From: Octopus sinensis
Lineage: Eukaryota
Assembly (NCBI RefSeq): GCF_006345805.1
Contig: NC_043008.1
Coordinates: 38,440,001 to 38,504,000, forward strand
DNA: 64,000 bases
Reading direction: 5' to 3'
This document shows, piece after piece, positions 1-64,000 of this stretch. Under the pieces are notes generated by a model that had not been told where the DNA came from, made no database searches, and saw nothing but the letters and a program-made list of their open reading frames with translations. The stretch's first letter is position 1, and every line of letters starts with the position of its first letter. Position numbers and translations under genes: made by a program.

Positions 1-467
1 ATGGTAGATAATCTAATTAGAATGAAATTATTTTATATTTTTTCATGTGGTATTACTTCTGCATAATTAATCATTTTATTTTATTTAACTGATGCAAAAT
101 GTGGATTCATAAATTTCTTTCTCTACCCTCTATTCTCTCTCTCTCTCTCCCTCTATCTATCTCTCTATTTCTCTCTCTCATCACACTTTGCATTTGATGG
201 CATTATTTCAGAGGAATCATTTATATAATCTTTTAAAGGATTTACTTTCTGGATCTGGTAAAAGACAAAATTAAAATAAAATCTCATTCATCAAAGAACA
301 ATATTACTATTATGTTTTTGTTGCCTTGAAGGATACAAAAATATTGCCATAGAATGAGTTTAAAAATCTGAATGGTATTTTTTATATCATTGTTGTTCAT
401 ATATGTATGAATGTGGGTATATATAGATATATTCATACAAACATACATACTTATATACGTGTGTGTG

Positions 468-507
<40 letters not shown>

Positions 508-589
508 CACGCGCGCATGCATATATGTATACATGTATGTATATGTACATATATATGTGTATGTGTATATATATGTATGTATGTATGTA

Positions 590-990
590 CATGTTTCCAT
601 GTTCTGTCTTTTCCATCACTTCAAAATCAGAAGCCCTGCAAAGGCCATGGGTGCAGAGCCTTTCTCCAAATCAAAACATGAAAAAAAGGATGCTATGCAA
701 CAGAAACTGTTAAACTACTTCTAGTAAGCTTCTTGACAATTATAAGATTTCATTTCCTTGGCGCTTTGTGCCATTTCACCAAATTCGAAACTGACAATAT
801 CTTCATCCAGATTCTTTCACAAATAAACAGTCTTTCAACAGTTGTAGTTTTTATCCTTGAACTGCCAGCCTTTGGAACTCTCTTCCATCTCTTTGAGTCT
901 AAAGAAAATTCATTCCTTTCATATTAATTCCTCCTTCTTAATATACCCCGACACTAAATGACTGTTCACCTTGCTTATGACTTTCATATA
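590..990 (+). mobile_element. Degenerate 3' end of a CR1/L2-type LINE (RT C-terminus)
   Basis: Manual translation gives SFYP*TASLWNSLP (about 860-900), matching the SFFPRTxxLWNSLP motif I recall for CR1/L2 RT C-termini; the stop is CGA>TGA-like. HVSMFCLFHHF upstream resembles the RxVxSLxLFYxY block. Multiple stops and frameshifts. Confidence 0.55.
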
Positions 991-1126
991 ATGGTAGAAA
1001 CAAAAAACAACCAATTACACTTGTGTACTTACATATGAAATCTTTTTTCTCCCTGAGCAAGTGTGAAATTTAACAGCACCAATTGTAAACACAGAGTTTT
1101 ATTTTGGGTACACCTTTCCTTTTTTT

Positions 1127-1291
1127 CTTTTACTTTCTTTTACAGTCATTTGAGAGCAGCCATGCTGGAGCACTGCCTTTAGTCGAACAAATCAACTCTA
1201 GGGCTTATTTTCTGTAAGCCTAGTACTCATTCTATCAGTCTCTTTTGCATAGTGGGGGGTCAAACACAGACGCACAAACACACACTCACAC

Positions 1292-1388
<97 letters not shown>

Positions 1389-1545
1389 CAATGGGCTTTT
1401 TCAATTTCTGACTATCAAATCCACTCACAAGGCTTTGGTCAGCCCAAGGCTACAGCAGAAGACATTTGCCCAAGGTGCTATGTGTTGGGACTGAACCCAG
1501 AACCATGTGGTTTGGAAGTAAGCTTCTTACCACACAGCCATGCCA
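1127..1545 (-). mobile_element. tRNA-derived SINE, family A (octopus-type, central CA/TA microsatellite)
   Basis: Reverse-complement copy of the repeat at 61648-62076 and 62529-62948, with a tRNA-like head (GGTTCAGTCCC B box), central microsatellite and GACTGAAACAAGTAAAAGAG tail. Confidence 0.85.
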
Positions 1546-2458
1546 TGGCAAAAGACCTCAAATTTTGCCAGGAGAGAATTGTTTATTATATGAATCCCAG
1601 TTCTTGTACATGTGGTTTAGAATTAGATTGACTACAATCACATCAAAACCAAATACATGGCCTTGAAGATTAATATTTCTTAATAACCATTCCATAAGGA
1701 GTGACACTGCCCAATGGCAACCAATAAATATTTATGTATCACAATATCTGTTTATTAAATTCTATTCCTACTTACTTTGTATTTACATTACAAAAACATT
1801 CTCCTCAAAGTCATATTTTTGTATATCATAATCTGAAGGAGTTTGTGGTCAAAAGAATGAATAGTCACTAATTACCATATCCATTACATTTCGTTTTATT
1901 ACCTTTGGGGGTTGAAAGTTAGCTTATAACAACACAACATAATTTCAATTTCTCTGCACTACCAGCAGGAGGAAAAAAATGTTTGAACAAATCTTGAGTA
2001 TTTCTGTTTGAGGGCAAGGGTGAAGGGAGGGAGTGGTGTTCTATAAACAAAGAAAGAGAAAAATACTTCAGAAATAAGATATATTTATTATAATGTAATT
2101 CAAAATTTGTCTCTAAAAGGGCATTTGTATGATATATATGTATGTACATTTTGTATGTTTTTCATTTATATATGCAATGCGGTTTGGGTGTATATTAATG
2201 CTAAAATTAAAAAATAGGATATAGAATGCTGTGGTATTGCCTGCGCAAAAAGAGAACGAGGAATAGAGTAGGAAAAGAGAAACCAACAAAGCCTCTTGAA
2301 AAAATACAGGAAATTAATAAATAAAACTAGGATGCACTTTTGGTAATACAACTATTGAAGTTCTTTGGTTTTCACAAAACAATTCTATTTCATAGTAAAA
2401 ATTGATTTTTGGTTACAGTTCCTGCTATGATATTTCTTCAGTATTATCTACAGAAGCA

Positions 2459-2675
2459 GGGTGGTGAGCTGGAAGAATCATTAACACACCAGACTAAACG
2501 ATTAGCAGCATTATGTCTGTCTTTATGATTTCTGAATTCAAATTTCCCTGAGGTCGACTTTGTTCTTCGTCCATTTCAGTGTCGATAAAATAATTACCAG
2601 TTGCGTACTGAGGTCGATATAACTGACCTGCCTCCTCCGCCAAAATTACTGGTCTTAAACCAAAGTTTGAAGCCA
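2459..2675 (+). mobile_element. tRNA-derived SINE, family B variant
   Basis: Head GGTGGTGAGCTGG and core GAGGTCGACTTTG...GTCGATAAAATAA.TACCAG shared with 18409-18640, but with a different 3' tail (AAAATTACTGGTCTT...TTTGAAGCCA). Confidence 0.75.
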
Positions 2676-2694
2676 GTCTCATTTGTTGAGGTGT

Positions 2695-2900
2695 GAGGGA
2701 ATGTGGTTTAGTGGTTAGGGTGTTGCACTCATAATCATAAGACAGTGGTTTCAATTCTTGGATTGGGCAATGTGTTATGTTCTTGAGCAAAACACATCAT
2801 TTCATGTTGCTCCAGTCCACTGAACTGGCAAAAGTTAATAATCCTGTGATGGGCTGGTGTCCTATCCAGGGGAAGAACAGATACACCACAGAATTTGAGA
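2695..2900 (+). mobile_element. tRNA-derived SINE, family C/D
   Basis: A box TGGTTTAGTGG and B-box-like GGTTTCAATTC; body similar to 13914-14150 and to the core of 14198-14503. Confidence 0.7.
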
Positions 2901-3166
2901 AATGATCTTTTGACCCTTTGAGGCTCTTTTGATCCTTAGTTTTATTCCATGAGTTCTTGAAGTAGGTTCTATAGAATAGTGATGGCATTCCTCTGAGCTG
3001 AGTGTACATTCTAGTTTCAAATTCTAAAAGAAATTATTCCATCTCCATTCACTTTCATTGCTAATTCCATAGTGATAGGTATTGAAAGCAGCTACTTTGA
3101 AATCTCTGTCAAAGACCAACACAGGTCAAGCATAACATTTAAATAATGTTAATAAATGTAATATTC

Positions 3167-3304
3167 TGTTGTGTCTGGGGAGAGTCATTTTCTTTTTGTG
3201 CTTTATATTACAACACACTCACTGGTAAAATTTCCACTTATTTCTTATTTTTATTTTCCTAAAATTTTCATTGTGTCTTGCAACCTTTTCAATAGTCTTG
3301 ACTA
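3167..3304 (+). repeat. Unclassified interspersed repeat (second copy at 34334-34468 on the minus strand)
   Basis: About 135 bp (GTGTCTGGGGAGAGTCATTT...TTGCAACCTTTT.AATAGTCTTGA) recurs in reverse orientation. The ORF track shows the same peptide at 3171+ and 34486-. Confidence 0.8.
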
Positions 3305-4442
3305 TGTAAGAAAAATTGTAACATTTGAAGTAAGACCTTTCATTATTCCTCATTCATGTAAAAAGCAAAAACTATGTGTGTATGTATGTGTGTGTGCATG
3401 CATGTGTGTGTGCATGCGTGTGTGTGTGTGTATCTGTGTGTGTGTCTTTTGTGTTTATCCTCCTCAGCTTGACAACTTATGTTGGTTTGTTTACATCCCG
3501 GTAACCTAACAGTTCAGCAATGGAGACCATTATACTGTGCCAGACTTAAATGCACAGAGATTAATTTGTTCCCCTAAAACCCTTTAAGGCAGTGCCTTAG
3601 CATGGCTGTAGTTCAAAGTAGGAAACAAATAAAGGATAAAAGATTAAAGAGAATATCAAAATACACTTATATTCAACAGAAATAGGTGAAAATGGCAAAA
3701 TGACAGGTAATATTAAAAATCAAACACAATATAGTAGACTAATTAATTTCCTATTTTTATATCAGTATTTAGTTTAAATTTAATTGGATTCAGCTGACTT
3801 TTATTATCATTTTAATTTCAATAACATAAGTAGCAATAAAACCTAGAGAAATTGTTTTAATCAAGTGTACCTATCACTTGATTAAATATTTTAGACAACA
3901 TGACAGGTGAAATTCAGGAACTCACAGTTAATGATATTGTCAAAGATTCCTACAGTCATTATTGTTTTTGACAATTAACAACACAGGAGATTTTGTTGGC
4001 ACTATCAGTCTGCTTGGCTGACAAAATGTTTTTTTTTCATACTTCAAATTTGAGACGTTAGTTATAGTAAATGATGTCAAAATAATTTCTACCAATACTT
4101 TATATAATGAATAAATAAATTTGTAAAAAATTACAAACATACACATACCAAGAACAATTTTAAGCCTTGCATAATACAAAACTTAGTGTTATTACCCAGT
4201 GAGCAAAGGATGTGAGGTTCAAATGCCGTCAGTGGTTTTCACACATATTACCACTTCTTTATTTGTTGTTTACTAAATGGTATTCTAATATTGTTCACAT
4301 TGACAAATCATAAATATTCTAATCAATTGCTGTACTCATTTTGTCATCTCACAAAACTGATGACAAAAGTATACCGCAACCAGTGTTACACTGTGTTGGA
4401 AAGGCCTTGTCCTAACTATGCAAGCATGGAAAAAACACATGC

Positions 4443-4471
4443 AATGATGAGGATGATGGTGATGGTGATGG

Positions 4472-4505
<34 letters not shown>

Positions 4506-4578
4506 CATCATCATCATCATCATCATCATCCTTATCATCACCATCATCATCATTATCATCGTCGTCGTCGTCATCATC

Positions 4579-4609
<31 letters not shown>

Positions 4610-4672
4610 TCATCGTCATCGTCATCATCATCATCATCATCATCATTGTCATCATCAATATCATAATCATTG

Positions 4673-4714
<42 letters not shown>

Positions 4715-4730
4715 CCACCATCATCATCAT
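4443..4730. repeat. Compound (GAT)n-(CAT)n triplet microsatellite
   Basis: Direct reading; it explains the poly-M, poly-I, poly-D and poly-H ORFs. Confidence 0.95.
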
Positions 4731-5779
4731 CTGTGTGAGTGATTACTTGGCTTGTGTATCTGCACACTTGTCTGCATGGATGTTTGTGTGAATGCATGCT
4801 CATTTAAGTATGTGTTTGGGCATATTAGATACATGTCTGTGTGTTTGTGTGTGTGTGTATGTGTCTGTGTATCATATAAAATTATCAAACACCAAAACCA
4901 CAGAAAAGAATTGAGGGGAAAAAAAACCCAGTAAATTGCTGTGGTGAGGAGTGATTAAAAAAAATATTGAACATTAAGAGACACAATTAATATTTGTTTC
5001 AATTTGAATAGAATTCTTGACTTTAATTAGTCATTCATTAGCCTTGTGATGACACATGATTGCTAGCCATAGGATTAATTTCCAGCCAAGAATGCCATAA
5101 ACAGAATGTAATTACCAAATTTAAAGTCGAACCCTAGCACACTTTCTTTGCTAAATTATTGTAATCAATGCTGTGACAGAAGCCCTACAGGTGTAACGAA
5201 CAAAATAAATAAATAAGTAAAAATAGAAATAATTAATAAAAAAAATATAAAATAAATATTCTAAAGCGAAACATAAAAGAAAACAAAACAAAAGAATCAA
5301 AGAATTTAGAATGATGGAGAAAATGCTTTCTTGAATAAATTTTATTCAAAGAATTTGTGATCTGTGGTGTGATGTTGTTGTTGTTGCTGTTGTTACCGTT
5401 CTTGTTATTGTTTCAGAATACGAATTCTGACAAGAATCATTTGGAGAAATGTTCATGACTTTAACACTATGGAATATTCCTTCAACCCACAAATGCATCC
5501 ACCCTCCAACCCCTCTTTCTATGTAATTCTCGAATAGTCTTTTATGTAAACAGAATTATGCAACCTCTTTTGTTATATATATGTAAAGGCAAATGGATAA
5601 TAGTGATTATCTATGCATGCATGTTTATTTGAGTGTGTGCATGTTTGTAACTACCGTCAGTTTAAATATATCAGTCTCAGAATATATGCGACAGGGAGAA
5701 GACAGAGAGAAATTCATGTATATATATATATAATACATAGCATGACATAAAATACATACATATACATACATACATACAT

Positions 5780-5835
<56 letters not shown>

Positions 5836-6149
5836 CATACACACACACATATATATATATAAGCACACACATACACATACAGAAATATATCTATATCTAT
5901 ATCTATATATATATATTAATAGTTATCGCCATACTAATATGGCAGTCTTATAAATATAAGACTAAAGCTGTCGCTGATTAGCTCCATGAGGCCATCGCCT
6001 TAAGCTAGCTATTTGACACACAAACTGCGTCCATTATAAACCTTCGAACAAGGGAGGTCAGCTTTTAGAGAGACTTAGTAATTTTAATATTTCTATTTCT
6101 ATTGGCTTGCTGTGTCCCCAAAGCCTGTACTGAGAGTAAAAAACAATAA

Positions 6150-6715
6150 AGCATGCTTGAATTTGTTCAAAAGATTTATAGCCCAATCTTTTCTCTTGTT
6201 CTTGATGGCTTGGGATAAAAATTGGCCTTTTCTGGTCTCAAATGAGGAATATTGTATGTCTTCATGCACTTGCTGTCTAATAAGAAACTTAGGCACTCTT
6301 ATGTCCCTGGAGATCGGCCTGACTGACTTGGAGGGATCGTTGGCAATTGTGGCCTGGATCTCGACAACAAATTCAGGAGTTATTTTCTTATCAGAGTGAG
6401 TTTTCCAAGCTGCCATACCTTTGTATTCACCATTAGACTCATCCAATTCTTTCTGAATCCTCTGCACTGTCGTCATATTGACACCAAATGCTCATACTGG
6501 AGCTTCTGGCATGAATGCCAAGCAGTACAGGATGCTTTTTTTCCATATTTCTGGCAAAGTGAATTGTATTGTGGTGCTGTTTTTCTCACAGAGGGTGTGC
6601 AACTGACCCTACTATACTGTGTAGAAGACAAAATCAAAAACAAACAATGTGCACGCGTGGAAGTAAAAATATAAAATGGAGACAGTTTGCCCATCGCAAA
6701 TAAACACACACAAGT
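6150..6715 (-). mobile_element. 5' half of a Tc1/mariner-superfamily transposase (HTH region, truncated before the DDD domain)
   Basis: ORF 6099-6476 (TVQRIQKELDESNGEY...TPEFVVEIQATIANDPSKSVRPISRDIRV..FLIRQQVHEDIQYSS....KGQFLSQAIKNKRKD....LLNKFKH) matches the N-terminal half of maT/DD37D-like transposases as I recall them. The N-terminus continues frameshifted in ORF 6473-6709. Confidence 0.8.
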
Positions 6716-6790
6716 ATAAACCTATATGCACATGTTTATATAAATATATGTGTATGTATATGTAAATATATATGTGTGCATCTATCTATA

Positions 6791-6990
6791 TATATGTATA
6801 TATATAGGGACAGAGACATATATATATATGTATATATATAGGGACAGAGACATATATATATATGTATATATATAGGGACAGAGACATATATATATATATG
6901 TATATATATAGGGACAGAGACATATATATATATGTATATATATAGGGACAGAGACATATATATATATGTATATATATAGGGACAGAGACA
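6791..6990. repeat. Minisatellite of about 34-38 bp x6 [(TA)nTG(TA)n-GGGACAGAGACA]
   Basis: Six GGGACAGAGACA blocks separated by variable TA runs. Confidence 0.95.
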
Positions 6991-9863
6991 TATATATATA
7001 TGTATATATACATACCTACACACATATATATGATGAGCTTAGTTCATTTTCAACCAAATCTACTCCTAAGGCTTTGGTTGGCTTGGTATGATAAAAACAC
7101 TTGTTCAAGGTCTTTAAATATATATACATATATTATATATATATATACACACACACATATATATGTATATTATAGATATAAACATTTATACATGAGTATA
7201 TATATGCATGAACGTGTGACATGGCAAGCTTGGTATGCTGGTATTTTGGGATTTCTGAAAGATGTAGGTTCTAAATCAAACTGTTTGATCGATGGAGTGA
7301 TACAGCTTCACTGACCAAAAAGGATGTATAAACAAAGAGTTTACTTTGACAGAAGTCAAACTTCAAAATCACAATCTCCAAACTACATATCTCATTAACT
7401 GATTCTGTCAAGTATTGAACCACTGACCTCACCTTTCATTTAATTTAATTTCCTGCTAGATAGACTGAAGCAAGTAGAGTTAGTTCCTGGATCAAAGATC
7501 ATAATACAATGTCTATAGTAAAATAAAAACTCTCCCAAACCATCTACAAAGAGGTGAGCCAAGCCTTTTATTCACACAGAATCTGTGTAACTCTACTATA
7601 ATAGTAATAAAACTTGGCTTAATGGTTGAATGCCTTGTAAAGCTACATTACACCACTGTTTTATCAGATTTCTCACCTACGCCCAACCCTACTCACTTTC
7701 TATTGTTTTAAAGTCAAAGCATGCATCTAATTTGAAGGCACTGGTGTGGTTGCATGCTGTGTTATGTAAATAGAATGTTGATTTTCTTAGATCTATTCAT
7801 GCTTGAACAATCAATAGCACTCAACAGTCTTCATCAGCCTTTGCTTGTGGCTGGCAACTTATTATCATAACACAGTCGTTCACACCACAATATATTTCAT
7901 CCAGGCCACAATAATAAATACATAGCTGCTGTAAACAGTGTGCATGTTGTCAGTTATATATTATAATGACGAGCATAAATTGGTGAGATCTTTCTCTGCG
8001 TGGGAGTTCCAGTGACTCTTGATCATAACTTTATGATGTTCAGACACTGTTGCTTTTGTAAAAATCTGTTGCATAATTATTGCCGAGGAGAATTTAAATG
8101 CATTAATAAAAATTATTGCATATACCACTGCAATTTATGTCAATACTATTCATTTCCTAATGACGTAGAACATAGATGATGTGGATGAGAACTACAAATA
8201 TATCATTAACAATATTGACATAAAAAAACAAACAAAATCAAATACATATGTTCATTATTAGGACATTGCTCTCGGCTATTGGCTAGTGGTCATTTAAGTG
8301 CATTGCTGTTTTCGTGGGTGGAAAAAGTCATTGAGTAAATTTTCATAGAACACTTATTTAATATTTTACATAGTTTTTGCTTATATCAAACAAAAGTACC
8401 GTTAATTATGGCGGCAATTGTTTACAGACTTCACTTGGTGTCTTAAACAATGCAATCACACTTACAGCATTTAAAAATACTTTTTCTTGAGACAAGGAAC
8501 AAAAAAAAAAGGAAAATATGAAATTAAATGTGAAAATACAATGAAAATATATTTGGACAATACCCAATGTAGTAAACTAGTTGTGAGGTTAACAAGTTCA
8601 TTTTGCAACCATATAGCTTCTAACATTCTGTATGGCACATTGGGAAATTGTCTTCTACTAAAACTGCAGGCTGACCATCACTTGTGATTGAAATGTTGGT
8701 AGAGAAAAACTGTACAGAATCTCGCCATCTCTACAAGCATTCATCTATGTGTGCATGTGACTATGACTGGGTTCACTTTTATGTTACATAATGTAGTGGT
8801 TCACAAGTGGAAATCGATAGAATAAGTACCAGACTTTAAAATAGGTACTGACAGCAATTTTATTGATCAAGCCTTTCAAGATGATGCCCCAGTATGGTTG
8901 CAGTCTAATGACTGAAGCTGGTAAATGAATAATAAAATAAAAGTATAAAAGAATATTTGTTACATAAAATAAGGTGACATGGATGGCTAGGTCTATGGGA
9001 GGTGGTACAGTCAGCTGAGAAGTTGACTGTTCATATTTTACTAACTACATAAACTTCTTTGTGCCTACAACTGAAGCTAATACAAAAATAGTCCACTCAT
9101 AGATGCAAAAAGGCATCAGAAAACTATAAAAATTCCTTGCGATAGATAAAAACCACTTGGTAAAATTCACAATTGTTTAAATATATTGTATTTCTGAGTT
9201 CAAATCCTGCCAGGACAGAAAGAGTAAAGAACTTCAGTTTTATCAAAATAGCTAAGTATAATTCTATGAAAATTTATAAATATTAAATGATGAAACAGAA
9301 ACTGATCTGCATATACACCCAGATTTTGTATAGCAAAAAATAATTTAAACACATGATAAAAATAACAAAATTCAGTTTGATAATTCTCCAAACATTTAAA
9401 TTATGTCTTTAACTTTCGAGTCTCATAGAACATATATATCTTCTGAGTTTAAGAAACTTAGCGGAAAATATCTCTGTTGAAATTTAAATTTATCTCAGTT
9501 CAAATTTGACTTTTGTAATTCTTACGACAATGGTATAATTTTTTTTCTCAAGCGGTAACTTTATTTTCTCTCAAGAGGGCTGCTACAAGTTGTTGCTCTA
9601 TGTTCATTCAAGGAATGTTGTATTTCAGTTCTCTGTAGAAATGTCTTTTATTTTGTTCAATAAAGTAAAATTTTACTGTTCTGATTTTATGACATAGTTA
9701 CACATACCTTTATAACTTTTCTCAGTTAATTTAGTATTTCAAATGAAAATAATTAGTTTTGTAACAATTTATTCATGAAACAGCAACTCTAGAGCAATAT
9801 TGTTACAGTAGGCATGTCTTGTTACTATATTTTTATAACCAAAAATATAGGTAAGTTTCATAA

Positions 9864-10117
9864 TGTTGTGTGGACGCCCCCAGACAATGAAGTAGGCTAG
9901 CCCAATACGAAAATATAGAGGGAGAAGTCTAGACATCATCAGAGTCGAGTCAAGTTTAATCGAGTCGAGTCGAGTAGAGGTCATCCGGACGTGTGACATA
10001 ACAGTGGCTACAAGGATTTCACAACACACACAGCCACTGTGTAGTATTGTGATATAACAGTGGTGACAAGGATTGTGTAGATCACACAGCCACTGTGTAG
10101 TATTGCGATATATAACA
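9864..10117. mobile_element. Small LTR-like insertion (solo LTR or deleted LTR element)
   Basis: Starts TGTTG, ends TAACA, and is flanked by a 5-bp direct repeat CATAA (9859-9863 and 10118-10122). Confidence 0.6.
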
Positions 10118-11527
10118 CATAAAGAAGTAGATATGAAGTTTTAAAAACGTTATGCCTAAAACTTTCATGAATTCAAACCTGAAAGAGTTGAATGTAAGAG
10201 AACAGAAAATAAACCGACACATCTCTTGGGTTTGATATTCAAATCCACTGTAGATCTTTTAGGAAAGAAATTCCTTATTTCCTCTTAATTCCAATAGGTT
10301 CCATATTGTTTTGGTAATGTTGCATGCAATAAACAAGTATCTTATTCCAAGAGAAATCTAAACTTCATCTGTTTATAATTTGAAACTAGAACTAGGAATT
10401 TGTTTTCATGTGACTTTTGATAATTTGAAAATGTTTATCTATAACAGGAACAGTAACCATTACTATCTTTTATTAGTCTTCTCATTCTGGGAATAATTAA
10501 GATCTTCTTAACTAACAGCAGTAGAATTCAGTCAGCTTAAATTAACCTCGAAAATTTTGCTCAAGATTTTTCTTAAACAATCTCTTCTAGGGATGGTGAT
10601 TTTTGAGATGATACTTTATACAATGTGACAACCCTTGTGTTCTTTACTCTAGAATTTTATGAGAATAGTATTTCAGACGTTCAAAGTATTATTTAGAATG
10701 AAATACTTTAACATGATAAAAGAAACCAAAAGTAAAAAATAGAAAAAAAAATGGCTTTTAGATTCTGATTATTTTACAAGTCTGAGATCTCTTAATGGTT
10801 ACCCAAAAATAACCTTCATCATTTTGTTTTGTTTCACTATCAGCTCCAGCTTCATTACTGATCTAACATTTATTCCTCTTTTATTGCACACATGAATTGG
10901 ATATGTAGAGCTTTTAACTTAGAAGAATTATTTTTTTATTTTGTTACATGTCCTGTGATCTTGAATGGGCCATGCTCAATACAAATATACCTACTTCTTT
11001 ATGTGATATTTTTTTTCTAGCTCTGCTTCTGTTCCAATTAGTAGATGATATCAATTTCCAATTCAACAGCCAAGTTTACTTTGTGACCGTAATACATAAA
11101 TCTGATGTTGTTTGAAATGAAAAGGGAAGAAGAATTCTATAAAAGTCAAAATAAAAAATAAAAACTATTTTAAATTCCTGGAAGCTTTTGCATAAGAATT
11201 TTTATTTCTTAATTGTTTATTTTGTGTTCTATCTCTCCAAATGCCTGTAAAAGTTACAAGAAAAATTTCCATATAATGATAGCAAGCCATATAATCTCTG
11301 TTAACTATTTTATTTCACTATGTGATTCTATGGAAACAAACAGGCCAATTTGGTTAGAAAGAGATATATCACAATATGTCTGAAGTAAGTGTCAGTTTAA
11401 CCTAAATGAAAGAGAAAGTTAAAATTTTACAAACACTTCAGAACATACAACAGCAACTGTTATGAAATAAACCTCAAATGAAGAGTAAAACTACATCAAT
11501 ATATTTCCTCTGAACTTCCTTTACTAG

Positions 11528-11562
<35 letters not shown>

Positions 11563-12055
11563 TGTGTGTCTGTGTGTGTGTGTGTGTGTGTGTATGCATC
11601 ATACTTCCTACTGAGCTAGGTAATAAACACAACTGTATCAGAATGAAACTACAATTCTAAATAGATCGCATAACATACATGCAATTACAAATGTAATTAT
11701 TGCACAAATTACTTGTGAAATTTAAGCATTATTTATAGGTTTCTGGTATTCCATTTGAAGATTGAAATTGTTGGAGATGTACAATGTTTCATGATTCGTA
11801 CTTCTACTCAGGGTCTTCCTTAAATATTTGAAGAATCAAACCTTGTAACTACCTCGACCAAAAACATGTTTCAAACATTAATAAGAGAAACTTTAAAGAC
11901 CCAAAGTGGTTTCAATGTGTTACCTTTAGCCACACCAATTTTGATTGCATAATGTGCATAGTAAATCTAAAAAGTCATTAAGTTCAAAATACTAGACATA
12001 TTTCAAAATGGCTCTCACCAGCCTTAGTTACTCTTTGTTACAAGAGAGAGAAAGG

Positions 12056-12104
<49 letters not shown>

Positions 12105-12450
12105 AGCAGAGCGAGAAAGAATGAATGAGAAATTGTATCTAGTACTTTAGCCCTTTAACTGTGAAATTAAATTTTATGGATTAAAATATTCAGAGTCAGT
12201 AATAAAACCATAAATAAAGTACATATAAATGTATATACACACATATATATATTTATGTGTGTGTGTGTGCGTAGGAGTGACTGTGTGGTAAGTAGCTTTC
12301 TTATGAACCACATGGCTCTCGGTTCAGTCCTACTTTGCGACACCTTGGGCAAATGTCTTCTACTATAGTCTTGGGCCGACCAAAGCCTTGTGGGTGGATT
12401 TGGTAGACGGAAACTGAAAGAAGCTCATCGTTTGTATGTATATATATATA

Positions 12451-13128
12451 TATACGAATATAAACAAGAAGCGTAGTAATATTATTTACTACCAGGTGCC
12501 CAGCACAAAAGACGAATTAGTCATAAGACAAAAATATTATTCATATAGAAAAATATTATTCATGTAGTTATACAATTAAGGGCTCCTAAATTAAGATGCC
12601 GAGTGCTGGGAACACAAAAAGGGGATGAATTTATCGAGAGTGAAAATCAAAAACGTTTACCGATAACTTTAACAACTCGAACCGCACGGTTTCTGCTTCT
12701 TTCTAGCAAAACACAGAATATGTTTGCTAAGGCTGGCTTCGTCAGTGAGTCGCCTAAATTGAATCGAGGTCTGCAGCGATGTGGGACCATGTGTTGATCT
12801 CGACTACTAGCAGATCTTAACTTTTCAAATCTCTGCGCAGACGCAAAACTTACACGGCAGTATAGGGCATGCCGGGAAGAATTTTACGAATAAATCCATC
12901 ATGTAATATGCGAATATAAACAAGAAGGGTAGTAATATTATTTACTACCAGGTGCCCAGCACAAAAGATGAATTAGTCATAAGACAAAAATATTATTCAT
13001 ATAGAAAAATATTATTCATGTAGTTATACATTAAGGGCTCCTAAATTAAGATGCCGAGTGCTGGGAACACAAAAAGGGGATGAATTTATCGAGAGTGAAA
13101 ATCAAAAACGTTTACCGATAACTTTAAC
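12451..13128 (-). mobile_element. 1.5-mer of a 456-bp unit (Penelope/retrozyme-like, non-autonomous)
   Basis: Direct repeats 12451-12673 and 12907-13128 differ at 4 positions and flank a 233-bp unique segment containing an HHR-like motif. No ORF. Both ends lie in (TA)n. Confidence 0.7.
12674..12751 (-). ncRNA. Type I hammerhead-like motif with imperfect closing pairs
   Basis: Minus strand GACTCA-CTGACGA-A-GC...TAGCAAAC/GTTTTGCTA hairpin...GC-A-GAA-ACCGTGCGGT-T-CGAGTT. Core and stem III are canonical; there is an A.A mismatch at the base of stem II and C.A at the base of stem I. Confidence 0.45.
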
Positions 13129-13131
13129 TGA

Positions 13132-13196
<65 letters not shown>

Positions 13197-13489
13197 TTGT
13201 GTGTCTGTGTTTTTACCCCTAACATCGCTTGACAACCAATGCTAGTGTGTTTACATCCCCATAGATTAGCAGTTCAGCAAAAGTGACCAATAGAATAAGT
13301 ACTAGGCTTACAATGAATAAGTCCTGGGGTCGATTTGCTTGACTAAAGGTGGTGCCCCAGCATGACCACAGTCATATGACTGAAACAAGTAAAAGGGTAA
13401 AAGAGTCTTGATATATATTGGCATTCTGTCAACTGCACTGAGGAAATGGAGGAGTTCTTTGTATGGTCATTTGGTGCTAGTAAAAATCA

Positions 13490-13740
13490 GTCAACCATCA
13501 GCCAAACATTATCCCTGTGTCCAGGTGTCAGTTTGCCAAGACTCTTCAGCTGCCCTTGTGTTATGCTGCATTTATACAATCAGATCAGTTTTTTGTTTCC
13601 AGTCCACTCTTTGATGTCATAATTCTACAAGCATCCTTGATACCTCCTTATTTTCTTTACTTCCATACTTCCTCTCAAGATGGGCTTGGACAGCAGCCTG
13701 TGGTGCATGCCATGTCCAAAATAATATGAATGGGATACAT
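13490..13740 (-). mobile_element. RTE (BovB-like) LINE 3' fragment
   Basis: Translation YFGHGMHHRLLSKPILRGSMEVKKIRR....*NYDIKEWTG matches the RTE C-terminal YFGHxxRHxxLxKxILQGxVEGxRxRGR...NIKEWTG motif. Confidence 0.75.
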
Positions 13741-13913
13741 CTGGTTCATATCAGAACAACTACCCCCCAGGAAAATTACTCCCCTTGGTTTATTACCCCC
13801 TCTCCAATATATTAAGAAGTTTTAAATCATCATCTGTTTTCTCAGAGGTACTTATCCTTGGTAGGGGGTTTATTGCCCATGGTGGAGTAAATGTCCCAGA
13901 CTCAACCGGTTTA

Positions 13914-14150
13914 GAGTGAGGCTCATGGCTTAGTGGTTAGGGTGTTGGACTCATGATTGTAAGATTGCGGCTTCATTTCCTGGACTGGGTGATGCATTGT
14001 GTTCTTGAGCCAAACACTTAATTTCATATTGCTCCAACCAACTCCAACCAACTCAGTTAGTAAAATGGAGTAATCCCATAAGTGACTGGTATCCCATCCA
14101 GAGAGGAATATATATGCCAGGGAAACTAGAAAATCAGCTCTATGCTCCTT
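13914..14150 (+). mobile_element. tRNA-derived SINE, family C/D
   Basis: TGGCTTAGTGG A box; body matches 2695-2900. Confidence 0.75.
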
Positions 14151-14197
14151 ACAGAGTAATGTGGACTGACCAAATCCAGTTTAGAACTGGGAAGGGT

Positions 14198-14503
14198 TTG
14201 TTGTTTGTTCCTCCTCAAGCCACACCTGGCTCATAAAGATCGATTTCCAGGTTTCCTAGGCATATAGGTTCCTCACCTTGATGGGACACCGGTCTGTCAC
14301 AGGTGAGCTGCAAGATGCAGGAGGAAAGAGTGAGAGAAAGTTGTGGCAAAAGAGTCAGCAGAAGTTTGCCATTACCTTCTGTCAGAACCGCATGGAGTTT
14401 AGGTGTTTTGCTCATAAAAATACACATCGCCCAGTCTGAGATTTGAACCCGCAGTCCCTCGACCGTGAGTCTGCTGTTCTAACCTCTAGGCCATGTGCCT
14501 CCA
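14198..14503 (-). mobile_element. Full-length tRNA-derived SINE (family C) with TSD
   Basis: Head TGGCCTAGAGG...GGTTCAAATC, (AACA) tail, and a 10-bp TSD TGGGAAGGGT at 14188-14197 and 14504-14513. Confidence 0.9.
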
Positions 14504-14686
14504 TGGGAAGGGTATATATCTCAAATGAGAATTATTACTTGATATAATCGTATAGATACTTAACGTCTATGAAATGTCAACACACATGAATACTCTATAT
14601 GATATATTTACTGCATCCACCACATTTGAACTATATTTTCTCAGCTATATACAGGGTAAATTCCATATATATATATATATATATAA

Positions 14687-14687
<1 letters not shown>

Positions 14688-14754
<67 letters not shown>
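14688..14754. repeat. (AAT)n microsatellite
   Basis: Direct reading. Confidence 0.95.
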
Positions 14755-15031
14755 GGAAATATGATTCCAAACTTACAGGGAAAAATTCAATTTAGTAATA
14801 CTAAATCAAATTTCACAATATATAATACATTTATATAAATTAGAAAAGAACCACTGTGAAGCAATTCAACAATGATATACTTAAATCATACCATATAGAA
14901 AAAAATTAAATTAAAGATACAATATCTTTAATATCGTATCTTTATTTCTTTTCTATATGGAATGATTTAAGTATATCATTGTTGAATTGCTTCATGGTGG
15001 TTCTTCTCTAATTTATATACATGTTTTATAC

Positions 15032-15077
<46 letters not shown>

Positions 15078-15517
15078 ATGATATATATATATATATACAT
15101 ATATACATATTGAATTTTTCCCTGTAAGTTTGAAGTTATACTCCCTGATATTATATATATATATATATAATTATTTAAAGCCTATTCAAATGTGTCAAGA
15201 ATTTTCCATGGCTAGCAACAGGCTTTGAACCGCAGATCTGTTTCATTGATAATCCACCGATGCCATAACTCACTCAGTTGTAACTCTTACCAATTTCTTA
15301 TTCAGAGATTTCCATATAAAGAGGAACGAAATGCCTTCATTAATTCTAACACAAGAAATCCTGATATTTTATTTATGTTGATCTAACAATTAAAAAGGAA
15401 AAGACTTTATAAATATAAATACATTTCTGTCTGCCCTTAAAGCCTTTATATAAAACAGATTCTTCTTCTGCAATCAACAAATAATATATATACATACATA
15501 TATATATATATATATAG

Positions 15518-15548
<31 letters not shown>

Positions 15549-15693
15549 CCTATCTGTCAGTCAGTTTGTCTATTTGCCTATCTGTCTCTGTGTGTGTCTC
15601 TCTCTCACACACACACACGCACACACACATACATACATATATACCTGCATGCATACATACATACATACATACATACATACATACATACATACA

Positions 15694-15727
<34 letters not shown>

Positions 15728-15968
15728 CATACATACATATCAAGAAAATATGAAAAGTATATCTGTTCATCAAAAGTTTATTAATCTGAACAAGACTGAA
15801 AAGAATACACATTGCTGAAAGAATTTCATGTGTGTGTGTGTGTGTGTTTGTGTGTGTACGTGCGTGTGTGTGTGTGCGCGTGTGTCTGTATGTGTTTGTA
15901 TGTATGACTGCCTGTGAGTGGGATAACCAAATTTGCTTGTGTGAGTATGCATCTGTGAGAAAACCAGA

Positions 15969-16026
<58 letters not shown>

Positions 16027-17224
16027 CCCTCAACGTAAATATGACTTTATTAAAGAATTCCTAAAGAATTACATTTTCAGCATGAAAATACCAAATAAAT
16101 ATATCTTTTGTTTGAAGCAAAGACAAGATGATCAATAATTCTGGCTAATGAACCTGTTATTTCGACAATTTCAAATGACGAATCAATTGATAGATTGTAA
16201 AGAAGAAAATAAACCAAAAAAAAAAAATGAAAAAAAAAATACAAAATTAAAATTAGAAACTATTCAGGAAAGAAAGAAAATAAAACAAACCAAAAACCAT
16301 ACACAAAGATCCCTAATGCAGGCTTTTCCACTAATTGCACATCAAATTCAGTAGCAATACTATAATTTTTACCAGAGTTAATACATTTCATTTTGTATTT
16401 TTATATTTTGTTCCTTTTTATTAATTTTTTTTTTCTTGTGGGGTTTTTTAAGCAAAGATTTGGGAAATCTAATTATATCTTTGTTAAGTTCTGCTAAGCA
16501 AACTGTGTTATGTAATTGTCTTTATTTAAACAAAATCTGAAAAAAAAAAAATTATAACACAAAGCGTCCTCTGTTGTGCTATTTAAATGTCACAGAAGTA
16601 TGAGCCGATGTGCTATAATTTTAATAACAGTTCTCGTTGTTATGTTACTTCGTACATTCAAGAAATGAAAGCTGATATATTTATTGAAAGAGACTTCTCA
16701 TTTTCAGAAGAGAATTGCGGTCTGATTAATCTTTCAGAATGGCTCTGAGTAAAGTAAACAAATAATTTACAATTTGGATCCGTCAGTAGTTTCAATCAGT
16801 ACAAAACTTTCAAAAGAATAGATAAAAAAAATTTTTTTAAATGTGTCCAGTCAATTTTTTCTTCCGTTTCTGTTGAATGTTAATACAGAAATAGAAATAA
16901 AGTTAGAAAAATGAATTGCATAATTTAATCTCTTTCTATATCTGTGTGTTGTGTGTCTGTTGTCTGTGTGTGTGGCTGGGTGTGTGTATATTCATGAATA
17001 TACATACATAGATATACAATGTAAAGTGAGGTCTAATATGCTGAAGGAAGAAGCAGAAGAGAATTTGCTGTTTCAAGTGAAGCCCTTTATCAAAGACAGG
17101 TGAGATGTAGAGCAAAATTAATTAAAGGTAAAAGAGAGGAAAGGTATGATATAAAAAAAAAAGCTGCCTGTTCATGTGGCGGATCAATGGATGTGTTTGT
17201 GTGTATGCATGTGTGTATGTGTCT

Positions 17225-17261
<37 letters not shown>

Positions 17262-18408
17262 GTGTGTGTGTGTACAACTAAAAATATTCCATGTTGTTTT
17301 TTCTTTTTTTTTAAGTATAATTACTGGGGAAAATCTAGCATGAAGATATGAGCACCAGGTGGTTATATTGTACAATATCCTATATCTCATTGTTTTTGAT
17401 GTGCTATTAATATATAATTAGCTTTGCATCCAATGGCAATCAACCATATCGCCATATATCTTAGTGGGGGAGATAATTATGCTTAAAGTTTATTATAATA
17501 ATCTGCCTGTTACATCATGCTTCCACCAGAAAGAAAAAAAAACTGCACTGACTAAAAGCAGATTTCATTTCTCTATACTTTTTATGTATTCTTTTTCTGG
17601 GGTTTTTTTTGCCTTATATTTATATTTTTTATATACTTCTTTTGTCCACATTTTCTCTGCATCTCTTCCTTCTTTGTTGATAAAATATCAGTGGTATCAT
17701 AATGTATGTATGTTTTAAATAAGATGTTTATAAATGTTTTCCTTGAAGTTCTAAATTAATTGTTAGAAGAGGTATTTAATTTTTGATATTGTCAATTCAG
17801 CAATCCCAACAGGACTTCTTTGCTTGGAATAGTTGTGCTTAAACATTTGATACATTGTTTCTGCCTTTTTCATTCCATTACATTTGTTTGAAAAAAGATT
17901 TGAGCACTTTGTGAACCAGTCTATTTCGGGGTGGGGAACAGGGATGCTATTGGAAAATAAACAAAATTAATTTACTCTTTAAGGCTAAACAGCTAAGAAC
18001 TTCACTTAGCAATCACAAGAACCAGAGTTCATTCCCACTGTGTGGCATCTTGAGTAAGTGACTTTTATGATTGCCTTGAGTTGGAGCAAACCTTGTGAAT
18101 GAAATTGAGTGGATGAAAACAGTATGGAATCCTGTAAGATACATTGAATCTGTAATTCAAATGCACAGTGTCATCTTGATTCTACTAAGGGATTATGTTA
18201 ATGGATCTTGTATCTGTAAACCCAGCCACATAAACTAATTCAGTTGATTAAATAACTGAATCCTTATGGTTGAGTGCAGATTAAATCCATTTATCATTTT
18301 TTTTTATTTTATTATTATATTTCCTTGAGATCACAAATAAGGAAACCTGGTGTCATATGACAAAGAAATGGTGTTTCAATGATTTCTGTGAACAGGTTAT
18401 TGTATGTT

Positions 18409-18640
18409 AAGGCGGCGATCTGGCAAAAACATTATCTCCCCGGCTGAAATGCTTAGTGGTATTTCACCTGCCACTATGTTCTGAGTTCAAATTCCACTGA
18501 GGTCGACTTTGCCTTTCATCCTTTTGGGGTTGATTAAATAAGTGCCAGTTATGCACTGGAGTCGATATAATCGACTTAATCCGTTTGTCTGTCCTTGTTT
18601 GTTCTCTCTGTGTTTAGCCCCTTGTGGGTAGTAAAGAAAT
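18409..18640 (+). mobile_element. Full-length SINE family B with TSD
   Basis: Head GGCGGCGATCTGGC, B-box-like GAGTTCAAATTCC, core CTTTGCCTTTCATCCTTT.GGGG; 15-bp TSD AGGTTATTGTATGTT at 18394-18408 and 18641-18655. Confidence 0.92.
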
Positions 18641-20004
18641 AGGTTATTGTATGTTTTCAACATGTCAACCACCACATGTGCCACTGGTGCTTCATTACAG
18701 ACTTCATACAGCCATCATATGCACCATCAGTGGTACATTTTCATAATTTCAGAAGATATGTTATTCTCTATCTTTGACATGGTTTCGAGGATACTTAAAT
18801 AACATGGGTGCTAAATACCGAATTCAAATTTTGGCACAAGGCCGGCAATTTTTGGGTAGGGATAAGTCTATTACATCAAGCCTAGTTCTCAATTGGTACT
18901 TATTTTATCCACCCCAGAAGGAAGAAAAGTAAAGTCGGCCTCGGCAGAATTTGAACTCAAACAAGTGCTAAATATTAAAGTTTAATTATGAAATATTGTA
19001 AAAATGCAAAACAATTCCATTTCCTTGTAATTGAACAATATGCAGTGTGACTGGAAATATGTGGCATCACTGGTAAGTTCCAGAAGCAGGCTGTGGTGGT
19101 CAGCGTGTTAATATGCTTCATGAAATACACTTCCAATAATGCAGGGAACTATGGGAAAGAACAATGTAATAGAGAATTCAATGCTAACAGTTGAAAGGTC
19201 AGCATTTTACTTTACAGTAGGGCATGCACCTATCCCATAGCAATTATTTACATCTTTATTGACTGGAAACATATCAAACCACATACTAATAAGTTTGCTA
19301 AGATCTTCAAAACATGATTTGATGCAAGAATTTTAAATCTTTGACTTTTGAATTTACTATGACCCGAAGTAGATTAACTTTGATCTCTTTGACAAAAGTT
19401 TGCTTGATGCTATTTATTGAAGTAAGTAAAATCTTTGAGGAATTTAATATTATAATAAAGAAAAGATAACAAATTGCATTGAAATAGTTTACAACAATAA
19501 CTACCACCACCATTATCATCAGTATCTCAGCAGTTTTATACCAATTATACATTTTAGATTTTATGAATCTATAATTCATCTCTTTCCTTAGCATGATTAT
19601 GCATAAAAGCCTTCGACCAAGTAAACTGAATTCTGTTCTGAATACTACTCAAAGTTCAATTTATTGAATTCTGCCATACGTACCATTTCAGCAGTGGATA
19701 TTAAACTTTTCAAGCAAACATGTGTCACCCATATTAAAACTATATCTATATTAACTGAGTCATTTTCCCCCACATATATTTAATATACAGTCAATATATT
19801 TAATATACAGTCACTTCCATAGCTCAAGACCAATGTTGTTTTGTAAGTTAGCATTCTACACCCAACAAATAATGTCCTTCTCATTCTACACCAGTTGTTG
19901 TAGATCCTCTGTAGTTATGTCCCATCATAGGAAATATTTGGTAGGTGTACGTCAGACATTTACAAAATAATTAAATTAATGAGATTTTATTTATTAAATA
20001 ATAT

Positions 20005-20385
20005 TGGTTTCAAATTCTCGCACAAGGCCAGTAATTTTGGGGCTGGGTGTTAAGTCGATTATATTGATCCCCAGTACATAACTGGTACTTATTTTATTGA
20101 CTCCAAAAGGAGCAAAGACAAAGATGACCTCGGTGGAATTTGAGACAAAACACCAATTTCTTTACTACCCACAAGGGGCTAAACACAGAGAGGACAAACA
20201 AGGACAGACAAATGGATTAAGTCGGTTATATCGACCCCAGTGCGTAACTGGTAATTATTTAATCGACCCCAAAAGGATGAAAGGCAAAGTTGACCTCAGC
20301 GGAATTTGAACTCAGAACGTAGTGGCAGACAAGATACCGTTAAGCATTTCACCCAGCATACTAACAATTCTGCAAGTTAGCTGCC
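20005..20385 (-). mobile_element. Two stacked family B SINEs (variant 3' part 20005-20147; full copy about 20153-20385)
   Basis: Reverse-complement matches to 2459-2675 and 18409-18640. Confidence 0.8.
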
Positions 20386-20517
20386 TTTTTTTAATTAAAT
20401 AATATTAAATTATCTCTAGCAGAACCAATATCTCTCTGCTGTGTCTTTATGGTTTATTCTCTGTGAATCTTTGATGTTATAACCAGATATATTTTGTCAG
20501 CTAACCTACACAACAAC

Positions 20518-20740
20518 CCTTTTGATATCATACCACCTGAGACTTTCCCTAGTTCTATGGAATAAAGTTTCAGTTTAAAGTTATGTAAATTAAAACATTT
20601 TTATCCAAATTTCATGTTAATTTATGTTCCAAACACCAGTTTAAAATGAGAATGTTATTTTGATAAATCTTTTATTATTAGTTTCAAAATTAATTGAAAC
20701 AAGACAGTTTCTTTCAGCAGAAATATGGTTACAAAATGTT
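20518..20740. mobile_element. Decayed piggyBac-type MITE (related subfamily)
   Basis: Left end AACCCTTTTGATA, right end GTTACAAAATGTTGA, and internal similarity (AAATTTCATGTTAATTTATGTTCC...TTATTTT) to 25736-25955. Confidence 0.45.
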
Positions 20741-20914
20741 GATCAGAAGAGCAAACCAAAAGGAGACAAAATGACAAGAGAATGAGTAGGATTCTTGTTT
20801 TTCTTGAATTCATAACTCACTAAGGAACATAACAGCCAATTATATATTCAGAGCTGCCATTCACAAGTATCTCTAATGTTCTGCTAAGCCTTATGTACTT
20901 ATAGGTTTGTGAGC

Positions 20915-20958
<44 letters not shown>

Positions 20959-20988
20959 ATGCATGTATATATATATAATATATATATA

Positions 20989-21028
<40 letters not shown>

Positions 21029-21033
21029 ATGTA

Positions 21034-21085
<52 letters not shown>

Positions 21086-21382
21086 ATATGTATAGATATT
21101 TATATATATATCATCATCATCATCATCATATATTATTCAAAGGAACTCCAGCTCTGTCTGATTTTTATGTTTTATTTATATTCTTTATAATATTAATGTA
21201 GAATATAGAATATATAGTATAGATAGTATATATAGTAAAATGAAATGAAGTATTGATTGTCTTATTGAATAGATGAAATATTGAATATCAAATATTAAGG
21301 GACTGGTATATTTTCTTGCATTAAAGCAGTCTTCAAGGTCCCAGGTTGTGACAGGAGTGTTTCAACTCAAACTATGTTCAAA

Positions 21383-21421
<39 letters not shown>

Positions 21422-22945
21422 TACTGGTTTCAAATTCTGGCACAAGGCCAGTAATTTTGTGGGTTGGAGTTAAGTTTAGATTTTATGAATCTATAATTCA
21501 TCTCTTTCTTTAGTATGATTATGCATAAACTCCTTCACACACACACACATATATATGTATGTATGTATAGATCAGTTGCAGAATTCATTAGAATCTAAGT
21601 ATATCAACATGTAGGATATGTGGATTGGCTGGGTACGTAGTGGTGAGTTTACACTACATTGAAGCAACACAAGAGTCGTCATTTGTTGGTAGTATACTGT
21701 ATGTATAAACACACACATGCATATCTCTCTATCTTTATAAAGATATGTGTGTGTATGTGTATCGTGTGTACATATAATTCAAAAGTGTCGCTGATATCTG
21801 TGACATTGTGAGCCTGCAGTGTTTATCAGTGAACCACATCGTAGTAGATACTTCTGATGCTTATGAACGAAAACGCTTCAACCTACAGCAACTACTGTAA
21901 AATCGAAAAACAAAATCAGAATGAAATAACTAGAAACAAGTTTTAGAATCATTGATTGAAAGGTTGTGTTCCAAACAAATCTGTTTTGCTATTTCTCTTT
22001 TACAGTTCTAAATGTCTATTTATCAAAAGATATTTAAATAGAACAGATAAACCTTTACTTACTAATGATAAATAACTAGTTCTGGCATTTATATTTGTTT
22101 TTATGAGATGTACTTTTCGTATAATAGATCGATATTCAGATCAGATACACATGAAAATATCTAGCTTTCATGATAAACATGGCTTAGCTTCTTAGTTTAC
22201 AACTGTCATTGGACATTTTCCTTGTTCGTGTTATAGGCCATGGGTGCTTCTATGGCGGCTGTAAAATGGAATTATGTATTTTGTGACTTTTAGGGGATAG
22301 AAAATATATATTTATAGGAGAGGATATAGATATGCTTTTACTTACATCGGAACATCTATATCAAAACCTCTTCAGTTTGTCTTTTTTTAATCATTTCTAT
22401 ATCCTTTTTCTCTATATTACCAAGAACCTTCTGGTTCTCTTTAATGATGATTAAGCAAAGTTACATTGCTCTAATCCCATTATGCATTGCCTCTCTTGTT
22501 GCCAAACAGTTTAATTACAGTTGTGTAACTGAAGTTCTTGATTAGCATCCACTTAAGTCATCAAGAGTAATCATTCAATTATATTTGATTATTGAGCTGT
22601 AAACCACTACAGGGTCACTCGATTTACTAGAAACAACAGTTAAATCTCTCTCAAATTACATCCCCAAAATCTTGGGAAAGAAAGGACACATTGAAAAATG
22701 TAATTCTACATATTTTCCTAAAAAGAGGGAAATGCTATGATGAGAATGTCTCTGATTTATGGTTTGTTTAACCAAGGTTAATTGCAGGAGTTAAACAGCA
22801 GCAGCTGAGTTCTAGCATTCTACCATCAAGGCATACTCAAACAATTACAGATTATGTTCTTCCTTCTCTGCCCAAAAAAGGTATTCATTTTCCATTTACA
22901 TTAATTCTTCTAAAGTTAATCTGCCCTAATTCGTGTTATACAAAT

Positions 22946-23163
22946 ACTTACTCTTTTACTTGTTTCAGTCATTTGACTGTGGCCATGCTGGAGCACCGCC
23001 TTTAGTCGAGCAAATCGACCCCAGGACTTATTCTTTGTAAGCCTAGTATTTATTCTATAGGACTCTTTTGCCAAACCACTAAGTTATGGGGACGTAAACA
23101 CACCAGCATCAGTTTTCAAGCGATGTTGGAGGGACAATCACAGACACACAAACATGCATACAT

Positions 23164-23236
<73 letters not shown>

Positions 23237-23413
23237 CACATACATATATATGATGGGCTTCTTTCAGTTTCCGTTTACCAAATCCACTCACAAGGCTTTG
23301 GTTGGCCCAAGGCTATAGTAGAAGACACTTGCCCAAGGTGCCACGCAGTAGGACTGAAACTAGAACCATATGGTTGGTAAGCAAGCTACTTACCACACAG
23401 CCACTCCTATGCC
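22946..23413 (-). mobile_element. SINE family A, full length
   Basis: Reverse-complement match over head, microsatellite and tail. Confidence 0.92.
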
Positions 23414-24669
23414 TTAATAAAAAGTGACTTCAAAGTTTTATAAGCTATAGCTTGAATAATCATACCTATATTTACCTACTCTCATGAGTTTTATAACCTG
23501 TTCTGCATTTGATGTACTACTGTTATTTTCATTTCTATGCTATGAAATTCAGGAGTAAGTTAATCTAGAAGAACCATTCCTCTTCATTCCATTGTTAAAG
23601 AAACATTCATCAATTTTACTGTGTTTCTTTAAAACAGACAGCTACACTACCTTGAGATACATACCTATACACAATCAAGTGAAGAAGATGGCCTTTCAAA
23701 ATTAATTGTCTTTCTCACAGGAATTAATTGTTTATCCCATGGCTAAAATGTACAGAAATGCCTGGTTGTCTGAGTCTCTTTAATATCTTAAGCAAATAAA
23801 CAATAACATTCTTGGAAGTATGATGCTATGTTGTTGAATAAAATTTATAACCTAACATCAGAGATCGGTAAGCAAGAACCATGTTCAAGATCAGATTACA
23901 AGTAAAATGAATCATCAACAAAACTTCATATGCCTCAAGGGGGGAAAGTGTTGATATGACAAAAATTCTAATCTGTAGAGACTGTGATATAATTACAAAA
24001 CATTTCAACTTTTAGCTGACTTCAAAAATAAGATAGCTTTATAAGTAACATTCTAAAAGAAGAAACAATTACCATATCAGAAATTATATTCATGCAGGTT
24101 CACACATATTCTTATAGCTTGGAATTGCAAAAGCACAAAGAGAAAACGCGAAGAAGAAAACAATACAGAATACAGATAACAAATGGCATTTGTTAGAAAC
24201 TTCAGTGTTAAGTTTTCAAGTCTAAAAAGAAGAATTTAATTGCTATAAAATGGGAAAATATACGATGAAAATCAAAACAAAAAAAAAAAGGAAATATTAA
24301 AATAAAGCTGAGAAAGAAGATCCTAATTGTATTTGTAATTGGTTTGTTTATCATTGCATGAAATGATTTATACATTTGCTTGTTTCAACATTAAGCTCTT
24401 CTCTTTCCTTTCAACAATCTCATGCTTGCAATGAGGTGCTAGTTTTCTTGTTCATTTACTAACTTTTATCAAATATTTATTTTCCCTTTCTATGTGTTTA
24501 ATTAGTAAGAATTCAATTGCTTGTATATAGTTAGAATTTCCTAAATGCAAGTATGTGTGCATGTATACACCCCTACATAAGTATGTGTGCATGTCTGTGT
24601 ATATATATGTCTATGTATACATACATATACATACACACATACACACACGCATCTCTCTCTCTCTCTCTC

Positions 24670-24713
<44 letters not shown>

Positions 24714-24738
24714 TATATATTATACATATATATATATT

Positions 24739-24802
<64 letters not shown>

Positions 24803-25404
24803 ATTATACATATATATATATACACACATATATATATATACATATATACATATGCATTATATGTTTATTTATACACATGTATGTGCATGTGCATGTGTAT
24901 GTAAATGTAATGTATGTATATGTATATCTGTATTTCTTTTAGTGTATGGATGTCCATAGAAAAATATCGTAGGTGTTCAAATGAATGCATGTGTATATGC
25001 TTGTTGTGTATTTGATTTTAAGATAGCTCAAAAGGTGTTTTATCAGTGACTTTATCTAACAAGAAAAACTAACAAGCAATGTTTTATGGAGATTTAAAAC
25101 AGTGATTTTAAAATAACTAGGGGAAAAAAATGTGCTTCAGAGTCTTTCAGAAACTTCATTTCAGAAATATTTTCTTTGAAATCAGAGCATTGTGACACAA
25201 CATCAGCAGAATCTTTGGTTAGTCTACAACTTTAGAACAAATGGAAGCACGGACGGCAGAGTGAGCAAGAGAGTGACTTAAATGAATCTAATCAATGTTG
25301 ATCAAAGAATATTTATGACTATAAAGTACTGCAAGCCACTAGACAGAGAACAGGCAGAAGAAAAGTCAGATTTGAATAGATTCACAGTGGAAATTCTTCT
25401 AGTG

Positions 25405-25580
25405 GTCTATGTAGCCAAGTGGTACATACCACTGTTCAGGGAAATAAGATCACCAGAAGGTTGTGGGTTCAATTGCCACTAAAGGCAACATTTTGAAAAC
25501 AGCTGGAGGACACCTAGGAGTCATGACCTAGGTGGGTCTGGTTCCCTTAGCGAGTCAGAACAAACTGAAGCATTTGTTTG
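25405..25580 (+). mobile_element. Possible tRNA-headed element of another family
   Basis: A-box-like TAGCCAAGTGG (25412-25422) and B-box-like GGTTCAATTGC (25466-25476); the body is not seen elsewhere in the window. Confidence 0.35.
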
Positions 25581-25735
25581 ATAGGAGTTCTTTCCCTGGA
25601 AATTTCTCCTTCTTTTCTCTTGTCCCTCAGAGAGTTTCCACTTATAATCTTTGACTGTATATGGGAATGCATGTATGTTAATTGTTAGTTTACAGAATAC
25701 ACATACAAAATCTTCATATTCCAGAAAATAATTAA

Positions 25736-25955
25736 CCCTTTCGTTACCAACCCAGCTGAAACAGGCTTTGGCTCTGAGTACAAATGTCTTGTTTTCATAA
25801 GTCTTAAATTAAAATATACCACCAAACCTTAGTTGCAATTTATGTTCCTGACACTAGCTGAATGATAACTAAGTTATTTTACTAAATTCTTTGTTATATT
25901 TAAAGTAACTGAAAGGACCACAGAGCATCTTAAAATAAATACAGTAATGAAAGGG
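25736..25955. mobile_element. piggyBac-type MITE
   Basis: TTAA-CCCTTTCGTTAC...GTAATGAAAGGG-TGAA termini; a homologous inverted copy lies at 57963-58184. Confidence 0.8.
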
Positions 25956-26484
25956 TGAATGAAGCTATTTTTATTTCATGGGTCAATCATTACAATTCAA
26001 CGAAGGGCTGGAGATGAATTAAGAAAAATGTAATGCAAGAAAACCCAGTAACAATATTTATATATCAAGGTCTTTCCAGAATGACTACAAACAGTAGAGA
26101 AGATTTAATTGGTACCTAACAAATCTTGGAATGTACACAATTCTGCTTTTACAAGTTATTGTGAACTTAAAACCTGTGATCACCAACATTAATACAACAT
26201 CAGCATATGGTAAATTTTATTTCTATCAGATATAAAAAGATATTCTTCATATTGGCTATATACGATGTTTTGACAATAATTACAAATAGCATTTTATTTT
26301 GCTGTATATGTATTTATTTTTTGTGTTTTCTTTTAAAAAATCACTTTTACTTTTTATTATATTTTTATTAAATGAAATTACATTCACATCATCAATTATA
26401 TTTTAAAAACAAGAGTAAAGAATCCTTTAAATATTAACAAAATAAATATAATTAATCATTTTCAAGCGACAAAGGTAGGAAAAA

Positions 26485-26536
26485 TTTCATCTGAGGATAG
26501 AATTATGTGTGTTCTAATACTTGAAGTGTTATGAAA
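26485..26536 (+). ncRNA. Decayed type I hammerhead remnant
   Basis: TTTCAT-CTGAGGA-TAGAA/TTCTA hairpin-ATACTT-GAAGTGTT-ATGAAA. The 6-bp stem I and the CUGANGA box are intact, but A15.1 is mutated and stem II is unbalanced. Confidence 0.35.
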
Positions 26537-27036
26537 ACGAGGGTGGATAACGACAATAATAATAACAATAGAAATAAAAATAATAATTTATAATAAAAGA
26601 ATTTTTTTTTAAATGTGAAATATATAAATAAAAACAAAAGTTCAAATGAATCTGTTTTTGGTAAGACCATTTATCAAAGAAAGTCAAGTAAAAAATTAAA
26701 TAAATAAATAAAATTCGCATTTGAAATAGCGTTAGCCAGATTTGTTTAATCTTAAAATAGAATTGATCTTTCAATATTTATTTTATAACACTTACACTAT
26801 TTTAATCGATAATATTAACAATTTTTTTTTCAGTTTTCTTTCTGAACATTAGACAATAGAGTCATATGTTACTGAAATGTTGTATATCTCGAAGTTGGAT
26901 GCACTAAATCATCTAAAAATTAATTATTGCAAATCAATCTATACAAAAATATCAACACGGTTTCTTTTTATAACCCATGTCAAATTTATAAAAGAATTTT
27001 ATACATATAGTAATGATAGTAATAATAATAATAATA

Positions 27037-27078
<42 letters not shown>

Positions 27079-27344
27079 TCATCAACAACAACACCAATAA
27101 TAACAGTAATAAAAAAATATATAGATTAGTGTCTACTAGGCATGAGGCCAGATCTGGGCAGAAGCAAAGCCAATTAAAGTGAACTTAAAAATTTTAATGC
27201 AACACATTCTATTGACCGCAGAACAATGAAAGTTAGTACTGATGTCCGAACAAAATTTAAATTCTGAACATTGACAGTTGCATCTGAATGTTGTAAAAAG
27301 AGTTAGTTGGGTTTTCTTCTATTCCTGTGCCACCGGTCTGTTTC

Positions 27345-27734
27345 AGTGGTTGTGTGGTAAGTAGCTTGCTTACCAACCTCATGGTTCTGGGTTCAGTCCC
27401 ACTGCATGGCACCTTGAGCAAGTGTCTTCCAATATAGCCTCAAGCCGACCAAAGCCTTGTGAGTGGATTTGGTAGATGGAAACTGAAAGAAGCCCATCGT
27501 ATATATGTATATATATATGTGAGTGTGTAGGTTTGTGTGTCTGTTTGTCCCCCCAACATCGCTTGACAACCAATGCTGGAGTGTTTATGTCCCTGTAACT
27601 TAGCGGTTCAGCAAAAGAGACTGATAGAATAAGTACTAGGCTTCTAAAGAATAAGTCCTGGAGTTGATTTGCTTGACTAAAGGTAGTGCTTCAGCATGGC
27701 CACAGTCAAATGACTGAAACAAGTAAAAGAGTAA
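27345..27734 (+). mobile_element. SINE family A
   Basis: Match to other family A copies. Confidence 0.9.
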
Positions 27735-27768
27735 TGTATGAGACAAATTTAAATAAAATAAATATAAA

Positions 27769-27813
<45 letters not shown>

Positions 27814-28023
27814 CCTTTCTAATATAGACGCAAGGCCTGGAATTTGGTGGAGGAAGATAAGTCGATTACATCAACTCCCAGTACTCCACTGGTAATTATT
27901 TCATTGACCCTGAAAGGATGGAAAGCAAAGTTGATCTTGCTGGGATTTGAACTTGGAACATAAAGACAAACGAAATGCTGCTAAGTATTTTTCCCATCAT
28001 GTTAACAGTTCTGCCAGTTCACC
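27814..28023 (-). mobile_element. SINE family B variant; more decayed family B fragments follow to about 28620
   Basis: Core GACCCTGAAAGGATGGAAAGCAAAGTTGA...GATTTGAAC in reverse orientation. Confidence 0.7.
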
Positions 28024-29610
28024 TGAATAACAACAACAACAACAACAATAATAATGGTTTCTGATTTAGACAGATGGTTAATAACTTTGGTGGGATAGTG
28101 GTTAGTTAATGCCATCGACCCCAGTTCTATATTGTTTGTTTTTATGTTGTCAACCCCTAAATAACTCAAAGTCAAAGTTGTCCTTGGTAAGATTTGAACT
28201 CAGAATGTCAAGAGCCAAAACAAATACTGTAAAGTCTATTTTTTATCTGATACTCTAACAATTCTGACAAATCCTCAAACTGGAAACCTGGATTAAATGC
28301 TAGCAATAGAGAAGACTCTGCTAAAGTGCCAGCCAGATGAAGGCATTAAATCAGGTAAAAGATTAAGTTCATTATCCAAGTAAGCTAAGGCAGGATTTGA
28401 ACTCAGAATGTGAAATGCCAAAGGAAATTCCACAATTGTAATAATCTTAAAGTTCTGTCAGTCCACCATCTTGGATTGGTACTTTTTTTTCTATCAACCC
28501 TGAAATGATGAAAGGCGAATTTGACCTCAGTGGGGTTTGATCTCAGGGCACTGAGAGTTGGAACAAAAACTGTGAGGCATTCAATCCAATGTTCTCATGA
28601 TAGTGCCAATTTGCTGCCTAAGTGGATCAAAAGTGAAGCAGCTTCATTAATTTAAGATGAGTGGAAATCATAAATTTAAACAATGCAGTAACATTGTTGA
28701 GTGTTTAATAGAATTTGGTTTTGTTGGATTTTCTCCAGGTCTAATTGATTACAAGATATCCACTCCAATATCTCACAGCCATTTCTGCTGTTGAAACTGT
28801 TGAATTAATGATCTTTAATTAGTCTAATTGCAGGGTTATTAACCTAATTAAAAACTAACTAGCTGTTTGATTATTGATCAGTCACAGAAGCCTAGTATAT
28901 TCATTTTCAATATGGTCTTAAGAAATGTAGGAAGTTCTTTGTTTCCATGTAACCACTTTGTCTTCAAGAAAGTCTTATAGTGTTTAATCTTATTTTGTTT
29001 GTTCATTTGCTTCTTTACTTTTGTTAATTTTAATCCTATGCTATTTCACTTGAATTTTAATGCAGAATATCTCTTTTACATTTATAAAATCAATTGTCAT
29101 ATCTTTACTTTTTGATCAAAATATCTCTATCCTTTACTAATCTTGCTAACTTTTAGCAGCTCTGCACTGTCTCCTGCTTTATGTAAAAGTAATCACGCAA
29201 ACATTTCTGATTATGTTCCCATTCTATCAACAGTCAAAACTGGCACCTTTAAAGTCTCTATTGCAAAGTTGTACAATCTTAATATCTACCACTAAGGCTG
29301 GATGAAGGTATTAGCAGTTGGGCTGTCATGCAGGGTACTTTGTTGTATGGGGTGCAATATCATATGTTTGGGATCTTTGAAAATGTGAAGGGGAAAATAT
29401 GAAAATTGTCATTAAAATACACATTTTATTCTTTTATTTAATAAAAATTAATTATTAAAATAAAATCAAAAATATATTTATTTCCCATAATTAAGATGAA
29501 AACCTCTTAATATTTACTTTGATTCACAAAGTTCCAAGTACTTATTTACAGTTCCTATTTCTCATGGTATCATAAATATGTTGATGGAACTACAGTATTC
29601 TTGTCTTCTA

Positions 29611-30014
29611 TTATTTGTTTCAGTCATTTGATTGCAGCCATGCTGGAGCACTGTCTTTAGTTGAACGAATCAACCTCAGGATTTATTCTTTGAAAGCCTA
29701 GTACTTATTCTGTCAGTCTCTTTTACCAAACTGCTAAGTTATGGTGATATACACACACAAACATTGGTTGTCAAGTAATGGTGGGAGGACAGACATAGAC
29801 ACATAAACATATACATACATAAATGTATATATATGATAGATCGTTAGCTACTACACACTTTTTTTCTCTCCTTGTTTTTTTCTGTGTATTTTTCTGTCAA
29901 AGAGCGTAGGCTCGAAACGTAAAAGACTTTTTCTATTCATGAGCGCTATACTAATACGTTTGTTTGTTTGCACACCACCTGCCTTCGTCTTTTGTTTATT
30001 TTCGTAAACTTTAC

Positions 30015-30070
<56 letters not shown>

Positions 30071-30213
30071 TGGGCTTCTTTCAGTTTCTGTCTACTCACA
30101 TGGGTTTGGTCAGCCCAAGGCTATAATAGAAGACACTTGCCCTAGGTGCCATGTGGAACTCAGAACTATGTGGTTGGTAAGCAAGCTACTTACCACACAG
30201 TCACTCCTGCACC
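29611..30213 (-). mobile_element. SINE family A interrupted by a 183-bp insert (29835-30017) in its (TA)n
   Basis: 3' half at 29611-29834 and 5' half at about 30068-30213. Confidence 0.85.
29888..29925 (+). ncRNA. Minimal HHR-like motif with a non-canonical core (Penelope-like insert family)
   Basis: TTTTT-CTGTCAA-A-GAGC(GTAG)GCTC-GAA-ACGT-A-AAAG; same insert family as 41650-41817. Confidence 0.45.
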
Positions 30214-31429
30214 TATGGTTATTAATAGGAAATATTTTTGAATGACTTTCGTATGAATATGACCCCAATGAGCTACCATACATGTTATATAATGAACAAG
30301 AAAAGAGACAGTTTTACATGCCATCATCATAAAATGTTCATTGTCTGGCATTGGAGACTAAGTGTTATGTACTTGTTGGTTTACTCAGCAATGTCTTTAC
30401 TCACAATACTTGTCATTTGACTTTACATCAGTTCATTTCCCCTTAAGAAACCAACATTAATTAATATTTTCCAATGATGCAAACAATTTATTATTTTCTT
30501 GTGTTCCATATTATTTATTAGGAATCATTTATCTATATATTTATTTCTTCTGTGTTTACAGTTTTTTGCATAACTGCTTTCTATTTTTTCCTCACATATG
30601 TACATACATGCAAGCACAAATATTCAAATATATATTATTTATCACTGAACAAATAAAAAGTACTGCATAAAATGTCTGCTAGAAAGTGTCTGCTTATATA
30701 TGTCAATAAAAACAAATAGACTATTAAATGTAAGCAGGTAGAAAAGAAACGGTTGAGCAGTCACAGTATTAGAAATCAACTCAGGGTATATGAATTCAAA
30801 GCAATATTCAAAGCAGGTATTTCATTACATCTTTAGCCAAAAACGATTTATTCTGTGTACCTTCGTTGATTCAGCTGTTGAGAATAGAAACCAAAACTTC
30901 CAAGAAAGGTTAGCAAAATATCCACGAACTGATTAGGCTTTTGTTTGAAAAGCCTTTAGAAACCAGATTAGGTACCAAGTCAAGAGATTCCTGAATTCTG
31001 TGAAAAGATTAAGTTTTTAAAGAACAATTCTATATTCAAATTACTGTACCCTGTATGACATGATATTTAAGTGTTACATTTTTTTGGTACATAATATGGG
31101 GGTTTCTTGTGCCTTGTTTGTATTGTAAAGATATATCAACAATTTCTTAGGGAGTTTAACTTGTGATTATAAGATCAGGGGTTCAATTCCTAGTCCAGGT
31201 AATATATTGTGTCCTTGAATCTGCATATGAACAGTTCTTCTCCAAGGTGCAGAACTGGGCAAAGGTTTTATGAAAGACCAGCAGTTTTCTATTTTCTGTT
31301 CTGTTCTTCTACACAGCTATGCCCAGCCATAGAAAACCTGTTTCAATGAATTCCATCTAACTCATGCAAACATGGAAAAGACAGACGTTCGAATGGATGT
31401 GAAAATGATGACGGCAATGAGACAACAAC

Positions 31430-31592
31430 AACAATGATGATGATGATGATGAGGATGATGACGATGATGATGAGGATGATGATGATGACGATGACGATGA
31501 TGATGATGATGACAATGATGACAATAACGATGATGATGTTGATGATAACGATTATGATGATGGTGACGATGATGATGATGATGATGATGAAG
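31430..31592. repeat. (GAT/GAC)n microsatellite, tail of a decayed retroelement 3' end
   Basis: Preceded by CTAACTCATGCAAACATGGAAAA, similar to the CCAACCCATGCCAGCATGGAAAA tail at 42230-42252. Confidence 0.75.
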
Positions 31593-32002
31593 GGTAAATG
31601 TGATATGGGAGCTAGTACTCAAAGTTGCCTATGATACATATTCGAACGACTAGTTTTTTTTTTTTTTTTAACAGTATCTATAACCATTCTATATGTTATT
31701 TACACACATAACTTAGATTTATTTTGTTTTTCACAAAAATCATGTTTGTGTATCAAAATCTATAGCAGAACTTGTCTCAGTAACCAGACTACTTGATGAT
31801 GAACACAAATTGATAGTAAATATCTTCTTATTTTTTTCCTTACTGTATTGAGAGCCACCAAATTCTAGAATATAAATGTGTGTGTGTGTATATATATATA
31901 TATATGTTTATATAGATATATATCTATATATATATATATATATGTGTGTGTTTATATGTTTATATGTTTATATATGTATATGTCCATACATATTTATATA
32001 TG

Positions 32003-32036
<34 letters not shown>

Positions 32037-32038
32037 TG

Positions 32039-32075
<37 letters not shown>

Positions 32076-32884
32076 TGTATGTATAATTTGATTATTCATG
32101 AATGGAAAACAAAACAGTAAGTGTATGATTTATCTTTTATAGTTCTACACTTAACAACGGAATCAGTTATTATCCTATTAGTTTTAGATCTGGTGAAGAG
32201 GGGGGAAAAAAAGACAACAAAGTGTATATGAAAAGCAGAAAATTACAAGAAATTCTTCAATTTCTATCTAATTTTGCCATTAATTACATTACTAATGATG
32301 TAAATCTAGTGATAGCAAAACTCTTTACACTATTTAAAAATAAAGAAAAAGAGTGAAAAAAAGATCTATGAAACATAACTAAATGAAATATCAATGGAGT
32401 AGAAGGAGAAGTGAAAAAAGAAATCAATAGAGTTGTTTATAGCAATAACTTTTTGAATAATGTTGGTTTTACATCGGAATAAAAACTAAGATGTTTAGGA
32501 GGAGGGAAATGGGAATTTGTGAAGTTCACACCTTTCCAAATATTTATTAAGAATTCACAAGCTTAAGCATAAAAAATTTTCAATAATAGTAATAAAAAAT
32601 TATTGATTTCTTTTAGCGAAGAGAGTGTGAATTGAATTGACTCCCAAGCTTAACATGTATTTAGTGCTATCAATTGGGGAGAACTGGAAAGAAAAGTAGA
32701 AACTTCAGATAGAATTGAACTCTTAATTGAGAGATTTCTTAGTAAAATGTTGTTAAATAATTTATTTTAGCCGTCTACTGTTTTCCTTTTACTTCTTCAA
32801 CTGGTGTCAAACAGATATTAAAACCAAGACATAAGGAATGTTTGAAGGATTTGGGGAATAGGAAGTTCGTTAGTGGTCCCCAGC

Positions 32885-33420
32885 ACAAGTATATCCCTGT
32901 TGGGAGAATGTCTTGTTTGCTGTAGATTTTCTACAGATGCAGGGACAGAAAGGGTTGAAGCCACTGGTTGCTGGATCAGATGCTTCTGTTCACCAGAGCT
33001 CCATTAGCTGGGTGTGGCCAGAACAATCCACCTTGGGTGGTCCTACCAGAAACAGAAGTCTCCGATGGCATAGCTCTGACACTCCCATTTCACCCTCTTA
33101 CCAGAATGAGGAGGGGTTGGACTTTAGGGGACAATGGGGCAATTGCCTCAGCTCCCCTTCAGGGTTGGCGAAAGCGATGTGGTGGACAACGAAAAACCTG
33201 GCTGATGACAGTCAAGGCTGATCTGGAACCCAACCTAGGCCCCCATGTCTACAGCGTTCGCCGCTGGAATAAGGAGTGGTGGGAGATCACGAGGTCATTA
33301 ACCTCAGACCGCCAGGCTTGGTCGGCATTTGTGAGAGATGCAGCATTGAGGATGAATGAAGCCAGCTCAACCCAGCCCAGGCAAATGCTGTCTAAAGACA
33401 AGAAGAAGACGAAAATAAGA
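32885..33420 (+). mobile_element. RTE-clade LINE 3' fragment
   Basis: ORF 32968-33513 contains GWRKRCGGQRKTWLMTVKADLEPNLGPHVYSVRRWNKEWWEI...DRQAWSAFVRDA...ASSTQP, matching the C-terminus of flatworm-type RTE ORF2 as I recall it. SLRWH lies in the overlapping frame and an (AAG) tail follows. Confidence 0.8.
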
Positions 33421-33660
33421 CGTTACAGGGCAATTTGCAGAGTACGAAATGAAACAGCTATTTCTATACTAAAAATGAATATAGTTACAAATGAAGATGG
33501 AGAAGTAGTGTAAGATAAACAGTTACATATATGTAATGTAGTTTATATATATGTTGTAAGTTAGGAATGGTCTGTGTTAGTAATAATCTTATTAACCTCT
33601 CGGCTATATATTTGTCTTCATAACAACAGTGTTTCGTTTATTAACAAGTCTTGACCAAAA

Positions 33661-33691
<31 letters not shown>

Positions 33692-33850
33692 CCACCACCA
33701 CCACCATCACCATCACCATCATCATCATCATCATCATCATGCTCCGTCATTAAAGTCATTGTCCTCATGATTATCACTGTCAATGTCGTTGTTGTCATCG
33801 CCATCATCATTATTATCATCGTCATCATCATCTTCATAATTATCATTCTC

Positions 33851-34012
33851 ACGGGCTTCTTTCAGTTTCCGTCTACCAAATCCACTCACAAGGCTTTGGT
33901 CAGCCCGGGGCTATAGTAGAAGACACTTGCCCAAGGTGCCATGCAGTGGGACTGAACCCGGAGCCATGTGGTTCGTAAGCAAGCTACTTACCACACAGCC
34001 ACTCCTATGCCT
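33851..34012 (-). mobile_element. SINE family A, 5' half
   Basis: Near-consensus head; abuts the (CAT)n tract at 33664-33850. Confidence 0.9.
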
Positions 34013-35118
34013 ATGCAAATTACACCTTTTGTGTGACTGGTGATACTTCGTTTGCAATCAGTGTTCACATATTAAGACATATTAAGAAACCTGCACATAC
34101 TTTCTCAGAGGAATGTAAGCAAATGACACCATTTATATGAACGGTGGTATTTTATTTGCAGTCAGTGTATACATAAAATATGTCCAGATGTCAGAATATG
34201 CTTTGGCAGAAAACTGCAAAGAAACAGCATTGTATAAATGGTGATACATTGTTTATTATATTTCGTTTTTGGATTTGGTTTGCAAGATTCTTTATATGAG
34301 TTCGCGTGTTGAAGCATATTCTGTTGAAGCATATTCAAGACTATTAAAAAGGTTGCAAGACACAATGAAAATTTTAGGAAAATAAAAATAAGAAATAAGT
34401 AGAAATTTTACCGGTGAGTGTGTTACATTATAAGGCACAAAAAGAAAATGACTCTCCCCAGACACAACAGAATTGTTTATTATCATATACGAAAATACGA
34501 AATCTCAGAAAATTTCCAGTTTCTTGAGAAAAAGAAAAAAGACAAACAAACAAGACTTAATTTCCACACCAACAAATCTTTCTGCAATATAGGTATAAAT
34601 TCCATTAAATGTATCCCTTGTTAAATTGTGGGTAATAACAATAGCTCAAACATTTATTCTAAAGCAAAAATACAACCAAATAAAATTAAAAGAAAACAAA
34701 ATGAAATATAAGAAAATAAGGTAAATAAGAAATATATATTTTTTTTTTAAAGAGGCAAGTCAAGCAACCGGCATGAAGGAAGTATATGTATGGCTTACAG
34801 AATTGGTATCCTTGAAATGAAAATATACCGAAAAAGAACAGCATCATAAGAACACTACAATCTGGGCTGTTTAAGAAAGAAATTTAGAATGTCACTGCAA
34901 TTTCCATTTAAGAGAGTTCGCATATTGATTTGCTTCAGTGTGTATGTTTGTGTGTATGAGTGTGTGGTGTATGCATCTGTGCAGGCATGTGCAGATGTGT
35001 AGTAAGTCTTGTTATCAAATCTATGTGGCGACAGTGGCCTGTTTAAGGAATTGTATTACAGTCTGTGTGTTGCTAGTGTGAACATAGTGTAAGTTTCTGT
35101 TTGCACACCTAACATGTG

Positions 35119-35149
<31 letters not shown>

Positions 35150-35353
35150 TGTATATCAAGTTTGTGTGTGTAATTGGAGGGAAAGTATGCACATACATGG
35201 ATGTGCACATGACTGTGCATTTGTCCAAACATGCTTGTGTTCATGTGTGCATTATACATACATCTGGTAATTGCTTATTTCCATGTGAGCAAGTAGCTGT
35301 GTACCCATAAGTATGCCTGTGTATATATATGTGTGTGTGTGTATACATACATG

Positions 35354-35417
<64 letters not shown>

Positions 35418-36143
35418 CATATATATATATGTACATATATATGTATATATATATATTTAAACATATATATGTGCATATATGCGCATATATATATATATAC
35501 ATATACAGATGTCATATTGTATGTGTATATATATGTGTGTATGTATATACCCATGCATATAACTATATATGTTTATATATGTATACATATATGCACACAT
35601 AGATATATAAGTATGTATATATATGTGTGTGTGTGTATGTACATGTATGTATGTATACAATTGTTTATGAGCCACATGGTTATTTCTGTTTGTAAATGTG
35701 AACACATGTAAGTCTCGTGTATATCAAAATTCAGTATTGAAGACTAAAATAAAGAAAGAATAATTATTGAAAGTGAAAGGGAGGAGAAGAGAGAGAGAGA
35801 GAGTGGCAGAGGTGGGTAGAAAATATTTAAATTCAGTAAAAAATTTATTAAAATAGAAATAGAAAAAAGTAAAAGTTAGGAAAGACAATTTGAAGCCAGT
35901 CCTGTTCATTGTGATATTTACATTTAACAAGTCGAGGATTCTCAGGTTTTAATCTTGTTTTGCTGAGGTGTCAACAATATACATACATATATAAAATGAC
36001 ACATACGAACATTATAGTCATCTATTTATATAAATATATATATGCGTGTGTGTGTGTGTGCATATGTGCATGTATGTATATACATATATATGTATGTTTG
36101 TAAGTATGTATGTATGTATAGATATATGTGTGTGTATGTATAT

Positions 36144-36186
<43 letters not shown>

Positions 36187-36187
<1 letters not shown>

Positions 36188-37438
36188 CATATGTATGTAT
36201 ATGCATGAATGTATATAAACACGTATGCATTCACTCAACAAGCATACATACATAAACATTAAATTTTTCCTGAAATATTTAACTGAACAATTACTGACGA
36301 TAACTCCAGTACAGAAACTAATGAAAATTTAAATAAAACTATAGCCATCCCTCTTTCACTTCACTTCCATCTATGCTTGTCTGTTTTACACACACAAACA
36401 TATAGACTTATACACATACCCACACATACACACATACATACTTATTTGAAGCCTCAGACACATGATGCACCCACATGCATTCTTTCCAAATCTCTCTTGT
36501 TTTTTTTTTTTTTTCTTTCCCGCTTTCACTTTGTCTTACAACTACTTTAAAATATACATGGATGTACAAATATTCAACCTCACATTGTTCAAACATTAAA
36601 TCTACACAAACATCGACAAACACATCCATGCAATCACTGATCAGTACAGATGTTTGTACAAACACATAAACACATGCACAGTTACGTACACTTACAGATG
36701 GTCAAATATCCAACCATACAGACATATGGTCCTTACTCATTCTCTGTCTATCTCTCTCTCTCTTTCTGTCACTCTTTCTATCTCTCCTTCCCTGCTCTTC
36801 CTCCTTGACTTAGAACCATTTTAAAACACACATGTACATGAATACACACCACCAATAAACAGACACCCAATCTTTAGCACAACAGATTTAAACAGACAGA
36901 CACACATACAGGCATGCACAGACATTGACATTTACGCACATGCTCACACACAAACACAAATCTCAATAGACACATATAATTGCACACACACACACACACA
37001 GACACACACACGCACACACATAAATTCAGAGACACATACACACGGAACTACATACACATACAAAAGAAAAACAACAACAACACACAAACAAGAACTGAGT
37101 GACATGAGAGACTGGCATTGCTGCAACTCACTATTTAACCATGATTTAAAATGTTCATGTTATAATTGTTAGTTTTGTCATTGTTATTTGGTAGTACAGA
37201 GAATTTCCAGGAGTTAGAATCAATGTTGCTGCTGCTGCTACTGTTGTTGTTGTTGTTGTTGCTTGATGGAAAAGAGAATTTATCCGTAAGTCACGGATTT
37301 TCTTTTGTGTTGTTCGATATCTTAGTGATATAGAGACACATTCACGCAAGTGTACACAACTACACACACATACATGCACACAAGCATACACACATACACA
37401 TATGTATATAGATATGTATATATATATATATATATATA

Positions 37439-37486
<48 letters not shown>

Positions 37487-37571
37487 GTGTGTGCGTGTAT
37501 ATATATATAAGCACACATATATACCCACAGACCATCCATCCATTCACAACACATATGCATATACACATATG

Positions 37572-37607
<36 letters not shown>

Positions 37608-39003
37608 ATATATATAAGCATATGTATGTATATGCATGAATGTATATAAACACGTATGCATTCACTCAACAAGCATACATACATAAACATTAAATTTTTC
37701 CTGAAATATTTAACTGAACAATTACTGACGATAACTCCAGTACAGAAACTAATGAAAATTTAAATAAAACTATAGCCATCCCTCTTTCACTTCACTTCCA
37801 TCTATGCTTGTCTGTTTTACACACACAAACATATAGACTTATACACATACCCACACATACACACATACATACTTATTTGAAGCCTCAGACACATGATGCA
37901 CCCACATGCATTCTTTCCAAATCTCTCTGTTTTTTTTTTTTTTTCTTTCCCGCTTTCACTTTGTCTTACAACTACTTTAAAATATACATGGATGTACAAA
38001 TATTCAACCTCACATTGTTCAAACATTAAATCTACACAAACATCGACAAACACATCCATGCAATCACTGATCAGTACAGATGTTTGTACAAACACATAAA
38101 CACATGCACAGTTACGTACACTTACAGATGGTCAAATATCCAACCATACAGACATATGGTCCTTACTCATTCTCTGTCTATCTCTCTCTCTCTTTCTGTC
38201 ACTCTTTCTATCTCTCCTTCCCTGCTCTTCCTCCTTGACTTAGAACCATTTTAAAACACACATGTACATGAATACACACCACCAATAAACAGACACCAAT
38301 CTTTAGCACAACAGATTTAAACAGACAGACACACATACAGGCATGCACAGACATTGACATTTACGCACATGCTCACACACAACACAAATCTCAATAGACA
38401 CATATAATTGCACACACACACACACACAGACACACACACGCACACACATAATTCAGAGACACATACACACGGAACTACATACACATACAAAAGAAAAACA
38501 ACAACAACACACAAACAAGAACTGAGTGACATGAGAGACTGGCATTGCTGCAACTCACTATTTAACCATGATTTAAAATGTTCATGTTATAATTGTTAGT
38601 TTTGTCATTGTTATTTGGTAGTACAGAGAATTTCCAGGAGTTAGAATCAATGTTGCTGCTGCTGCTACTGTTGTTGTTGTTGTTGTTGCTTGATGGAAAA
38701 GAGAATTTATCCGTGAGTCACGGATTTTCTTTTGTGTTGTTCGATATCTTTAGTGATATAGAGACACATTCACGCAAGTGTACACAACTACACACACATA
38801 CATGCACACAAGCATACACACATACACATATGTATATAGATATGTATATATATATATATAGATATATAAGTGTATATATACATGTATACATATATATATA
38901 TATGTATATATATGTGTGTGCGTGTATATATATATAAGCACACATATATACCCACAGACCATCCATCCATTCACAACACATATGCATATACACATATGTA
39001 TAT
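36187..39003. repeat. Near-identical tandem duplication, period about 1430 bp
   Basis: 36187-37617 is repeated at 37618 to about 39003. The unique parts differ only by a few single-base changes or indels and by microsatellite lengths; duplicated ORFs appear in the track. Confidence 0.95.
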
Positions 39004-39043
39004 ATATATCTATATATATATATGTATATATATGTATGTATAC

Positions 39044-39093
<50 letters not shown>

Positions 39094-39160
39094 ATGTGTC
39101 TGTGTATATATATTCATACACATATATATGTATATATGTGGTTATGTGTGTATGTGTGTG

Positions 39161-39223
<63 letters not shown>

Positions 39224-39582
39224 TGTATGTATGTATATGCTTATGCAAACACACAAATAGAGATACACACCTAAATATATATGTATGTATAAATTTCTAA
39301 AAAGTAAAATTACTTTATGATCATTGGATCATTGAAGCTTTTAGTACAAGAATCTGTCAAAACTGTCACATATTCACTCCCTCCCTCTTACAAAATACAA
39401 CAGCTCTCTTGAGATTTCGTTATAGTAGTTCTTACTGTATTATTGCCTGTATTGTTGTTATATTTATTTATCATCATATTATTCTGACATTTATCCCATA
39501 TATAAAGAAATATTTTTTAAAAATGGGCCTCAACTATACATACATATATACACACATATACATTCACATACATACATACATG

Positions 39583-39622
<40 letters not shown>

Positions 39623-39623
39623 A

Positions 39624-39668
<45 letters not shown>

Positions 39669-39867
39669 GCATATATATATGTGCATATATATATATGCAT
39701 ATATACACACACACACACATATATTACATACATACACTTACACACACTATATTCTTAAAGTGTATCAGAGCATTTTAATAAAGACCTTACACATGTACAA
39801 GATATGAGCATGCATGTAACTTTCTGTTTGATACATACATACATACATACATACGTATATATATTAC

Positions 39868-39917
<50 letters not shown>

Positions 39918-39996
39918 CATACACATATATACATACATATATATATTGTATATATAGATAGGTATATATAGATATAGATATATATAAACATATATG

Positions 39997-40049
<53 letters not shown>

Positions 40050-40399
40050 GTATATATGTGCATATATATATACATATATACATATATAAATGTCATATTG
40101 TATGTGTTTATATATGTATGTATATACACATGAATATGACTAATATGTTTATATATGTATACATATATGTACACATAGACATATAAGTATGTATATGTAT
40201 GTATGTATGTATGTATGTATATGAATAATTTGCATGCATATTCTTTCCAAGTGGTTCATACTGTTATGCCTGTGTCTACACGGTTTATTTGCACTGCATA
40301 AAGTAAGTTGCATGTTAACCCATTCTAGTTCTTGCAGTCTTCTATTCTATCTTATACTGTAGCATATAATGTTCCGTACTTCCGATAGCTCTCCCCCAA

Positions 40400-40760
40400 A
40401 ATAATGCCTGTATGTTATCTACGCAATCTTTTGCATTCCAGTCTTCGATGGTACGGGTGAAAGAGCTAATCGTTCTTTGAAGGATTTTGGCTGAAGCCAC
40501 AAGAGACCTGCTGAGGCATGGTAGCTTTGTAGAACTGGTGGTTTAACATATTGCTAATCAACTAGAAATTTTTCCTTAACAAGTGGAGCATGTCATCGAA
40601 TCATTGTTAAAGCTTTCCTTGCTCTTGCTGCACTTTCATTCTTTATTTCTCACTGAAGGCTATTTTCCATCTTAACTGAAGAATATTTTGTGGCAAGTAG
40701 AAAGTGGAAAAGCAGCCAAATTCCTAAACTGCTAGAAGATGTCCATATGTTTGGAGGAAA
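40400..40760 (-). mobile_element. Possible highly decayed CR1-like LINE 3' fragment
   Basis: SSFTRTIEDWNA on the minus strand resembles SFFPRTIxDWN; the surrounding frames are broken. Confidence 0.35.
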
Positions 40761-41053
40761 ACACAGGGAAGAAAGATTAGTGCAGTTTGGTCAAGTGTAA
40801 GGCAAAAGTTTACTTACTTTTGGCAAAATTTATTTAAGTGTATTTTTTTTTATTATTTTAAAATTCTTTCAGTTATATATATCAGATAAAAAACAGGAAG
40901 TTGTGGCATTCATGCAATTCCCAAAACAGCAGTAGAAATGAAATATAAGGACTTCAGCCTGCACCAGTAGTTAGATCGTTGAACTGGTTGGACAGAAATT
41001 CGCAATTTGGTTATGCATTATTATTATTATTATCATTATTATTATTATTATGA

Positions 41054-41123
<70 letters not shown>

Positions 41124-41285
41124 GTTGTTGTTGTTGTTATTATTATTATTATCATCATCATTATTGTGGTGGTGAATTCACAGACTGAAAAGAATATTAG
41201 AAAAAATTCTACTAGACTCAGGTCAACTAGTGTCTTCTGAGTTAATTTGGTAGATAGAAAGTGCAGAAAACACATTGTATGTGCA

Positions 41286-41319
<34 letters not shown>

Positions 41320-41691
41320 ACTGTCTAAGAATCCATAAATCTGGAAAGAACACTGCCATTTCTGATGAGTACAAGGTTACATAATCAGACAGTTGTCTAA
41401 CACTCTTTTGAACCCCGTGTGCAAACCTGATCAATAAGATCAGCTGTAATGGATATACAATACTGTACACTTCAATTAATATATATGCATACGTGAAGCT
41501 TTTGAACCTTTTGAACTTTACGTAACTTTTTTATACTTTCTAAATTTTTTTTGTAAATTTTCCTCCCCTTGTCTTTATTTACCTTCTCTCCCCCACCCTA
41601 TTTTTCCCCTTTTTTCTCCTTTCTTTCTCTTCTCTTCCCATTTTAAAATCATGCCCGAGCCACTACAAATTCTTGATGGTCTCTCCTTGTT

Positions 41692-41729
41692 TCTTTCTGT
41701 GGAAGAGCATAGGCTCGAAATGTTAAAGA
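41692..41729 (+). ncRNA. Minimal HHR-like motif with a non-canonical core (same family as 29888)
   Basis: TCTTT-CTGTGGA-A-GAGC(ATAG)GCTC-GAA-ATGT-T-AAAGA; 5-bp stem I, 4-bp stem II, stem III palindrome CpG-decayed. Confidence 0.45.
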
Positions 41730-41813
41730 CTTTTCCCCTTCCTGAGCATTAAACTAATACATCTGTTTGTTCTCTACACCACCAGTCTTTGTCTTTTGTT
41801 TTTTGTGAATTGT

Positions 41814-41851
<38 letters not shown>

Positions 41852-42262
41852 TATATGTGGTGTGTGTGGTGTGTATGTATGTAGGTATGTATGTATGTAT
41901 GTATAGTATTTAAGTATAGGCAACTCAAAAATAAATGAACACTCCTCACTATTCCATTCTTTCTGTGCAGGCACTACCTGGTGCTGCAAGCTTGTTAGTG
42001 CATCTGCTAAATATGAGATTGAATATTTAACCTCATCAAATTACCCTATTTTGTTTCTTGAAAAAATCTTTTAAAGATGATGGCGTCTATTACTTTTTAC
42101 ATGTCTGTGCAAAATTTTAAGTGCATTGTGAACAGCGATGTATAACAACATCCAACAGCATAGTTGATACTGATACTATGATATATATGTATATATATAT
42201 ATCCTGCTTGCCAGCTCTGGTCAAACCATCCAACCCATGCCAGCATGGAAAACAGATATTAA

Positions 42263-42301
<39 letters not shown>

Positions 42302-42520
42302 TTGATGATATATGCATGTGTATGAGTATGAATGTTTACAGTCAGCACTCTACATAAAATGATTTTTCTGAGTTAGAGACAGTAAATTTTGTTGATGTTT
42401 TCTTATCAACAAATGCCTACTAGGTATTCACTTTTGAAAATAAACTATATAAACTGCATCTTGTGCTTAACAAAATTTCCTCTGTGTGTGTGTGTGTGTG
42501 TGTGGTATATATATATATAT

Positions 42521-42880
42521 TGTTATCAGTCGTAAGACACTTGTTGTTGTTTTCACCGTTAATGCTTCTGTATTTCATGTTTCTGTATTCCATTATTTTT
42601 TTGTTTTTTTATATTCGTCCCTTTTGCTGTCCTGGTGTCCGTATGCATTCGATCCTTCTTCCAGGAAATCTACGCTCCAGCTTAGTTTTTCTAATGCTCG
42701 TTGCTTATTTTTTCTTGGAGGGCTGGCCGTGATCTAGTAATCCAAGATTAATCAGCCGAAATTACTACGATGATCCGGTTCTGACTGAAGACTGAGGGTT
42801 TCGAATGTCCTGTCCGTTGTTATTGTGTCGTCTTCTTGAGTTATACGTTCTTGTCCATGTTGTATTTTTCTACATACCTT
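42521..42880. mobile_element. Unclassified CpG-rich 360-bp insertion in (TA)n
   Basis: Sharp boundaries with TA runs on both sides; about 15 CpG in a CpG-poor neighbourhood; no meaningful ORF. Confidence 0.5.
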
Positions 42881-44426
42881 AATATATATATTAATATATA
42901 TATAGTATATATATATATTATATATATATATATATAATATATATATTTTATATATATATATAATGTAATATATATATATACATGCACAAAAAAAAATCAA
43001 CAAGTGCCTCCCTGGTAGGGAATGAAACCCTGGTCTACCACTTAGCAGGTTGTGATATTTACCACTATATTTCCACAGCTAATAACCCTCAAGATTCTTC
43101 ATTACAACTCGTATATATTCTTATAAATCTTATTCATCCAGCTTAACTTGTCATAATTTGAAATACTTTTGGTGCTGTGTTTTTGAAACTGTCTGTGTGT
43201 CATAAATCTGCAAATTTGTGACTATATGGCCATTATTGCAAGCTTTCATGGTAAGTCTGAACTGTATTGCATAATGTTCAGACTTCTGTAACTTTTTTTT
43301 TATCACAATTTTTCCTTTATTCTTTGATGCTAGAATCTGAGATGGTATTTTGTAAATTGAGATATCTGCATATTTTTGAAAAACATGTAGCATAATGGTA
43401 AGAATGTTGGCCACATGACTGTTAAAACATGGGTTTGATTCTTGGACAAGACTGAGGTTGGTTCTTGAAGAAGGCACTTCACTTCAAATTGGTCCAGTAC
43501 ACACAGCTGAAAATAACAGCCAGATAAACTCTTACTGCATGTAAGCATCAGCAAAGAAGTGAAGGCTGAGATAGTGAACCTTGACAGTGAATCATGTTGG
43601 AAGAGAACTTGGGGCTCCCTGATTGATTCATCCTGAAGGAAGCATGAAGATCCAACAAATTATTATTGAATTTATGTATCCTTTGTGACAACAATGTAAC
43701 CATTCAAAAGTAATATAAGAGATACTAAAATAATTTCATGGTGAATTCAACATTCACCTATAAAGATAGGAATGTTCATTGATATTACTATAGCAATGGA
43801 CTTTGTCTTTAGATATGCTTTCTAACATCAATGAAATGTAAAGTAGAAATGAAATCTAATTTATTGTCCAACGGGCACAGTAAAATCAAACTGCGATGGT
43901 TTGTAGTTGGCGCTCATTGAAATCACAACAAAGTGATCAGTATCTTAGAACCTTAAACTCAGTCACTGCAAAGGCTTATAGCTAACACATTTTGAAATCA
44001 TAACACCATAACCAGTACTTTAAGAACCACAGTCACAGCAATGACTTACAGCTAGCTGTTATTGAAACCATAACAATGTGATAACTATATTAGCATGCTG
44101 AATGCTCAGTCACACATTTTGGTGGGGTTTTATTGTTTTACATTATTCTTGTTTTCTTGGATGTCATTTCTTCTGCTAACCATTCAACGGTTTTGTTCTT
44201 TTGTTTAAATTGTCAAATACAAGCAAGCAGGATTGCATGCTGTGTTCAGGGGTCTACATAATGTCCAACCTAATAGTCATGGTGAAGGTCTGTGGTCTAA
44301 CGGTCGGAGTGTTCAGCTCATGACCATAAAGCAATGGTAATCAATTGCTGAACTGAGTAGCATGTTGTGTCCTTGAGCAAGGCACTTAATTCCCCATTAC
44401 TCCATTCTATTCACTTTTAAATGAAT

Positions 44427-44660
44427 ACCTATTTCTTTACTAGCCACAAGGGACTAAACACAGAGAGGACAAACAAGGACATACAAACGGATTAAGTTGA
44501 TTATATCGACCCCAGTGTGTAACTGGTACTTATTTAATCGACCCCGAAAGGATGAATGGCAAAGTCAACCTTGGTGGAATTTGAACTCAGAACATAGCAG
44601 CAGATGAAATACTTCTAAGCATTTCGCCCGGCATGCTAACGATTCTGCCAGCTCGCAACC
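44427..44660 (-). mobile_element. SINE family B, full length
   Basis: Reverse-complement match to 18409-18640. Confidence 0.9.
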
Positions 44661-45775
44661 TACCAGTAAGATACTTGTGCCCTCCAGCTATCGCATACTG
44701 AATGTGCCATTTGAGCAAGGATGGTGGGGTTGTGAGAGGTGTATGTCTACTTGTGACTACATAGACACCTGAATCAATTTATGACAGCATAGTACATGTA
44801 ACCAAGGGTTACTCATCAATGAATGACATTTCATGCTCATCATGGTCAACAAGTTCACAACCTAAACACTTGTCATGCTGTCTCATCATTGAATTAATAA
44901 ATTGATTGATTGATAAATGAATTAATTAATTACTGGTGTAATATATCTATAACTGCTAAAACTATTTTCTTGAACAGTAGCACTACTATTGCGGTATTAG
45001 AAAAGTTACAGTTCTTTTATTCTAATATTATTCTCATGAGTAAATTTGGAATCTAAATTGTTATTGTGAATTCATAGCGATAATAAAGAGAAAAACAAAA
45101 AAAAGCTATAATTTAGGAGATGCCAAAACACAGCTTTGAATGTTGTCTATGTAGGTTAGAATCTATTACTTTTGATCAATATGAATATAAAATTTACATA
45201 TAAGTTGAAAAAAAAAATTTTTATTGCATTTGATATATCAGAATAAAGATAGCCATCTTGAGAATATATATAAAAAAATATTTTGAATACAAAGAGTTCT
45301 TTTTTCTTTTTCATAACTCAAAGATGTCAAACTGAGATAATAGGTCTGAGATATTACAAATATTTTCTGGGCCATAACTAAGATTTCTACTTTTTGGTCA
45401 ATATTTTAATCTTTTCTTCTCTCTTCCATTTTTTTTTTCACAACTAATATCCCCACGTTCACTGCATTCCTCACCCCACCCATTGCATTAAAATTCTTTT
45501 ATTTGTCTTCAAAATATTTCATAGCTTCCCATCTAAATAAAATCAAATCATCAAAGGCTGAAAATATATATATAAGTTGGGACAATGCTATTACGAAAAA
45601 CATTTTAGAGAACCATTGTAAAACTAACTATTTACATTTTACTTATGTTGTTTTTTACTGTGTATGTATATACATGCATACATGTGTGTGTGTGTGTATA
45701 GAAAGATAGAGAGAAAGAGATGCATAGATAGATAGATTTATGTGTAAATATGTGTCCGCATGTATGTGCATCTCT

Positions 45776-45816
<41 letters not shown>

Positions 45817-45941
45817 ATATAATATATATATATATATATAGATATATATATATACATATATATATGTATATATGTGTGTATGTATGTATGTATAATTTAT
45901 ATGTGTATTTTATACATCATCTATCTATCTATCTATCTATC

Positions 45942-45978
<37 letters not shown>

Positions 45979-47417
45979 CATATATATAATATACATATTA
46001 TATATATATATGTATGTATATTCTTTATGAAATGAATATTTTGATATTGGTTTGTTGTTCTTCCATCGTCTACACATATAAGTGCTTTTATTGTATTAGT
46101 TTGTGTGTGTTTGTGTTTGTGTGTGTGTATGTGTGTGTGTGTGTTTGTGTGGCTATGAGCATATGCACGGAGGTATGCATACATGTGTGCATGACTTTGT
46201 AAAATATGTTTGCATTTTAGATTTCAAACATTTCCACACAATTGACAATTTATGACAAGGGATATGAATGCAGGAAGTGCTGAATGCAACAAAGATCAAG
46301 AAAGAAATACCTTCCAAAACAGAAATAGGAAAACAAGCAAAAAACAAAACAAAACAAAAAAAATGATAAAAGAACAAAGAAAAATAATCTGAAAAAAAAG
46401 TTCAAAGATATATTTTTATTGTAACTTTTGTTAAATTTACATACCCTTCATGACAACAATGTAAACTTTCAAGGGAAATATAACAAGATACTAAAATAAT
46501 TTCATGGTGAATTCAACAGATATTTTCTGCCAATATTTCTCTTGAATGATTCAACATTGTGCTATATAGCCAAGTCACTATGTAAGGTTTGATTAAAAGT
46601 CAGGGAAAATATTCATCTTGAAACTGAAAGGCTTCAACTTACTCTTGTGTTATCAACAACTCCGATATAATATTTTCCAATATTTCTGTGTCAGTTGATA
46701 TCAAACATGGGTTGGAAATTCAACAATTTTATGGTTTCTCCTTTAGAATACGATTGACTATTCAGGTACAAAAACAAATGCGTACAGTGGTTAATTGGAA
46801 AATTTTGTGGCACCGCATTGTGGTTGGAATAAAATATTATTGAAATTTCTCTTATCATTTCCACCATTTCCAGACAATTGTAATTATCATAACCCATAAT
46901 GTGAGATCTACTGTGGTTTGACATTAATATGTGACGTTGAGTTCCTGATTTGTAATTAAGAATTTACATTCAGAAGCTACAATCTCATGATATGAAACTG
47001 GAAAACATATAAGGTATTGGTTATAACTTTCTTACTAATCACAGAACTACTAAAGTCGATCAAGTTATTACCTTAAAATGAAAATAAAAACTCTGAACAG
47101 GATTTTCAAAACCAGAACAAACACTAACTTATGTTCATATGATTCATATACAATTAATATATATATATATACACACTATATATATATACTATGAATATAT
47201 TATATAAATATAAATATATATATATATATTATATATTATATATATATATATATGTATATATATATGTATATATATATATATGTATATATATTTATATATA
47301 TATATGCGTGTGTGTATATGTGTGTGTGTGTGCATGTACATATACAGAGGGAGAAAGAGAGATAAAAATATATCTATACATATATATGTGTGTATATGTG
47401 TGTGTGTGTGTATAACA

Positions 47418-47453
<36 letters not shown>

Positions 47454-47510
47454 TGTATGTATGTATGTATGTAGGTAGGTATATGTATGTGTGTGTGTGT
47501 GTATATATGT

Positions 47511-47823
47511 GAAGGTGCATAGCTTAGGGGTTAGAGCATTTGGTTCACAATCATAGGGTCATGTGTTCAATTCCTGGCGATGAGTTGAGTCCTTGAGCAA
47601 GGCATTTTATTTCACATTTCTCCAGTCCACTCAGCTGGCAGAAATGAGTGGTACCTGTATTTCAAGCGGCCAGCCTTGTCACACTCTGTGTCACACTAAA
47701 TCTCCCTGAGAACTATGTTCAGGGTACACATGTCTGTAGAGTGCTCAGCCACTTGTACATTAATTTCACGAGGAAGCTGTTCCGTTGATCATATCATTGT
47801 ATCAGCTGGGACCCTCACCATCA
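47511..47823 (+). mobile_element. tRNA-derived SINE, family E
   Basis: A-box-like TAGCTTAGGGG and B-box-like TGTTCAATTCC; GTCCTTGAGCAAGGCA...CTCCAGTCCACTCAGCTGGC block shared with family C/D; distinct tail. Confidence 0.7.
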
Positions 47824-47829
47824 TTCCTG

Positions 47830-48205
47830 ATTCAACATTGGGTATTAAACCTCTGTGCACTACCTGACTGATTATATGGGTGGACAGGGCATATCTTGCT
47901 TTGAGTATTTTCAGCATCTCAATAACTACATTTGAGGTCAAGGTACTTTACCAGATTTCATATCCATTACTGTATCTGTACTCTATTGGTGCCATCTTCA
48001 GCAAAACTAGTCTCTCTGGAGGAATTACTACAATAAGTTCCTCTCTTCCTCTCTTTTACATTCTCCATATTTAGAAACCTCTTGTACAAATATTTCCATG
48101 TCTGTTTCTTCTTGGCATAAACGATGCAAGTCTGCTGCTCTTATTTCATACATTCCTAAAATGTCATGGTCACTAAGACAGTTCTTCAACCTTGAATACT
48201 CCATG
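47830..48205 (-). mobile_element. RTE LINE ORF2 internal fragment (endonuclease-RT linker)
   Basis: Translations AKKKQTWKYLYKRFLNMEN and MKSGKVP*P / VVIEMLKI...THIISQVVHRGLIPN resemble W..HYE.LLN and MK.GKAPGP.G...EMLK...EG.IP.DW of RTE ORF2. Confidence 0.7.
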
Positions 48206-48872
48206 CTCTCTCTCTCTCTCTCTTAACTTCAGTCTATATGTGTGTGTGTGTGCTCGTAGGTAGTCTTCTGATAACAGACTAGAACTCAACATGCCTGTTA
48301 TTTACTGCCAATCTTATAATATTTTCTGTACCTCATTAACTATGTTGTAGTGTATGGATTTATTGAGTAACAATAGCAAGTTTTGAGTATTGATTTCTAT
48401 GTTAGAACTGACAATTACTCGATAAAGGCCAAAACAAAGAGCAAAAAAAAAAACAACTAAATAAGTAAAAGAAGCAAAATTAATGTGAACTGGTTGACAA
48501 TGAAAACACTATATATATATATATATATGCACATATATATATATATATATATACATGTATGTATATAAGAATACAGACACACGCACATATATATATAAGA
48601 GCAACAATAAAGACTGGCATATTTCTGTATAGATCCAGTCCCATCTGGTGCTTGCTTTTCTTTTTTTTTTTTGTTGTTTGTATCATGATCTATCCTGCAT
48701 CTACATTTATACTCAATACATACATATTTGTGTGTATTGAATATGAATAAAAGTCTGAGCTACTGAATACATGCGTGCATACACACATACATATAGTATC
48801 ATTATCATCATCACCATCACCACCATCATTATCATCATTATTGTTTAACGTCTGCCTTCCATTCTATTTTGA

Positions 48873-48920
<48 letters not shown>

Positions 48921-48942
48921 ATGTGAGTGTGTATGTATGTGT

Positions 48943-48974
<32 letters not shown>

Positions 48975-49009
48975 ATGAGATATTCAAAGCAATAGAAGAG
49001 CATTGAAGA

Positions 49010-49115
49010 GTACTAACCATGGCGGTACATATTCTAAAATTGGAATGATACAGAGAAGATTAGCATGACCCCTGCGCAAGGAAGACATGCAAATTCGTGA
49101 AGCATTCAATATTTT
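49010..49115 (+). pseudogene. RNU6: Full-length U6 snRNA retrocopy (5' part of a U6-SINE chimera)
   Basis: 106 nt, with 5' stem GTACT...GGTAC, the ACAGAGA box, the AGC triad and an ATATTTT end. About 7 substitutions versus canonical U6 in the last 85 nt, 3 of them CpG decay. No PSE/TATA upstream (only a GT microsatellite and the TSD). Confidence 0.95.
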
Positions 49116-49118
49116 CTA

Positions 49119-49351
49119 AAGGCAGCGAGCTGGCAGAAACGTTAGCAATCCGGGCGAAATGCTTAGTGGTATTTCATCTGTCTTTATGTTCTGAGTTCAA
49201 ATTCCACCAAGGTTGCCTTTGCCTTCCATCCTTTCGGGGTCGATAAAATATGTACCATTTACGCACTGGGGTCGATATAATCGACTTAATCCATTTGTCT
49301 GTCCTTGTTTGTCCCCTCTGTGTGTAGCCACTTGTGGACAATAAAGAAATA
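49119..49351 (+). mobile_element. Full-length SINE family B (3' part of the U6-SINE chimera)
   Basis: Matches 18409-18640 end to end. TSD AGAAGAGCATTGAA at 48994-49007 and 49352-49365 encloses both U6 and the SINE. Confidence 0.92.
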
Positions 49352-49649
49352 AGAAGAGCATTGAATAATTCTGTCTGTTTGTCTATCTATCTATCTACTG
49401 AGCCATCTATCTATTTATTTGTGTGTGTATACATATACCCACATGCATATATATGTACATATATATACATGTTTGAGAATATATCCATCATAAATGTACA
49501 AATTCTATAAATGTACAAATTCTATAAATGTACAAATTCTATATTCTGCGTAAAAGAGAAAGAAGTTTATTTTTGGACATTGCTGAAATTAATAAATTTG
49601 CAAAACAAACCAAGAAACAAACAGAAAGCAGAGAAACCAGGAAGCTAAG

Positions 49650-50075
49650 TAAAAGACACATCAGGCATTCTTTGGGTTACCACACTAGATGCTTCCATAC
49701 TCAGCCACAGGTCCCTGTTCTCTGCCATGCATGGGAGGGTTGCTGTGTTGTCTCCTGTCCAGTTCTTAATATTGTCAGACCAGGATTTTATCTGGCTGGC
49801 TTTCTTTCGCCTTCTCTCAACTGTGCCCTGAAGAATAAATATTGGACAGAGATTTTTGATGGGAAACATGACTGTTCCAGGCAAGCTTTCAGTTTTTTTT
49901 ACCTGCCCATGGAATGGTTCCTGTCTGCTGGCATATTTCTTGACTTGCTGCCTGACAACATATCAAAAGGCAATTCCATTGCTTTTCCAATAAGGCTCAG
50001 AGTGTACAAGACACTGGTGACTTTGAACCTTCTGCATGGGTGTCAGAGCTAGTCTCTTACAGCTGACATGGAATA
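49650..50075 (-). mobile_element. RTE (BovB-like) LINE 3' fragment
   Basis: YVVRQQVKKYASRQEPFHGQVKK...ILQGTVERRRKKASQIKSWSDNIKNWTG...MAENRDLW matches the RTE C-terminus. Confidence 0.8.
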
Positions 50076-50157
50076 AAGGATCTTTTACTTCTTCTGAAGC
50101 ACAAATAAGAAGTAGAAGACTAAGATTGCTAAAAATGTTCCTGTTTCTTGCTGAGTG

Positions 50158-50224
50158 GTGACCATCATCATCATCATCGTCATCATCATCATCATCATCA
50201 TCATCATCGTCATCGTCATCATCG

Positions 50225-50258
<34 letters not shown>

Positions 50259-50780
50259 TTAACGTCCATTGTCCATGTCGGCATGGGTTGGATGGTTTGA
50301 CTGGGCTTTCATGCTGGAAGGCTGCACCAGACTCCAGTCTGATCTGGCATGGTTTTCTATGACTGGATGTCCTTCCTAACGCCAACCACTCTGAAAGTGT
50401 AATGGGTGCTTTTACGTGCTACCGACATGAGTGCCAATTTGCGTGACACTAGTATCTGCCACAACTGTGATTTTGCCCAGTTTCATAGATCTTCTTCACA
50501 AGCATAACATATTGCTAAAGGTCTTAGTCATTTCCTCCATGAGGCCCAACACTCGAAAGGAACTCAGTCACTTTGCCTCAGTGAGGCCCAACACTCAAAA
50601 AGAACTCAGCCACTATGCCTCCATCAGGCCCAACACTTGAAAGGAACTCAGTCACTTTGCCTTCGTGAGGCCCAAAATTCGTAAGATGTTCTTTATGTGC
50701 CACCAGCACAGGTGCAATTGGCTTGACAAGTCCTCTCAAGCACAGCACATTGCCAAAATATGAACTTCTACAGAGTAAGG
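50158..50780 (-). mobile_element. Non-autonomous retroelement with an (ATG)n tail and an internal 42-bp minisatellite
   Basis: Tail ...CCAACCCATGCCGACATGGACAATGGACGTTAAATGATGATG is shared with 42203-42310 and 51610-51715; contains the GGATGTCCTTCCTAACGCCAACC block. Confidence 0.7.
50535..50686. repeat. 42-bp minisatellite x3.6
   Basis: Units CTCCATGAGGCCCAACACTCGAAAGGAACTCAGTCACTTTGC start at 50535, 50577, 50619 and 50661 (partial). Confidence 0.95.
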
Positions 50781-51449
50781 GGATAAAAACCTCTTCCCAA
50801 TTACTTTTAACCCCAGACACATGAATATTCCCCTTAGTTACCAGGCTGCATAAATAATAACTTTTAAAAGTATATTAAAATATAATAACCATGCTTGAGA
50901 TGGCAACAGCACGGTTGGCTTTGCAATGATATCTTCAAAAAAATTTAACAAAATATTTGAAAAGCAAGCAAAAATGTAAAGGAATATTTATGTGAGTATA
51001 TGCGTGAGTGTGTGTGCGTGTGTAATATGTTTTGTATACCTGGGTAGATTATTCAATTGTACAGAAGAGGAAGATTCATTTTGATTTTATTTCTTCGTTT
51101 TTATTTTTTTTTAAACCAATTTATTTTGACCTCTTCTATTCTAAAATGGTAAACAAACTGATCAGACATGTTAGAGTTAAATGCTATTGAGCATGCTTTC
51201 TCTACCATGGAAATTCACCATTTTCTCTCTGTTCCCCCCTTCCCCCCTCTCTCTGTGTCTCTGTCTCTCTCTCTCCCCAGTTTACAATATCCCCTATATC
51301 CTGTTCACTCTAATATTGTATTTCTATGACAAACCTAATAGCCGTTACACTTTTAATCACTGAAGAACCACGATGTAATTTACAGTAAAGTATATATACT
51401 CAGGTATGCACGCACTTGAAAATGTGTATACATACATATATGTGTATGT

Positions 51450-51516
<67 letters not shown>

Positions 51517-51738
51517 ACATATATATACATACATATATGTGTATGTATATATATATATATACATATATACACACACACACACACACATACACACACATAC
51601 TCACATATATATATCATTACCATCATCTTCATCATCATCATCATTTAATGCCCATTCTTCATGCTGGTATGGGTTGGACACTTTCACGAGCTGGCAAGTC
51701 AGAAGACTAGACCAAGCATACACACACACACACACACA

Positions 51739-51782
<44 letters not shown>

Positions 51783-51893
51783 GCATACATCACATGCATA
51801 TTTATTCCCGTTCACTTATCTATGATTATACATACATATACATGCATGCATATATATTTAATTTTTATAAGCACCTATACATACTCACACTCA

Positions 51894-51929
<36 letters not shown>

Positions 51930-52057
51930 CACCCATGCTGATAGTCAAACCAACACACACACATATAGATATACAAATATTCATACTCACACACACACAT
52001 CGAGTTACAACTATATATATGTATATATGTATCACTCTCTCTCCCTCCCTACATATC

Positions 52058-52089
<32 letters not shown>

Positions 52090-53029
52090 CATTTGAATAA
52101 TTTGATCAAGTATGTTAATATGTGCGTCTGTGTATATATGTATGAAGAAGGAAAAATTCAGAAAGTGCTAGAATGCCTCTCAGTAAAAGCAATTCAGTTT
52201 ATGTCATCCCCATTCATATAATGTAAATTGAGTTTGAACTTTGATCTTCTGATTCCCTCTCTCTGTTTTCTTACTCCCCCTATCTCCTTTGCAGCCTACA
52301 GCTTTGCACTGATTCTTACACAAAGCTTGTATGAATCCAATCCTGGTCTTCATTTATCTCTCTCTCTCTCTCGCTCTGTCTCTCTCATCATATGACCTTT
52401 GTATTGCTGCATTCAATCTTTACGCATGCATTTTTAAACCTGATAACCAATGTGCAATGAATTTTTCTCGGTAATTTTCTTCTTGTTTGTTTTAATATTG
52501 CATTATAGGAAAGAAACATGGAGGACAGTTGATGTTGACGATGTAATGACAAGGATGACGATGATGATGATGGTTATGCTAAATAAAGTGAAAGTTGAGC
52601 CAATCATGGCTTGATTTTTACCTCTTGAATGTAAATCCTGCGAGGCAGATGTATATTAATAGCTTGCATCTCGCAAGATATGTTTACTTAATTCACATAA
52701 ATCTTAAGGGGAGAATGAAAAAAAAAAAATATAGGTTTAAGTGGATAGGTATTGGACAATAACAACAACAATGATAATGATGTTGACATGAACTGGTTAA
52801 AAAAAAAAAACAGAAACAGAAGCAGAAATCTTGACAATAATAACACAAGAACAGAAAAATTTGAACAAACCATGTTACAGTTAAAATAGATAGAAGCAAC
52901 AAGTAAAACAGATGATACTGTCAGCTATGTGTTGACACTTGTAAGATGACATGAAAAGAATATAAAAGATGTAAGATGCTTTAAGGTAAGTAGGCAGTTT
53001 AGATTCAAAGTAGGAAAAAATGGAAAATA

Positions 53030-53890
53030 AAAAATGGTACCAACACCAGCCATAAATTGTTATTGGAGAGGATTAACATCAAGTGGGATTTATCTGTGCA
53101 AACACACCATGTAAAAGAGACTAGAGAGTAGATAGAAATGTATGTAAAATCAGATTAGGAAGGAATGTTATAAATGCATTAGATTAATTCTTAAACACAA
53201 CTAAATGCCAAAATTAAGATGCTGGTTGCTAATATTGATATGATATTCTCACTGGTAAGTGAATTAGTAAAACTTAGGATGAAAATAAGGAGAATAATGT
53301 ATACATCTTTAACAGATCACTTGCAGGGGAAAAAAGCTATACAGAAAGATATACTTGCTATTAATACAAAGAGTTAGGAGTCTTCTTATTATTACCAAAA
53401 AATTTTTATAGAGCATCTTCAGTAAGACTATAAAAATATCTAGAACAGAACAAGCGTAAACTAATACAATTAGCTACAGAACATGAGCAAAAATGAGAAA
53501 AATCTTTTTACATTCTCAGAGAAGCCAACAAATGTAAAACAGAGGGTTGAAGTAACAAGTGAAAGCTGTGATAATGCAGGAGATGTGACTAGAGAAGCCT
53601 TACAAAAACTAAAAACTAAATTGAAAATTGAATTTCAAAACCTCATGCTAAGATGTTGGTAAGAAATTATCTTAAATGGTCAATTTTTAACAAGACTGAG
53701 CAAAGTAGAAATGAATAAAAAAAGAAGAAAAAAAACAAAAAAAACTCAAGACTATGGCTGAAATAGTAGGACAGAAAGGTTTTTGATTGAGACTAAATGC
53801 AAAAGAATTCTGACCTGAAACTACCGAATCCATATAAAAAAGCTGAATACAAAAATAATAGCACACATGTTGGTATGTCTCTTTCACACT
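53030..53890 (+). mobile_element. Decayed non-LTR retrotransposon, probably R4/Dong-like (RT C-terminus)
   Basis: Broken frames give IRKECYKCIRLILKH, YLEQNKRKLIQLATEHEQK, LNGQFLTRLS and ERFLIETKCKRILT*NYRIHI, collinear with the IRKEYY.R.R.IL / LHGQF / EGF.IA.QDQ.L.TRNY motifs of REL-type elements. Clade assigned from memory. Confidence 0.65.
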
Positions 53891-53952
53891 TCCTCTTTCA
53901 AACTCTCAATTGTTCCGTTGTGTCAAACGGATGCAAAAGTTAAGCAGGGGCC

Positions 53953-54249
53953 TATCCACCATATTCACCAAACATTGCCCCATCTGATTATCATTTACAT
54001 TACAGTCTTCTAAATCTTTTGAACAGAAAAAATATGAATTCTGTAGACAAGGTCAGAATAGTACTGGAGGAGTATTTTTCATCATGGATGGGTGAATTTA
54101 GGATGAGGAGTCTTGCAAGTCTACCAGATAGATGGAAGAGCATAGAAAATGAAGGAGAGTATATTCTAGATTAAAAAAGAACTTTATTTTAATTTTGAAA
54201 AATATAAGAAGTATAAAAAAAACTGCGTTATTTATGGGATGACCCAATA
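53953..54249 (+). mobile_element. mariner (DD34D) transposon 3' end with TIR
   Basis: YPPYSPNIAPSDYHL...LPDRWKSIENEGEYILD* (53953-54174) matches the mariner YSPDLAPSDY motif; right TIR TTATTTATGGGATGACCCAA followed by TA. Confidence 0.9.
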
Positions 54250-55814
54250 CATACATACATACTTAGATACATACATACATGTGTGCATAAATATATACAT
54301 ACAAGCATACATACATACATACATACATACATACATACACACACACACATACTCATATATAAATTCACACACACACTTACACACATGAGAGAAAGGAGGA
54401 ATGGGAAGATTCAGTGTTGTAACACCATGTTTGAAATAAGCAGTTTTGAAAGAATTCATGAACTCAACAGGTAAGATAATGGAGTAACTTATGGTAGACA
54501 CTAAACAATGGTAGTAGCAGAGAGTTACTAGTGTTCACTAAGATAAAATACTAAACATCTTCTACTTATTGCAAGGAAAATTTACCAACATTGAACCAGT
54601 TACCTATATACGGTATCTAAAACTTGAAGAAATACTATCAGTATTTTTGAAGTTTCGTTGGATCAGCTAATTTTTAATTAATTAAATTAATTATACTACA
54701 GTGCAGTAGTTATCTAAAGTTAACTAAGATTGTTGCTAAATGACTATCGCTAAATTTTTGGAATATGGTAATCATTAGTGGATCAGATCAAGTTTACTAA
54801 TTTGGTTGAATTACTTTAATTAAAAAAAGTTGTAATTAGATTTTGGACTGCTTTGTAAAATTATATTACTATTTTGTTATTTATTTTGTACAGTTTGTGT
54901 GTGTTTCTGACGCTGTTCTGCATTATGAGTTGTAATATGGTGAAGTAAGAAGCACAGTCTATGAACAGACTTAGTAAATTGACAGATCAAATGTCATGTA
55001 GTACTTAGCTATACGAGAGGGTTAGTGGGCAGATTCAGTGGCACATGAAGACAAAATGTGAGCGGCATTTCTTCCATATCTTAACTTACTCAGTTCAAAT
55101 CCTACCAAGATCAACTTTGGCTTTTACCCTTTTGGTATTGACATAATAAAGTAGAAATCAAGTACATGGAGTGATTTGATCAGCTTGTGGTCCTCCCTAC
55201 AAAAATTGCTGCCCTTCAACTCTGCAACTGGTCGGTGTCCTGTTTAGTGGGGGGATGTTGGGATCTTGACCACTTAAATGCCATAAAAACAAGGTAAGCA
55301 GCTTTTTGAATTCAAATATTAAAAAATTAAAAAGTATTTAGCTATGTACTTTTATGTTTTAAGTTCAATCCGACTGAGACCTTTACTTTTGGTCTTTAGG
55401 GAGAGCAGTTTTAAATTGCAAAGGAAATGACCTGAAAGATTACCAGAAATCAACAAACTTAATAGAGGGATTTTGAGATTAAAAGCTCAGGACTACCCAC
55501 TGCATGCTTTTATTTATAATAGTCTTATCTCTTAGAAGAGAAATTTATGCTTATGACACTATTATGGGGCCTCGGAAATCAGAGGAAGGTGCAGAGGGGG
55601 TAGCAACATCTCCTTAAACCAGACACCTGACTTCTGAATGCTTTTTTAAAAGAGTGAACTCAAATAAAGGCACCCAGCATTGGAGTTAAACTGAACAACA
55701 GATTAATCTACCCATCTCTGCCCCCCCCCCATGTAGTTCATGGTAGGATTTGAACACAGAATGCAAAGAGCCAGAAAAAATACCACAAAGCTCTAATGTT
55801 TCTACTATTTTTTA

Positions 55815-56185
55815 TCTTTTACTTGTTTGAAGCATTAGGTTGTGGCCATACTGGAGCACCTTCTTGAAGAAATTTTGGTGGAATGGATTGTCTTCAGTGC
55901 TTTTTTTTTAAGCCTGGTACTTATTTTATCAGTCTGTTTTGTTGAACTGCTAAGTTACAGGAATGTATGCACTGCAACACTAGTTGTCAAATGGTGATGG
56001 AAGACAAACCAGACACAAACACACACACACACACATATATGTATGACAGGCTTCTCTCAGTTTCCATCTATCAAATCCACTCACAGAGCTTTGGTCAACC
56101 CAAGGCTATATTAGTGACCACTTTCCCAAGGGGTCATGCAGTAGGACTGAACCAAGAACTACATATTTGGGAAGTAAACTTCTTG
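55815..56185 (-). mobile_element. SINE family A, decayed
   Basis: Reverse-complement similarity to family A. Confidence 0.75.
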
Positions 56186-56534
56186 TAGAAGAAATTAATA
56201 GATTAAAAAGCAAACAAAACATTTTTTAGCTTTTTTTGTTTTATTTTTAATACCATTATATTAGTGAACACTTCTTTTGTAAAGAACTGGTTTTGGAAAC
56301 ATCATTCTCCATTGTCTTACTGCACAATAGGCTTCATGGTATTGGCATTAAAATGGAGAGACGGCTTGGGGGATATTTAAATCCCGCAAGTAAATATTTT
56401 CTAATATTTCCTAATTAATTTGTTAAAATGTCTCAGAAAACAAAGAAAAAAGATACAAACTCATACAAACATTTATAGATATTTCTAGAAGTGAAATGCT
56501 ATTTACACCCGTGTCTACATAGCACACTCACATT

Positions 56535-56618
<84 letters not shown>

Positions 56619-57962
56619 TTCTCTCCCTCTCTCACACACACACACACACATTCTAGCCTCGTTCCTCACACACACATACATGTGCACATATTCCTGTTCT
56701 CTCCCAGACACTTCATGCTTACAGATTTATGTTAACAAAGATGTAAAGAATTTAAAATAAATTGTTAGAAAATTCTTTCTACTTAGAACAGAAAAATTGA
56801 GGCTCTTAAAAATAGAAAGAATACGCAAATAAAAAAAACATATTCCGAAAAAGAATAAAAAATATAACAAAACAGGACAAAAGGAACAAATATAAACAAA
56901 GACACAAATAAAAAACAGTCTGAAGTAAATTATGAGAGCTTTGAGCACACTCTTGGGAATCGTCGGAACAGTTCAGTGACAATAGGTGCCTCCAAGAATG
57001 ACGAGAGGAAAAAAAAAAAAGTTAATTTGAATATATATATAAAATGAGAAAACAACATAATAAAGGCTTTCATTAAAAGAACTCTCTCCAGAGTGTTTTG
57101 CCTGAAGCTAACATACATACTTAGGAGAAAATATCTATCCCTTTAATTAGAATAATGCTTGTAAAGAAACTAAATTGCATTCTGCTGCGAAGTTGTCCTG
57201 GTTTCAAAATCAGATGCTTGCTCTACTTTGGGTAAACACTGTTCGGATTTTTTCTTTTTTTAAAATTAATTATTACTCCTTCCTCTCTACCTCTTGTTCT
57301 CTTTCTTTCTCACTCCCACACAAAGACACACAGGCACACAGTTGCACATATGTAGACACTTTATCTCAAATAGACAATCACGATCACTGCTGCAATTGAA
57401 AAGATGACTATCGAAACCTGGGATCAATGGAAATAAAATAAAATAAAAATAGGAAGTGTAACAGAAAATTATCTAATTTTCATTCTCTTTTCTGTGTTAG
57501 TGATAGTGAAATCAAAATAAGCAAATGACAGAATCAGGCAATTAATTAATGATATTACTGAAAAGAACTTGCAGAAAATGTGTGGAAACTCATGATTGAA
57601 GAAGAAAAGGTATGTAAACTATTTAAAGAGGAAAAAGAAAATTAAAAGAACAAAAATTCAGGGGATTTCACACATGGTATAAATGTGCATGTGTCTCAGA
57701 ACATGAACATGCACACAGGGAAAAGAAGGGGAGAACGAGAGGGGGTGGGGGTTGAAATAAAAAGGAAGGTGGGGAACTCATTAGAGATATAATCAGTCAG
57801 TGTTGCTATAAGGTAGCTGCTGCTAGCACACATAGGAAGCATTTAAATATGTTTACAGGAATAGATGTATCACTTGTTGCAGGTGATAAATGTTAAAGGA
57901 AACAAAATGTCTTGGGAGACTTTGGCTATGTTTTAATACAGGAAGAGACTAAGGCATATTAA

Positions 57963-58352
57963 CCCTTTTGTTATTGTATTTTATTTTGAGATGCTCTGCG
58001 TTTCTTTCAATTACTTTAAATATTACAAAGAATTTAGTAAAATAACTTAGTTATTATTCAGTGAGTGTTAGGAACATAAACTGTGACTAAGGTTTGGTGG
58101 AAGATTTTAATTCAAAACTTATGAAAACAAGACATTTGTATTAAAGAGCCAGAGCTGGTTTCAGCTAGGTTGGTAATGAAAGGGTTAAATATAACAAAGA
58201 ATTTAGTAAAATAACTTAGTTATTATTCAGTGAGTGTTAGGAACGTAAATTGAAACTAAGGTTTGGTGGAAGATTTTAATTCAAAACTTATGAAAACAAG
58301 ACATTTATACTCAGAGCCAGAGCTGGTTTCAGCTGGGTTGGTAACGAAAGGG
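57963..58352. mobile_element. piggyBac-type MITE plus a tandem partial duplicate
   Basis: TTAA-CCCTTTTGTTA...GTAATGAAAGGG-TTAA (57963-58184), then a repeat of 58016-58184 ending GTAACGAAAGGG-TTAA at 58356. Confidence 0.9.
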
Positions 58353-58484
58353 TTAATGCAGTAATATAGTGAAGCCAACCTTTAATAGGAGCCAACTATC
58401 TTCCAATTGGATCAGGTCTACCTCTTAGTAAAATACAATAGGATGTAACATATGTTTAACTATAGTGTAATGAAACACTATAGT

Positions 58485-58527
<43 letters not shown>

Positions 58528-58774
58528 AAATATACGTATGTATATTTATGCACGCAAGCATCTGTGTGTGCATGTTTGTATAGACAAGTAAATTAGTGGC
58601 TAAGGTAAATTTGTTTTGACGAAAAGCCTTCAAGATGGTGCTCCAGCATGGCCAGACTGTAATGACTGACACAAATAAAATGTAAAAAGATAAAGGATAT
58701 ATATACATACATATATAAAAAGTAAAAAGTAAAGGAGTCAAAAGGAAAAGTAAGTACGGTTAGGCAGCTTTTTA

Positions 58775-58896
58775 ATCACTACAAATGTTTCGATCCATAC
58801 AGATCCTTGTATATAGAGGATTTAAAGTTACGTTTAAATTAAATTATGTAACGATTTACCTGTATAAGAAGATCTATATGTATCTCCTCAGGTGAT
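58775..58896 (-). ncRNA. Type I hammerhead ribozyme, canonical core, long stem II
   Basis: Minus strand ATCAC-CTGAGGA-GATACATATAGATC...GATCTGTATGGATC-GAA-AC(ATTT)GT-A-GTGAT. 5-bp stem I, 14-bp stem II with one mismatch, all core nucleotides present, GUA cleavage triplet at 58780. Confidence 0.85.
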
Positions 58897-59131
58897 ATTC
58901 AGTTGCTGTCTCCATAAGTAAAATTAGATTTCCATGCTACAACATCCATGGCTTCTTCTAAGACTAGAATTGGTAGCATACCATAACAATACTACTGGCT
59001 ATTTGGGAATTCTAAGGGTGAACAAGCTCTATTTATACTCTTATGCATTCTTAACAGAACACACACACATATATATATATATATATACATATGTATATAT
59101 GTATATATATATATGTGTGTGTGTGTGTGTT

Positions 59132-59178
<47 letters not shown>

Positions 59179-59246
59179 TTATTTATTATTTATTTATTTA
59201 TTTATATGAAAGAAGGTTTGAAAATGCGATTTTAAAGATGTTTATT

Positions 59247-59290
59247 CACTTGACCGGTTTCACTTTTTTAGAAAAAGATTGCCAAAAGTA
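59247..59290 (-). ncRNA. Decayed type I hammerhead, U3-A8 variant
   Basis: TACTT-TTGGCAA-TCTTTTT(CTA)AAAAAGT-GAA-ACCGGT-C-AAGTG; palindromic stem III and GUC triplet, but an A6G change and a U.U pair at the base of stem II. Confidence 0.55.
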
Positions 59291-59749
59291 AAATGTAAAG
59301 CTTCGTTGTGTTAAGTACTGGTTGTCACAAAAGTATTAAAATACTTCCTTTGATAATAATAAGAAAATGTTAAAAACAGTTTACAAGAAAGTATTTAAGA
59401 AAGTATTCAACAAATGGTGTGTATGTATGTATGAATACATACATATACATATGTAAATATATATGTATGTATGAATGTATGTATATCTTTTAATTTTCTT
59501 TTATATTTTATGTGTCAGTCATTACAGTACGGCCATGATGGGGCACCAGCTTGAAGGGGTTTTGTGATACAAATTGACCCTAGCTAACTAACTCACATCT
59601 ACACATACAGATGCATGTGTGTAAAATAAATAAATAAATATATACGTATATATATATGAGTATATTTATAATAAGATTAGCTTGTATACGAGTGGGTATA
59701 TATTTGTAAAAAGTGAAAATGCTGCTATATTAGACAAATTTTTATTTTT

Positions 59750-59800
59750 ATTTTTTAACATGTTTCGGTTCTTGAAATGACGAACCTTATCAAAAAAAAT
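59750..59800 (-). ncRNA. Minimal type I hammerhead, U3-A8 compensatory core
   Basis: ATTTTTT-TTGATAA-GGTTC(GTCATTTCAA)GAACC-GAA-ACATGT-T-AAAAAAT; 7-bp stem I, perfect 5-bp stem II, palindromic stem III, GUU triplet at 59757. Confidence 0.7.
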
Positions 59801-59815
59801 TATATATAATATATA

Positions 59816-59890
<75 letters not shown>

Positions 59891-59959
59891 ATATATGTAT
59901 ATATACACACATATATATAATATATATATATATATTATATATATATATGTATATATATG

Positions 59960-60023
<64 letters not shown>

Positions 60024-60394
60024 TATATATATATCATGTATATATGTGTATATATGTATGTATGAGTCTACATAAATAGTGAGAAAGAGAAATATTGGTG
60101 GACATAGATAGTGAGATAGATAGATAAATATCATCATTGTCGTGATATTTATATATTTATGTCCAGATTTTCCACGCAGATAAGAGTTGGGTGAAACTAC
60201 TTGAGGCAGTATTCAATGGCCCGATGCCATTCTTCATGCCAAATATTACTTGTTTCTTCCGAGTAAACTACTTTATTCCATATCCCTGCATGTTGGAACC
60301 ACTGTCAGCTATTTTGTTTATGGGAGACATAAATAAAACCCACTGCCAAAGTGTTGTCAAGCAAAGGCATGGATATACGGATACAGATGTATGT

Positions 60395-60778
60395 GCACAC
60401 ACACACACACACACACATACGCGCACACACACACATACACACACACACAACCACACATACACACACAACCACACACACACACAACCACACACACACGCAC
60501 ACAACCACACACACACAACCACACACACACACAACCACACACACACACACAACCACACACACACACAAACCACACACACACAACCCACACACACACACAC
60601 AACCACACCACACACACAACCACACACACACACACAACCACACACACACACAACCACACACACACAACCACACACACACACACAACCACACACACACACA
60701 CAACCACACACACACACAACCACACACACACAACCACACACACACACACACACACACACACAACCACACACACACACA
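60395..60778. repeat. Compound (CA)n / AACC(AC)n repeat
   Basis: Direct reading; it explains the HT/CV-rich ORFs. Confidence 0.95.
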
Positions 60779-61172
60779 TGTGATTATGCATGCATGTATG
60801 TATGTATGTATCTGTGTGTATGAAGGCATGTATGTATATAAATATAAGCTTGTTTAAACCATGAAAATGTACAAATTTTAAGATGTAAAATAAATCATTC
60901 TTAGGAAGAGCCTTGGAGTAAGGACGGCTTATAAAAGACAGTACGTAATATATTCGGTTTAAAATCTCTTGGATGGGAAAAAAAGGTCAAAGGCTACGTA
61001 TGGAAATTGAACCCACAATTTGCTCTCAATCATTTACCAACCAAAGGGGCTTTTAGCCCAATATATAACAAGCTATTATTCATACCTGTATCCATATCAA
61101 CATTCTCTGTACATATACATATATTTATATATATACATGCATGCATACATACAAAATATATAATATACGTAC

Positions 61173-61207
<35 letters not shown>

Positions 61208-61451
61208 GAAACATAGAGTAGATGAAACCATGGCAACTGAAGAAGGGGTTTTTTCCTTGTGTTATTTGTCCTGTACTCTATATTTTTTTTGTGTTTAAGA
61301 AAAATGTCCAGTTCCTTGGGTTTGTGTCTATGTTTTCGTTTCTCATTGTGTTCGACGTTTTTTGGTGTCCTGTACTCATATATGCGTGTATATATACATG
61401 TAGAGGTAGGTACATACATATATGTATATATATATGCATATGTTTTATTTA

Positions 61452-61493
<42 letters not shown>

Positions 61494-61647
61494 TATACAT
61501 ATATATAGGGTGGTGAATATTCGTTATAAATATCACCACCAGTGGCCCAGCATGTATAAATAGTCAATAGACAACATGTTCATATTTCAAAATAGAAAAT
61601 TACCCTTTGACAGATAAGTTTTACATGCTAGAAATAGCAGCCAACAC

Positions 61648-61809
61648 GGTGCAGGAGTGGCTGTGTGGTAAGTAGCTTGCTTTCCAACCACATGGTTCCA
61701 GGTTCATTCTCACTGCATGGCACCTTGGGCAAGTATCTTCTGCTATAGCCTTGGGCTGACCAAAGCCTTGTTAGTGGATTTGGTAGACGGAAACTGAAAG
61801 AAGCCCATC

Positions 61810-61870
<61 letters not shown>

Positions 61871-62076
61871 TGTGTGTGTGTTTGTGTTTGTCCCCCTAAC
61901 ATCATTTGACAATCGATGCTGGTGTGTTTACATACCCATAACTTAGCAGTTCGGCAAAAGAGAATCAATAGAATAAGTACTAGGTTTACTAAGAATAAGT
62001 CCTGGGGTCGATTTGCTCGACTAAAGGCGGTGCTCCGGCATGGCCGCAGTCATATGACTAAAACAAGTAAAAGAGT
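61648..62076 (+). mobile_element. SINE family A, full length
   Basis: Head GGAGTGGCTGTGTGGTAAG...GGTTCATTC, central (TA)n, tail AAACAAGTAAAAGAGT. Confidence 0.92.
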
Positions 62077-62528
62077 ATATATAAGCAATATATGTAAGTG
62101 CATTTAGTTTTAGAAGAGTGGTAATTCAGTGCTTGAGTAGATATATTGAAGAATCACGCAATCTCTATTTGGAAGAGTATAATTTAAATTGTAGCAACTA
62201 GAAACCTTTGCTTTCACACCATTTTCTCATTTAGGTGTTGACATCTAATATATATTGCTTCATATGCACAATTTCGAACATATGCACAATTAGAAAATGG
62301 TGATGATGATGACGACGATGACGACAATGTTGCTGATGATGATGACAACGAGGATGGCAACGGCAATGATGATGATGGGGATAATTAAAGAAAGACTGAA
62401 GGACTAACACAAATAAATAAAGAAAGAAAGAAGGAAAGAAAAGAAAGGACACTTCACTGTATATAAATCTGTAAGTTCTGCCTGTATATGAAAAATATTA
62501 TCCATCACACCGTTAATAATTTTACATT

Positions 62529-62948
62529 GGCGTAGGTGTGGCTGTGTGGTCAGTAGCTTGCTTATGAACCACATTGTTCTGGGTTCAGTACCACTGCATG
62601 GCACCTAGGGCAAGTGTCTTCTACTAAAGCTTTGGGCCAACCAAAGCCTTGTGAGTGGATTTGGTAGATGGAAACTGAAAGAAGCCCGTCATATATATGT
62701 ATATATGTGTGTGTATGTGTGACTGTGTCTGTGTTTGTCCCCCATCCCCACTCCAACATCGCTTGACAACCAATGCTGGTGTGTTTACGTCTTCGTAACT
62801 TAGCAGTTTGGCAAAAGAGAACCGATAGAATAAGTACTAGGCTTACAAAGAATAATTCTTGGCGTCGATTTGCTCGGCTAAAGGCGGTGCTCCAGCATGG
62901 CAACAGTCACATGACTGAAACAAGTAAAAGAGTAAAAGACTAAAAGAT
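62529..62948 (+). mobile_element. SINE family A, full length
   Basis: Same structure as 61648-62076, with a (GTAAAAGA)-type repeated tail. Confidence 0.92.
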
Positions 62949-64000
62949 AATATGTAATGCAAAACAATATGTATTGTATGTGTGTTGTGCATCTGGATAT
63001 AAGACTGTTGGGGGGGGGGTCAGATCTTAGTGAGTCACTCTTGCTATTTTGGTTTCCATTCCCGTTTGCAACTCTTTCATTTCACTAGCATCTGTAATTA
63101 TAGCAATGCCACAGCTTTAAGACACATTATTTTCAGGAGGAATTATATTTCTTTTGCTCAAAATTGAAATATACTACTGATCAGATTCTACCTCTATAGA
63201 TGCTGGAGGAGGCGGAAGAGGAAGAGGTGGTGGTGGTGGTGGTGCAGAGACAGGGAAGTGGCTGGTACAAAGCTGTCAGAATGACTCTTTGGAATATGCA
63301 ATATTTGTTTCTAAGTATTAACAAATATACGTAGATCTGAGTTTGATTAATTTAAGTACAAATATGATATATTTATTATAACCACTCCAGGCATATCTCC
63401 AGTCTGAACTACTCCTACCAATTCCTGCTTCTTCCATGATACAAATAGAGTCTAAAACACTAAAACACTGTTTAATAAATCATGCATTTCTCTCCAAAAG
63501 CAAAACTACATCCAATCTAGTTTAAGCAGAATATTGAATTGCTTACATATTGATCTAAAAACTGGAGTCTTTGGATAAACAATTTTGTCAGTGACCTAAG
63601 GGTGACACCTATCTCAAAGACTTTAGAGAACTAATAGCTTTATCGTGTAAAGAATTAATGAAATAGAAGAAAAAGTATTTATAATATTCCCTAAAATGTA
63701 TTCTTAGTTTGCAGTTCAGTGATAATCACACACTTGTCTGTGTATTTACTGAAGCATTCCAACTTGGAATTATCTTAATGTTTTCTATTTAATAACACAC
63801 TTTGCCAAAGCCATGGTGTCAGTTCTCATTTCAAAGTAACTTACAAGATGTTCTAAGTGACATTGCATATTATAACGGGCGATGAAAAAAAGAAAAAAAA
63901 TTTTGTCCCTGTTTCATCTGTCTGCCTCTATGTTGACCTTTTAGGGAAATAGGACAGAGCTCAGCAGTTGTAAAAGGATTCTGCTATTACAGAAGCAATA

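What the first reader, a model, noticed from the sequence alone, without database searches (positions are those of the whole stretch)
48994..49365. Full-length U6 snRNA-SINE chimeric retrocopy in a single target-site duplication
Seen: TSD(14) + GA + complete U6 ending in four T + CTA + complete family B SINE + TSD(14), all co-oriented. Known: U6/L1 chimeras in mammals have been attributed to template switching or to RtcB ligation of the U6 2',3'-cyclic phosphate to a 5'-OH RNA. Inference: the same fusion route operates in this mollusc with a tRNA-derived SINE and a non-L1 LINE (RTE or CR1-like) machinery. I am not aware of this being reported in cephalopods.
Basis: partly seen in the sequence, partly recalled or inferred. 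Interest (0 to 1): 0.8.

Follow-up and report, generated by a model that had tools for sequence, protein, structure and literature searches.

The report
U6–SINE chimeric retrocopy in octopus
A dead copy of the U6 spliceosomal RNA fused head-to-tail to a complete octopus SINE was pasted into the genome in a single retrotransposition event; this kind of fusion is already known in vertebrates and is seen here in a mollusc.

Summary
The layout is: 14-bp direct repeat AGAAGAGCATTGAA (48994-49007), GA, full-length U6 (49010-49115, Rfam 100.7 bits, ends TTTT), CTA, a complete 233-nt SINE (49119-49351), then the same 14-mer (49352-49365). All parts are co-oriented.

- The 14-mer occurs nowhere else in the window.
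- Neither U6 nor the SINE has a duplication of its own.
- Another copy of the same SINE (18409-18641) has the same ends and a 14-15-bp duplication.
- U6 has no promoter context and is mutated at invariant positions. It is about as decayed (~8%) as the SINE (~7%).

A single LINE-mediated insertion of a U6-SINE fusion is therefore well supported. The complete SINE and the 2-3 filler bases favour an end-to-end template jump over RtcB-type ligation, but one locus cannot decide this.

SINE-derived protein matches are all Octopus. One O. bimaculoides protein (A0A0L8IBN2) reads as U6 3' end plus SINE head with a different junction, which suggests the fusion recurs.

The novelty claim is overstated. 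Doucet et al. 2015 already described U6 chimeras with non-L1 LINEs and with SINEs (platypus Mon-1, AnolisSINE2) inside duplications. The "tRNA-derived" origin and the LINE partner remain unproven. No empty site could be fetched.

The parts
48994..49007 (+). 5' copy of the target-site duplication AGAAGAGCATTGAA
   Evidence: Exact 14-mer, found only here and at 49352 in the whole window (D5).
49008..49009 (+). GA: either two extra (non-templated) bases at the 5' junction, or the end of a 16-bp duplication with one later mismatch (GA vs TA)
   Evidence: Sequence. D5 extends to 21 nt at 86% identity.
49010..49115 (+). Full-length U6 snRNA retrocopy (pseudogene) ending in TTTT
   Evidence: Rfam RF00026, 100.7 bits, model 1-105/105, 5' stem-loop paired. 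There are 7 substitutions in the 87-nt core relative to canonical U6. Three are CpG transitions and one is U74>A. Upstream is (TA)n(TG)n microsatellite, with no TATA box at -30.
49116..49118 (+). Junction filler CTA (2-4 nt, depending on the true SINE 5' end)
   Evidence: Not part of the U6 model. Not part of the SINE as defined by seven related copies, which start [A/T]AGG.
49119..49351 (+).
   Evidence: Aligns over positions 1-233 with copies at 18409-18641, 20156-20388 and 44430-44661. It is 7.1% from the 4-copy consensus. Translated frames match Octopus bimaculoides and O. vulgaris proteins.
49352..49365 (+). 3' copy of the target-site duplication AGAAGAGCATTGAA
   Evidence: Starts immediately after the SINE's last base, the same end as copy 18409.

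Best explanation
This is a fossil of one target-primed reverse transcription event. It is not a gene.

Inferred steps:
1. A SINE RNA was bound through its 3' tail by the reverse transcriptase of an unidentified, non-poly(A) ('stringent'-type) LINE.
2. The endonuclease nicked the bottom strand at CAAT|AGAAG, and the SINE was copied from ...GAAATA to its 5' end.
3. The enzyme added 2-3 untemplated bases and jumped end to end onto the 3' oligo-U end of a U6 snRNA.
4. It copied U6 to its first base, plus 0-2 extra bases.
5. The cDNA was joined after a top-strand nick 14 bp downstream. This gave the 14-bp duplication.

Shown directly:
- one duplication flanks the whole unit;
- both parts are full length and co-oriented;
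- the U6 part has no promoter context and is mutated;
- both parts have since decayed by about 7-8%.
For: - One TSD encloses both parts and is unique in the window. There is no TSD around U6 alone or the SINE alone.
- The same SINE elsewhere has identical ends and a 14-15-bp TSD, so 14 bp is what this machinery produces.
- U6 is complete from model position 1 to the T-run.
- The SINE begins within 1-2 nt of the family's 5' end.
- The two halves show similar decay. The SINE is 7.1% from its consensus. The U6 core has 7 of 87 differences, including CpG transitions and loss of invariant bases.
- The SINE has no A-tail. U6 alone could therefore not be mobilised by such a LINE and needs a SINE or LINE 3' end. 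This is the pattern Doucet et al. found for stringent LINEs: chimeras only.
- Template jump versus ligation: RtcB products are U6(T4-8) joined directly to variably 5'-truncated partners (PMC6789731). Here the partner is complete and filler bases are present, as expected when a reverse transcriptase runs off the end of one template. End-to-end jumping with untemplated additions was described for R2 (Bibillo & Eickbush 2004, cited; the details are from my own knowledge).
- Recurrence: O. bimaculoides protein A0A0L8IBN2 (P0007) reads ITRKFVKRSI, matching the canonical U6 3' part MTRKFVKRSI at 9 of 10 residues. It is followed by a different junction and then the SINE head. The junction codons differ more than the flanks (7/18 vs 20/138 minimum nucleotide differences, p=0.018).
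Against: - Only one locus is seen at the DNA level.
- No empty site or orthologue could be retrieved.
- No LINE partner was identified.
- CTA could be a few bases of 5' leader from the SINE's source locus rather than untemplated addition.
- A full-length partner in a single case does not exclude ligation.
- P0007 is known only as a protein, with no DNA and no TSD. It keeps the same codon spacing between U6 'SI' and SINE 'LAE' as the window copy, which a shared origin would also explain.
Confidence: 0.6

Rival explanations
1. RNA ligation before retrotransposition. The 2',3'-cyclic phosphate end of mature U6 was joined by an RtcB-type ligase to a SINE RNA with a 5'-OH. The fused RNA was then inserted as one template.
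For: This is demonstrated for human U6/L1 and U6/GFP RNAs. The products end in about 4 T, as here (PMC6789731). It gives the same single-TSD anatomy.
Against: Ligation partners are broken RNAs with variable 5' truncation and direct junctions. Here the SINE is complete to within 1-2 nt, and 2-3 bases lie between the two parts. A primary Pol III SINE transcript carries a 5'-triphosphate, which is not an RtcB substrate (established biochemistry, my knowledge).
Confidence: 0.2
2. Co-transcript from a single source. Either a real U6 gene with a leaky T4 terminator has a SINE 3 bp downstream, or an older chimera acts as master copy. Either would produce U6-CTA-SINE read-through RNA, which the LINE machinery inserts via the SINE tail.
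For: - Only four T end the U6.
- The SINE body contains no T4 run, so Pol III could read through it.
- SINEs are dense here, about 20 copies in 64 kb.
- P0007 keeps the same U6-to-SINE codon spacing.
Against: - A same-orientation, full-length SINE would have to sit within a few bp of a U6 terminator. From the window's SINE density this is roughly 3e-4 per U6 gene.
- P0007's junction residues differ at all six codons, significantly more than the flanks.
- The natural reading of P0007 is a longer T-run plus a 3-nt deletion in the SINE head. That makes it a different junction.
Confidence: 0.12
3. Two sequential insertions. Either U6 was inserted at the edge of an existing SINE, or the SINE was inserted at the edge of an existing U6 retrocopy.
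For: SINE density is high, and nested or adjacent SINEs exist in the window (20050-20388).
Against: - The second insertion would have made its own ~14-bp duplication. None exists around either part.
- A third copy of the 14-mer between the parts is absent.
- U6 has no tail that this LINE type could use on its own.
- Both parts show the same level of decay.
Confidence: 0.04

Closest known systems
U6-SINE and U6-LINE chimeric pseudogenes made by non-L1 LINEs in platypus (L2, Mon-1) and Anolis (L2, RTE, AnolisSINE2): 'Group IV' of Doucet et al. 2015 (PMC4476161)
   Same: U6 lies 5' of, and in sense with, a SINE whose tail belongs to a stringent, non-poly(A) LINE. The whole unit is flanked by one TSD. 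No U6-poly(A) form is expected.
   Different: The taxon is a cephalopod mollusc rather than a vertebrate. U6 is full length here, whereas most platypus copies are 5'-truncated. The TSD is 14 bp, whereas platypus L2 gives 1-9 bp. The LINE partner is unidentified.
Mammalian U6/L1 chimeras (Buzdin 2002/2003; Garcia-Perez 2007; Moldovan 2019, PMC6789731)
   Same: A full-length U6 ending in a short T-run is fused in sense to a retroelement 3' part, inside a 6-19-bp TSD.
   Different: The partner here is a complete SINE without poly(A), not a 5'-truncated L1. Filler bases lie at the junction. No L1-type TT/AAAA target is evident.
Magnaporthe grisea WEIRD-MgSINE/MGL chimeras (Gogvadze 2007, PMC2104539)
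   Same: A small non-coding RNA is fused to a SINE inside 12-14-bp direct repeats. This is attributed to LINE template switching outside mammals.
   Different: The 5' partner there is WEIRD RNA, not U6. The SINE there is 5'-truncated.
SINEU: crocodilian SINEs with U1/U2 snRNA-derived heads (Kojima 2015, PMC4494074)
   Same: An snRNA sequence is added to the 5' end of a SINE, probably by template switching.
   Different: SINEU elements are amplified families with shared junctions. Here there is only one DNA copy, plus one protein-level relative with a different junction. Amplification is not shown.

Membership tests
U6 chimeric retropseudogene (U6 + retroelement in one TSD) | U6 sequence 5' of, and in the same orientation as, the retroelement | tested here: met
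   U6 at 49010-49115 (+) and SINE at 49119-49351 (+).
U6 chimeric retropseudogene (U6 + retroelement in one TSD) | U6 3' end intact, with the oligo-T run joined to the partner | tested here: met
   Rfam model matched to position 105/105. The U6 ends ATATTTT, then CTA, then the SINE.
U6 chimeric retropseudogene (U6 + retroelement in one TSD) | Partner ends at its native 3' end, where reverse transcription starts | tested here: met
   The SINE ends ...AAAGAAATA exactly as copies 18409 and 44430 do.
U6 chimeric retropseudogene (U6 + retroelement in one TSD) | One TSD around the whole unit and none around either part | tested here: met
   14/14 exact and unique in the window. The parts alone show at most 6 nt, off register.
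U6 chimeric retropseudogene (U6 + retroelement in one TSD) | Empty pre-integration site with a single copy of the duplicated sequence in a related genome or allele | not testable with these tools
   No cephalopod DNA is present in the scannable collections. Flanking ORFs are not on record.
U6 chimeric retropseudogene (U6 + retroelement in one TSD) | Recurrence: other independent U6-retroelement junctions in the same lineage | tested here: inconclusive
   O. bimaculoides A0A0L8IBN2 (P0007) reads as U6 3' end, a different junction, then the SINE head. It is known only as a protein, with no DNA and no TSD. P0006 is a weaker candidate.
Functional U6 snRNA gene | Upstream Pol III type-3 promoter (TATA at about -30, PSE) and conserved catalytic nucleotides | tested here: not met
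   Upstream is microsatellite followed by the TSD. Substitutions hit invariant positions, including AACG>AATG, GGCC>GACC and U74>A. The promoter was judged by eye only.
tRNA-derived SINE | Head recognisable as tRNA-related | tested here: inconclusive
   No ARAGORN or Rfam tRNA hit in any copy. A poor cloverleaf appears only at an 80% threshold on a CpG-restored consensus. A box-B-like GAGTTCAAATTCC is present (by eye).
tRNA-derived SINE | Short, multi-copy, dispersed, with TSDs | tested here: met
   Four full copies plus at least six head-sharing relatives in 64 kb. Copy 18409 has a 14-15-bp TSD.
tRNA-derived SINE | 3' tail shared with a partner LINE | not testable with these tools
   No LINE with this tail is in the window, and no genome is available.
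RtcB-ligated U6 chimeric RNA product | U6(Tn) joined directly, without filler, to a partner RNA broken at a variable internal position | tested here: inconclusive
   There are 2-3 bases between the parts, and the partner is complete, unlike the products in PMC6789731. However, n=1, and the filler could belong to the SINE transcript.
snRNA-headed SINE family (SINEU-like) | Many copies sharing one snRNA-SINE junction | tested here: inconclusive
   One DNA copy in the window. U6 occurs once. The only other candidate, P0007, has a divergent junction.

The most novel reading that the evidence does not exclude
U6-SINE fusions are not one-off accidents in Octopus. They would be a recurrent product of the resident stringent-type LINE reverse transcriptase jumping from the 5' end of SINE RNA onto U6. 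At least one such fusion may have become a propagating U6-headed composite SINE. This would extend snRNA-headed SINE birth (SINEU-like) to U6 and to lophotrochozoans, in a genome whose SINE expansion is a hallmark.
Probability: 0.12. Interest if true: 0.55.

Novelty: new member of a known kind. Interest (0 to 1): 0.3.

Why it matters
It adds a lophotrochozoan example to a process documented in mammals, platypus, lizard and a fungus: LINE reverse transcriptases joining a small nuclear RNA to a retroelement in one insertion. That supports the view that such RNA-level recombination is a general property of non-LTR retrotransposition and a route by which SINEs acquire new 5' modules.

Octopus genomes are unusually SINE-rich. 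An RTE-class LINE is reported as expressed in the octopus brain (PMC9115989). A census of such chimeras could therefore serve as a marker of which LINE/SINE pairs were active and when.

By itself this locus is a neutral, decayed pseudogene with no expected function.

Tried and rejected
- **Public DNA scans.** I scanned for the U6-SINE junction pattern and for SINE-specific words in metagenome, GTDB genome and viral contigs. All gave 0 hits. These collections hold no cephalopod DNA, so no genome-wide census or empty site was possible.
- **Orthologous locus via flanking or overlapping ORFs.**
  - The 174-aa ORF downstream gave no exact record and no homologues.
  - The 49-aa junction ORF and the 58-aa 3'-flank ORF gave no record.
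  - P0001 gave no record.
  - Proteins returned only by the representative search (P0002-P0011) were not handed to the look-up of encoding contigs, because that tool restricts its inputs.
- **LINE partner.** A LINE-like C-terminal ORF (32968-33513) has no homologues and no useful Pfam match. Its 3' region does not resemble the SINE tail.
- **tRNA origin of the SINE.** It was not detected and is only marginal on a restored consensus.
- **Other small-RNA retrocopies in the window.** There are none. The 225 sub-threshold Rfam hits are microsatellite artefacts.
- **Full-text search for SINE sequence strings.** No papers were found.
- **Rejected: a functional U6 gene.** There is no promoter, and invariant bases are mutated.
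- **Rejected: chance direct repeat.**
- **Rejected: sequential insertions.**
- **Left open: CORE-SINE relationship.** A resemblance of the SINE core to CORE-SINEs (octopus OR1/OR2 are CORE-SINEs according to PMC4758252 and PMC4824008) rests on my memory of the MIR core. It was not tested.

Full report
**Observation**

The region reads, on the + strand:
- AGAAGAGCATTGAA (48994-49007)
- GA (49008-49009)
- a 106-nt U6 (49010-49115)
- CTA (49116-49118)
- a 233-nt SINE (49119-49351)
- AGAAGAGCATTGAA (49352-49365)

Rfam places U6 (RF00026) at 49010-49116 with 100.7 bits against a gathering score of 44 (E=5.7e-25). Model positions 1-105 of 105 are matched, the hit is not truncated, and the 5' stem-loop is paired. 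It is the only Rfam match above threshold in the 64 kb. A permissive scan adds only microsatellite artefacts, and ARAGORN finds no tRNA.

The 14-mer and all its 10- and 12-mers occur only at these two places. The repeat finder reports the pair independently as D5. Given the window's composition (A+T 68%), a second copy at one register has probability 6.6e-9. An empirical control of 20,000 random position pairs at the same spacing, with ±10/30-nt slack, found non-simple exact repeats of at least 14 nt only at this locus and in one TA-rich microsatellite.

**The SINE and its limits**

The 233-nt element is a real dispersed repeat. Three more full-length copies lie at 18409-18641 (+), 20156-20388 (-) and 44430-44661 (-). 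They are 83-88% identical pairwise. At least six further copies share the head and core (positions ~9-170) but carry other tails.

Copy 18409 is flanked by its own 14-15-bp direct repeat (A)GGTTATTGTATGTT. It has exactly the same element ends, AAGGC...AAAGAAATA. So the SINE in the finding is complete at both ends, and a 14-bp duplication is what this element's machinery makes.

Across seven related copies the 5' end reads [A/T]AGG(C/T). Octopus proteins containing the translated head mostly begin (K)G(S/G)ELAE. The filler between U6 and the SINE is therefore 2-4 nt. The SINE has no A-tail or simple-repeat tail. No LINE sharing its 3' end is present in the window.

There is no hit with ARAGORN or the Rfam tRNA model in any copy at E<=10. 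Only a poor cloverleaf appears, at a relaxed threshold, on a CpG-restored consensus.

**One event or two**

U6 taken alone, and the SINE taken alone, have no flanking direct repeat. The best matches are 6 nt and out of register. There is no third copy of the 14-mer between the parts. Either order of sequential insertion would have produced one or the other.

U6 sits behind a (TA)20(TG)n microsatellite and the duplication, with nothing resembling a TATA box at -30 (judged by eye). It differs from canonical U6 at 7 of 87 core positions. These include three CpG transitions, GGCC>GACC, and the internal-stem-loop bulge U74>A (the reference sequence is from memory and agrees with the Rfam consensus at upper-case positions).

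That ~8% decay matches the SINE half, which is 7.1% from the 4-copy consensus. The SINE figure is an underestimate, because CpG sites have decayed in all copies.

The 5' stem-loop differs from human U6 at 8 of 19 positions but keeps its pairing. This looks like a lineage-specific U6 variant rather than decay.

A single insertion of a fused U6-SINE template is the parsimonious reading.

**Mechanism**

Three routes could make the fused template:
1. a jump of the reverse transcriptase from the 5' end of the SINE RNA to the 3' end of U6;
2. RtcB-type ligation of U6>p to a 5'-OH RNA before retrotransposition;
3. read-through from a U6 gene, or an older chimera, with a SINE just downstream.

Moldovan et al. 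describe ligation products as U6 ending in ~4-8 T joined directly to variably 5'-truncated partners (PMC6789731). Here the partner is complete to within 1-2 nt, and extra bases sit at both junctions (CTA, and possibly GA). This is the signature of a polymerase running off a template end and adding untemplated bases. End-to-end jumping was described for R2 by Bibillo & Eickbush 2004, which is cited in the papers read; the mechanistic details are from my own knowledge. I therefore favour the template jump, but with n=1 this is inference.

Because the SINE lacks poly(A), its LINE is of the 'stringent' type. U6 could only be mobilised by borrowing a SINE or LINE tail. Doucet et al. reported exactly this pattern for L2 and RTE genomes.

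**Evidence from outside the window**

None of the scannable DNA collections contain cephalopod sequence. Flanking ORFs gave nothing.

Translated SINE frames did hit:
- The consensus frame -2 matches UniRef A0A0L8H450_OCTBM from Octopus bimaculoides (86% identity, E=2e-18).
- The open frame that runs from the U6 3' half across the junction into the SINE head (49064-49243) found nine proteins. Five carry names, all O. bimaculoides or O. vulgaris. The other four are unnamed Logan entries. This fixes the taxon.

One of the nine, A0A0L8IBN2_OCTBM (P0007, 54 aa), begins MITRKFVKRSILFLDGDLAESL... Residues 2-11 match the translation of the canonical U6 3' part (MTRKFVKRSI) at 9 of 10 positions. The SINE head follows immediately.

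P0007 retains the CpG-intact U6 codons that are decayed in the window copy. Its six junction codons all differ from the window's. The minimum is 7/18 nucleotide differences against 20/138 in the flanking U6 and SINE codons (Fisher p=0.018). The natural reading is a longer T-run plus a 3-nt deletion in the SINE head. That points to a second, independent U6-SINE fusion with a complete SINE head. It favours a recurrent process over a single read-through source.

The evidence is protein-level only, with no contig on record and no TSD. The equal codon spacing leaves a shared origin possible. P0006 (Logan) may be a third, heavily decayed case, but its U6 part is not significant.

**Comparison with what is known**

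Doucet et al. 2015 (PMC4476161, section 10) already reported:
- U6 chimeras with L2 and the SINE Mon-1 in platypus;
- U6 chimeras with L1-, L2- and RTE-like LINEs in Anolis;
- six U6 chimeras with AnolisSINE2.

These were flanked by TSDs where they could be assessed. The authors concluded that template switching to U6 is a general property of non-LTR retrotransposons. Gogvadze et al. 2007 described small-RNA/SINE/LINE chimeras with 12-14-bp repeats in a fungus. Kojima 2015 described SINE families with U1/U2 heads born this way.

I found no paper in the searchable library reporting U6 chimeras in cephalopods or other invertebrate animals. This is absence in that library, not proof of absence.

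Octopus is reported to have an expressed RTE-class LINE (PMC9115989). Nothing here ties this SINE to it.

**Verdict**

The mechanism is probably an end-to-end template jump, with ligation and read-through as live rivals. This is a new taxonomic instance, possibly recurrent in Octopus, of an already described kind of retrocopy. It has no expected function. Interest is modest. A genome-wide census in Octopus assemblies would be easy and would settle mechanism, recurrence and the LINE partner.

Noticed in passing
33849-34058(-), 23255-23414(-), 61653-61806(+), 62521-62689(+), 27345-27495(+), 12269-12424(+), 1393-1540(-), 30072-30217(-), 56046-56153(-), 8628-8712(+): A second, more abundant SINE family has about 10 copies in the window (GGAGTGGCTGTGTGGTAAGTAGC...GGGTTCAGTCCC...GAAACTGAAAGAAGCCCG). 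Several copies are followed by TA/TG microsatellite. None is adjacent to a small-RNA retrocopy.
   Followed up: partly
27858-28020(-), 2466-2627(+), 20050-20143(-), 18863-18967(-), 28477-28619(-), 55054-55186(+): These copies share the head and core (positions ~9-170) of the 'family B' SINE but have different 3' tails. This is a modular SINE superfamily with exchanged tails. It includes an adjacent or nested pair at 20050-20388.
   Followed up: partly
49236-49249 and 49268-49281 (and the same positions in the other copies): The SINE body contains an internal 14-nt direct repeat, GGGGTCGATAAAAT / GGGGTCGATATAAT, with copies 32 nt apart. This suggests an old internal duplication in the core (D8).
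   Followed up: no
SINE positions ~86-100, e.g. 49205-49216: Window copies read CACCAAGGTTGA ('HQG*'), whereas Octopus protein hits read the equivalent of CGCCGAGGTCGA ('RRGR'). Pervasive CpG decay means the 4-copy consensus underestimates the age of these SINEs.
   Followed up: partly
48978-48993 vs 49341-49351: The 5' flank just before the duplication (AAAGCAAT) resembles the SINE's own 3' end (AAAGAAATA). Copy 18409 shows no such resemblance, so this is probably chance. It could hint at a target preference.
   Followed up: partly
whole window, e.g. 48875-48977, 4291-4803, 50163-50258, 60191-60857: Microsatellite density is extreme: (TA)n, (TG)n, (ATC)n and (CAT)32. This creates most of the long 'ORFs' and 225 sub-threshold Rfam miRNA matches, all of which are artefacts.
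   Followed up: yes
49490-49543: A perfect 17-nt tandem repeat, ATAAATGTACAAATTCT x3.2, lies 125 bp downstream of the insertion.
   Followed up: no
6099-6476(-) and 32968-33513(+): A degenerate Tc1/mariner-like HTH ORF matches Pfam PF01498 at E=0.017, below the family cutoff. A LINE-like C-terminal ORF has no database homologues.
   Followed up: partly
outside the window: proteins P0002-P0005, P0011 (Octopus vulgaris / O. bimaculoides annotations): Several annotated Octopus 'proteins' have C-terminal or internal stretches that are simply this SINE head translated in frame. One example is the C-terminus of an MFS-domain protein, A0A0L8H654. These are SINE exonisation or annotation artefacts.
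   Followed up: no
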